Assembly (NCBI RefSeq): GCF_000017305.1 | Contig: NC_009664.2 | Location: 4,230,001 to 4,262,000, forward strand | Direction: 5' to 3' | DNA length: 32,000 bases | DNA from: Kineococcus radiotolerans SRS30216 = ATCC BAA-149 | GTDB lineage: Bacteria; Actinomycetota; Actinomycetes; Actinomycetales; Kineococcaceae | Part shown: in pieces, positions 1 through 32,000 of the stretch | How the letters are laid out: the number at the start of each line of letters is the position of its first letter | How positions within the stretch are numbered: position 1 is the first letter of the stretch | Translations under genes and position numbers: made by a program | Notes under the pieces: model-generated | Databases searched by the model: none | What the model was told of the DNA's origin: nothing | What the model saw: the letters and a program-made list of their open reading frames with translations, nothing else

Positions 1-1044
1 AGTGCGCTGGCCACCACCGATGAGGCGTTGTGGGTGCAGCTGGACGTCGAGCCGGCGGCGCTGCGCGAGCTGGGCGCAGACACCTACGAGGGGACCTGGT
101 CCAGCCGTTGGGTGCCGCTGCCCTGGACCGGTGATCTTCCGCAGCGGATCGAGGCGGTGGGCGGGCTGCCGCAGCCACCGTCGACTGCGGTTGCCGTCCG
201 CCCGGGTGGGGTGGGGCGCTGGTCCGGCTACCTCTACGACCCCGACGTCGATGCGGACAGCGAGGAGGTGGTGGAGGCGGCTGGATCGTCGTGGCGGATG
301 GGATGGCAGCCCGAAGCAGTGGATGTGCAGGACGAGTCAGAGGGTCGCCGCCCTGGCCGGGTCGTCGCCGCGGCCTTCGCGGTGCCGGATCCCCTGGGGG
401 TGCCGGATCCGCGGGTGGAGGGGTTCAGTACCGAACCGGTACGGGTCTTCCAACTCGGCAGCTATGGGATCAGTGCCGCGGCCGGGGTGGGTGAGCACCT
501 GGTGGTGGTGACCGGCGGGCCGCCGCCCTCGCTGGAGCCCACCCGGGACGGGTCAACGGCGGGTGGGTCGGAGGCGGAGAGGCGTGCAGGACCGCGGGAT
601 CGGCCCACACCGTGTGTCGTGGCGCTGCATCCCGGTACCAGTGAGCTGCGGCTGTGGTTGAGCGGGGACGAGGTCGACATCAGCGACCTGTGCTGGCCGC
701 TGGTGCCCCGGCCGTTGGACGCGGACTCCTACGCCCAGCAGGTGCTGACGTCGTGGAGCCGGATGGACCGCTACTGGCAGGGTCCCGATGGCTGGCACCC
801 GTTGACGAGCGGGGTCAGCGGCAGCCGGGCGCGGCTGATCGGGGATTGGCCGGCGACGCGGGTGGAATTCACCTTCGACTACGCGCCCCGTCCAGGGGTG
901 CGGGTGCGGCGCTTCATCGCCTTGTTCGACGAGTTGGGAGCCATCGAGTACCCCGAGTACGCCGACGTCGGTCTGATGGAGGACCTCGACACCGAACGGG
1001 TGCCGCCGTTGACGGACGCCCGTGACGGCTTTCTCGACATGTGA
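1..1044 (+). CDS. hypothetical protein (5' end cut by window edge)
   Basis: Frame +1 is open from nt 1 (SALATTDEALWVQLD...) and continues into track ORF 28..1044, with TGA at 1042-1044. Third positions are G/C-rich but include many G-ending (TTG, GTG, GGG) and some T-ending codons, unlike the right-hand genes. No family recognised by eye. Confidence 0.6.
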   Translation, partial: SALATTDEALWVQLDVEPAALRELGADTYEGTWSSRWVPLPWTGDLPQRIEAVGGLPQPPSTAVAVRPGGVGRWSGYLYDPDVDADSEEVVEAAGSSWRMGWQPEAVDVQDESEGRRPGRVVAAAFAVPDPLGVPDPRVEGFSTEPVRVFQLGSYGISAAAGVGEHLVVVTGGPPPSLEPTRDGSTAGGSEAERRAGPRDRPTPCVVALHPGTSELRLWLSGDEVDISDLCWPLVPRPLDADSYAQQVLTSWSRMDRYWQGPDGWHPLTSGVSGSRARLIGDWPATRVEFTFDYAPRPGVRVRRFIALFDELGAIEYPEYADVGLMEDLDTERVPPLTDARDGFLDM

Positions 1045-1070
1045 GGCGCTACGGCTTGGAAGATTGGAGA

Positions 1071-1095
1071 CCGCACGGACGGCGGGATGACCGTG
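1071..1095 (+). repeat. intergenic GGGATGA-loop hairpin repeat, copy A
   Basis: Sequence is ccgCACGGacggcGGGATGACCGTG. The stem is CACGG (1074-1078) / CCGTG (1091-1095) around a 12-nt loop. It lies between the stop at 1044 and the GNAT start at 1124. Confidence 0.6.
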
Positions 1096-1123
1096 AAAGT
1101 GACGTGCCGCCTCAGCAACCGCC

Positions 1124-1675
1124 GTGCACGATGGGCCGGTGCCGCAGCCTCTGCTCGTCCCCGTGATCACCGGTGAGTCCGTCACGTTGCGCCCCTTCGA
1201 GGCCAGCGACGTCGGCGCGGTGCTCGAGGCGACGACGGATCCATTGATCCCCTTGATCACCAGCGTCCCGGACACCGCGGACAGCAAGCTTGCTGCCGCG
1301 TTCGTGGGGCGTCAGCACGAGCGGGCGGTGACGGGCGTGGGCTACTCGTTCGCGGTGGAGTCCGGGTCGGTGTGCGTCGGGCAGATTGGCCTGTGGCTGC
1401 GCGATCTGGACTAGGGACGGGCCACGATCGGCTACTGGATCCGGCCCAGCAGTCGCCGGCGGGGCCACGCCGCGCAGGCTTTGGGCGCTTTGACGCAGTG
1501 GGCGTGGAGACTGCCGGAGGTGCACCGCCTTCAGCTCTACATCGAGCCGAGCAACGTCGGGTCGTGGCGTACCGCCGAGCGGGCGGGGTACGTCCGAGAG
1601 GGGCTGCTGCGTTCGTGGGAGGTCGTGGGGAACGAGCGTCGGGACATGTTCATGTACGGGATGGCGCGGCAGTAG
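1124..1675 (+). pseudogene. GNAT (RimJ/RimL-like) N-acetyltransferase interrupted by a single in-frame TAG
   Basis: Track ORFs 1124..1414 and 1481..1675 share one frame (both coordinates mod 3 = 2). Reading through TAG 1412-1414 gives ...GQIGLWLRDLD*GRATIGYWIRPSSRRRGHAAQALGALTQWAWRLPEVHRLQLYIEPSNVGSWRTAERAGYVREGLLRSW.... The acetyl-CoA motif (RRRGHA) and the N-x-x-S...G-Y/F...EG C-terminal motif of RimJ/L-type GNATs therefore lie downstream of the stop. Confidence 0.75.
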
Positions 1676-1734
1676 CGAGCTGACCGCGGCCCTGCTGCAG
1701 TGGACTTCGTGCCTTGCATTGGCATCGGGGACCG

Positions 1735-1760
1735 CGCGCACAACGCGGGATGACTGTGCG
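1735..1760 (+). repeat. intergenic GGGATGA-loop hairpin repeat, copy B
   Basis: Sequence is cgCGCACAacgcGGGATGAcTGTGCG, a 6-bp stem CGCACA/TGTGCG around a 12-nt loop. It lies between the GNAT stop (1675) and the membrane-protein start (1845). Confidence 0.6.
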
Positions 1761-1844
1761 GTCGGCGGGATGGCGTCTCACTCCTCGGCGCGCAGCGGGG
1801 CTGAATCGCCTGCGCAGGGGCGATGGTCGTGCCACGGTGAGCGG

Positions 1845-2288
1845 ATGAGCGCCGCGTCCGGTCACCCGTCGTCTCGTCCCGACCTCCTGCTGTTGGCCCT
1901 GGTGGGCCTGCCGGTGGTGGGGGCGGTGCTGACGCTGGCGGTGCAGCTGTACCTGGCGACCTGGGGTGGCGTCGACGTCGACGTGGTCTGGGTGCTGAGC
2001 ACTGCGCTGTTCTGCGGGTGGGGGCTGCTGCCGTTCGTTGCGGCGATGTTGGTGGGGATCAGCGTGTACCGGCACTGGCGCAGCGCGGCTGCGGTGGCGG
2101 TGCTGGGGCAGTTGCTGCTGGTGATCGGGACGGGGTGGCTGCTGCACGATGTCGTGGCGTCTGAGTCCTCCACCGCGGTCCTGGGTCTGATCTTCGCGCC
2201 GCTGCTGCAGGGTGCTGCGGCCGGAGTGGTGATGGCGGGCTCGGTCGGGGTCGCCAGGATGCGGCGTCACGCTGCACGGACCCTCTGA
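1845..2288 (+). CDS. hypothetical integral membrane protein (about 4 TM)
   Basis: Internal ATG at 1845 of track ORF 1719..2288 (MSAASGHPSSRPDLLLLALVGLPVVGAVLTLAV...). There are four hydrophobic stretches and the third positions are G/C-rich. The part upstream of 1845 overlaps repeat copy B and is not protein-like. Confidence 0.6.
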   Translation: MSAASGHPSSRPDLLLLALVGLPVVGAVLTLAVQLYLATWGGVDVDVVWVLSTALFCGWGLLPFVAAMLVGISVYRHWRSAAAVAVLGQLLLVIGTGWLLHDVVASESSTAVLGLIFAPLLQGAAAGVVMAGSVGVARMRRHAARTL

Positions 2289-2303
2289 GCGTCTCCACCG
2301 CCG

Positions 2304-2343
2304 ACACCTGCGGGCACCTACAGGCACTTGCGAGCACCTGGGG
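2304..2343. repeat. 4 x 10-bp phased tandem repeat (RCACYTNNNG)
   Basis: Units are acacctgcgg | gcacctacag | gcacttgcga | gcacctgggg, with an exact 10-bp period. It lies in the convergent gap between the stops at 2288 (+) and 2436 (-). Confidence 0.6.
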
Positions 2344-2403
2344 AGAACGGGGAGGTGCGTGGTCGCTGCGGGGGGTGTGTTCGTCATGGACGACGACGCG
2401 TTT

Positions 2404-2429
2404 CGCGCAACCAGCGGAATGACCGTGCG
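2404..2429 (+). repeat. intergenic GGGATGA-loop hairpin repeat, copy C (GGAATGA variant)
   Basis: Sequence is cgCGCAaccagcGGAATGAccgTGCG, with a 4-bp stem. It ends 7 nt before the anti-sigma stop codon (2436). Confidence 0.5.
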
Positions 2430-2435
2430 TTTGGC

Positions 2436-3386
2436 TCAGCCGGTCTGGAACTCACCAATGACGGTGACCCCATCGGAGGTGTAGACGGGGATGGTGCGCG
2501 GCGCCAGCGGATGCGCCTCCTGCCAGGCCAGCGCCTGCTCGGGAGACGTCGGCATCGGCTGAGGGTTGAGGTCGCGGTTGTAGGCGTAGCCCTGCTGCCC
2601 GTTGGTGGCCCACACCGCGACCAGGTCGGGAGTGCTGCCGTCGTCCTTGACGACGCCGTAGGTATCGCCGTTGGCGTTGGCGGCCCAGTCGGTGGAGGTG
2701 CGGGTGGAGTAGGTGCTGGTCAGTGACCAGCGGGTGCCCGGAGCGGCGGTGATCGTGGTGCTTGTCTGCTCAGGCTGCAGAGCCAGCGTGTAGCCGATCT
2801 CACCAGCGCCACCGTCTCGGGCGATGTCCTCAGCTGAGCAGCTCCCTCCGGCCCCGTCGGCGAAGGTGAAGGAGCCCGAGGTCAAGCAGGTCAGGACTAG
2901 CTCGACGCTGGTGGTGCCGGCGGGGCGCTGGCCCAGGTCGATGGTGGCGGTGCCGGTGTGTACGACGGTGCTGGCCGGGGCGCGTAGGACGACTTGGTCG
3001 GCTCCGGGCAGGGGCAGGACGCCGGCAGCGACCGCGGCGCCCCCACCACCCAGCCCGGCCAGGATGAGAGCCCCCAAGGTCAGAGTCCGACGACGGGGCC
3101 ACCCCCCACGGCGACGGGAACCGCGACCTTCCTGGCGGCTCAGTCGACGGTGTCCGGCGGACTCATCGGTGCTGGTGGCGGAGTTGCTGGTGGCTACTGC
3201 CTGCTGTAGGTGGCTGCGCAAGGCCGCCCGGAAGGTGGGGTCCGGCGCCGGGCCGTTCGACGTGGCCAGGCGCGCACGCATCTGCGCGTCGAAAGCGGCG
3301 TCACGGGCGCCGTCGCGGGTCGGGTCGCGCGTCAGGTCGCGCGTCAGGTCGGGGATCGGGTCGGGGGTGGGATGCTGCTCGCTCAT
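2436..3386 (-). CDS. putative anti-sigma factor / single-pass membrane protein with extracytoplasmic C-terminal domain
   Basis: Its ATG (3386-3384) overlaps the sigma-factor stop (3385-3383) as ATGA. The N-terminal cytoplasmic part is about 95 aa, followed by an Arg-rich stop-transfer segment and the TM TLTLGALILAGLGGGGAAVAAGVL. An extracytoplasmic domain of about 190 aa ends ...IPVYTSDGVTVIGEFQTG. No HxxxCxxC zinc motif was seen. Confidence 0.7.
   Translation of the reverse strand: MSEQHPTPDPIPDLTRDLTRDPTRDGARDAAFDAQMRARLATSNGPAPDPTFRAALRSHLQQAVATSNSATSTDESAGHRRLSRQEGRGSRRRGGWPRRRTLTLGALILAGLGGGGAAVAAGVLPLPGADQVVLRAPASTVVHTGTATIDLGQRPAGTTSVELVLTCLTSGSFTFADGAGGSCSAEDIARDGGAGEIGYTLALQPEQTSTTITAAPGTRWSLTSTYSTRTSTDWAANANGDTYGVVKDDGSTPDLVAVWATNGQQGYAYNRDLNPQPMPTSPEQALAWQEAHPLAPRTIPVYTSDGVTVIGEFQTG
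3312..3371. repeat. in-frame 12-bp tandem repeat (about 5 copies, 2 perfect) in the anti-sigma N-terminus
   Basis: gtcgcgcgtcag occurs at 3324-3335 and 3336-3347, flanked by degenerate copies (gtcgcgggtcgg, gtcggggatcgg, gtcgggggtggg). It encodes PDPIPDLTRDLTRDPTRD on the minus strand. Confidence 0.7.
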
Positions 3387-4162
3387 CGGTGCTGTCCTTC
3401 GGGTGCGTGCAGGTGGCCGGTGACCGAATCAGCTGGGGGGCTGGCTGCGGGACCGGCGGCGGGGTGGGCCACGGGGTGGGCCACGGGGTGGGCCACGGGG
3501 TGGGCCGCGGGGTGGGCCGCGGGGTGGGCCGCGGGGTGGGCCGCGGGGTGGTCGGCCAAGGCGGTGCGCAAGCGGGTGCGGGCGCGGTGCAGACGGGTCT
3601 TGGCCGTCCCGGCGCTCAGGTGCAGAAGGTCCGCTGCTTCGGCCAGGGCGTAGCCCTCCAGGACGACCAGGGTGATCAGCTGCAGGTCGACTGGCTTCAG
3701 TGCGCGCAGCGCGCCGGTGAGCTCTTCGTCGTGCAGATGACCCAGGCCGCCCACGCCGTTCAAAGCGGTCTCAGCTGCGTCGGGGGTGGTGTCCTGGCGG
3801 GGCAGGCGTCGCAGGAGGTCGCGGTGGCGGCGGGTGCTGCGTTGGGTGTTGCGGGCCAGGTTGGTGGTGGTCACCAGGAGCCAGGGCAGGACGCTGCCGT
3901 GGACGAGGTGGACGTGCTCGCGTCGGCGCCACAGCTCCAGGAAGGCCGCGGCGGTGATGTCGTCGGCGTCGGTGCCGCTGGCGGTGCTGTTGGGGGAGCC
4001 GACGGGGACCAGGCGTGAGGCGTGGCGGTGGACGCGGGGGTGGTGGCGGTCGAAGAGGAGAACGAAGGCGTCGGGGTCACCGCGCAGGCTGGCGGCCCAG
4101 TGCGCGTCGTCGGTCTCGGTGTCCACGTCTCCTAGTGTCTTGAGCAGGCCCGATGGTTCCAC
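3383..4162 (-). CDS. ECF (sigma-70 family group IV) RNA polymerase sigma factor with His-Pro-rich repeat tail
   Basis: Region 2-like: DAFVLLFDRHHPRVHRHASRLV...DADDITAAAFLELWRRRE...WLLVTTTNLARNTQRS. Region 4-like HTH: LKPVDLQLITLVVLEGYALAEAADLLHLSAGTAKTRLHRARTRLRTAL. A tail of about 57 aa follows, ADHPAAHPAAHPAAHPAAHPVAHPVAHPVAHPAAGPAASPP.... The gene starts with GTG at 4162. Confidence 0.85.
   Translation of the reverse strand: MEPSGLLKTLGDVDTETDDAHWAASLRGDPDAFVLLFDRHHPRVHRHASRLVPVGSPNSTASGTDADDITAAAFLELWRRREHVHLVHGSVLPWLLVTTTNLARNTQRSTRRHRDLLRRLPRQDTTPDAAETALNGVGGLGHLHDEELTGALRALKPVDLQLITLVVLEGYALAEAADLLHLSAGTAKTRLHRARTRLRTALADHPAAHPAAHPAAHPAAHPVAHPVAHPVAHPAAGPAASPPADSVTGHLHAPEGQHR
3461..3551. 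repeat. in-frame 12-bp tandem repeat, 7.6 copies (ggggtgggccRc)
   Basis: Three copies end in ac (3461-3496) and four end in gc (3497-3544), followed by a partial copy. On the minus strand this encodes (HPAA)4(HPVA)3 in the sigma-factor tail. Confidence 0.95.
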
Positions 4163-4248
4163 GCATGAGCGGCCAATCTGCCGCCGCAGTGATCGACCTC
4201 AGCTCATCCTGATCTCGGCACAAGCGTGAGGTCGCAGCCGTCCATGAT

Positions 4249-4276
4249 CGCGCGCTGAGCGCGGGATGACCGCGCG
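4249..4276 (+). repeat. intergenic GGGATGA-loop hairpin repeat, copy D
   Basis: Sequence is CGCGCGctgagcgcGGGATGAcCGCGCG, a 6-bp stem with a different sequence from copy B. It lies in the divergent gap between the sigma start (4162, -) and the ORF start (4315, +), and shares the upstream CCATGATCGCGC with copy F. Confidence 0.6.
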
Positions 4277-4314
4277 GTTCGAGTGCGGCGCCATGAGTGT
4301 GAACTTGAGCCTCC

Positions 4315-5079
4315 ATGGCCGGGCCCACCGCCCGCTCACGCGATCATGAGCGGGTGAGCGAGGGCAGCAGTGGCCGGCGTACCTGGGCCGTGGCCGAGAT
4401 CGACCTGCCGCGTACCACCGCTGAGCAGGTCTGCACCGCCTTCCTGGACGTGATGGCCGAGCCGGCGCCGTGGGCCTGCATCGACGCGTGGAGCGACTAC
4501 CGCGATGAGCTACCTGCCGAGGTCGAGCACGCCCAGACCGCGTTGCAGCAGTTGCACGCTCATCGTGACGGCCAGGACACCGGCATGGGCATCGGTATCG
4601 ACCGCAGCGACCCTGCTCAGGAGGCGCTGTTGCGTACCTACGCGGCGTGGTCCATCCATGTGGAGCTGCTTTCGGCGGCGGAGCAGGAGGCCCTGGTCAC
4701 CTTCCACGACGGGGCGTCGTCCATCACCGCGGAGCTGACCGGCACCGAGGTCGAGCGCTTGCGCGAGCGGCTGGCGGGCGTGGCTTCGGTGGAGCGGCTG
4801 GAACGGTTGCACGCACAGGCGAGGGTGCGGCGGGAGCAGGAACGGTGGGAGCGTCGGGCTCAGCGGAAGCAGCAGTGGCTGGCGCGGCTGGGGTGGTCAC
4901 CGCAGCGAGACGTCCGCCGGCAGGAGGAGGAGCTGCTCTGCGCGGAGTGCGGGCATCCGCAGGGTGCTCATCCGGGGCCAGGTCAGCGCGACCTGAAGGT
5001 GTGCGCAGTGTGTGTCTACGAGGAGGACTACGAGCTGCGGGAGGAGTCGGAGATGTGCCGGCGGGCCTACCCCGGCTGA
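4315..5079 (+). CDS. hypothetical protein with C-terminal CxxC...CxxC zinc-ribbon-like motif
   Basis: Track ORF of 254 aa. The central part is coiled-coil-like and Arg/Glu/Gln-rich (RVRREQERWERRAQRKQQWLARL). The C-terminus reads LLCAECGHPQGAHPGPGQRDLKVCAVCVYEED. Codon usage includes many T-ending codons (GAT, CAT, CGT, GCT). The start is uncertain (ATG 4315 or GTG 4354). No family recognised. Confidence 0.55.
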   Translation: MAGPTARSRDHERVSEGSSGRRTWAVAEIDLPRTTAEQVCTAFLDVMAEPAPWACIDAWSDYRDELPAEVEHAQTALQQLHAHRDGQDTGMGIGIDRSDPAQEALLRTYAAWSIHVELLSAAEQEALVTFHDGASSITAELTGTEVERLRERLAGVASVERLERLHAQARVRREQERWERRAQRKQQWLARLGWSPQRDVRRQEEELLCAECGHPQGAHPGPGQRDLKVCAVCVYEEDYELREESEMCRRAYPG

Positions 5080-5087
5080 TGCGAGTC

Positions 5088-5135
5088 ACCGCACCGCGGG
5101 ATGACCGTGCGCCCGCGCACCGCGGGATGACCGTG
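5088..5135 (+). repeat. intergenic GGGATGA-loop hairpin repeat, tandem copies E1+E2 (26-bp period)
   Basis: Sequence is acCGCACcgcGGGATGAccGTGCGcc cgcgCACcgcGGGATGAccGTGatg. E1 has the 5-bp stem CGCAC/GTGCG. The pair lies between the stop at 5079 (+) and the stop at 5185 (-). Confidence 0.65.
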
Positions 5136-5184
5136 ATGTCCGGGTGCCAATGGGGTGACTGGCGTGGTGCTTCCGGGAGTTGGA

Positions 5185-5442
5185 TCACTCGGGAGGCTGC
5201 CGCGGCACCTGAAGGTCGACGAGGACCGCGTCCTCCCCGCCTGACCTGACGTTGCCCAAGGCCGCCGGTGAGGGGGCGGTCCGCCACACGCGGTCATCGA
5301 AGTCCCACCCCGCACCGGTCACCTCCCGAAGCCGCAAGGTGCCCGGGATGGCCGACCACGCCTCCATCGCCTCGCCGGCCGGACCGAGGCCTTCGACGAC
5401 ACTCAGACGTCGATCCAGGCTGATGACCCGTGTGCGCACCAC
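5185..5442 (-). CDS. hypothetical small protein (downstream half of a split or coupled ORF pair)
   Basis: Track ORF of 85 aa with a GTG start at 5442. This frame stays protein-like upstream of its start (…QAQWHVTPSEEPLYDADELSGL|VVRTRVISLD…) but has no ATG or GTG there. See the finding for this pair. Confidence 0.4.
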   Translation of the reverse strand: MVRTRVISLDRRLSVVEGLGPAGEAMEAWSAIPGTLRLREVTGAGWDFDDRVWRTAPSPAALGNVRSGGEDAVLVDLQVPRQPPE

Positions 5443-5765
5443 TAGCCCCGACAGTTCGTCAGCGTCGTAGAGCGGTTCTTCGCTGGGTGTGACGTGCCAC
5501 TGCGCCTGCAGTGGCCGCGTCGCACCCCGCCCCGCGCTTCGGCAGGCACCACCACTTGAGGTGGCAAGGCGTCCACGTCGAGGTCCTCGTCCAGGGCCGC
5601 CAAGCCGTAGACGTCCTGCGGGTCTGAAGGGCGGAAGACCATGCGGTAGCCGTTCAGAGGCTGACCCACGGTTGGGCGTGGCGCCCCGCCGCGGATCTCC
5701 CAGCTGTCGATGTAGCAGCGGAGCACCGAGCTTGGTGTCTCTGCGGCTTCGGTGGAGCGCTTCAC
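5442..5765 (-). CDS. hypothetical small protein (upstream half of a split or coupled ORF pair)
   Basis: This is an internal part of track ORF 5442..5975, which upstream runs through repeat copy F. The candidate start is GTG at 5765 (VKRSTEAAETPSSVLRCYIDSWEIRGGAPRPTVGQPLNGYRMVFRPSDPQDVYGLAALDEDLDVDALP...). Its last 35 aa or so are Arg-rich and not protein-like. The stop TAG (5444-5442) overlaps the next GTG by 1 nt (TAGTG). Confidence 0.35.
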   Translation of the reverse strand: MKRSTEAAETPSSVLRCYIDSWEIRGGAPRPTVGQPLNGYRMVFRPSDPQDVYGLAALDEDLDVDALPPQVVVPAEARGGVRRGHCRRSGTSHPAKNRSTTLTNCRG

Positions 5766-5928
5766 GCTGAAGACCCGCGCACTCGGCAAGTCCAGAGCAC
5801 GAAGGCCCCGGGCGCGGGTTACCCGACTCCGATCACGGTAGCGGAGTCGAAGATCATCGGGGTAGCAGCCCGCGACTCGGAGACCTCGCGGTCTTCGCCA
5901 AGAGCGTGAAGTCGGTGGCCACCATGAT

Positions 5929-5952
5929 CGCGCACAACGCGGGATGACCGTG
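5929..5952 (+). repeat. intergenic GGGATGA-loop hairpin repeat, copy F
   Basis: Sequence is cgcgCACaacgcGGGATGAccGTG, identical to copy B over CGCGCACAACGCGGGATGAC. An inverted partial copy (TCATCCCGGCG, 5972-5982) lies 20 nt downstream, so CGGGATGA (5940-5947) can pair with TCATCCCG (5972-5979). Confidence 0.65.
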
Positions 5953-5971
5953 AAGTCGGTGCATCGGTGCC

Positions 5972-6274
5972 TCATCCCGGCGAAGCGCCCCGCTGGGCCG
6001 TGCTGTCGCTACCAGGTCGAGGTCGCCGGGGATTCTCCTGCTCCTCCTCACCGGGCGGCAACGCGACGCTGGCACCCTGCCCCTCCCCCTTCGAGGCAAG
6101 GCGAAGCAGGTCCGAGAGCTGCTCCACGGAAGACTTCGGGCACCCCACCCGCATCCAGTACTCGGCTCGAGACAGCGCCAACGTCGCCTCGGTGAGTGCT
6201 GCAGAGAGCCGCGCAGCTTCCTCTAGCCCCATGGACAGGATGATCGTGGACTCGTGACGTTCCAGGTGGACCAT
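5972..6274 (-). CDS. hypothetical small protein (100 aa)
   Basis: ATG at 6274 is preceded by GGAGAGG, the reverse complement of 6284-6290. The N-terminal 60 aa are helical-looking (MVHLERHESTIILSMGLEEAARLSAALTEATLALSRAEYWMRVGCPKSSVEQLSDLLRL) and the tail is acidic/Pro-rich. I preferred it over the antisense track ORFs 5944..6195 and 5967..6257. Confidence 0.5.
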   Translation of the reverse strand: MVHLERHESTIILSMGLEEAARLSAALTEATLALSRAEYWMRVGCPKSSVEQLSDLLRLASKGEGQGASVALPPGEEEQENPRRPRPGSDSTAQRGASPG

Positions 6275-6473
6275 CGACGCCTACCTCTCCACTTGCGGTG
6301 ATGACCGGCGAGTCGACGACGACCGCACTACAGCTTCCCATCCGGTTTTCTGGGCTCCCAGTGATCTTTTGGTCATCGTCATGACCGTGACGTCGTTGAC
6401 CGTGAAGTCGAGGCGGTGCGGGTGAGCCGCTGACGGCTCCGGCGGTGCTGCTCGTCCGGCAGCCCGGGAGCAG

Positions 6474-6590
6474 GGAAGTGTCACCACCAAGCCCGCTGGA
6501 AGTGTCACCGATGTCCTGATGCGGAACCGTCACCGATGTCCTGCGAGATGACAGGTGGTGGTGTCGTGTCCGGGACCGTCACTCGATCGA
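6474..6590 (+). repeat. iteron-like direct repeats (GGRAVSGTCACY...), 4 copies about 24.5 bp in phase
   Basis: R1 is 6474-6485 ggaagtgtcacc. R2 is 6498-6518 ggaagtgtcaccgatgtcctg. R3 is 6523-6543 ggaaccgtcaccgatgtcctg (19/21 identical to R2). R4 is 6572-6590 gggaccgtcactcgatcga. The start-to-start spacings are 24, 25 and 49 bp. The region is non-coding, between 6274 and 6625. Confidence 0.7.
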
Positions 6591-6624
6591 TGATCGATCC
6601 GCGTCGTGGACCTGCCGTTCCAGG

Positions 6625-7339
6625 GTGCGGCGCGTCGTCGGTACCGCACCGCTGCGGGCAGGGCCCTCGGGGTGCGCACGACGTGAACCCGCCGCGCAGG
6701 AGGGACGGGGGAGGGGTGGGGCGTTCCTGCCGCTGGCCGAGGCCAGCGGGCTCATCGTGCCGCTGGGGCGGCAGGTGCTGACCCTGGCGTGCAGGCAGGT
6801 GGCGCTGTGGCGGGCGCAGCTGCCGGCCGCTGCGGACCTGCGCGTGGTCGTCGACGTCTCCGGCCGGCGGCTGGGCGAACCCGACACCGTCGACGTCGTC
6901 GCCGAGGCCCTGCTGATCAGCGGTCTGCTGCCGGGTGCGCTGGTGCTGGAGCTGACCGGGACGTCCCTGGCGGGGACCGGCGCGGAGGTGGACATCGCCC
7001 TGCAGCGGATCCGGGAGTTGGCGCTGGCGTTGGACGACTTCGGCACCGGTTGCGCCGGTTCCAGCTACCTGCAGCGCTTCCAGCCCGACATCGTCGAGAT
7101 CGACCGTTGCTCCGTCGCCGCGCTGGGGCGTTCCGCGCGCGACGACCTGCTGACGCACTCGTTGGTCGGGTTGGGCCTGCAGCTGGGGTGCGACGTGGTG
7201 GCCGAGGGGGTGGAGACGATCGAGCAGGTGCAGACCCGGGCGGCGCTGGGGGTGCGCAACGCGCGGGAGTACTTCTCCTCCACCCCCCCGCAGCGCGCGG
7301 GACCTGGCCGAGCAGTCGCCCGCCGCCTCGTCCTCCTGA
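6625..7339 (+). pseudogene. truncated, degenerate EAL-domain remnant with probable frameshift in a C7 run
   Basis: The track ORF 6625..7605 contains only the C-terminal two thirds or so of an EAL domain: FLPLAEASGLIVPLGRQVL...VVVDVSG...LELTGT...LDDFGTG...VEIDRCS...VVAEGVE...NAREYFSS. The EAL signature segment is absent. By eye versus the neighbour's EAL, N is replaced by D, the second E of ExTE by G, the K of KIDR by E, and GQG by ARE. After the C7 run (7283-7289), frame +2 reads RSARDLAEQSPAASSS* and stops at 7337-7339. The annotated frame instead runs 266 nt into the convergent gene. Confidence 0.6.
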
Positions 7340-7354
7340 ACCGCGTGGCCCGCG

Positions 7355-10084
7355 TCAGGTGCTGCTGTCCTCGGTGGCCGGGCACGTGCGCGGGATGGTC
7401 AGCTCGGCGGGTGCCGTCGGGCGGGCGAAGAGGAAACCCTGCCCGCTGTCGCAGGAGTCGGCGACGAGGCGGTGCAGCTGGTCGTTCTCCTCGATTCCCT
7501 CGGCCACGACTCCGAGGTCGAAGCTGTGGGCGGCGGAGATCACGAGGCGGACGAGGTCGGCGTGCCCGGCGCCGGGGGAGGAGACGAAGCTGCGGTCGAT
7601 CTTGAGGATGTCCACCGGCAGGTTCGGCAGCTGGCCGATGGAGGTGTAGCCGGTCCCGAAGTCGTCGATGGCGATCTTCACGCCCAGCTCCCGCAGCGCG
7701 CGCAGCTGGTCCAGGGCGGAGGGGACGTCGACCAGCACCGTCTCGGTGATCTCCAGGGTCAGGCGCACGGGGTCGATCCCGGAGGTGGCGAGGGCGGCGG
7801 CGACGTCGTCGAGGAGGTAGCGGCTGGCGAGGTGGCGCCCGGAGATGTTGACGGCCACCCCCAGGCCCGCGAGTTCGCCCTCCGGACCGCCGGCCCCGGC
7901 GGCGCCCGCCGTGGCGGCGGCGTCCCACTGCGTGAGCTGGGTCAGGGCGGCGGCCAGGGCCCAGCGGCCGAGGTCGCAGATCAGGTCCGAGCGTTCGGCG
8001 GCGGGGATGAAGGCGTCCGGGGGGACCAGGCCGTGCCCGGGCCGGTTCCAGCGGACCAGGGCCTCCACGCTGGCGGTGCGCCCGGTCAGCAGGTCCAGGA
8101 CCGGCTGGTAGTGCAGGACGAGTTCGTTCCCCAGCAGCGCCTGGCGCAGGGCCTCCTCGGTCTGGGCCTGCACGCTCAGCTCGTGGCGCAGTTCGTCGTC
8201 GAAGACCTCCACCACGCCGCGGCCGGCGGCCTTGGCGCGGTAGGCGGCGGCGTCGGCTTCCTGCAGCAGGCGTTCGGCGGTGGTGTCGGCCCCGTGGGCC
8301 GGGGTGCCGTGGGTGCCGGCGCCGCTGACGGCGACGCCGATGCTGGCCCCGACACGCGCGACGCGGTCCCCGATCCGCACCGGCGCGCAGATCGCGGTGA
8401 TGAGGCGCTGGCCGAGTTCCACGAGCTGGTGGTGGTCCTCGGCCGGTTCGACGAGGACCACGAACTCGTCCCCGCCTAGGCGGCACACGGCGTCGCCGCC
8501 GCGCACGGTCTCCTCCATGCGGGCGCTGACCACGCGCAGCAGTTCGTCGCCCGCGGCGTGGCCCAGGGTGTCGTTGACCTGCTTGAAGTGGTCGAGGTCC
8601 ACGAAGAGCAGGCCCACGTGCTGACCGTTGCGCCGGGCGCGGTGCACGGCCCGTTCGATGAGGACGCTGGCCTGGGCCCGGTTGGGCAGCTCGGTCAGCG
8701 CGTCGTGGGACGCCTGGTGGGCGAGGCTGACCTGGAGGCGTTCCCGTTCGTGGATGGCGCTGATCATCTGGGTGATGGAGGCGTGCACGACGGCGCCGAG
8801 GGAACCGGCCAGCGGTTCCTGGACCACCTCGGCGTCCAGGTCGCCGTCGGCGACGGCCTGGGCCTGGGCCTGGACCCGGCGCAGGCTGGCCACGGTGGCG
8901 GACAGGCCCCGGGCCACGCTGCGCACCTCGCGGGGTCCGCCGTCGGCGACGTCGAGGAGCCCGGCGTCCAGCTCGCCGTCGCGCACCGCCTCGGCCTGCT
9001 GAGCCAGGTGCCGCAGCGGGCGGGCGATGAAGCGGTGCACCAACCCCATGACGCCCGCGGTGACCACCAGCAGCACCAGGGCGATCAGCAGCAGGGCCCG
9101 CAGCTCCGCCGCCGCTCGCTGAGCCGGGAGGTCGGTGGCGGTCACGGCCTGATCGCCGATGGTGTCCACCGCCTCGCGCAGAGCCGCGTCGCGGCTGGTG
9201 TTGGCGGTGGTGAGGGCCAGGAACTGCGGCAGCGCCAGCGCCACCCCGGGCGAGGCGGTGGAGGTGGCGGTCCCGGTCCCGGTGGCCGCGGCGTCGAGGA
9301 GGGTGTCGACCTGCACGGCGGCCTCGCTGCCGGTGGCGCTCCGCCACGCCGCCACCGCCGAGGGACCGGCGTGGGCGGTGAGGTCGGCGTCGGCGGCGCG
9401 GTACCCGCCCCAGGCCTGCAGGAAGGCGGCGCGGGCCTCGTCCCGTCCGGCCTCCGGGACCGAGACCGAGCCCAGGAGCAGGGGGACCTGGAGGCTGGCG
9501 AAGGTCGCGGCCTCCTGCGCGCGGTCCAGGTCGTTCACCGCCCGGGCCCCGGGCCCGTCCAGGGACTCGTCGCGGGCGGCGTCGAGGTGGTCCGCGACCT
9601 GCCCGGTGAGGTCGGCCACGATCTCGCCGTAGCGGGTGAAGAGCACCGTGGTGTCGCCGCCGGTCGCTGCGCTCGCGCGCAGCTGCGCGACCTCGGCCGC
9701 AGCCGCTGCGGCTCCGGCGGCGGCGGCGGTGCCGGCGGTGGCGTCCACGGCGGTGTCGGTGGCGGCCTGGACGGCACCGAGCTGCTGAGCGATGGCGGGT
9801 CCGGCCAGGTCGGCGATGCCCGCGAGGCCGGAGGCGTCGAGACCGGCGGCGGCCGCGGTGGCGGGATCGGCGAGCACCGCCTGACCCAGCACCGGCACGA
9901 CCTCCTGGGCGATGCTGCCCCGCACGGTGTCCAGCAGGGCGGCGGCGCGCACCTGCGCGGCCGCGGTGTCCGCGGCGCGGGAGATGCCGCGGCTGGCGTC
10001 CACGGCCAGGGCGACGGCGCCGGTGAGGCCGACGACCGGTACGAGCACCAGGGTCAGGAGGCTGCGCTGCAGGGAGGGAGCCAC
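7355..10084 (-). CDS. membrane sensor diguanylate cyclase/phosphodiesterase (TM - extracytoplasmic helical domain - TM - HAMP - GGDEF - EAL)
   Basis: TM1 is LLTLVLVPVVGLTGAVALAV. It is followed by an Ala-rich sensor region of about 300 aa, then TM2 ALLLIALVLLVVTAGVMGLV and a HAMP-like segment (FIARPLRHLAQQAEAVRDGELD). The GGDEF domain is intact, with an I-site (RGGDAVCRLGGDEF). The EAL domain is intact (VEALVRW, VNISG, LEITET, IDDFGTGY, LKIDRSF, VAEGIE, GQGFLF). The track starts the ORF at GTG 10153, but I prefer GTG 10084, which is preceded by GGGAGGG plus a 4-nt spacer. Confidence 0.9.
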   Translation of the reverse strand: MAPSLQRSLLTLVLVPVVGLTGAVALAVDASRGISRAADTAAAQVRAAALLDTVRGSIAQEVVPVLGQAVLADPATAAAAGLDASGLAGIADLAGPAIAQQLGAVQAATDTAVDATAGTAAAAGAAAAAAEVAQLRASAATGGDTTVLFTRYGEIVADLTGQVADHLDAARDESLDGPGARAVNDLDRAQEAATFASLQVPLLLGSVSVPEAGRDEARAAFLQAWGGYRAADADLTAHAGPSAVAAWRSATGSEAAVQVDTLLDAAATGTGTATSTASPGVALALPQFLALTTANTSRDAALREAVDTIGDQAVTATDLPAQRAAAELRALLLIALVLLVVTAGVMGLVHRFIARPLRHLAQQAEAVRDGELDAGLLDVADGGPREVRSVARGLSATVASLRRVQAQAQAVADGDLDAEVVQEPLAGSLGAVVHASITQMISAIHERERLQVSLAHQASHDALTELPNRAQASVLIERAVHRARRNGQHVGLLFVDLDHFKQVNDTLGHAAGDELLRVVSARMEETVRGGDAVCRLGGDEFVVLVEPAEDHHQLVELGQRLITAICAPVRIGDRVARVGASIGVAVSGAGTHGTPAHGADTTAERLLQEADAAAYRAKAAGRGVVEVFDDELRHELSVQAQTEEALRQALLGNELVLHYQPVLDLLTGRTASVEALVRWNRPGHGLVPPDAFIPAAERSDLICDLGRWALAAALTQLTQWDAAATAGAAGAGGPEGELAGLGVAVNISGRHLASRYLLDDVAAALATSGIDPVRLTLEITETVLVDVPSALDQLRALRELGVKIAIDDFGTGYTSIGQLPNLPVDILKIDRSFVSSPGAGHADLVRLVISAAHSFDLGVVAEGIEENDQLHRLVADSCDSGQGFLFARPTAPAELTIPRTCPATEDSST

Positions 10085-10088
10085 CCGG

Positions 10089-10120
10089 CCCTCCCGGGAG
10101 GGTCGAACCTCCCGGGAGGG
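10089..10120 (-). promoter_or_regulatory. perfect 13-bp stem-loop (two copies of palindrome CCTCCCGGGAGG) sequestering the Shine-Dalgarno of the GGDEF-EAL gene
   Basis: The mRNA sense reads CCCUCCCGGGAGG-UUCGAC-CCUCCCGGGAGGG-CCGG-GUG. The 3' arm contains GGGAGGG, 4 nt upstream of GTG 10084. Each half (10089-10102 and 10108-10119) is also self-complementary. Confidence 0.6.
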
Positions 10121-10357
10121 TCCGGCGGCGCGGACCGGGCGCGGAGGATGCACGTCCGTCCATCGGCGCCCGGAGCGTCCTGCTCAAGCGGTTCAGGAGT
10201 TGTTCACCCGCCGCCGGCCCCCCGCGGGCGTCACCCCGCCGGCCGCGTCGGGGGGGTGCGCACGGCCCGCCCCGGTGGCGGCGCCGGGGGCGTCGGGGAC
10301 GACACTGGGAACTCGCGGTGGCGCGGACGCCCACCGGTCGAGCGTGGAGGAGGTCCC

Positions 10358-10657
10358 GTGGAACCCGTCGACGACAGGCTCGCGGCCGGTGGTGGCGAAC
10401 TCCGAGGCGGAGCGGCGGCGCAGGACGAACTGGTGGTGTACGGCGCGGGCTGGTGCCCGGACGTGCGGCGCAGCCGGGCGCTGCTGGAGGCCGAAGGCGT
10501 GGCGTACCGCTACGTGGACGTCGAGGCCGACGCCGCCGCCACCGACCTGGTGCGCCGGTTGCAGCAGGGCGCCCGGCGCATCCCGACGATCGTCTGGCCG
10601 GACGGGTCCCACCTGGTCGAGCCCAGCGACGACGAGTTGCGCACCCGGCTTCGGTAG
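10358..10657 (+). CDS. glutaredoxin-like / mycoredoxin-like protein, monothiol CPDV variant
   Basis: This is the C-terminal part of track ORF 8558..10657. GTG 10358 is preceded by GGAGGAGG (10346-10353). LVVYGAGWCPDVRRSRALLEAEGVAYRYVDVEADAAATDLVRRLQQGARRIPTIVWPDGSHLVEPSDDELRTRL follows the mycoredoxin/NrdH-like layout (WCxxC, R-x-x-PT, DGS...PS..E). The second active-site Cys is replaced by Val. Confidence 0.75.
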   Translation: MEPVDDRLAAGGGELRGGAAAQDELVVYGAGWCPDVRRSRALLEAEGVAYRYVDVEADAAATDLVRRLQQGARRIPTIVWPDGSHLVEPSDDELRTRLR

Positions 10658-10734
10658 CCCACCACGACCAGGTGCCCGCCGGTTCCACGGCAGGGGGGTG
10701 CGGCACGGGGTGGGCCCGGTGTCCGCCCGCGGGC

Positions 10735-11010
10735 GTGGTGCGGGGGTCAGCGCGGCGTGCCGTGCTCCGCCCGGACCACGCCGAACCGGACCACGCCGAA
10801 CCCGACGACGCGGACGACCACGTCGGCCGCCGCGGCGAGCGCCGACGCTCGACCCGGGTGGTCGAGCCGCACCACCTCGTGGTGCGGGCGGCTCGCTGGT
10901 ACCTGCTCGCCCCCGAACGCGCGCAGCAGCGGTGGGACGTCCTGCGCCTGGACCGCACCCCCGCTCCCACCGCCGCGGGCGTGCCCTCCGCCGAGCGACC
11001 GGTGCCGGGC
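10735..11010 (+). pseudogene. WYL-domain remnant (no HTH domain, no usable stop)
   Basis: Frame +1 reads ...RRSTRVVEPHHLVVRAARWYLLAPERAQQRWDVLRLDRTPAP..., which matches the canonical WYL core (R-x-veP-x-x-lv-x-x-x-g-WYL-x-A...R-x-FRLDR). Third positions are almost all G/C. The frame then stays open only as the antisense of the DUF1801 gene. A 15-bp tandem duplication ccggaccacgccgaa x2 (10771-10800) encodes PDHAEPDHAE. Confidence 0.45.
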
Positions 11011-11081
11011 GGCGCGATCCGCCCGGCCGCCTCCGCGCCCCGGATCCGTGCGGTGGGACGCGGGTGCGTCGGGGCTCCTCG

Positions 11082-11465
11082 TCAGGTCGACACCCAGCGT
11101 CGGACCAGCGCCACGACCTGCGCCTGGCGGACGTCGACGGCTCGCAGGTCGGGGAAGTCGATGACGGCGCGGTCGGGGGCCAGCCACGTCAGCAGTCCGG
11201 TGGGGTCGTGGAAGGTGAACTCCGCGGTGTCGGCGCGCACCCCCGCTCCCCGGTGGAACACCAGCTGCAGCTCGTCGCGGGGGTGCAGCCGGAAGGTGAC
11301 CCGGTCCTGCCCGTCACGGCAGAAGCTGGGGGCGTTCCACTTCACGTGCTCGGTGAGGTCGGGGTCGCACGCCAGGATGGCGGCGCGCAACCGCAGGACA
11401 CCGTCCTTCAAGGGGTGCTGCAGGTCGTCGAGGTAGTGCTCGACGTCCGTCGAGGTGGTGCCCAC
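11082..11465 (-). CDS. DUF1801 (YdhG-like) domain protein
   Basis: Track ORF of 127 aa. MGTTSTDVEHYLDDLQHPLKDGVLRLRAAILACDPDLTEHVKWNAPSFCRDGQDRVTFRLHPRDELQLVFHRG... matches the DUF1801 pattern (v..yl......k.....lr.li....p.l.e.ikWn.P.f). Confidence 0.8.
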   Translation of the reverse strand: MGTTSTDVEHYLDDLQHPLKDGVLRLRAAILACDPDLTEHVKWNAPSFCRDGQDRVTFRLHPRDELQLVFHRGAGVRADTAEFTFHDPTGLLTWLAPDRAVIDFPDLRAVDVRQAQVVALVRRWVST

Positions 11466-11616
11466 GTGGTCTCTCCTCGGGTTCGGTGCCTGACGGGACG
11501 CGGTGTGCGGGGTCGTCGTCGGTACGGACTCGCCGGAGCACCGGGAATCATCGGGACACCGCCCGGAGCGGCGAGGACGCGGAGGCGATCACCGCCGGCG
11601 CTCGCGCGGGTGCCCG

Positions 11617-12528
11617 TCACTCCTCGTCGGCGTGCAGGTCCTGCCAGGCGCGCTGGGCCAGCTCGTCACCGGCGGTGGCGCCGGCCAGCAGGTGCTCCTC
11701 GGCGCCCCGGACGTCGCCGCGCTGCAGCAGCAGCATCGCGAGGTTGTGGTGGCAGTGCAGGTCCCCGGCGGCGAGGCCGGCCCGGTAGGCGTCCTCCGCC
11801 GCCGCTTCACCCGCCGGGTCCGCCCCGCCCGTGCCCCCGCCGGCCCGGGCGTCGTCGAGGAGGAGGTTGCCCAGCGGCAGCCAGCACTCGCGCTGACCCA
11901 GCTTGGCCCCCAGCTCCAGCTGGGCCCGCGCCTGCTGCCGCCTGCCGGTGTCGGCCAGGAGATCGGCCAGGTCCGCGCGGGCGTCCCCGCTGACGGCGGC
12001 CGCGGCGCGCAACTGCTCCTCCAGCGCGGGGTCCCGGGTGCGTTCCCAGCGCCAGCTGGCCAGCAGCGCCGCGGCGGGTGGGTGGCCGCGTTCGGCGGCC
12101 CGGGCCAGCGTCGCCTCGGCCTCCTCGCGCAGGCCCTGCTCACGCAGCAGCAGCGCCAGGTCGACGAACCCCTCGGGCTGGTCGCCGACCTCCCCGGCGG
12201 CGCGGTAGGCGCGCATCGCCTCGACCAGGTCCCCCTGCAGCTCCAGGGTGTGGCCGAGGTTGAGCCAGGCGTCGCTCTCGCCGGCGGCGACGGCCCGCTG
12301 GTAGGCCTCGATCGCCTCCACCGGCCGGTCCAGCTCGCGCAGGGTGTTGCCCACGTTGAACCACACCCACTCCTGCCCCAGGACCACGGCGCGTCGGAAG
12401 CACAGCAGCGCTTCCCGCTGCCGGCCCAGGTCGGCGAGGTCGCACCCGACCTCGACCAGCTCGTCGGTGTCGTCCCCGGCCAGCGCTGCGCGGAGACGCT
12501 CCTGCAGCTCCCGACCCGGCTCGTCCAC
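11617..12528 (-). CDS. tetratricopeptide (TPR) repeat protein
   Basis: This is the C-terminal 303 codons of track ORF 11617..12861. It contains repeated A-x-x-x-Y-x-x-A / W-x-N-L-G units (WFNVGNTLRELDRPVEAIEAYQRAVAAGESDAWLNLGHTLELQGDLVEAMRAYRAA...). The candidate start is GTG 12528 (VDEPGRELQERL). The upstream part of the ORF is Ser/Pro/Arg-rich and collides with the divergent lipoprotein gene. The start is uncertain. Confidence 0.7.
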   Translation of the reverse strand: MDEPGRELQERLRAALAGDDTDELVEVGCDLADLGRQREALLCFRRAVVLGQEWVWFNVGNTLRELDRPVEAIEAYQRAVAAGESDAWLNLGHTLELQGDLVEAMRAYRAAGEVGDQPEGFVDLALLLREQGLREEAEATLARAAERGHPPAAALLASWRWERTRDPALEEQLRAAAAVSGDARADLADLLADTGRRQQARAQLELGAKLGQRECWLPLGNLLLDDARAGGGTGGADPAGEAAAEDAYRAGLAAGDLHCHHNLAMLLLQRGDVRGAEEHLLAGATAGDELAQRAWQDLHADEE

Positions 12529-12673
12529 CCCGTCAGTGTGCCGGTCCGGTCCTGGGGCCGGGTTCCGCGGACCCCCACCGGCCCTGCATGCCGCCGGGTG
12601 GCCCCGAGGAGTCGACCGGGTCCGTGACGGGTGGGGTTCGGTACCGTGACCGTGGACCGGAGGGCGGGGTGGC

Positions 12674-13054
12674 GTGGTGGACCAGGGCTGTTCGGGGCGG
12701 TGGCGCTCGCGGGTGCTGACCTTGTCGCTGTCGGGGGTGCTCGCGGCGACGTCACTGGCCGCGTGCGGTTCCGGCGACGACGCGGAGGAGTACCGCGGGG
12801 TGTGCGTGGACGAGAGCACGCAGCAGCGCGTCGACGACGACCGCTGCGACGACGACGGCACCCGGGTCGGGGGTCTCGGGTGGGTCTACTTCGCGGCCGG
12901 GACCCGCCTCCCCGCGCTCGGTGCGCGCGTCAGCGGCGGTACGGCCGCCCTCCCGCAGGGGGCTGCGGTCACCCGTGGCGGTGTGCCCGGTGACGGTGCC
13001 ACCGTCAGCCGGGGTGGTTTCGGCGGCGGCAGCGACTCCAGCGTGGGCGGGTAG
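12674..13054 (+). CDS. lipoprotein, DUF1190 (E. coli YjfM)-like
   Basis: GTG 12674 is preceded by GGAGGG (12659-12664). The lipobox is LSGVLAATSLAAC|GSGDD. The C-terminus VTRGGVPGDGATVSRGGFGGGSDSSVGG resembles the YjfM tail (..TRGGFG....S.GG). The stop TAG 13052-13054 abuts the next start. Confidence 0.7.
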   Translation: MVDQGCSGRWRSRVLTLSLSGVLAATSLAACGSGDDAEEYRGVCVDESTQQRVDDDRCDDDGTRVGGLGWVYFAAGTRLPALGARVSGGTAALPQGAAVTRGGVPGDGATVSRGGFGGGSDSSVGG

Positions 13055-14293
13055 GTGCGCCGCGAGACCTCGCCGGTGCGGCCCGGGTGGCGCGCCACCG
13101 TCGAGGGGCAGGGGCTGGCGTACGCCGTGGCGCGCGGCGGGGACGGCACCGAGCGCCTCTACTGGGACGAGTCGGCGGCCTACGTCGTCGACGTGGCCGA
13201 GGCCGACGAGCTGGAGCGCGTCACCGAGGAGCTGCACGGGATGGCGGTGACCGCGGCCCGCCGCGTCCTGGACGACGACCGGTTGTGGGCGAGCCTCGGT
13301 CTACCCGCTCACGCCCGTCCGACGTTGCGCCGTTCCCTGGACGCCGCTCCCGACGCCGGTCCCGCCGGGGGTTCGCTGTACGGCCGGCTGGACCTCGCCT
13401 TCGACGGCAGCGGCCCGCCGCTGCTGCTGGAGCACAACGCCGACACCCCCACCGCCCTGGTGGAGGCCTCGGTGGTGCAGTGGTACTGGCTGGAGGACCT
13501 GCACCCGGACTGCGACCAGGTGAACACGTTGCACGAGCGGCTGGTGCGGGCGTGGCAGCGGATGCTGCCCGGGCACGCGGGGGGTCTGGTCCACCTCGCG
13601 GCCGGGCAGACCGAACCGACCGAGGACTGGGTGACGGTGGCGTACCTGCGCGACACCGTCCGCGAGGCGGGGTTCACCGACGTCGGTCTGCGGGTGGAGG
13701 ACCTCGGCTGGTGGGAGGAGGGCGGGCGGTTCGTCGACCTGGACGGTCGGGTCGTCGACGTCTGCTACCGGCTGTACCCGTGGGAGTGGATGTTCGCCGA
13801 GCGCTTCGGTCCGCTGCTGGACCACCCGTCGGCGCGGGTGCGGTGGGTGGAGCCGCCGTGGAAGGCGCTGCTGGCGTCGAAGACGTTGCTGGTGGCGTTG
13901 TGGCAGGAGTTCGAGGGCCATCCGAACCTGCTGCCCGCGTGGCTGGACGAACCCCGCCCGGGAACCCCGGAGGCGCGGCGGGGGTACGTGTCGAAACCCG
14001 TCTACGGGTGGGAGGGGGCCGGCATCCGGATCACCGCGCCCGGGATCGACGTCACCACCGACCCCGCCCACACCGGCGGCCAGGCCCTGGTGCACCAGGC
14101 GTTCACCGAGCTGGCCGACTTCGACGGGAACCACCCCGTGATCGGCAGCTGGCTGGTGGCGGGGGAGGCCGCGGGACTGGGGTTCCGCGAGTCCACGTCG
14201 CTGGTCACCGACACCGCCGCCCGGTTCGTCCCCCACCGCCTCGACGCTCCCCGCTCCACCCCGGAGCAGGTCGCGTCCTGGCTGGCCGACTGA
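13055..14293 (+). CDS. glutathionylspermidine synthase-like ATP-grasp amide ligase (YjfC/YgiC family)
   Basis: Track ORF of 412 aa. It carries motifs typical of the GspS synthetase-domain family: YGRLDLAFDGSGPPLLLEHNADTPTALVEASVVQWYW, CYRLYPWEWM, WKALLASKTLLVALWQ, YVSKPVYGWEGAGI, VHQAF. Confidence 0.85.
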   Translation: MRRETSPVRPGWRATVEGQGLAYAVARGGDGTERLYWDESAAYVVDVAEADELERVTEELHGMAVTAARRVLDDDRLWASLGLPAHARPTLRRSLDAAPDAGPAGGSLYGRLDLAFDGSGPPLLLEHNADTPTALVEASVVQWYWLEDLHPDCDQVNTLHERLVRAWQRMLPGHAGGLVHLAAGQTEPTEDWVTVAYLRDTVREAGFTDVGLRVEDLGWWEEGGRFVDLDGRVVDVCYRLYPWEWMFAERFGPLLDHPSARVRWVEPPWKALLASKTLLVALWQEFEGHPNLLPAWLDEPRPGTPEARRGYVSKPVYGWEGAGIRITAPGIDVTTDPAHTGGQALVHQAFTELADFDGNHPVIGSWLVAGEAAGLGFRESTSLVTDTAARFVPHRLDAPRSTPEQVASWLAD

Positions 14294-14343
14294 CCCGCCT
14301 CCCGCACCGCCCGCCCACCACGACCCGCCACCGAGGAGAACAA

Positions 14344-14760
14344 GTGCTCGCCAGCCTGGGACACGCCACCGCCTACTCGCTCGTGGGGATGGCGCTGCTC
14401 GTCGTGGGTTTCGTCGTCCTCGACCTCCTCACCCCCGGCAAGCTCGCCGAGCAGATCTGGGTGCACCGCTCCGCCAACGCCGCCGTCGTCGTCTCCTGCG
14501 GGTTCATCGGGCTCGGCCTGGTGGTGTTCGCCGCGATCTGGACGAACGGGGAGGCCAGCCTCGGCTCCGCGCTGGGCTGGACGGTCGCCTTCGGCCTGCT
14601 CGGCGTGCTCCTGCAGGCCCTGGCCGGGGCGGTGCTGGAACTGCTCACCCCCGGCCGGATGCGCGACGTCCTCGTTGCGCGGGAACTGCACCCGGGCAGC
14701 GTCGTGCTGGGCGCCGCGCAGCTCGCGGTGTCCTTCGTCGTCGTCGCCTCCATCTGGTGA
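14344..14760 (+). CDS. DUF350 (YjfL-like) membrane protein
   Basis: GTG 14344 is preceded by GAGGAG (14333-14338), in the frame of track ORF 13087..14760. There are two internal DUF350-type halves (VVLDLLTPGKLAEQIWVHRSANAAVVV... and AVLELLTPGRMRDVLVARELHPGSVVL...) and four TM segments. Confidence 0.8.
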   Translation: MLASLGHATAYSLVGMALLVVGFVVLDLLTPGKLAEQIWVHRSANAAVVVSCGFIGLGLVVFAAIWTNGEASLGSALGWTVAFGLLGVLLQALAGAVLELLTPGRMRDVLVARELHPGSVVLGAAQLAVSFVVVASIW

Positions 14761-14890
14761 GACGCCGCGCGGGGACGTCGGCGGGACCGCGACGCCCGTC
14801 GCCCCTCCCGGGTGGCGGGGTGATCGTGCGGCTGGGGCGCTGCCGGCCCACCCTCACCGCCGGCGCCGCCCGACGGGAGCGGGTCGACCG

Positions 14891-15253
14891 CTAGGGCTGA
14901 GCGGCGGCGCGCTCCACGACCCCACCGCTGTGCACGGGGCGCACCTCGACGCCGCCGCCCTCGCGGAGCACGGGGTTGGTGGCGGCGATGGCCAGCGCCG
15001 CGTCCAGGTCGGGCGCCTCGACGACGTAGAAGCCGACGACGACCTCGGGGGAGTCGACGAACGGCCCCCTGGTGACCGAGCCCGCTCGCAGCGAGGTCGC
15101 CGCGTCCCGTGGGGTCAGGGCGTAGGCGGCGAGCATCGCATCCGAGACGGCCAGTTCGTCGGCGTGCTGGTCGCAGGAGGCGGTGGCGGCTGCGGCGGCG
15201 CCCGGTGCGTGGGCGGAGTCCCGGGCGTAGATCAGGACGGCGTACTGAGCCAC
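14891..15253 (-). CDS. YciI-like (YCII/DGPF domain) protein
   Basis: GTG 15253 is preceded by GAGAGGAGAG. The sequence begins VAQYAVLIYARD and continues ...TRGPFVDSPEVVVGFYVVEAPDLDAALAIAATNPVLREGGGVEVRPV, which is the YCII pattern. The track ORF starts 14 codons further upstream. Confidence 0.8.
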   Translation of the reverse strand: MAQYAVLIYARDSAHAPGAAAAATASCDQHADELAVSDAMLAAYALTPRDAATSLRAGSVTRGPFVDSPEVVVGFYVVEAPDLDAALAIAATNPVLREGGGVEVRPVHSGGVVERAAAQP

Positions 15254-15395
15254 GGCGGCTCTCCTCTCGGGGGCGGACCCGGTGCCGGGGTGCACTGGCT
15301 GCGGCCAGGTCTACCGAGGGCCTCCGACAATGCGGCGGACGGGCCGGCCACCGCCCGACGACGGAACCGCCGGGCGCCGGCCGCGGGCAGCGGGG

Positions 15396-16358
15396 TCAGT
15401 CCGCGGGGGTGACGCCGAACCAGGCGCGGGCCAGCGCGGGCAGGGTGGGCGCGGGCGGTCGCGGGAGGAACGCGAAGTACGCGCTCACGTCGCCGAAGCG
15501 GTGCAGGAGGGTCCACGTCAGCAGCCGGCGGCTCAGGTCCTCGTCGAGCCGGGTCGCGTCGTAGCCGTAGGCGGTCAACGCCTCCCGCAGGACGGTGGGG
15601 TCGCCCTCGGCCATGAAGACGGCGATCGCGACGAGTTCGTACTCGTGGTGACCGCGCATGGCCGGCTCGAAGTCGCAGACACCGGAGAGGGACCACCGCC
15701 CGTCCGCGTCCGGCGCGGCGAGCAGGTTGGCGGGCATGACCTCGGTGTGCAGCAGCACCTCCGGCCCGGGGAGGAGGGGGGTCCGGTCGAGGAAGTCGTC
15801 GATCTGCTCCGACCACGGCTGCGGGAGTCCCCACCGCTGGTGGCGCTGCCGCGCGGTGACCCGCTGCCCGTCCACGAACCCGGCCCAGTCCTGCGGCCAC
15901 CAGTCCTCGACGGTCGGTGGGCTCACCCGGTGCAGCGCGCGGGACAGGGCGCCGGCCTGCGCCGCCAGCCGGCGGCGGTCCCCGCGGGTCAGGTCCTTCC
16001 ACACCGAGGACAGGTCGTGCCCGGGGAGCCGGTCCATGAGCACGTAGCGCCAGCCGTCGTGGATCCCGTCGGCGTGCACGGCGGGGGTGGGGACGGGGAG
16101 TCGTCCGGTGACCGCCCGCAGCGCCGCGGCTTCCACCGAGGCGGCGGCGGCGTGCACGGGTGGGAAGAGCTTGAGGACGAGGTGGCCGTCGGCGTAGACG
16201 GGCAGCGACCCGTTCGGCAACCGACGCAGGCGCGCGGTGGGCAGACCGAGGCTGCGGGCCAGGGCGTCGACGCCGGGGCGCAGGGCGCTCTCGTCGCGAA
16301 CGACGGCGTGGAGGGCGTCCTCGGTCGTGAGGGCGGGGAGTCGCTCCGGTCGGGTCAC
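15396..16358 (-). CDS. aminoglycoside-phosphotransferase (APH)/kinase-fold family protein, atypical catalytic loop
   Basis: Track ORF of 320 aa. The kinase-fold motifs are LVLKLFPP (Lys), VLLHTEVMPANLL (HxDxxxxN position, with E in place of D) and GVCDFEPAMRGHHEYELV (DFG/DxD-like region). Confidence 0.7.
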   Translation of the reverse strand: MTRPERLPALTTEDALHAVVRDESALRPGVDALARSLGLPTARLRRLPNGSLPVYADGHLVLKLFPPVHAAAASVEAAALRAVTGRLPVPTPAVHADGIHDGWRYVLMDRLPGHDLSSVWKDLTRGDRRRLAAQAGALSRALHRVSPPTVEDWWPQDWAGFVDGQRVTARQRHQRWGLPQPWSEQIDDFLDRTPLLPGPEVLLHTEVMPANLLAAPDADGRWSLSGVCDFEPAMRGHHEYELVAIAVFMAEGDPTVLREALTAYGYDATRLDEDLSRRLLTWTLLHRFGDVSAYFAFLPRPPAPTLPALARAWFGVTPAD

Positions 16359-16476
16359 GGCTCGAAGCCTGTCGAGCGGTGCGTCGCCCCGGCCAGGGGT
16401 TTTCCGCCGGTGAGGCGCTGCTGCGGCGGCTGGCCGACCCCGACCGCGGTTCCCGCCTCGACGACGGAGCCTGAGC

Positions 16477-16944
16477 TCAACGGGTCGACGACGCGCCGGT
16501 CCTGGGCGCGAGGCACCAGGGCCCCAGGGCCCACGCGACGGCGGCAGCGGCCGCCCCCACCCCGATGCTCACCGCGGCCCGGCTCGCCCACGCCTGCGGG
16601 GGCCAGGTGAACCACCCAGCCCACCCGACGAGCGCTCCGCAGGTCACGACCAGCGCGGCGCGCGCTGCCCGCGGACGGGTCCTCGTCAGCGGAGCGGCCA
16701 GGGCACCGGCGACGGCCCCGGTCACCCCACCCACGACCACGCCGACGAGGCAGCCGAAGACGCCGCCGTGGAAGAGGGCGCTGGCGAGGGGGAAACCCTC
16801 GTCGCCGATGAGGGAGAGGGCGCCCACGACGGCGCCGCCGAGGGCACCGCACCCCAGCCCCGCCACCACCGTGCGTCCCGGGGTGGAACGCGGCCACTCC
16901 TCGAAGGTGTCGACGTGGGCATCGCGGGTGTTCACGGGGTCCAC
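16477..16944 (-). CDS. hypothetical Gly/Ala-rich integral membrane protein
   Basis: Track ORF of 155 aa with strong G/C third-position bias. It has four hydrophobic glycine-zipper-like segments (VVAGLGCGALGGAVVGAL, GGVFGCLVGVVVGGVTGAVAGAL, ...). Confidence 0.6.
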   Translation of the reverse strand: MDPVNTRDAHVDTFEEWPRSTPGRTVVAGLGCGALGGAVVGALSLIGDEGFPLASALFHGGVFGCLVGVVVGGVTGAVAGALAAPLTRTRPRAARAALVVTCGALVGWAGWFTWPPQAWASRAAVSIGVGAAAAAVAWALGPWCLAPRTGASSTR

Positions 16945-17094
16945 GGTGCCGCAGCGGCGCCCTCCCGGACGGGGAACGCCGGAACTGCTCCTCGCGTCTC
17001 ACGCGGCGTGCGGATTCGTCGGCTCCTCACGGCCACCGGGCGGCCGATGTCGCGGCGGTGACGAGCGCGCCGGACCGCGGGCGGGTCGGGGTGA

Positions 17095-17772
17095 TCACGG
17101 GACCGCGTCGGGTGGGGTGACGTGGCGCAGCGAGTATCGCCAGAACAGGTGCCGCCGCACCACGGCGCCGGGAACCTGCCGGCGGGCGACGTCGCGGATC
17201 TCGCGCAGGGTCGTGCCGGCGGGAGCGGTCGGTGCCGACATCGCGACGGGGCGCTGGGCGGATCCTCGCCGCCGGGTCTTCACCGTGCCCACGACGAGGT
17301 TCGCGGGGACGGCCACCGCGCTGAGCAGGTGGTCGGAGGCGGTCTCCTCGCGGTAGACGCCGATGACCAGCAGCGTGCCTCCCGGGGCCAGCAGCTGACG
17401 CAGCCTGCGCAGGGCCGGTTCGAAGGGGACGTGGTGCAGCACCGTCAGGGCGGTGACGACGTCGTAACCGCCGGGCAGGTCCGCGGTCAGCAGGTCTCCG
17501 CAGCGGAAGTCGACGTCGCGCTCGCGGGCCGACAGGCGCCGGGCGGTGTCGATGCCGGCGGGGTCGACGTCGAGTCCGGTGACGTGGCCGGCGCGCAGGG
17601 CGAGCCGGCGGGCCAGGTCACCGGTGCCGCAGCCGACGTCCAGGGCGGTGCCGATGCGGTCGGGGAGGTGGCGTTCGATCCAGCGGTGGTGGTGCGCGTT
17701 GTGGTCCCAGGGGTGCCTCCGGTTCCACTCCTCGCACCAGGCCCGTGCTCGCCGGCCGGCCGCTGTCACCAC
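17095..17772 (-). CDS. class I SAM-dependent methyltransferase
   Basis: Track ORF of 225 aa. Motif I is ALDVGCGTGDLARRL, the acidic loop is VTGLDVD, the post-I element is DFRCGDLL, and motif II/III is YDVVTALTVLHHV...LAPGGTLLV. Confidence 0.85.
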   Translation of the reverse strand: MVTAAGRRARAWCEEWNRRHPWDHNAHHHRWIERHLPDRIGTALDVGCGTGDLARRLALRAGHVTGLDVDPAGIDTARRLSARERDVDFRCGDLLTADLPGGYDVVTALTVLHHVPFEPALRRLRQLLAPGGTLLVIGVYREETASDHLLSAVAVPANLVVGTVKTRRRGSAQRPVAMSAPTAPAGTTLREIRDVARRQVPGAVVRRHLFWRYSLRHVTPPDAVP

Positions 17773-17824
17773 CGCGCTCCGCCTCCACCGTCGTGCTGCG
17801 CCCCCCGGGGGACGACCGGCCGCC

Positions 17825-18391
17825 TCACTGCGCGCGAGCTGCCCGCGCCCGTGCCTTGATCTCCAGGATGACGTCGGTCTTGGCGTCGGCGTAGGCGTTC
17901 GTGTCGTCCCACCGCTGGCTCAGCAGCGCCCTCTTGGTGCTCTCGTACAGGGCGCGGTCGTCCGCGTCGGCCCGCAGGTGGTCGCGCAGCAGGAGGTACT
18001 CCCCGACGGCGGGGTCGTCGCGCTCGTACAGGTGGACGTGGACGTCGCGCGCCGGTGTGCGCACGAGGCGGTGCCCCGGCTCGCGCACCCGCAGTTGGTA
18101 CCCGGCGGCCAGGAGCGCGTCGAGGTGGTCCTCCTCGGCGGTGATGTCGTCCACCGCGACCACGATGTCGACGATCGGCTTGGCGGCCAGCCCGGGCACG
18201 GAGGTCGAACCGATGTGCTCGATCTCGACGTCCACGGCGGCGAGGGCCTCCTCGATCCGCGCCCGGTGCCACCGGTAGGTGTCCGCCCACCGCTCGTCGT
18301 GGTCGTGCAGCTCCAGCTCGAGCGCCTCGGCACCCCCGACGAGTTCCACGGCGGTGATGTCGGCTCGGCGCGGTGTGCGGCTGTTCCTCAC
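17825..18391 (-). CDS. GrpB (UPF0157) family protein
   Basis: The sequence IEHIGSTSVPGLAAKPIVDIVVAV...HVHLYERDDPAVGEYLLLRDHLRADADDRALYESTKRAL is the GrpB signature. The start is uncertain: I chose GTG 18391, whereas the track ORF begins at 18490. Confidence 0.8.
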   Translation of the reverse strand: MRNSRTPRRADITAVELVGGAEALELELHDHDERWADTYRWHRARIEEALAAVDVEIEHIGSTSVPGLAAKPIVDIVVAVDDITAEEDHLDALLAAGYQLRVREPGHRLVRTPARDVHVHLYERDDPAVGEYLLLRDHLRADADDRALYESTKRALLSQRWDDTNAYADAKTDVILEIKARARAARAQ

Positions 18392-18695
18392 CCGGGCATT
18401 CTCGCCGACGCCGATCGACGTGGTGGCCGGGTGCCCCTGGGTTCCTGCGGCCTGCGGGAGGCTGGAGCGGCACCCGCTGGTGTCGTCCACCAGTGCGTCG
18501 AACGCGTCGGCACCGCCGGCCCCCCGGAAGGGCCCCGCACCCCGTCGACGCAGCCCGGGAGCGCTCTATCGCCGTCGTGCGGCTCCCGACCTCCGCGCGG
18601 CTCGCGAGGGCCCGGCCTCGACCGCGGGGACGGGAGTGTCCACTCTCACAGCGAGCGGGGTGGCAGGCCCACGGGCGTCGCGGGACCGTGAGCGG

Positions 18696-20144
18696 GTGAG
18701 CTCCCCGACGCCCCCCGACGTCCCGACCTCCCCGTCCCCGGCCCGTGGTGACGCGGTCGACTCCTACGACGTGGTGGTGGTCGGCGGTGGCCCGGCCGGG
18801 GTCTCGGCCGCGGTCCGCGCCGCCGAGCTCGGCGCCCGGACGGCCCTGCTGGAGGGGTCCCGCACCGGTGGGACCTGCGTGAACACCGGCTGCGTGCCGA
18901 CGCGGGTGCTGGCCAAGACGGCCCGGCTCGTCCGCGAGGTGCGCACGGCCGCGGAGTACGGGATCGCGGTGCCGCAGCAGAGCGTGGACTGGCCCGCGAC
19001 GGTCGCCCGCGTCCGCGCCACCGTGGAACGGGTGCAGGCCGCGAAGGCGGACCCGCAGCGGCTGGCCGACCTCGGCGTCGACCTGGTGCTGGAGGGCCGC
19101 GCGCGCTTCGTCGACCCGCACGTGCTGGAGCTCGCCGCGACCGGGCGGCGGGTGCGCGGCGAGAGCGTCGTGCTGTGCGTCGGTGGGCGCTCCCGGCGGC
19201 TGCCGCTGCCCGGGGCGGAACTCGCGACGTACCCCGAGACCGTGCTGGAGCTCCCGTCCCTGCCCCGGCGCCTCGCCGTCGTGGGCGCGGGCAACACCGG
19301 CTCGCAGCTCGTGACCGTCTTCCGCGCCCTGGGCAGCGAGGTGCAGCTGCTGGACCTCGCCCCGCGGGTCCTGCCGACGGCCGACGCCGACGTCTCGCAC
19401 GCCGTGCGGCGCGCGTTCGAGGAGCAGGGCGTCCGGGTGGCGACGGGCATCGACGCGGTGCACTCCCTGCGCCGGCGCGCCGACGGGGCGATCGACCTGG
19501 CGTGGTCGCAGGGCGGCACGCGCTCCGAGGAGGCGTTCGACGCGGTCGTGATGAGCGTCGGCTGGCCCGCGGCGCTGGACGGGTTGGGCCTGGAGGCCGC
19601 CGGGATCGAGGTCACCCGCTCCGCCGTCGCGGTCGACGAGCACCTGCGCACGTCCGTTCCCCACGTGTTCGCCGCGGGCGACGCGAACGGTCAGGCGATG
19701 CTCGTCCAGGCCGCCCACGCCGAGGCGGAGGCCGCCGCCACCAACGCCGTCCTGGGCGCGACCCGCCGCACCCCCCACCTGCTGCTGCCGTCGGGGGGTT
19801 TCACGGACCCGGACTACGCGGGGGTGGGGCTCACCGAGGACGAGGCACGGGCGCGGGACCCGCACTGCCTCGTGGTGACCGTGCCGTTCACGGCGATGGA
19901 GCGCGCCATCATCGACGACCGCACGCGGGGTTTCCTCAAGCTGATCGCCGACCGGCGTCGCGACGTCCTGCTGGGCGCCCACGCCGTGGGGGAGGAGGCC
20001 GTCGAGATCGTGCAGGCCGTGACGACGGCGATGGCCGCGGGCGTCGACGTCGCCACCCTGGCCCGCGTCGAGTTCGCCTACCCCACCTACAGCGCCGTCA
20101 TCGGCGAGGCCGCCCGCCGGCTGATGCGGGCCGCCGTCGCCTGA
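18696..20144 (+). CDS. FAD-dependent pyridine nucleotide-disulfide oxidoreductase (class I, redox-active CxxxxC)
   Basis: This is part of track ORF 18279..20144, with candidate start GTG 18696. The FAD fold is YDVVVVGGGPAGVSAA, the redox disulfide is GGTCVNTGCVPTRVL, the NAD fold is LAVVGAGNTGSQL, and FAAGDANG is present. The dimerisation domain ends EFAYPTYSAVIGEAA, i.e. YPT where Lpd/GR-type enzymes have HPTxxE. Confidence 0.85.
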   Translation: MSSPTPPDVPTSPSPARGDAVDSYDVVVVGGGPAGVSAAVRAAELGARTALLEGSRTGGTCVNTGCVPTRVLAKTARLVREVRTAAEYGIAVPQQSVDWPATVARVRATVERVQAAKADPQRLADLGVDLVLEGRARFVDPHVLELAATGRRVRGESVVLCVGGRSRRLPLPGAELATYPETVLELPSLPRRLAVVGAGNTGSQLVTVFRALGSEVQLLDLAPRVLPTADADVSHAVRRAFEEQGVRVATGIDAVHSLRRRADGAIDLAWSQGGTRSEEAFDAVVMSVGWPAALDGLGLEAAGIEVTRSAVAVDEHLRTSVPHVFAAGDANGQAMLVQAAHAEAEAAATNAVLGATRRTPHLLLPSGGFTDPDYAGVGLTEDEARARDPHCLVVTVPFTAMERAIIDDRTRGFLKLIADRRRDVLLGAHAVGEEAVEIVQAVTTAMAAGVDVATLARVEFAYPTYSAVIGEAARRLMRAAVA

Positions 20145-20249
20145 CACCGCTGCCGCGGTTCCTGCCACGTCAGCGGGACGAGCGCGGTGTCGCAGCGTGC
20201 CCCCGCGGGGGTGGTGAACCCGTCGGGGCCGGCGCCCGGGGCGGAGATG

Positions 20250-20279
20250 TTGACACGGGCGGTCCCCGTCGGGCACGGT
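20250..20279 (+). promoter_or_regulatory. candidate promoter for the riboswitch-led operon
   Basis: A perfect TTGACA (20250-20255) is rare in this GC context. An 18-nt spacer precedes CACGGT (20274-20279), which is a weak -10. The predicted TSS is about 20286, just 5' of the riboswitch. The call rests on sequence pattern only. Confidence 0.3.
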
Positions 20280-20288
20280 GAGCAACGC

Positions 20289-20385
20289 AACCATCAAGAG
20301 CGGCTGAGAGATCTGGCTCCGTGACGCCGCAGCAACCCTCCGCGTGAGCGGGTGTGGGTGCTTCCGCCAGAACCGATGGAGGAAC
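20289..20385 (+). promoter_or_regulatory. S-box riboswitch aptamer (SAM-I / SAM-IV clan)
   Basis: The sequence reads AACCAUC-AAGAG-CGGC-UGAGAGA-UCUGG-CUC-CGUGA-CGCCG-CAGCAACC-CUCCGC-GUGA-GCGGGUGUGGGU-GCUUCCGCCAG-AACC-GAUGG. Conserved S-box blocks AUCAAGAG, GAGRGA...YC...GAUGA-like k-turn halves, GCAACC and GGUGCU are all present. P2a is GCGGC/GCCGC. P2b is GAG/CUC, where the consensus has GGG/CCC, which is a compensatory change. P3 is ACCCUCCGC/GCGGG(UGU)GGGU. The loop CUGG can pair with CCAG (pseudoknot). P1 is CCAUC (20291-20295) / GAUGG (20375-20379). Confidence 0.65.
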
Positions 20386-20386
20386 A

Positions 20387-20473
20387 GTGCTCAACCGTTG
20401 TGATCGTGGTTTCTTCGCTTCCCGTCGTCGCCACGTCGACCACTGCCGTTGCGGCGCAACGGCCTGCCGGTGA
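20387..20473 (+). CDS. candidate 28-codon Cys-rich upstream ORF (leader peptide)
   Basis: GGAGGA (20378-20383), which overlaps the 3' strand of riboswitch P1, is followed by ACA and then GTG 20387. The peptide is MLNRCDRGFFASRRRHVDHCRCGATACR* with TGA at 20471-20473. It has 4 Cys in 28 aa, and 5 of its 8 Arg codons are CGT, which I did not see used elsewhere in the operon. There is no homology evidence. Confidence 0.25.
   Translation: MLNRCDRGFFASRRRHVDHCRCGATACR
20445..20463 (+). terminator. perfect 8-bp GC-rich hairpin inside the uORF 3' end (possible attenuator)
   Basis: Sequence is GCCGTTGC-ggc-GCAACGGC. The 5' arm covers the Cys-Arg-Cys codons TGC CGT TGC. There is no U-tract after it, so an intrinsic-terminator role is unproven. 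Confidence 0.3.
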
Positions 20474-20887
20474 CCCGCTGACGGCTCGCTGCCCCCGGGG
20501 GTAGGTCCGGCGGAGGAGTGGTGCACCGGGGTTCCCGCCCGGTCCTCACCGCTGCTCCCGCGTCGGGTCCCTCCCTGCGGACCCGCTGCGCCGCGAACCA
20601 GGACTCCGCCTCCGGCCGAGACGGTCCACGGCGCGACGCGCCGCGTCGACGCCGGACGGGAACGACCCGGGCCGACCCCCGGTGACGGCGGGCGCGTGAG
20701 CGCGCTGGCCGCCCGAGCACCGGGCACCCCTCCGGCTGCCTCCACCCGGCTCCCTCGGCGAACGCCGATCTCCGTCCTCCCCCGAGTTCCGAGGACCCGT
20801 CCCCCGGGGCGTCCCGACTCGACCCCGTTCTCCCGCACCCCGCTTCTCCACCCCAGAACCCCGGATCACCACAGTTGGAGCCTGCCC

Positions 20888-22540
20888 ATGCTCGTCCGTC
20901 GCCGCACCACGCTCGCCGCTGCAGCCGCCACCGCCCTCGCCGGCCTCGTCACCAGCTGCTCCTCCGCGGCGAGCGGCAACGACGCTCCGTCGGGTGAGCC
21001 CAAGACCGGGGGGACCCTCACCTACCTCGAACCGCAGACGTGGACGACGTTGTACCCGCCGGCGGCCGGGTTCTACCCCAACGGCGGCATCGTCAACAAC
21101 ATCACCGACCGGCTGCTGTGGCAGAACCCCGAGACCCTGGAACTCGAACCGTGGATCGCGACGGCGTTGCCGCAGGTGAACGCCGACGCCACCGAGTACA
21201 CCTTCACCCTGCGCGACGGCGTCACCTACTCTGACGGGACTCCGCTGGACGCCGCCAACGTGCTCGCCAACATCGACCTCTTCGGCAAGGGTGACCCCGA
21301 CCGTGCCCTGACGGTCTCGGAGGCCATCAACAACTACGACCGCGGCGAGGTCCTCGACGAGCGCACCGTCAAGTTCTACTTCACCGCCCCCGCCCCCGGC
21401 TTCGCCCAAGCGGTCTCCACCATCAACTCCGGTCTGCTGTCCACCGCCAGCCTGCAGCTGGACGGCGAGGGTTTCGGCCCCGGTCACGCCACGGCGGTCA
21501 TCGGGTCGGGGCCGTTCGTGGTCGACGACGAGGAGATCGGGACCCGGGTCTCGCTGGTGGCGCGCCAGGACTACGACTGGGCCCCGCCCTCGCGGACCCG
21601 CCAGGGCCGGCCCTTCCTCGACGGCATCGACGTCGTCGTCGCGGGGGAGGACAGCGTCCGTGTCGGGACGGTGGTCGCCGGTCAGGCCGACCTCGCCCGC
21701 CAGATCGAGGCGCCGGACGAGGGGCAGTTCGAGGCCGACGGCCTCGCTCTGCTCGCCGCGGCCACCAACGGTGTCAACAACGGTTTCAGCTTCCGCTTCC
21801 GCACCCCGCAGCTGCAGGAACTGCCCGTCCGTCAGGCGATCATCGCCGGCATCGACCGCCGCGCCATCCTCGACACGTTGTTCAGCGACAGCTACGTCCT
21901 GGCGACCGGGGCGCTGGCCACCACCGCCCTCGGCTACGTCGACACCTCCGCGAGCTACCGGCACGACCCCGCCGAGGCCGCGCGGCTGCTCGATCAGGCC
22001 GGCTGGCGGGTGGGCGGTGACGGGGTCCGCGAGAAGGACGGGGTGAAGCTGGCTCTGACCTTCAACGAGGCCCTGCCCCAACCCCGCTCGAAGGAGGTCG
22101 TCACCCTCGTGCAGGAGCAGCTGGCGAAGCTCGGCGTCCAGGTCGAGCTGCACCCCGGCGACCAGGCCGCGCAGACCGCCGCCGCCCTGGACCCGCAGAC
22201 CGTGCAGGTCTACCACTCCATGGTCGGGCGAGCCGACTTCGACGTCCTGAAGTCGCAGTACTTCTCCAAGAACCGCAACACGCTGCTGAACCTGGACAAG
22301 GGCGACGGCACCCTCGGCGACGCGGAACTGGACGCGCTGCTCAACGACATCGCCTCCAAGGCCACCACCGCCGAACGGCAGGCCGCCTCGCAGGCCGCGC
22401 AGCAGCGACTGGCCGAGCAGGCCTACGTCCTGCCGCTCTTCGAGGAACCGCAGGTCTTCGGCTTCCGGTCCGACGTGCAGGGTTTCACCACCGAGTCGGT
22501 GGGGCGGCCCTCGTTCCACGCGACGTGGCTGGACCGCTGA
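20888..22540 (+). CDS. ABC transporter substrate-binding lipoprotein, family 5 (peptide/nickel/opine type)
   Basis: ATG 20888 within track ORF 20696..22540, with GGAG 8 nt upstream. The signal peptide and lipobox are MLVRRRTTLAAAAATALAGLVTSC|SS. The SBP_bac_5 pattern is KTGGTLTYLEPQ...LLWQNPETLELEPWIATALPQVNADATEYTFTLRDGVTYSDGTPLDA. Confidence 0.9.
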   Translation: MLVRRRTTLAAAAATALAGLVTSCSSAASGNDAPSGEPKTGGTLTYLEPQTWTTLYPPAAGFYPNGGIVNNITDRLLWQNPETLELEPWIATALPQVNADATEYTFTLRDGVTYSDGTPLDAANVLANIDLFGKGDPDRALTVSEAINNYDRGEVLDERTVKFYFTAPAPGFAQAVSTINSGLLSTASLQLDGEGFGPGHATAVIGSGPFVVDDEEIGTRVSLVARQDYDWAPPSRTRQGRPFLDGIDVVVAGEDSVRVGTVVAGQADLARQIEAPDEGQFEADGLALLAAATNGVNNGFSFRFRTPQLQELPVRQAIIAGIDRRAILDTLFSDSYVLATGALATTALGYVDTSASYRHDPAEAARLLDQAGWRVGGDGVREKDGVKLALTFNEALPQPRSKEVVTLVQEQLAKLGVQVELHPGDQAAQTAAALDPQTVQVYHSMVGRADFDVLKSQYFSKNRNTLLNLDKGDGTLGDAELDALLNDIASKATTAERQAASQAAQQRLAEQAYVLPLFEEPQVFGFRSDVQGFTTESVGRPSFHATWLDR

Positions 22541-22545
22541 GCGCC

Positions 22546-23481
22546 GTGACCTACGTGGCCCGGCGCGCCGGGCAGGCCGTCGTCGTCCTGGTCCTGGCCT
22601 ACGCCCTGACCTTCGTCCTGCTGGCCGCCCTGCCCGGGGACGCGGTCCTGGCCCGGTACGGCAGTCCCGAGCTGGGGCTGTCCCCGGAGCAGTTGGCCGA
22701 CATCCGCGCCGCCTACGGGGCCGACCGGCCCCTGCCGGTGCGCTTCGCGGAGTCGGCCTGGGCGTTCCTGGGCGGGGACCTGGGGTACTCGGTGCAGAGC
22801 GGCGCCGCGGTCGCGACCCTGCTCGCCGCCGCCCTGCCCTCCACCCTCGTCCTGGCCGCGCTCGGACTGGCTCTCGCCCTGCTGCTCGCGGTGACGATCG
22901 CGGTGCTCGCCACGCACGGCCGGGGCCGGTGGCTGCGCAGGCTCTTCCAGAGCCTGCCCCCGCTGTTCGTGTCCCTGCCCGTCTTCTGGATCGGGATCCT
23001 GCTCATCCAGGTCCTCTCCTTCCGCCTGGGGCTGGTGCCCGTCATCGGTGCGGGGCCGGTGCAGGCGCTGATCCTGCCCGTGGCGACGATCGCGGTACCC
23101 ATCGCGGCGCCGCTGGCGCAGGTCCTGATGCGCAGCATCGACGACGTGGAGCAGATGCCGTTCGTCTCCGTGGTGCGCGCCCGCGGCGCCAGCCCGTCGT
23201 GGCTGCTGCGGCACGACGTCAGCCGCAACGCCGTCCTGCCGGCGCTGACGATGGCCGGTCTGCTGTTCGGGGAACTGGTCGGGGGCGCGGTGGTCACCGA
23301 GTCCGTCTTCGGGCGCGCCGGGATCGGGCAGCTCACCGCCCAGGCCGTCGCCAACCGCGACACCCCCGTGCTCCTGGCCGTGGTGGTCCTCTCCACGGTG
23401 GCCTACGTGGTCATCAACCTCCTCGTCGACCTGCTCTACCCCGTGCTGGACGCGCGCCTGCGCAGAGGAGGAGCCCGATGA
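22546..23481 (+). CDS. ABC transporter permease (DppB/OppB-like)
   Basis: GTG 22546 lies 5 nt after the SBP stop. It begins VTYVARRAGQAVVVLVLAYALTFVLL and has six TM segments and an EAA-like loop (VVRARGASPSWLLRHDVSRNAVLPALT). Confidence 0.85.
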   Translation: MTYVARRAGQAVVVLVLAYALTFVLLAALPGDAVLARYGSPELGLSPEQLADIRAAYGADRPLPVRFAESAWAFLGGDLGYSVQSGAAVATLLAAALPSTLVLAALGLALALLLAVTIAVLATHGRGRWLRRLFQSLPPLFVSLPVFWIGILLIQVLSFRLGLVPVIGAGPVQALILPVATIAVPIAAPLAQVLMRSIDDVEQMPFVSVVRARGASPSWLLRHDVSRNAVLPALTMAGLLFGELVGGAVVTESVFGRAGIGQLTAQAVANRDTPVLLAVVVLSTVAYVVINLLVDLLYPVLDARLRRGGAR

Positions 23482-24413
23482 GCGCTCACACCCGGGTGCC
23501 CGGTGCCCACCCCGGCAGCGACCCGACCCGGGTTCCCGCCGCGGGCCCGGGCGGCGGCGCCACCAGCGGCCCGGACGGCGGCCCGGACCGCGGCTCCGTC
23601 GGTTCCCCCCCGTTGCGGCGGGCACGGGCCCGACTGGGGATCGTCGTCCCGGCCCTGATCGTCCTGCTCGTGCTGCTGTGGGCGCTGCTGCCCGGGCTGT
23701 TCGCCCCCGGTAGCCCCACCGCCTCGGTCGCACCGTCGCTGCAGGCCCCCAGCGGGGAGCACTGGTTCGGCACCGACGCCACCGGGCGCGACGTGTTCAC
23801 CCGCGTCGTCCACGGCGCCTCGCACTCCATCCTCGGCGCCGTCGTCGCGGTGCTCGTCGGGTTCGTCGTCGGCACCCTGCTCGGGGTCCTGGCCGGATCG
23901 CTGGGCGGTCCCCTCGACGACGTCCTCATGCGCCTGGTCGACGTCCTGCTCGCCATCCCCGGGTTGCTGCTCTCCCTCAGCGTCGTCATCCTCCTCGGCT
24001 TCGGCACCACCAACGCCGCCATCGCCGTCGGCGTCACCTCCATCGCCGTCTTCGCCCGCCTCGCCCGCGCCGAGGTCGTGCGCGTGCGGGTCAGCGAGTA
24101 CGTCGAAGCCGCCTACGGCTCCGGGGGCACCTTCCTCGCCGTCCTGCGCCGCCACGTCCTGCCGAACTCCCTCACCCCCGTCGTGGCCCTGGCCGCGCTG
24201 CAGTTCGGTTCCGCGATCCTGCAGATCTCCACCCTCGGCTTCCTCGGCTACGGCGCTCCGCCGCCGACGCCGGAGTGGGGGCTGCTCATCGCCGAGGGAC
24301 GCAACTACGTCGCCACCGCCTGGTGGCTCACCGTCTTGCCCGGTGTCGTGGTCGTCGCCGTCGTCCTCGCCACCAACCGCCTCAGTCGATCGATCCGGAG
24401 CGTGCCGGCATGA
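23478..24413 (+). CDS. ABC transporter permease (DppC/OppC-like)
   Basis: The ATG at 23478 overlaps the previous stop as ATGA. The N-terminus is Pro/Gly-rich for about 55 aa. Then come HWFGTDATGRDVFTRVVHGA, TM segments and the EAA loop (EAAYGSGGTFLAVLRRHVLPN). Confidence 0.85.
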   Translation: MSAHTRVPGAHPGSDPTRVPAAGPGGGATSGPDGGPDRGSVGSPPLRRARARLGIVVPALIVLLVLLWALLPGLFAPGSPTASVAPSLQAPSGEHWFGTDATGRDVFTRVVHGASHSILGAVVAVLVGFVVGTLLGVLAGSLGGPLDDVLMRLVDVLLAIPGLLLSLSVVILLGFGTTNAAIAVGVTSIAVFARLARAEVVRVRVSEYVEAAYGSGGTFLAVLRRHVLPNSLTPVVALAALQFGSAILQISTLGFLGYGAPPPTPEWGLLIAEGRNYVATAWWLTVLPGVVVVAVVLATNRLSRSIRSVPA

Positions 24414-26137
24414 GCGCCCTGCTGAGCGTGCAGGACCTGCGCGTGGACTACACCACCTCGCGCGGCCCGGTCCGCGCCGTGGACGGGGTGTCCTTCACCG
24501 TCCACCCCGGGCAGACCACCGCTCTCGTCGGGGAATCCGGTTCGGGCAAGTCCAGCCTCGCCCAAGCCGTCATCGGTCTGCTCCCCGGCAACGGTTCCGT
24601 CACCGGTGGGCGCATCGACCTGCGCGGCAGCGACCTGCTGGGCCTGACCGAGCGCGAGTGGCGCGCCGTGCGGGGACGCCGCATCGGGCTCGTCCCGCAG
24701 GACCCGGGGAACTCCCTGAACCCCGTCGTCACCGTCGGGGCCAGCGTGGAGGCGAGCCTGCGCATCCACGGCTCGCGGGAGCGACGCGCGAACCGGGCCC
24801 GGGTGCTGGACCTGCTCGAACGCGTCGGCATCGACGACCCCGCCCGCCGGGCCCGGCAGTACCCGCACGAGTTGTCCGGGGGGATGCGTCAACGCGTCCT
24901 GATCGCCGCCGCCATCGCCCTGCAGCCCGAGCTGATCATCGCCGACGAGCCCACCAGCGCTCTCGACGTCACCGTCCAGGCCCGCGTCCTGGACCTGCTC
25001 GACGACCTGCGCGTCGGTACCGGCGCGGGGATGCTGCTCATCACCCACGACCTCGCCGTGGCCGCCGAACGCTCCGACGCGCTCGTCGTCCTGCGCCGGG
25101 GGACGGTCCAGGAGGCGGGCCCGACCGTGGAGGTGCTGGCCCACCCCCGAGCGGCCTACACCCGTGCCCTCCTCGCCGACGCGCCCTCGCTCGCCCGGGT
25201 CGTCGACCGGGCTCCCGTCCTGTCGGTGGCCGGTGCGGCCGGCCGTGCTGGTGACGGCGTTGCCGGCGGTGGGGCGGGGGGTCCGGCCGAGCGGCCCCTG
25301 GTGCAGGTCGAGGGCCTGCGGCAGGAGTTCCGCCGCCGCGGAGCCGGCCCCCTCCTCGCCGTCGACGGCGTCTCCTTCACCGTCGCCCGCGGCACCACGC
25401 ACGCCATCGTGGGGGAGTCCGGGTCGGGGAAGACCACCACCGGGCGGGCGCTGGCCGGTTTCGGCCGGCCCACCGCAGGCTCCGTCCGCGTCGGTGACAC
25501 CGACGTCACCGCTCTGGGGTCGCGCCCGACGTCGAGAGCGGCTCGCGCCTTCCGCCGCACGACGCAGCTGGTGCACCAGAACCCCTACGCCTCCCTGGAC
25601 CCGAGGCTCAGCGTCGGAGCGATCATCGCCGAGCCGCTGCTGAACTTCGGTCTCGGGAACGCCGACGAGCGCCGGGCGAAGGTCGCCCACCAGCTCGACG
25701 TCGTCGGGTTGCCCGCCGAGGTCGCGACCCGGCGAGCGCGGGAACTGTCGGGCGGGCAGCGCCAACGGGTGGCCATCGCCCGCGCCCTCGTCCTCGAACC
25801 CGACCTCGTCGTCTTCGACGAGGCGGTGTCCGCCCTCGACGTGAGCGTCCAGGCCCAGGTGCTGCGCCTGCTGGCCCGGCTGCAGGCCGACCTCGGCCTG
25901 ACCTACGTCTTCATCTCCCACGACCTCGCCGTCGTCCGCCAGATCAGCGACACCGTCTCGGTGCTGCACCGCGGCCGCCAGGTCGAGTCCGGGCGCGTGC
26001 AGGACGTCTTCGGCGATCCCCGGCAGGCGTACACGCGTGAGCTGCTCGCCGCCGTCCCGGGGACGGCGCGTCCCCGCCCCGGCCGCACCCCGGTCCCGCC
26101 AGCCCGCCACGACCCGCACGAGGAGGCGCGCTCGTGA
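24410..26137 (+). CDS. fused double ATP-binding-cassette ATPase (DppD-DppF type)
   Basis: ATGA overlap at 24410. There are two complete cassettes. Walker A is GESGSGKSS and GESGSGKTT. The signature is LSGGMRQR and LSGGQRQR. Walker B is LIIADEPTSALD and LVVFDEAVSALD. Confidence 0.9.
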   Translation: MSALLSVQDLRVDYTTSRGPVRAVDGVSFTVHPGQTTALVGESGSGKSSLAQAVIGLLPGNGSVTGGRIDLRGSDLLGLTEREWRAVRGRRIGLVPQDPGNSLNPVVTVGASVEASLRIHGSRERRANRARVLDLLERVGIDDPARRARQYPHELSGGMRQRVLIAAAIALQPELIIADEPTSALDVTVQARVLDLLDDLRVGTGAGMLLITHDLAVAAERSDALVVLRRGTVQEAGPTVEVLAHPRAAYTRALLADAPSLARVVDRAPVLSVAGAAGRAGDGVAGGGAGGPAERPLVQVEGLRQEFRRRGAGPLLAVDGVSFTVARGTTHAIVGESGSGKTTTGRALAGFGRPTAGSVRVGDTDVTALGSRPTSRAARAFRRTTQLVHQNPYASLDPRLSVGAIIAEPLLNFGLGNADERRAKVAHQLDVVGLPAEVATRRARELSGGQRQRVAIARALVLEPDLVVFDEAVSALDVSVQAQVLRLLARLQADLGLTYVFISHDLAVVRQISDTVSVLHRGRQVESGRVQDVFGDPRQAYTRELLAAVPGTARPRPGRTPVPPARHDPHEEARS

Positions 26138-27351
26138 CCACCCCGCCGGCGACCCCACCGACGTCCCCCGTCTCGACGACGTCCCCCGACCCGGCCACGG
26201 CGAGCGCGACGACGGGGAGCGGACCGCGGCTGGGGTTCTTCACCCGGCTCCTCGAGGACGCACCCGCCCCCGACCGGTACCGCTTCGCCCTGGAACAGGT
26301 CCAGCACGCCGAACGCGTCGGTTTCACCTCCGCCTGGGTCGCCCAGCACCACTTCGGGGAGCACGAGGGCGGTCTGCCCTCCCCGTTCGTCCTGCTCGCC
26401 GCGGCCGCGGAGCGCACCACGCGGATCGGCCTGGGCACCGGCGTCGTCACCCTGCCCATCGACGACCCCGTCCGGGCCGCCGAGGACGCCGCCGTCCTCG
26501 ACGCCCTCAGCGGCGGACGCGTCCAGCTCGGTGTCGCCTCCGGGGGGACCGACTCCTCCTTCGCGCCCTTCGCCCGCGAGGTCATCGACCGCCGCGAACT
26601 CTTCGAGGACCACCTCGCCGTCTTCCTCGAAACCCTGGAGGGACACGGCATCCGCGGCAGCGCCGCGCGCCTCTACCCCGCCGCGGGCACCCTCGCCGGA
26701 CGCGTGTGGCAGGGCACCTTCTCCGCCGCCGGGGGAGCGCGAGCCGGAGCTCGCGGTCACGGCGTGATGCTGTCGCGGACCCAGCCGCGCCCGGCGGCGA
26801 ACCCCCGCGCAGCCCTGCACGAGGTGCAGCTGCCCATCGTCGCGGCCTACCGCGACGCCCTGCCGGTTCGAGCGCCGTACCGGGTCCTCGCCTCACGCAC
26901 CGCCCTCGTCGTCGACGAGGACGACCGCGGCCGCGCTCTGGACCTCGCCCGGGACGGGCTGCGCCGTCTGGCGAGCACGTTCATCGGTGCCGACGCCGGC
27001 GACCTCGGCATCGACGACCTCATCGCCCTCACCGACACCCACGTCGGCACCCCCGAGGAGGTCACCGCCTCCCTGGCCGCCGACCACACCCTCCGCCTCG
27101 CCACGGACGTCACCTTCCAGGTCCACTCGATCGCCGCCACCCACGAACTCACCCTGCGCAGCCTCGAACTGCTCGCCACCGAGGTCGCCCCCCGGCTGGG
27201 GCTGGCCACCGGCGCAGCCGCTTCCACCGCCCTGCACCGGGCGCACCGGACCGACCGGGCGAACCGGGCCCGGGCGGGCCTGCACGACCACCTCGCCACC
27301 GGTGAGCACCGCGTCGACGCCCTCGCCCCCACCCCCGGAGGAAACGCATGA
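26134..27351 (+). CDS. LLM-class (luciferase-like) flavin-dependent monooxygenase
   Basis: GTGA overlap with the ATPase stop. After a 30-aa Pro/Thr-rich N-terminus comes LGFFTRLLE...ALEQVQHAERVGFTSAWVAQHHFGEHEGGLPSPFVLLAAAAERTTRIGLGTGVVTLP..DPVRAAEDAAVLDALSGGRVQLGV, which is typical of the LLM TIM-barrel. Confidence 0.85.
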   Translation: MTTPPATPPTSPVSTTSPDPATASATTGSGPRLGFFTRLLEDAPAPDRYRFALEQVQHAERVGFTSAWVAQHHFGEHEGGLPSPFVLLAAAAERTTRIGLGTGVVTLPIDDPVRAAEDAAVLDALSGGRVQLGVASGGTDSSFAPFAREVIDRRELFEDHLAVFLETLEGHGIRGSAARLYPAAGTLAGRVWQGTFSAAGGARAGARGHGVMLSRTQPRPAANPRAALHEVQLPIVAAYRDALPVRAPYRVLASRTALVVDEDDRGRALDLARDGLRRLASTFIGADAGDLGIDDLIALTDTHVGTPEEVTASLAADHTLRLATDVTFQVHSIAATHELTLRSLELLATEVAPRLGLATGAAASTALHRAHRTDRANRARAGLHDHLATGEHRVDALAPTPGGNA

Positions 27352-28766
27352 GCACCACCACGCAGACCACTCCCCGAACCACCCCCGATCCCGAGACCGA
27401 GCGCGCCCCCGCCGCCGAGGGGTTCTCCGGGGAACCCGCCGGGGAAGCTGTCGTCGACGTCATCGACCTGCTCGCCGGTACCACCCCCGACAGCCCGCTC
27501 TCCCGCACCCGCGCCCAACGGCCCCGGGCCCGCGAGAACGCCCAACGCAGCTTCGAGGCCCTCCTGGAACCCGCCGACCCCGGCTCGTTCAGCCACACCG
27601 AGCGCTACGCCGTCGCCACCTTCACCGCCCACCTGCACCGCTTCGAGCACGCCGCCCGCTTCTACGCCGACGTCCTCTCCGACACCGCTCCCCACCTCCT
27701 CGACCCGATCCACCACGCCGCCCGCGACGCCGCCTCCACCGGACCCGCCGGCACCTACCGGGAACCCGGCCTCAGCGCCGAGAGCGTCCCCACCACCGCC
27801 TGGACGCCGTCCCCGGCGCTCGCGGCGCAGCTGGGTCCGCGGCTGAGTGCGGCCCTCACCCACACCCACCTGCTGGTCTTCCGCCCGCGCGAAGCTGGCC
27901 CCGCGGCCCTGCGGGACCTGCTCCGCGCGGGGTGGAGCGCGGACCACGTGGTCAGCCTCTCCCAGCTCGTGGCCTTCCTGACCTTCCAGCTGCGCACCGC
28001 GTGGGGTCTCGCCGTCCTGCGTTCCCCCCACCACCACGAGGCGGGACGGGGGGTGAGCGGAACGACCCGCCACGAACCGACCGGATCGGGCGAGCCGGCG
28101 GGCCCGCAGCCCGGTGCGCACGACCACGGACCCCAGACGCACCTCGACCTCGTCACCGAGCACCCCGACCTGCACCGCCCCGAGAGGTTCACCCAGCAGA
28201 GCCTGGGGTGGGTGCCTTGGCTGGAACCCGTCGCCGAGGACGACCTCACCGACGCCCAACGGGAAGCGCTCGTCGAACCGGCCCGCGCGAAGATGCCCTA
28301 CTTCCGGCTGCTGGCCCGGGACCCCGACGCGCTGCGCGCCCGCACCCTCACCGACCTGGACATCTTCTTCAACACCACCGGCGGGATCGGCCGCGCCGAG
28401 CGCGAACTCGCCGCCGCAGCCACCTCCCGCCGCAACGGCTGCGTCTTCTGCGCCCACGTCCACGCCGCCGCCGCCACCCGCGAATCCGGACGCGGTCAGG
28501 ACGTGCAGCGCCTCCTCGACGACGGCCCGTCCGCCGACCTGGGCGACGAGCGGTGGAACGCGATCGTGGCCGCCTCCGTGCACCTGGCCGACACCCCCCT
28601 CGCCTTCAACGGCGACGACGTCGACCGGCTGCGCTCCGCGGGCCTGGACGACACCGCGATCGTCGACGTCGTCAACGGCGCGGCGTTCTTCAACTGGGCG
28701 AACCGGCTGATGCTCTCCCTCGGCGAACCCGAGGTACCCGCCTCCCGCCGGCGCGAACCGGCATGA
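27348..28766 (+). CDS. fused double CMD/AhpD-like protein (N-terminal CMD domain + C-terminal peroxidase-related CxxC domain)
   Basis: ATGA overlap at 27348. The N-terminal half reads ...SFSHTERYAVATFTAHLHRFEHAARFYADVL...LSQLVAFLTFQLR. A Gly/Pro/His-rich linker spans about aa 225-265. The C-terminal half reads FRLLARDPDALRARTLTDLDIFFNTTGGIGRAERELAAAATSRRNGCVFCAHVHAAAA...IVDVVNGAAFFNWANRLMLSLG, which is the carboxymuconolactone-decarboxylase/AhpD fold with CxxC. Confidence 0.75.
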   Translation: MSTTTQTTPRTTPDPETERAPAAEGFSGEPAGEAVVDVIDLLAGTTPDSPLSRTRAQRPRARENAQRSFEALLEPADPGSFSHTERYAVATFTAHLHRFEHAARFYADVLSDTAPHLLDPIHHAARDAASTGPAGTYREPGLSAESVPTTAWTPSPALAAQLGPRLSAALTHTHLLVFRPREAGPAALRDLLRAGWSADHVVSLSQLVAFLTFQLRTAWGLAVLRSPHHHEAGRGVSGTTRHEPTGSGEPAGPQPGAHDHGPQTHLDLVTEHPDLHRPERFTQQSLGWVPWLEPVAEDDLTDAQREALVEPARAKMPYFRLLARDPDALRARTLTDLDIFFNTTGGIGRAERELAAAATSRRNGCVFCAHVHAAAATRESGRGQDVQRLLDDGPSADLGDERWNAIVAASVHLADTPLAFNGDDVDRLRSAGLDDTAIVDVVNGAAFFNWANRLMLSLGEPEVPASRRREPA

Positions 28767-29452
28767 GCATCCCCACCCTGCTCGACCACGTCGTCATCGC
28801 CGGCCCCGACCTGGGCGAGCTCGTCGACTGGTTCGCCGCCGCCACCGGCGTCACCGCGACCCCCGGCGGGGTGCACCCCGGCACCGGCACCGCCAACGCC
28901 CTCGTCGCGTTGACCGTCGACGGTGAGCGTCGCCCGCACTACGTCGAGCTCATCGCCCCCGACCCCCGCGCCGCGGTGGAGGCGACCGGGTTCGGCATCC
29001 CCGGGCTGACCGGACCGCGCCTCGTCACCTACGCGATCCACCCCGCCGACCTCGACGCCGTCGTCGCCGGTTCCCGCGAGCGCGGCTACGACCCCGGCCC
29101 CGTCGAAACCCTCTCCCGCCGCACGCCGGACGGGACGCTGCTGCGGTGGCGGCTGACCCACTCCCGCCCGGACCGTCCCGACGTGCCCTTCCTCATCGAC
29201 TGGGGCGGCACCCCGCAACCGGGGTTCACCGTCGACGCGACCCTGGAACTGCTCGACCTCACCCACGTCGGTACCGGCGCCGCGACGAACCGGGCGCTGA
29301 CGGCGCTCGGGCTGCCTCCCGGCGCGGTGGCTGCGTCCGCCGCTCCGGCCGTCGACGCCGCCACCGGCGAGGCTCCCGGTGGTGCGGCGGCGGGCTACGC
29401 GCTGCGGGTGCGAGGCACCGACGGGTCGACCGTGGTCATCGGAGCGACCTGA
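28763..29452 (+). CDS. VOC (glyoxalase-like) family protein
   Basis: ATGA overlap at 28763, in the frame of track ORF 26987..29452. MSIPTLLDHVVIAGPDLGELVDWFAAATGVTATPGGVHPGTGTANALVAL...VELIAPDP...VPFLIDWG resembles glyoxalase-like domain proteins. Confidence 0.7.
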   Translation: MSIPTLLDHVVIAGPDLGELVDWFAAATGVTATPGGVHPGTGTANALVALTVDGERRPHYVELIAPDPRAAVEATGFGIPGLTGPRLVTYAIHPADLDAVVAGSRERGYDPGPVETLSRRTPDGTLLRWRLTHSRPDRPDVPFLIDWGGTPQPGFTVDATLELLDLTHVGTGAATNRALTALGLPPGAVAASAAPAVDAATGEAPGGAAAGYALRVRGTDGSTVVIGAT

Positions 29453-29578
29453 GCCGCGCCTCGTCCGCTCGGACGCGGTCGACCACCCGACGGCGAGGGT
29501 CGACCACGGCCCTGGACGACGTGGTGGGGGAGGGGGCGACCTCCACACCCCGTGGTGACCTCGCGCGGCGCCGCGGGC

Positions 29579-30202
29579 TCAGGACAGGTCCAGGGTCGTC
29601 ACCGACGTCAGGTGGGCGCGCACGTCGGCGACCATGTCGATCCGCTTGCCGGAGAGCAGCCACTGCACCTGCAGACCGTCCATGAGCGCGACCAGCCCCC
29701 GGGCGCAGCGTTCCGGGTCGACGCCCTCCCGCAGCCGCCCCCGGGCGCGCAACTCCGCGAAGACCTGCGCGGTGCGCCCGACGATGCCCGCGTAGCGCTC
29801 CTGGAAGTAGGCGTGGGCGGGGTGGTCGGGCGACGTGGCCTCCGCCGACAGGGTGCAGTGCAGCTCGACGAGTCCGGGGGTCGCCTGGTTGCTCCCCAGC
29901 AGCTGCAGCAGCGTCCGCAGGTGCGACTCCGGTCCCGCCTCGTCCACGTCGAACAGCGCCCGGTCGCGTTCCCCGCGGGCCTGCAGCACCGCGGCGAGCA
30001 GCACGTCCTTGGTCGGGAAGTGGTACGTCAGCCCCTGCTGGGAGATGCCGATGCGGTCGGCGATCTCGCGCAGCGAGGCGTTGCGGTACCCGGAGGCCGC
30101 GAAGACCGTCAGCGCCGCGTCCAGGATCTCCCGCCGCCGCAGCGCCGACTTGGCGTACTCGCCCCGCCCGGCGCGGGAGCGGCTGGTGTCGGTGGTCGGC
30201 AC
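29579..30202 (-). CDS. TetR/AcrR family transcriptional regulator
   Basis: GTG 30202 is preceded by GGGAAGGTGG. The HTH is RRREILDAALTVFAASGYRNASLREIADRIGISQQGLTYHFPTKDVLL. The track ORF extends a further 149 codons upstream over non-protein-like sequence. Confidence 0.85.
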   Translation of the reverse strand: MPTTDTSRSRAGRGEYAKSALRRREILDAALTVFAASGYRNASLREIADRIGISQQGLTYHFPTKDVLLAAVLQARGERDRALFDVDEAGPESHLRTLLQLLGSNQATPGLVELHCTLSAEATSPDHPAHAYFQERYAGIVGRTAQVFAELRARGRLREGVDPERCARGLVALMDGLQVQWLLSGKRIDMVADVRAHLTSVTTLDLS

Positions 30203-30226
30203 GCGACCACCTTCCCACAGCCCTCC

Positions 30227-30250
30227 AATTTCTGGCCTTGGTGAGAAATT
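30227..30250. promoter_or_regulatory. candidate TetR operator (AT-rich inverted repeat)
   Basis: AATTTCT-N10-AGAAATT is the only AT-rich palindrome in the 114-bp divergent TetR/GH3 intergenic region. Confidence 0.45.
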
Positions 30251-30316
30251 CGTGTACGGTGCCCGTGCCCGGCACCGCCGCCGGGCAGCGATGCCCCGCA
30301 GGTTCGAAGGAGAATC

Positions 30317-32000
30317 ATGGACGGACACCCCCGCACCCCCCGCCCCTCCCGGTCCCGCCGCCGCGTCTCGCGGGCCGCCGCCGCGCTCGCCGGGCTCGTC
30401 GCCGTCACGATCGGCGGCACGACCACCTCCAGCGCGACCCCGGCCGCACCCCCCGGGCGGGCCGGCGATCAGCCGGTGCTGTCCACCCGCGGCGTCGAGC
30501 TCCTGCGGATCGGCGGGCTGCAGTTCCGCGACCTGGACCGCGACGGCCGGCTCACCCCCTACGAGGACTGGCGGCTGAGCCCCGCCCAGCGCGCCGACGA
30601 CCTGCTCGGGCGCCTCGACCTCGCCCAGCGCGCCGGTCTGCTCGTCCACGGCAACCTAGCCTCCTCGGGCACGACCTACGACGTCGCCGCGACCGTGCGC
30701 GACGTCGCCGACCGCCACGTCACCACCTTCATCACCCGGCTGTCGGCCGAACCCGCCCAGATCGCCGAGGCGAACAACCTGGTGCAGCTCATCGCCGAGC
30801 AGCAGCCGCTGGCCATCCCCGTGCTCGTCTCCAGCGACCCCCGCAACGGTTTCTCCGAGACCGAGGGGCAGACCGTCGCCGGCGAAGGCACCACCTCGCT
30901 GCCGGACCCGACCGGGCTCAGCGCCGCGGGCGACCCCGACCTCACCCGTCGCGTCGGCGACGTCGTGCGCCAGGAGTTCCGCGCCATGGGCATCGCCGAG
31001 CTCCTCGGGCCGCAGGCGGACCTGGCCACCGAGCCGCGCTGGACGCGCATCGACGGGACCTTCGGCTCCGACGCGGCGACGGCCCGCGATCAGGTCGGCG
31101 CCTACGTCGACGGGGTCCAGGGCGGCACCGCCGGCCTGGACCGCGACAGCGTGGCCACCGTCACCAAGCACTGGGCCGGCTACGGCGCCCAGGTGGACGG
31201 CTACGACTCCCACTACCACTACGGCCGCTACGCCGCGTTCCCCGGCGGGAACTTCGAGGAGCACCTCCTCCCCTACGACGGCGCCTTCGCCGCGGGCACC
31301 GCCGGCATCATGCCGACCTACTCGATCCTGCAGGGTCTGCAGCGCGAAGGACACGACGTCGAGCAGGTCGGCGCCGGTTTCAACTCCTACCTCCTGCAGG
31401 ACGTCCTGCGCGGGGAGAAGGGCTTCGACGGCGTCGTCCTCTCGGACTGGGGCATCACCGGGGACTGCCCGCAGGAGTGCCTGGACAACCGCCCGCCGAA
31501 CCGCTTCGTCGGGTCCTGGGGGGTGGGCATGCCCTGGGGGATGGAGGACGCCACCCGCACCGAGCGCTTCGCGAAGGCGCTGAACGCAGGTGTGGACCAG
31601 ATCGGCGGGGACTCCGACTCCACGCAGGTCGTGGCCGCCGTGGAGCAGGGGCTGCTCAGCGCCGACCGCGTCGCGCAGGCCGCCCACCGCGTCCTCGTGC
31701 AGAAGTTCCAGCTCGGGTTGTTCGAGAACCCCTTCGTGGACCCCGCCACCGCCGACCGGATCGCCGGCAACGCCCGCTTCCAGCGGATCGGTGACGAGGC
31801 GCAGGAGAAGTCCCTGACCCTGCTGCAGAACACCGACGACCTGCTGCCCGTCAGCCGCGCTTCCGTCCGCACCGTCTACCTGGCCGGTGTCGACCCCGCC
31901 GTGGCGAGGAGCAGGGGCCTGGCGGTGACCGACGACCCGGCGGAGGCCGACCTCGCGATCGTCCGCATCGCCGACCCGCGTTCCGGAACCGACCTCACCG
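30317..32000 (+). CDS. glycoside hydrolase family 3 (beta-glucosidase/BglX-like), 3' end cut by window edge
   Basis: This ORF is not in the ORF track because it has no stop inside the window. ATG 30317 is preceded by GAAGGAG (30306-30312). I read frame +2 codon by codon to nt 32000 and found no stop. It has a Tat-like signal (SRSRRRVSRAAAALAGLVAV). GH3 motifs are LTPYEDWRLSPAQRADDLLGRLDLAQRAGLL, VSSDPRNG, TKHWAGYG, GFDGVVLSDWG (nucleophile Asp) and VLVQKFQLGLFENPF. Confidence 0.85.
   Translation, partial: MDGHPRTPRPSRSRRRVSRAAAALAGLVAVTIGGTTTSSATPAAPPGRAGDQPVLSTRGVELLRIGGLQFRDLDRDGRLTPYEDWRLSPAQRADDLLGRLDLAQRAGLLVHGNLASSGTTYDVAATVRDVADRHVTTFITRLSAEPAQIAEANNLVQLIAEQQPLAIPVLVSSDPRNGFSETEGQTVAGEGTTSLPDPTGLSAAGDPDLTRRVGDVVRQEFRAMGIAELLGPQADLATEPRWTRIDGTFGSDAATARDQVGAYVDGVQGGTAGLDRDSVATVTKHWAGYGAQVDGYDSHYHYGRYAAFPGGNFEEHLLPYDGAFAAGTAGIMPTYSILQGLQREGHDVEQVGAGFNSYLLQDVLRGEKGFDGVVLSDWGITGDCPQECLDNRPPNRFVGSWGVGMPWGMEDATRTERFAKALNAGVDQIGGDSDSTQVVAAVEQGLLSADRVAQAAHRVLVQKFQLGLFENPFVDPATADRIAGNARFQRIGDEAQEKSLTLLQNTDDLLPVSRASVRTVYLAGVDPAVARSRGLAVTDDPAEADLAIVRIADPRSGTDLT

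Follow-up and report, generated by a model that had tools for sequence, protein, structure and literature searches.

Among the closest described counterparts of the leader studied here are the Mbox (pe20) and B12 (ppe2) riboswitches of Mycobacterium tuberculosis. The Mbox controls the translation of a conserved uORF and Rho-dependent termination has been shown for it (PMC12810186), a conserved uORF is likewise controlled by the B12 riboswitches (PMC11260477), and Rho was found to be dominant among the conditional terminators of this organism (10.1101/2022.06.01.494293). The Kineococcus leader resembles these systems in its actinobacterial translational platform, in its predicted direct target, a small uORF, and in the secondary effect that would fall on the downstream genes. 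It differs in belonging to another ligand class, in the 154–414 nt that separate the uORF from the operon, and in being known from sequence alone. A literature search found no description of a uORF under a SAM riboswitch in bacteria.

Within the SAM clan, SAM-IV is set apart by a second pseudoknot (PK-2), in which the P3 loop pairs with the 3' tail, by a P5 hairpin located 3' to P1 and by a 4-nt turn that replaces the k-turn; in SAM-I/IV, P2 is undivided and PK-1 is missing (PMC6890682). Natural RF00162 members with little or no P4 have been reported in Actinomycetota and are able to function (PMC12714719).

Actinobacteria also use small cysteine-rich ORFs as regulators. The polycysteine sORFs were defined as leaderless ORFs that open the transcript at its 5' end and carry two or more Cys codons in a row, and those of the Ms5788A type were experimentally shown to be cysteine-responsive attenuators (Canestrari et al., 10.1101/834739). 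Cys leader peptides of actinobacteria have been proposed to act by Rho/tna-like attenuation (PMC1262725), and a Cys/Met-rich leader peptide precedes metNIQ in Streptomyces lividans (PMC8079986).

Our study concerns a 32-kb stretch of Kineococcus radiotolerans DNA (the window), to which all coordinates refer, on the plus strand unless stated otherwise. The riboswitch found in it belongs to a known class, and the design of its leader is modestly novel.

The SAM-I aptamer

The sole Rfam cmscan match in the window was RF00162 (SAM-I) at 20288–20382 (+), with a score of 56.1 bits (E 1.4e-10) against a gathering score of 44.4 bits and with model positions 1–108 covered. A sequence-only reading had placed an S-box element at 20289–20385 with all core blocks in order and had proposed the covariance search; the element was confirmed, every named motif was found, and the family returned was SAM-I. 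Orthologous matches were obtained in K. terrestris (53.0 bits) and Kineococcus sp. DK001 (48.8 bits), and aptamer identity across four Kineococcus species was 90–95 %, compared to ~85 % for the binding-protein DNA and 31–52 % for the flanking spacer. The aptamer is a genuine SAM-clan (S-box) element, of a short form that had been described from actinobacteria before, and it probably binds SAM.

P1 is formed by the 5' strand CAACCAUC (20288–20295, core CCAUC 20291–20295) and the 3' strand GAUGGAGG (20375–20382), with six of the eight pairs present in the window, five contiguous and one distal and no more, and seven of eight in K. terrestris. The tandem A-U/U-A pairs of P1, which have a role in ligand contact in SAM-I crystal structures, are present as A20293–U20377 and U20294–A20376. 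The AUCAAGAG block (20293–20300), read from the sequence and the model alignment, leads into P2a (GCGGC 20300–20304 / GCCGC 20326–20330) and the k-turn halves (UGA 20305–20307 / CGUGAC 20320–20325), an asymmetric internal loop with GA on both strands that matches, at the level of sequence, the consensus gGA / uaUGAA. P2b (GAG 20308–20310 / CUC 20317–20319) is marked as compensatory to the GGG/CCC consensus by the model alignment, as had been claimed. The pseudoknot strand CUGG in the P2 loop (20313–20316) is a perfect complement of CCAG in J3/4 (20367–20370), giving four Watson–Crick pairs; as these are invariant in all five related sequences (four Kineococcus and one from Rhodococcus antarcticus), the pseudoknot has no covariation evidence, and covariation within the aptamer is almost nil. 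GCAACC (20332–20337), the loop GUGA that caps P3 (20344–20347) and GGUGCU (20357–20362) complete the core, and every upper-case consensus position of the core blocks (AUC-AGAG in P1/J1-2, GCAACC and GGUGC in P3) was matched. At the site next to J3/4 where P4 is expected, the covariance-model alignment has 1 nt in place of 17 model positions and a lone G20366–C20374 pair, so that P4, described earlier as absent or tiny, is reduced to one base pair.

The architecture had been likened to SAM-IV or SAM-I/IV, and this comparison did not hold. The aptamer does share its clan and ligand-binding core with SAM-IV, a typically actinobacterial class that likewise has no P4. However, the k-turn and PK-1 are present, P3 ends in a tetraloop, and Rfam clan competition retained SAM-I. 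The P3 loop is a 4-nt GNRA loop in Kineococcus (GUGA, GCGA or GAGA) and UUCG in Rhodococcus; with a GNRA tetraloop, PK-2 and P5 of SAM-IV are unable to form. SAM-IV (RF00634) was rejected on this tetraloop, on the 6-nt k-turn strand and on the Shine-Dalgarno (SD) sequence and ORF that lie 3' of P1, and SAM-I/IV (RF01725) was ruled out by a P2 split by the k-turn and by the presence of PK-1. The core blocks, P1–P3, the k-turn and the pseudoknot between the P2 loop and J3/4 are those of the Actinomycetota SAM-I subgroup with a very short P4 or none. No essential difference from this subgroup was seen in the aptamer, the platform here being an SD within P1 and no terminator hairpin. The missing P4 is compatible with SAM-I membership, because natural Actinomycetota RF00162 members lack it (PMC12714719). 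On its sequence, the aptamer is one of the Actinomycetota SAM-I elements in which P4 is very short or missing.

A putative promoter lies at 20250–20279, with a −35 element TTGACA (20250–20255), an 18-nt spacer and a −10-like CACGGT (20274–20279). It was not called by the consensus promoter scan; TTGACAC is invariant in the four Kineococcus species and the −10 element retains CAnnGT. This arrangement would imply a transcription start just before P1.

The leader ORF and the spacer

The SD sequence GGAGGA (20378–20383) lies inside or abuts the 3' strand of P1, and the CCGAUGGAGGAAC block is invariant in the four Kineococcus species and in the riboswitch on the R. antarcticus plasmid. The overlap between P1 and this SD can be read directly from the sequence and fits a translational OFF switch, as had been proposed. 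The occluded SD had, however, been assigned to the ABC operon, whereas it serves a conserved ORF of 28 codons plus stop at 20387–20473, (M)LNRCDRGFFASRRRHVDHCRCGATACR, which starts 5 nt past the 3' strand of P1. To take the closest annotated gene as the direct target of the riboswitch would be a mistake, as the regulated RBS belongs to this unannotated ORF. The gene callers did not report it and called a spurious ORF of 222 aa on the other strand.

The length of the leader ORF and the positions of its start (GTG/TTG) and stop (TGA/TAG) are kept in the four Kineococcus species, in a region with 28–33 % nucleotide divergence across the species lineages (only 3 % between DK001 and DK002), and the alignment of the leaders collapses right after the stop codon. 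In the core, codons 9–27, nine columns have synonymous changes only and five have an amino-acid change; variable sites fall 5/2/10 on the three codon positions, a distribution that is only suggestive (chi-square p 0.056). The peptide core SRRRH[VI]D[HY]CR.GAT.C is unchanged or changed only conservatively across the four species. These species are closely related and represent three independent lineages. Beyond the open frame, the amino-acid sequence itself appears to be constrained, and the ORF is predicted to be translated. An alternative frame starting at ATG 20376 (MEEQC...) was rejected, as its second codon position is the most variable, it has no SD and its ATG lies inside P1, and a second SD-led ORF at 20518–20685 was not conserved.

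In the orthologous operons, proteins and metagenomes searched, the leader ORF did not turn up outside Kineococcus. Our sample comprised 80 binding-protein loci, one genome per species. The leader was absent from all 77 non-Kineococcus orthologous loci fetched, as well as from one Nonomuraea locus and five proteobacterial cassettes, and a strict aptamer motif scan and a scan for the mini-ORF peptide motif were positive only in the three Kineococcus loci among the 80. A looser motif scan gave 17 further matches, all at other positions or on the other strand, which were judged to be chance. Rfam returned no match for the loci of Microlunatus, Saccharopolyspora, Microbacterium, Leucobacter, Clavibacter, Brachybacterium and Nonomuraea or for the five proteobacterial cassettes. 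No recurring Cys-rich sORF was seen upstream of the other orthologues, whose upstream neighbours are variable, with no regulator in common. A protein search with a 41-aa in-frame query found no homologue of the leader peptide, and a metagenome scan with the back-translated core ASRRRH[VI]DxCR gave five matches, all of them out-of-frame chance occurrences inside longer genes.

The leader ORF is followed by an untranslated spacer (20474–20887) that is variable, C-rich and unstructured and is a candidate Rho-loading region. Across the four species it spans 154–414 nt (414 in the window), with 46–52 % C and a C/G ratio of 1.44–1.95. Its strongest C-over-G tract (20696–20880) sits just upstream of the binding-protein ATG and reaches C/G ratios of 1.65–2.67 in 78-nt segments starting at 20696–20852, the 95th percentile across the whole window being 1.79; the final 80 nt before this ATG have ratios of 1.86–2.5 in all four species. 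Directly after the leader ORF stop, the RNA of the window is not C-rich (C/G 1.0). Folding z-scores of −1.04, −0.17 and +1.53 in three species show the spacer to be no more structured than shuffled sequences, and it has no conserved block except the region of the binding-protein SD. No intrinsic terminator or sigma-70 consensus promoter was found in 19900–21100, and other Rfam families gave only chance-level matches in the leader at E ≤10. A hairpin at 20447–20461 (a partial SECIS_4 match) was not conserved in the other species. The coding strand of the operon, too, often shows a bias of C over G, which is therefore not specific evidence of a Rho site. Since the leader ORF ends 154–414 nt upstream of the operon, ordinary leader translation alone would not shield the strongest C-rich tract. 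Rho may nevertheless be involved in shutting off the operon.

The operon and its possible link to sulfur

The first gene of the operon (20888–22540) encodes a 550-aa TIGR04028-family ABC substrate-binding lipoprotein (NCBIfam 864 bits; Pfam SBP_bac_5). Its conserved start, ATGCTCGTCCGTC, at ATG 20888, lies 505 nt past the aptamer and is marked by a lipoprotein signal peptide; its reading frame could not start before 20696. It has its own SD, GGAG (20877–20880), 7 nt before the ATG, within a GGAGCC kept in the four species, and is therefore not directly occluded by the riboswitch. Two ABC permeases (22546–23481 and 23478–24413; Pfam BPD_transp_1), for which the gene calls were taken from fetched locus L086 and shifted by 17347, are followed by a fused double ABC ATPase of 575 aa (24410–26137; Pfam ABC_tran twice, oligo_HPY), a TIGR04027 putative FMN-dependent luciferase-like monooxygenase (26134–27351; 508.6 bits, NCBIfam cut-off 412.9) and a fused protein with CMD (TIGR04029) and alkylhydroperoxidase (TIGR04030) domains (27348–28766; NCBIfam 258.8 and 291.1 bits). 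The last gene, known from a gene call and Pfam PF13468, encodes a Glyoxalase_3/VOC-family protein (28763–29452), and a convergent TetR gene (29579–30202, minus strand) lies beyond the operon end. The importer and monooxygenase identified by Pfam and NCBIfam agree with the earlier description of a peptide-type ABC and monooxygenase operon. In all four Kineococcus species, riboswitch, leader ORF and operon follow one another in this order on one strand, and the leader and the seven genes are probably co-transcribed. The TIGR04027–04030 cassette is an uncharacterised 'hypothetical equivalog' by NCBI type and is widespread in Microbacteriaceae and proteobacterial megaplasmids; our literature search found no publication on it.

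The sequence-only reading had regarded this operon type as unfamiliar among SAM-riboswitch targets. It proved less exotic than that, as SAM-I also precedes LLM-monooxygenase operons on plasmids of R. antarcticus and Deinococcus gobiensis. On the R. antarcticus plasmid (NZ_CP110616.1), a P4-less SAM-I element of 59 bits (L096 6999–7086) lies upstream of an LLM-class monooxygenase gene. It shares 80 % aptamer identity with the window, the same block of P1 3' strand and SD, with an ORF start within 8 nt of that block, and the same pseudoknot. It differs in its distal P3, a shorter stem with a UUCG loop, in having an 81-codon truncated transporter-like frame behind the SD in place of the 28-codon peptide, and in its LLM protein, which belongs to TIGR03860 (NtaA/DmoA) and not to TIGR04027. 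The SAM-I element on plasmid P1 of D. gobiensis (L097 6999–7183, 45.4 bits) lies upstream of an ssu-like operon and resembles the Kineococcus case in standing ~200 nt before the first gene and in preceding an LLM flavin monooxygenase and an ABC importer. However, its P4 is present, its P3 has an 86-nt insertion, and its importer is of the aliphatic-sulfonate type and not of the peptide/nickel type.

This occurrence of SAM-I before LLM-monooxygenase operons elsewhere suggests sulfur scavenging; no publication on SAM riboswitches with sulfonate genes was found in the literature search. TIGR04027 cassettes have a CysB-family regulator and a sulfurtransferase as neighbours in Variovorax, a MetQ-family binding protein in A. 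vitis and a methionyl aminopeptidase in Erwinia, although the sulfur link that rests on such neighbourhoods must be read with their variation among genomes in mind. Most likely, the operon would serve the salvage of sulfur or methionine, by import and oxidative processing of a peptide or an organosulfur compound.

Regulation through the leader ORF

We lean, with modest confidence, towards a SAM-I riboswitch that gates the leader ORF, with the operon following by Rho-type polarity. As in the Mbox and B12 systems, the aptamer covers, at the level of sequence, the initiation region of a conserved uORF, with the SD (20378–20383) in the P1 3' strand (20375–20382). Transcription would start just upstream of P1. 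At high SAM, P1 would be closed and the SD sequestered in GAUGGAGG, so that the leader ORF would not be translated; the nascent spacer, C-rich and unstructured, would be free of ribosomes, and Rho or an equivalent polarity would stop transcription upstream of the binding-protein gene or within its first part. At low SAM, P1 would open, ribosomes would load directly behind RNA polymerase, and transcription would read through into the seven-gene operon (importer, FMN monooxygenase, CMD/AhpD-like protein and VOC protein).

A tentative alternative, which we consider possible but would not expect, gives the leader two inputs. The riboswitch would veto ribosome entry, and the 28-codon ORF, as a relative of the actinobacterial Cys-rich sORFs, would encode a leader peptide that senses cysteine; ribosomes stalled at C20, C22 and C27 (C27 being the penultimate codon) would block Rho loading by the stop codon, in a tnaC-like manner, and the operon would be on only when SAM and charged tRNA-Cys were both low. 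The conserved peptide core and its apparent constraint fit this proposal, as do the precedents of the Ms5788A-type attenuators, of Rho/tna-like attenuation and of the S. lividans metNIQ leader. Like the mycobacterial polycysteine sORFs (NF042933/NF042934/NF042936), the Kineococcus ORF is short and Arg-rich, has C-terminal Cys codons and lies upstream of a probably sulfur-related operon. The best natural score on the NF042934 'putative leader peptide' HMM was that of the DK001/DK002 peptide (15.6 bits, E 0.0093, with 0/10 shuffled leader peptides matching), which is below the cut-off of 27 bits, and the window and K. terrestris peptides had no match. A designed probe peptide with RRRHVDLCRVSSALC reached 34 bits and also matched NF042933, the 'Ms5788A family Cys-rich leader peptide'. 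These matches point to an NF042934 consensus that shares RRRHVD-x-CR and the 7-residue Cys–Cys spacing with the Kineococcus peptide, although a designed probe shows the preference of the HMM, not homology. No publication on NF042934 was found in the literature search. The cysteines are laid out as C-R-C...C with none adjacent, four in three sequences and two in K. terrestris, and the ORF is SD-led, ~100 nt into the transcript and behind a riboswitch, unlike the leaderless sORFs. In the Ms5788A case, moreover, the stalled ribosome frees a nearby SD, whereas the next gene in Kineococcus is hundreds of nucleotides away, and the RNA that a ribosome stalled near the stop would have to guard is not C-rich in the window. 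If true, this would be the first riboswitch found to gate an amino-acid-sensing leader peptide, and it would point for the first time to a function, sulfur amino-acid salvage, of the widespread TIGR04027–04030 cassette.

Readings that give the ORF less to do, or the operon no part, are less probable still. It is unlikely that the mini-ORF is a tolerated remnant of a once-regulated gene and that SAM-dependent folding alone sets Rho access or RNA stability. The 81-codon ORF of R. antarcticus resembles the truncated N-terminus of an MFS/MHS transporter (GSVGTTIEWYDFYGSAAALVF) upstream of an LLM gene, so that remnant ORFs behind P4-less SAM-I elements do exist, the leader ORF is confined to Kineococcus in our searches, and short ORFs easily stay open at 74 % GC. 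However, a remnant would hardly be expected to keep its length and stop, or its start through a GTG/TTG switch, at the divergence seen, and the excess of synonymous-only columns and the collapse of the alignment at the stop also count against it. We hold it to be very unlikely that the sole target of the riboswitch is a functional small protein, basic and rich in Cys and His, with the ABC/LLM operon SAM-independent and served by its own promoter in the spacer. The constrained peptide, the long spacer of the window and the operon's own SD would suit this reading, and a homologue of the Mbox-controlled uORF that occurs outside a riboswitch context suggests a function of its own (PMC12810186). 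Yet the spacer has neither a promoter-like site nor a terminator and is conserved only at the binding-protein SD, the order and strand of the three elements do not vary, and the searches returned no homologue of the peptide. A direct translational OFF switch on the first gene of the operon, which the strong SD overlapped by P1 had seemed to favour, is scarcely credible and is contradicted by the sequence, as the ORF behind that SD stops after 28 codons and the binding-protein gene starts far downstream with its own GGAG and signal peptide.

In summary, gating of the leader ORF by SAM-I, as we favour it, would extend to the SAM class the design in which a riboswitch acts on a uORF and, by polarity, on an operon, shown so far for the Mbox and B12 riboswitches of M. 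tuberculosis. Apart from this riboswitch, no regulatory clue to the TIGR04027/04028/04029/04030 cassette was found; taken with the SAM-I elements before other LLM-monooxygenase operons, one of which has a sulfonate ABC importer, it points to a role in organosulfur or methionine salvage.

A P4-less SAM-I aptamer

Scanning the window against Rfam 15 revealed one match above the curated threshold in 32 kb, to RF00162 (SAM-I, S-box) at 20288-20382 on the forward strand, which scored 56.1 bits (gathering score 44.4, E 1.4e-10) and covered the model end to end; a local rescan agreed. The sequence-only reading had placed an S-box riboswitch at nearly identical coordinates (20289-20385) and had proposed such a covariance-model scan, and each core block it named was located in the sequence or model alignment. 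P1 is formed by CAACCAUC (20288-95) pairing with GAUGGAGG (20375-82), and the core block AUCAAGAG lies at 20293-20300. The element also carries P2a (GCGGC/GCCGC), the k-turn strands UGA (20305-07) and CGUGAC (20320-25), P2b (GAG/CUC, scored by the model as compensatory relative to GGG/CCC), a pseudoknot between CUGG (20313-16) and CCAG (20367-70), GCAACC (20332-37), a P3 capped by GUGA, and GGUGCU (20357-62). P4, previously described as absent or tiny, is represented by 1 nt in place of 17 model positions, leaving a single G-C pair. In four Kineococcus species, P3 ends in a tetraloop (GUGA, GCGA or GAGA). In Kineococcus sp. DK002 and DK001, a U replaces G at the P2a 3'-strand position equivalent to window 20326, giving a C-U mismatch adjoining the k-turn for which there is no compensating change; the model score is correspondingly lower, at 48.8 bits.

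A SAM-IV or SAM-I/IV architecture had been suggested for this element, but Rfam clan competition retained SAM-I over the remaining clan members. In SAM-IV the P3 loop must form a second pseudoknot with the tail that follows a 3' P5 hairpin, and a 4-nt turn takes the place of the k-turn, while in SAM-I/IV P2 is undivided and PK-1, the P2-loop/J3-4 pseudoknot, is missing (PMC6890682). The Kineococcus aptamer instead has a k-turn, PK-1 and a P3 tetraloop, and the region 3' of its P1 is a ribosome-binding site, and both assignments were rejected as their defining features are absent. The RF00162 alignment, as analysed in 2025, includes an Actinomycetota group with very short or no P4 (PMC12714719) and, according to work cited therein, P4-less SAM-I aptamers can function, with lower affinity. 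The P4-less form is already known, and the riboswitch call, while correct, is ordinary: class and subgroup are both known, and the Rfam default threshold is enough to find it.

The leader mini-ORF and the spacer

The overlap of the P1 3' strand with a Shine-Dalgarno sequence stands, as GGAGGA (20378-83) lies within or abutting this strand and is followed after 3 nt by GTG 20387. However, this Shine-Dalgarno serves a mini-ORF of 28 codons on the forward strand (GTG 20387 to TGA 20471-73, encoding (M)LNRCDRGFFASRRRHVDHCRCGATACR), beginning 5 nt past the aptamer, and not the ABC/monooxygenase operon on which the switch had been thought to act directly. The first operon gene, encoding the binding protein, starts 505 nt past the aptamer. 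Because its frame is closed before 20696 and its conserved start, ATG 20888 (MLVRRRTT..., a lipoprotein signal), has its own GGAG at 20877-80, this gene, as judged from the sequence, cannot be the direct riboswitch target.

The mini-ORF layout is common to the three other Kineococcus genomes retrieved, with equal length and with the positions of the GTG/TTG start and TGA/TAG stop kept, and the alignment falls apart directly past the stop. Between-species identity was 90-95% for the aptamer, ~85% for the binding-protein DNA, 67-72% for the mini-ORF and 31-52% for the spacer. Within the core of the mini-ORF (codons 9-27), nine codon columns were synonymous-only and five amino-acid-changing, two of the latter being V/I and H/Y. 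Variable sites per codon position numbered 5/2/10 (p about 0.06, from three independent lineages only), a pattern that is suggestive of coding constraint. An overlapping frame from ATG 20376 was rejected, since the second codon position would vary most, and it is without a Shine-Dalgarno.

The spacer, which runs from the mini-ORF stop to the ATG of the binding-protein gene, is 414 nt long in the window; its counterparts in the other species measure 217, 264 and 154 nt. Spacer composition is 46-52% C with a C/G ratio of 1.44-1.95. In the window, C/G reached 1.65-2.67 in 78-nt windows starting at 20696-20852 (window-wide median 1.0, 95th percentile 1.79), and the final 80 nt upstream of the ATG had a ratio of 1.86-2.5 in all four species. 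Folding was not better than that of shuffled sequence (z-scores -1.04, -0.17 and +1.53), and neither an intrinsic terminator nor a consensus promoter was found in the spacer. In these respects the spacer looks like a Rho-loading region, although the operon coding strand also has more C than G. Public contigs of identical sequence carry an automated call of a 222-aa ORF, lacking any Pfam match, on the reverse strand (20170-20838), antisense to riboswitch, mini-ORF and spacer; it is almost certainly a high-GC artefact masking the true leader, as the spacer has non-triplet indels between species. Within the spacer, a second GGAGGA-nnn-GTG starts an ORF of 55 codons (GTG 20518, within 20508-20685, forward strand), and neither this ORF nor its Shine-Dalgarno is conserved in the other three Kineococcus species.

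The operon and the distribution of its leader

Pfam, NCBIfam and gene calls on identical Logan contigs bore out a peptide-type ABC/monooxygenase operon downstream. On the forward strand of this ~74% G+C window, a TIGR04028-family binding lipoprotein (20888-22540) is followed by two permeases, a fused double ATPase, a TIGR04027 'putative FMN-dependent luciferase-like monooxygenase' (LLM; 26134-27351), a fused CMD (TIGR04029) and alkylhydroperoxidase-domain (TIGR04030) protein (27348-28766) and a Glyoxalase_3/VOC protein (28763-29452); a TetR gene on the opposite strand converges on the operon. The nearest relatives are Kineococcus species (binding protein 84% identical). TIGR04027, TIGR04028, TIGR04029 and TIGR04030 are typed by NCBI as hypothetical equivalogs, denoting a conserved cassette of uncharacterised function, and our literature search found no paper on it. 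Across the proteobacterial cassettes compared (L090-L094), the CMD and alkylhydroperoxidase domains form one polypeptide in Erwinia and Pantoea, as in Kineococcus, whereas A. vitis, Paracoccus and Variovorax encode them in separate neighbouring genes. The accessory gene that closes the cassette also differs, encoding a VOC protein, a 2OG oxygenase or an amidohydrolase. Elsewhere in the window, c-di-GMP signalling genes encode a NIT-HAMP-GGDEF-EAL protein (7355-10153, reverse strand) and an EAL-domain ORF (6625-7605); these and an ECF-type sigma factor (3383-4162, reverse strand) are unrelated to the leader.

Whether orthologous operons share the leader had been raised as a check, and we saw it only in Kineococcus. 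None of the 77 binding-protein orthologue loci fetched from outside Kineococcus (Microbacterium, Leucobacter, Brachybacterium, Clavibacter, Microlunatus, Saccharopolyspora and others) carried the aptamer or the mini-ORF, and neither did a Nonomuraea cassette or five proteobacterial megaplasmid cassettes; it follows that, across these loci, the leader is a Kineococcus-specific acquisition. Two of the records merit comment. A 4-kb contig labelled Stenotrophomonas maltophilia P13 (L037) encodes a binding protein that shares 72% identity with the query and ranks among Microbacterium orthologues, which suggests a contaminated Stenotrophomonas assembly, and Nonomuraea gerenzanensis 'plasmid I' (NZ_LT559118.1), an 11.85-Mb record typed as plasmid with 10 annotated features, is evidently a chromosome.

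When plasmids were searched by BLAST with the leader, a homologous P4-less SAM-I (59 bits) turned up on a Rhodococcus antarcticus plasmid (NZ_CP110616.1, L096), with a CCGAUGGAGGAAC block identical to that of Kineococcus and a UUCG P3 loop. It is followed by an 81-codon ORF (7096-7341), whose MFS/MHS-like N-terminal motif GSVGTTIEWYDFYGSAAALVF diverges and then stops, and by an NtaA/DmoA-family (TIGR03860) LLM monooxygenase (7383-8708); the ORF looks like a decayed or truncated transporter gene. On Deinococcus gobiensis plasmid P1 (L097, 6999-7392 region), a SAM-I lies upstream of an LLM oxidoreductase and an aliphatic-sulfonate ABC importer, its score just over threshold (45.4 bits versus 44.4) because P3 carries an 86-nt insertion. 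Between this SAM-I and its operon, a Shine-Dalgarno-led 11-codon ORF (MRPHATRRCRP, ATG ~7222) has an RRCR motif, which may be chance. In other genomes, genes neighbouring the TIGR04027 cassette include those for a CysB-family regulator plus a sulfurtransferase (Variovorax), for a MetQ-family binding protein (A. vitis) and for methionyl aminopeptidase (Erwinia). These neighbourhoods, together with SAM-I preceding other LLM operons, make a sulfur or methionine-salvage role for the operon plausible on grounds of genomic context.

Probable coupling of the leader to the operon

With P1 overlapping the Shine-Dalgarno, the operon ribosome-binding site distant and independent, and no hairpin terminator present, polarity-based coupling of leader to operon is likely. 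SAM would close P1 and block translation of the leader ORF, and Rho would then terminate on the untranslated, C-rich leader upstream of the operon; at low SAM, ribosomes would load behind the polymerase and transcription would continue into the operon. The closest experimentally supported designs are from M. tuberculosis, where the Mbox controls a conserved uORF via a translational platform and Rho (PMC12810186) and the B12/ppe2 switch is comparable (PMC11260477); Rho predominates among conditional terminators in this organism (10.1101/2022.06.01.494293).

The main rival is a true two-signal leader sensing SAM plus Cys-tRNA, in which ribosomes stalled at the C-terminal Cys codons would play a part. 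A weak point of the simple polarity reading is that ordinary translation of 28 codons would leave a C-rich tract 150-400 nt further downstream unprotected, which favours stalling. Polycysteine leader sORFs are experimentally shown cysteine-responsive attenuators in Mycolicibacterium smegmatis (10.1101/834739), Rho/tna-like attenuation has been proposed for actinobacterial Cys leader peptides (PMC1262725), and S. lividans has a Cys/Met-rich leader peptide upstream of metNIQ (PMC8079986). The Kineococcus peptide shares with the polycysteine sORFs an RRRH[VI]D-x-CR core and a 7-residue Cys-Cys spacing, yet it falls short of the formal definition of that family, as it scores below the HMM cut-off, has no adjacent Cys codons and is not leaderless. 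The DK001/DK002 peptide matched NCBIfam NF042934 'putative leader peptide (cis_reg_atten)' weakly (15.6 bits, cut-off 27, E 0.0093), while neither of the other two Kineococcus peptides nor any of ten shuffled peptides matched. A probe peptide of our own design with RRRHVDLCRVSSALC scored 34 bits on NF042934, showing the preference of the HMM; NF042936 and NF042933 ('Ms5788A family Cys-rich leader peptide') matched it too, and these models describe the polycysteine sORFs of M. smegmatis. The likeness to the Cys leader family is a lead, not membership. We consider the two-signal leader unlikely.

Polarity-based coupling remains our preferred reading. The new elements in this otherwise ordinary riboswitch are the conserved leader mini-ORF as its apparent direct target, the likely coupling of that leader to the operon by polarity, and the TIGR04027-04030 operon family as a putative SAM-regulated target.

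Follow-up and report, generated by a model that had tools for sequence, protein, structure and literature searches.

A SAM-I riboswitch and a conserved short ORF upstream of a seven-gene transport and monooxygenase operon in Kineococcus

In E. coli tnaC-tnaA and Salmonella mgtA, a short regulatory ORF is separated from the structural genes by an untranslated spacer of about 200 nt or longer on which Rho acts, and the mgtA leader senses two signals by combining a Mg2+ riboswitch with the mgtL leader peptide. The S-box regulon of Bacillus subtilis consists of sulfur-amino-acid genes repressed by SAM. In the snaA/cmoO/cmoJ and yxeK pathways of this organism, cysteine is released from S-alkylated precursors by luciferase-like monooxygenases (LLMs) that act alongside an ABC importer, an acetyltransferase and an amidohydrolase. 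Riboswitches acting through an upstream ORF (uORF) have been reported in Mycobacterium tuberculosis, namely the pe20 Mbox, for which Rho-dependent termination was shown, and the B12 switches of ppe2 and metE. These switches are precedents for a riboswitch-controlled leader ORF in actinobacteria. In M. smegmatis, abolishing translation of a Cys-rich leader locks off the downstream genes.

Here we describe a locus within a 32,000-nt stretch of Kineococcus radiotolerans DNA (the window). The unit spans about 20250-29452 and is probably transcribed as one RNA. A putative promoter comes first, followed by a SAM-I riboswitch, the 28-codon leader ORF, an untranslated spacer rich in C and, finally, seven translationally coupled genes (Table 1).

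Table 1. Features of the locus, in window coordinates
Feature	Position	Strand	Basis
Putative promoter: TTGACA (20250-20255), 18-nt spacer, CACGGT (20274-20279)	20250-20279	+	Invariance in four Kineococcus leaders
SAM-I (S-box) riboswitch aptamer	20288-20382	+	Rfam RF00162
Leader ORF Shine-Dalgarno (SD), GGAGGA	20378-20383	+	Overlaps aptamer P1 3' strand (20375-20382)
Leader ORF, 28 codons, GTG start, TGA stop, encoding MLNRCDRGFFASRRRHVDHCRCGATACR	20387-20473	+	Conservation in four species
Untranslated spacer, candidate Rho-utilisation region	20474-20887	+	Composition, lack of conservation
Substrate-binding lipoprotein (SBP), family 5, TIGR04028 (KPN_01854 family)	20888-22540	+	Profile match
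ABC permease 1, Opp/Nik/Dpp type	22546-23481	+	Family profile matches
ABC permease 2	23478-24413	+	Family profile matches
ATPase, fused double ABC	24410-26137	+	Two ABC_tran domains
LLM, TIGR04027 (KPN_01858 family)	26134-27351	+	Profile match
CMD (TIGR04029) + AhpD-like (TIGR04030) fusion protein	27348-28766	+	Profile matches
VOC-superfamily protein, PF13468 Glyoxalase_3, last gene of the unit	28763-29452	+	Pfam match

The operon and its protein families

An earlier note on this DNA had described a single translationally coupled operon with five overlapping gene junctions and a sixth formed by a 5-nt gap. The gene coordinates agree exactly: seven plus-strand genes occupy 20888-29452 and are joined, in order, by a 5-nt gap, ATGA, ATGA, GTGA, ATGA and ATGA. 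The family assignments that the note had given, TIGR04027 to TIGR04030, were likewise borne out by a profile search, all four matches lying above the curated cut-offs. The SBP scores 864 bits against TIGR04028 (cut-off 468), the LLM 509 bits against TIGR04027 (413), and the fusion protein 259 bits against TIGR04029 over residues 37-224 (101) and 291 bits against TIGR04030 over residues 277-461 (233). The SBP carries an N-terminal lipoprotein signal (...LVTSC). The CMD half of the fusion protein is devoid of cysteine, and both cysteines of the protein reside in the AhpD-like half, in the motif GCVFCAHVH (CxxCxxxH). The parallel drawn in the note between the LLM and C-S-cleaving enzymes (SsuD, SfnG) stays at the level of analogy: in the profile search the protein was not specifically related to SsuD, SfnG or NtaA, and it falls outside the known LLM families that cleave C-S bonds. 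A convergent TetR gene is located 3' of the VOC gene.

The riboswitch, the leader ORF and the spacer

The aptamer is real. It matches RF00162 with 56.1 bits (gathering score 44.4; E 1e-10) and is the only credible Rfam match in 20100-21000, even at E<=1; its homologues in L001 and L003 also pass Rfam. The predicted P4 is a stub, with 1 nt in place of 17 consensus P4 positions, and both pseudoknot partners, the P2-loop CUGG and the downstream CCAG, are found. The S-box leader claimed, without coordinates, in the earlier note is thus genuine, but it lies outside 20888-29452 and not directly ahead of the SBP gene: 505 nt separate the aptamer 3' end from the SBP ATG, and the conserved ORF and a 414-nt spacer intervene. 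Because of this separation, repression of the operon by SAM would be indirect. Upstream of the aptamer, TTGACA and a CAnnGT box are invariant across the four aligned Kineococcus leaders, whose flanking sequence is variable. If used, this putative promoter, which a scan for E. coli-type consensus sequences did not pick up, would start transcription 1-3 nt 5' of the aptamer.

The SD that serves the leader ORF overlaps the 3' strand of P1: the Rfam alignment pairs G20378 and G20379 with C20292 and C20291, and G20382 with C20288, and CCGATGGAGGAAC in this SD/P1 region is invariant in four Kineococcus species. All four share the start position (GTG or TTG), the stop position and the length of 28 codons, with 4 nt between SD and start (AACA, or AACG in the three relatives). 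Substitutions fall preferentially at third positions, amounting to 3/2/10 at first, second and third positions over codons 9-28 between K. radiotolerans and K. terrestris, where nine codons differ synonymously and four non-synonymously. As judged by this comparison among species, the ORF is shown to be under coding constraint. It is absent from the account given in the earlier note. Among the Kineococcus leader peptides, NCBIfam NF042934 ('putative leader peptide') gave a weak match below cut-off (15.6 bits versus 27), and the window's own peptide matched none of the NCBIfam leader-peptide profiles. The consensus of NF042934, about LLTRRRHVDLCRVASALC, also matches the Cys-rich leader families Ms5788A and Ms4527A. 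Retained in the Kineococcus peptide are RRRHxDxCR and a Cys seven residues further on; consecutive Cys codons are absent, and the K. terrestris peptide has only two Cys. The peptide was not found in a collection of 15 billion proteins, and a metagenome scan returned no homologue.

The spacer measures 414 nt in K. radiotolerans and 154-265 nt in its relatives. In all four species it is rich in C (46-52%) relative to G (27-34%), the best 78-nt window reaching (C-G)/78 = 0.32-0.37, and C/G is 1.9-2.8 over 20707-20887. No intrinsic terminator was detected in 20474-20887, nor a promoter consensus of the E. coli type, and no Rfam family maps to it. Identity among the four species is 94-95% for the aptamer, 71-77% for the ORF, 34-53% for the spacer and 85-86% for the SBP. 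In tblastx, homology to the three other Kineococcus loci sets in at about 20261-20291 and stops near 29278. The oxidoreductase encoded upstream lies 9 kb off in K. terrestris and has no match within 9.5 kb 5' of the aptamer in DK001. These alignments show that promoter, switch, leader ORF and operon have been inherited as one block, with differing flanks.

A sulfur-scavenging model and its alternatives

How might a SAM switch govern genes that lie beyond an ORF and a spacer? The most likely reading, in which we place about even confidence, is a SAM-gated, leader-peptide-dependent sulfur-scavenging operon. We envision that at high SAM, P1 would be shut and the SD masked, leaving the leader ORF untranslated, and that the untranslated C-rich leader RNA would then be subject to Rho termination or another form of lock-off that silences the operon. 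At low SAM, ribosomes would translate the ORF, and an event at the conserved C-terminal end of the peptide, RRRH(I/V)DxCR...C, perhaps a pause at Cys codons under scarce Cys-tRNA or nascent-peptide arrest, would let transcription or translation continue into the operon. In this manner the leader might integrate methionine (SAM) status and possibly cysteine status too. The family-5 SBP, two permeases and fused ATPase would import a peptide-like or N-acylated organosulfur compound, to be oxidised by the LLM, predicted to depend on FMNH2; the CxxC AhpD-like reductase, its Cys-free CMD partner and the VOC enzyme might process oxidised-sulfur or carbonyl products, eventually providing sulfur usable for Cys and Met. 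That the substrate may be peptide-like is suggested by the family-5 SBP and by an M20 amidohydrolase adjoining the VOC gene in Pantoea and Microbacterium.

The sulfur role put forward in the earlier note is plausible. Taurine/sulfonate or S-alkylcysteine-type genes adjoin the operon at three of eight sampled proteobacterial plasmid loci with the full operon: 2OG oxygenase, LLM, tauA-ABC and acyl-CoA-dehydrogenase-family genes 3' of it on A. vitis pAtS4e, a divergent aliphatic-sulfonate ABC transporter in R. tumorigenes, and divergent GNAT, two LLMs, an amidohydrolase and an SBP in P. dispersa. In a Klebsiella proteome, KPN_01858 increased along with TauC. The regulatory part of the proposal would apply to Kineococcus only. 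The S-box precedes the operon in 4/4 Kineococcus species, but a covariance-model search found it at none of 92 other loci (76 genome loci plus 5 metagenome contigs of actinobacterial type, 1 Stenotrophomonas-labelled contig and 10 proteobacterial plasmid loci; 37 of the 92 were additionally scanned with Rfam). The switch is therefore genus-specific and, being confined to Kineococcus among the searched loci, not a general property of the system. It provides the first regulatory clue that a widespread orphan system serves the scavenging of sulfur for methionine and cysteine.

Alternatively, the riboswitch may control the small ORF alone, yielding a stand-alone small protein or a short riboswitch-terminated RNA. 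In that case a separate promoter inside the spacer would drive the operon, and the two would be neighbours only through inheritance within the genus. The long, unconserved spacer could indeed hold a promoter, no conserved duplex or other RNA pairing was detected between the ORF and the SBP ribosome-binding site, and other taxa express the operon without an S-box, from short upstream regions with other conserved motifs. We nonetheless consider this unlikely. Switch, ORF and operon adjoin one another on one strand in all four species despite a changing upstream flank. The spacer is devoid of promoter or terminator consensus, and its composition suits attenuation by Rho of the kind known from M. 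tuberculosis. The peptide, missing from the protein collection and the metagenome scan, looks more like a cis-acting leader peptide than like a member of any protein family.

Another possibility is that the operon is not a sulfur system. It might take up a peptide-like, opine-like or N-methylated compound that lacks sulfur and oxidise it for carbon or nitrogen, or act on a fragment of a xenobiotic polymer; the S-box would then reflect methyl-group or one-carbon economy instead of sulfur supply. Of the proteobacterial contexts, about half carry no information, and those in Klebsiella, Erwinia, Chimaeribacter and S. americanum lack sulfur genes. In Paracoccus PD1222, an LLM-CMD-AhpD trio without transporter sits amid sarcosine and one-carbon genes (sarcosine oxidase, folD, purU), a Rieske oxygenase and GlxA regulators. 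M20 and amidase neighbours fit peptide or amide catabolism, and the nearest solved SBP relatives, which are distant, bind nickel, agropinic acid or glutathione. Moreover, whereas the earlier note knew of no biochemical characterisation, one paper claims that a family member, PCX02514 of Klebsiella sp. PCX (PDB 8K74), is a poly(acrylic acid) monooxygenase. PCX02514 falls within this LLM family, with a 323-bit alignment (E 3e-95) over residues 31-355. Of the five pocket residues proposed for it, four are kept here (R38, R153, S214, R215) and His253 is not. The reported substrate is a synthetic polymer. In vitro turnover is very slow (kcat 0.002 per s) and is described as NADPH-dependent and flavin-independent, which is atypical for the LLM fold; the physiological relevance of this activity is doubtful. 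The bioinformatic and biochemical sections of the paper do not discuss the transporter/CMD/AhpD operon context. A sulfur-free substrate appears improbable to us, given that the pairing of a SAM riboswitch with a leader of Cys type points specifically to sulfur amino acids, that the operon includes a dedicated small-molecule ABC importer and that it occurs among sulfur-type genes at three independent proteobacterial loci.

That the ORF is untranslated and conserved merely as RNA structure of the expression platform, as its direct abutment on the aptamer, its low GC3 for this genome and a perfect 8-bp hairpin in its 3' half in K. radiotolerans might suggest, is highly improbable, because the hairpin is disrupted in the three other species with the amino acids retained, substitutions favour third positions with frame, start and stop kept, and a canonical SD lies 4 nt 5' of the conserved GTG/TTG start.

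Comparison with known systems

The B. subtilis S-alkylcysteine pathways resemble the gene set beside the P. dispersa operon; the Kineococcus LLM, however, forms its own clade without specific match, and nothing in those pathways corresponds to the CMD/AhpD pair or to the VOC protein. With tnaC-tnaA and mgtA the locus shares architecture alone, ligands, peptides and organisms being different. Unlike the M. tuberculosis Mbox and B12 switches, the Kineococcus switch is predicted to bind SAM and its uORF is of the Cys-type leader-peptide kind. Rho, which terminates transcription at pe20, is by analogy a candidate here, and termination-reinitiation of the ppe2 type is unlikely because the uORF ends 154-414 nt ahead of the operon.

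The mycobacterial Cys-responsive attenuators (Ms5788A, Ms4527A; NF042933, NF042936, NF042934) likewise place a short same-strand ORF upstream of a presumptive sulfur operon and share the RRRHxDxCR core with a Cys seven residues on. The Kineococcus peptides differ in scoring under the curated cut-offs, in lacking a run of consecutive Cys codons and in showing no conserved duplex with the downstream SD. Owing to its SD and riboswitch 5' leader, the Kineococcus ORF is also not leaderless, in contrast to the mycobacterial sORFs.

Closest to the operon itself is the TIGR04027-TIGR04030 neighbourhood of Klebsiella (KPN_01854-01858) and Allorhizobium vitis (Avi_7169/7170), which combines the same SBP, LLM, CMD and AhpD-like families with two permeases and a fused ATPase and keeps the genes in identical order. 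Kineococcus resembles Enterobacterales in having CMD and AhpD joined in one protein; alpha-proteobacteria encode them separately. Pantoea, Rhizobium and most actinobacterial loci often carry a VOC gene in addition. The Kineococcus operon departs from this neighbourhood in lacking an M20 amidohydrolase, and only in Kineococcus does it come with a riboswitch and a leader ORF.

The operon and its boundaries

The seven-gene layout with overlapping junctions that had been read from the sequence matches exactly on the plus strand, where a 5-nt gap is followed by the overlaps ATGA, ATGA, GTGA, ATGA and ATGA. All four TIGR families that the earlier note had named (TIGR04027-TIGR04030) hold, every NCBIfam profile score lying above its curated cut-off (see table); the family of operons that they define is already catalogued, as function-unknown. 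The window is high in GC (about 74%), and its SBP shows 100% identity to a protein of Kineococcus radiotolerans and carries a lipoprotein signal peptide. The CMD/AhpD fusion protein also matches TIGR00778 (ahpD_dom; 31.9 bits, cut-off 27.8), and the sole two cysteines of the entire fusion lie in the CxxCxxxH motif (GCVFCAHVH) of its AhpD-like half. An NCBIfam profile search with the VOC protein returned no matching model. The unit is well bounded, because a convergent TetR gene follows the VOC gene and an oxidoreductase gene (pyridine-nucleotide-disulfide) leaves a distance of 107 nt up to the putative promoter at 20250.

Features of the window and of three compared loci; scores in bits, with the cut-off (Rfam and Pfam, gathering threshold) of each model
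Feature	Position	Strand	Model	Score vs cut-off	Remark
NIT-HAMP-GGDEF-EAL signalling protein	7355-10183	-
Glutathionylspermidine-synthase-like protein	13055-14293	+
Oxidoreductase gene	18279-20144	+			ORF reaches ~160 aa upstream of its conserved domain
SAM-I aptamer	20288-20382		RF00162	56.1 vs 44.4	model positions 1-108
Leader ORF	20387-20473				28 codons
Spacer	20474-20887
Operon	20888-29452	+			seven genes
SBP			TIGR04028 SBP_KPN_01854	864.4 vs 468.5	full length
LLM			TIGR04027 LLM_KPN_01858	508.6 vs 412.9	profile positions 1-326 of 326
Fusion, CMD half	aa 37-224		TIGR04029 CMD_Avi_7170	258.8 vs 100.75
Fusion, AhpD-like half	aa 277-461		TIGR04030 perox_Avi_7169	291.1 vs 233.15
VOC (last gene)			PF13468 Glyoxalase_3	124 vs 25.1
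Paracoccus trio	L081 11977-14200				Paracoccus denitrificans PD1222 plasmid 1
Terrarubrum trio	L089 8977-11299
Second LLM gene, Microlunatus	L004 18701-19948				same strand, ~850 nt downstream of VOC gene

The SAM-I switch and its leader open reading frame

The SAM-I aptamer is the single Rfam element in the entire window, and it was the only credible match when the leader was rescanned at relaxed Rfam thresholds; a second family of the SAM clan (CL00012) overlaps it with a lower score. Helices P1-P3 align, and both partners of the pseudoknot occur (CUGG in the P2 loop, CCAG downstream), whereas P4 is a stub with 1 nt in place of 17 consensus positions, with which the Rfam threshold is still passed. 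The homologous sites in loci L001 and L003 score 48.8 and 53.0 bits, respectively. The S-box proposed earlier is thus genuine by its Rfam score, but it leads a conserved leader-peptide ORF and not the SBP gene, whose ATG lies 505 nt past the aptamer end. This is the main correction to the earlier note, together with the finding that the switch is a genus-specific supplement to an operon that is mobile and self-contained.

A GGAGGA stands directly after the aptamer, sharing bases with the P1 3' strand, and 4 nt past this motif a GTG starts the leader ORF, with the product MLNRCDRGFFASRRRHVDHCRCGATACR. The ORF is preceded by an SD sequence and a 100-nt riboswitch 5' leader, and the placement of the SD at the aptamer 3' end with a conserved uORF as first cistron is that of the Mbox/B12-type arrangement of Mycobacterium tuberculosis. 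The peptide has cysteines at positions 5, 20, 22 and 27, none of them adjacent; 9 of 27 codons end in T, and GC3 is ~63% versus >90% for the neighbouring genes.

Our SBP alignment led to 80 loci from species-representative genomes (79 actinobacterial assemblies and one contig labelled Stenotrophomonas), among them three other Kineococcus species, all of which (3/3) share the order of switch, ORF and operon. In a four-way alignment, conservation immediately 5' of the aptamer extends to a TTGACA box and, after an 18-nt spacer, to a CAnnGT box. The aptamer itself is 94-95% identical and the leader ORF 71-77%, with the start position (GTG/TTG), the stop position and the 28 codons common to 4/4; identity falls to 34-53% in the spacer after the ORF stop, which varies from 154 to 414 nt, and returns to 85-86% in the SBP gene. 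By translated comparison, homology to the other Kineococcus loci spans ~20261-20291 to ~29278, and the flank beyond differs: in K. terrestris the upstream oxidoreductase is 9 kb distant, and in DK001, another Kineococcus, nothing matches it within 9.5 kb 5' of the aptamer. Putative promoter, switch, leader ORF, spacer and the seven genes therefore travel together.

Is the leader ORF translated? Across codons 9-28, the changes between K. radiotolerans and K. terrestris distribute 3/2/10 over the codon positions and leave 9 synonymous and 4 non-synonymous codons; by our own binomial estimate, finding at least 10 of 15 changes at one codon position has p ~0.009. A perfect hairpin in the 3' half of the ORF occurs in K. 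radiotolerans only, and the peptide is retained in 4/4 species. Because of the third-position bias, and because the peptide is kept where the hairpin is lost, we conclude that the ORF is in all likelihood translated and that its C-terminal 20 residues appear to matter. The peptide was absent from the protein collection searched, a JGI metagenome scan gave no homologue (one spurious low-GC match within another gene), and no further copy was present among 91 sequences (the window and the first 90 loci). Read-through into the SBP was rejected, in that leader ORF and SBP are in frame without a stop across the spacer only in K. radiotolerans (the offset in DK002, another Kineococcus, is 304 nt); so was selenocysteine, the SECIS match being noise (17.7 bits versus 38).

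The operon outside Kineococcus

How widely the S-box precedes this cluster was a question raised by the earlier note; in the loci searched, it does so in Kineococcus only. Outside the four Kineococcus leaders none was detected by regular expression, by Rfam gathering scans of 37 other loci, or by our own covariance model searched over 1.78 Mb from 96 sources, and metagenomic SBP homologues of 74-78% identity are likewise without it. Elsewhere in Actinomycetota, no conserved regulators or sulfur genes adjoin the operon; its neighbours are mixed (amylase-like, Mdh, RadA, LacI, GNAT and aldo-keto reductase genes), and the upstream regions are short, with recurrent motifs of their own.

Microbacterium-type loci (L006-L036, L043, L049, L052-L054) carry 2-4 TTACG-N4-GTGAC repeats (also ATGACG-N4-GTGAC) with ~10-bp phasing. 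Measured from the SBP start, these sit ~40-150 nt upstream (around locus position 9850-9950); ~28 nt 3' of them follow a GTGGTGGGCT/GTGATGGACT box and a 5' UTR, both conserved, and the repeats probably represent an activator-dependent promoter bound by a protein regulator. Leucobacter loci share the module TCCGTTATACGC ... CATGAAGTTCTGTGAC ... TTATG-N-CA-N3-ATAACAATAGC, and Brachybacterium loci have TATGAAC-N4-CATTAG in common, both ~60-200 nt 5' of the SBP start (L037-L039, L045, L047, L050, L057, L061, L065, L068). Judged from such motifs, lineage-specific operators appear to have been placed on one operon type. The Microbacterium-type motif also precedes an actinobacterial-type TIGR04028 SBP, 72-73% identical to the Kineococcus protein, on L036, a whole 4050-bp contig filed as Stenotrophomonas maltophilia P13, which is probably a contaminant in that assembly.

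At E<=1e-40, 3100 of the 8000 candidates scored were SBP homologues, and the LLM matched 124 plasmid records. The gene set is widespread: its hosts belong to the Actinomycetota and Proteobacteria associated with plants and soil, with Klebsiella, Pantoea, Erwinia and rhizobia among them. The LLM-CMD-AhpD trio forms the core, the TIGR04028 transporter is its usual partner and the VOC gene a frequent extra. The trio occurs without the transporter in Paracoccus and Terrarubrum (see table); in the former it adjoins sarcosine oxidase, folD, purU, Rieske oxygenase and GlxA regulator genes, a context of methylamine and one-carbon metabolism. Many Leucobacter loci lack LLM and VOC and retain only SBP, two permeases, ATPase and CMD/AhpD fusion (variants without LLM/VOC: L038, L039, L045, L048, L051, L094, L095); adjoining them are an SDR and a divergent 720-790 aa FAD/NAD(P)-binding (NAD_binding_9) protein, which may be an alternative oxidase. 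In the Microlunatus locus, a small opposite-strand ORF lies between the VOC gene and the second LLM gene.

Function of the operon

What might the operon do? The likeness to C-S-cleaving LLM enzymes such as SsuD and SfnG, invoked earlier, remains an analogy to which profile searches for the two-component enzymes of this kind (SsuD, SfnG, NtaA/DmoA/DszA type) lent no support: no SsuD-type model is among the best 25 of 27 NCBIfam matches of the window's LLM, and the NtaA/DmoA model TIGR03860 reaches 24.9 bits against a cut-off of 279.7. By its profile matches, this LLM is a separate clade without specific match to SsuD- or NtaA-type enzymes. Its sole studied homologue, PCX02514 (8K74), is reported to be a slow, NADPH-using oxidase of poly(acrylic acid) that works without flavin, which in our view is not its native role. 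Among solved structures, the relatives of the SBP, the AhpD half and the VOC protein are all either distant or uncharacterised, and literature searches on the TIGR identifiers, the product names and Kineococcus with SAM riboswitch yielded essentially nothing.

The idea of sulfur or methionine scavenging is nevertheless strengthened, if only circumstantially, by the SAM switch, by gene neighbours in three Proteobacteria and by a proteome of K. pneumoniae, in which KPN_01858 rises together with TauC. In A. vitis, the island that holds the operon also contains a 2OG oxygenase, a further LLM, tauA-ABC and acyl-CoA-dehydrogenase-family genes; in R. tumorigenes, an aliphatic-sulfonate transporter is divergent from it; and in P. 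dispersa, the divergent set comprises GNAT, two LLMs, an amidohydrolase and an SBP, and resembles the S-alkylcysteine pathway of B. subtilis. An M20 amidohydrolase gene is adjacent to the operon in Pantoea and Microbacterium. The Klebsiella type locus has neighbours unrelated to sulfur, and further contexts (Erwinia, Chimaeribacter, S. americanum) are neutral in this respect. The most economical reading is that the operon imports a peptide-like or N-acylated organosulfur compound and then processes it oxidatively; reduction of an oxidised sulfur intermediate would fall to the CxxC AhpD-like domain. Few regulatory clues are as specific as a SAM riboswitch, and this one confines the search to compounds from which methionine and cysteine can be supplied, so that what had been an open annotation problem comes down to a few growth and binding experiments.

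Proposed regulation and its relation to known leaders

How might the aptamer govern the operon? No intrinsic terminator or sigma-70 promoter consensus was found in 19900-21000, and Rfam gave no credible second RNA element in the spacer at E<=1. In 4/4 Kineococcus, the spacers contain 46-52% C and 27-34% G; each has a 78-nt stretch with an excess of C over G of about a third or more, and in the final 180 nt of the K. radiotolerans spacer C/G reaches about 2-2.8. Rho-utilisation sites would be expected to have such a composition, which makes the spacer a candidate Rho region. We envision a scenario whereby high SAM would close P1, hide the SD and leave the leader ORF untranslated and the operon off, whereas at low SAM the ORF would be translated and the behaviour of the ribosome on the conserved tail would permit operon expression, with Rho masking or an RNA rearrangement as the final step. 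We infer this SAM-gated leader translation from the overlap of aptamer and SD, the spacer composition, the actinobacterial precedents and the likeness to Cys leaders. Free-energy folding of the leader gave a minimum no better than shuffles and did not recover the aptamer, and whole-leader folds in four species displayed no conserved pairing of the ORF Cys region with the SBP ribosome-binding site, as an Ms5788A-style duplex would have it.

The leader peptide bears a resemblance to Cys leaders. The DK001/DK002 peptide reaches 15.6 bits with the NCBIfam model NF042934 ('putative leader peptide'), below its cut-off of 27, and the window and K. terrestris peptides match none of NF042934, NF042933 and NF042936. 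Probing the profile with invented test peptides recovered its consensus, ~LLTRRRHVDLCRVASALC, which also matches the Cys-rich leader families Ms5788A and Ms4527A, and which the Kineococcus peptides match in RRRHxDxCR and in a Cys seven residues on. This is suggestive, but not proof, of kinship with the Cys-type leader peptides of Actinomycetota. Conceivably, although we hold it to be rather unlikely, a SAM-I switch fused to a Cys-type leader would form a two-input gate: SAM would set translation of the leader ORF, pausing or arrest at RRRHxDxCR...C would set Rho termination in the spacer, and the operon would fire only when methionine (SAM) and cysteine are both short. If true, this leader would be the first known example in which a SAM riboswitch works by way of a leader peptide, and organosulfur scavenging would become the assigned role of the orphan TIGR04027-04030 transporter/LLM/CMD/AhpD system.

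In M. smegmatis, the downstream genes stay locked off once the Ms5788A start codon is removed, and they are switched on by pausing at Cys codons; the Ms5788A type has a leaderless mRNA and consecutive Cys codons, neither of which applies to the Kineococcus ORF. The M. tuberculosis Mbox exerts direct control over a small conserved uORF and works together with Rho-dependent termination, and in the ppe2 B12 switch uORF translation is essential for the downstream gene. The combination of a SAM switch with a putative Cys-type leader peptide is a new composite within the riboswitch-uORF class, of which mycobacteria have recently furnished examples. The leader would show, in compact and natural form, how one mRNA might combine two sulfur-amino-acid signals; it would also extend to SAM the newly recognised tendency of actinobacterial riboswitches to act through small uORFs, and link this to the Cys-leader-peptide family.
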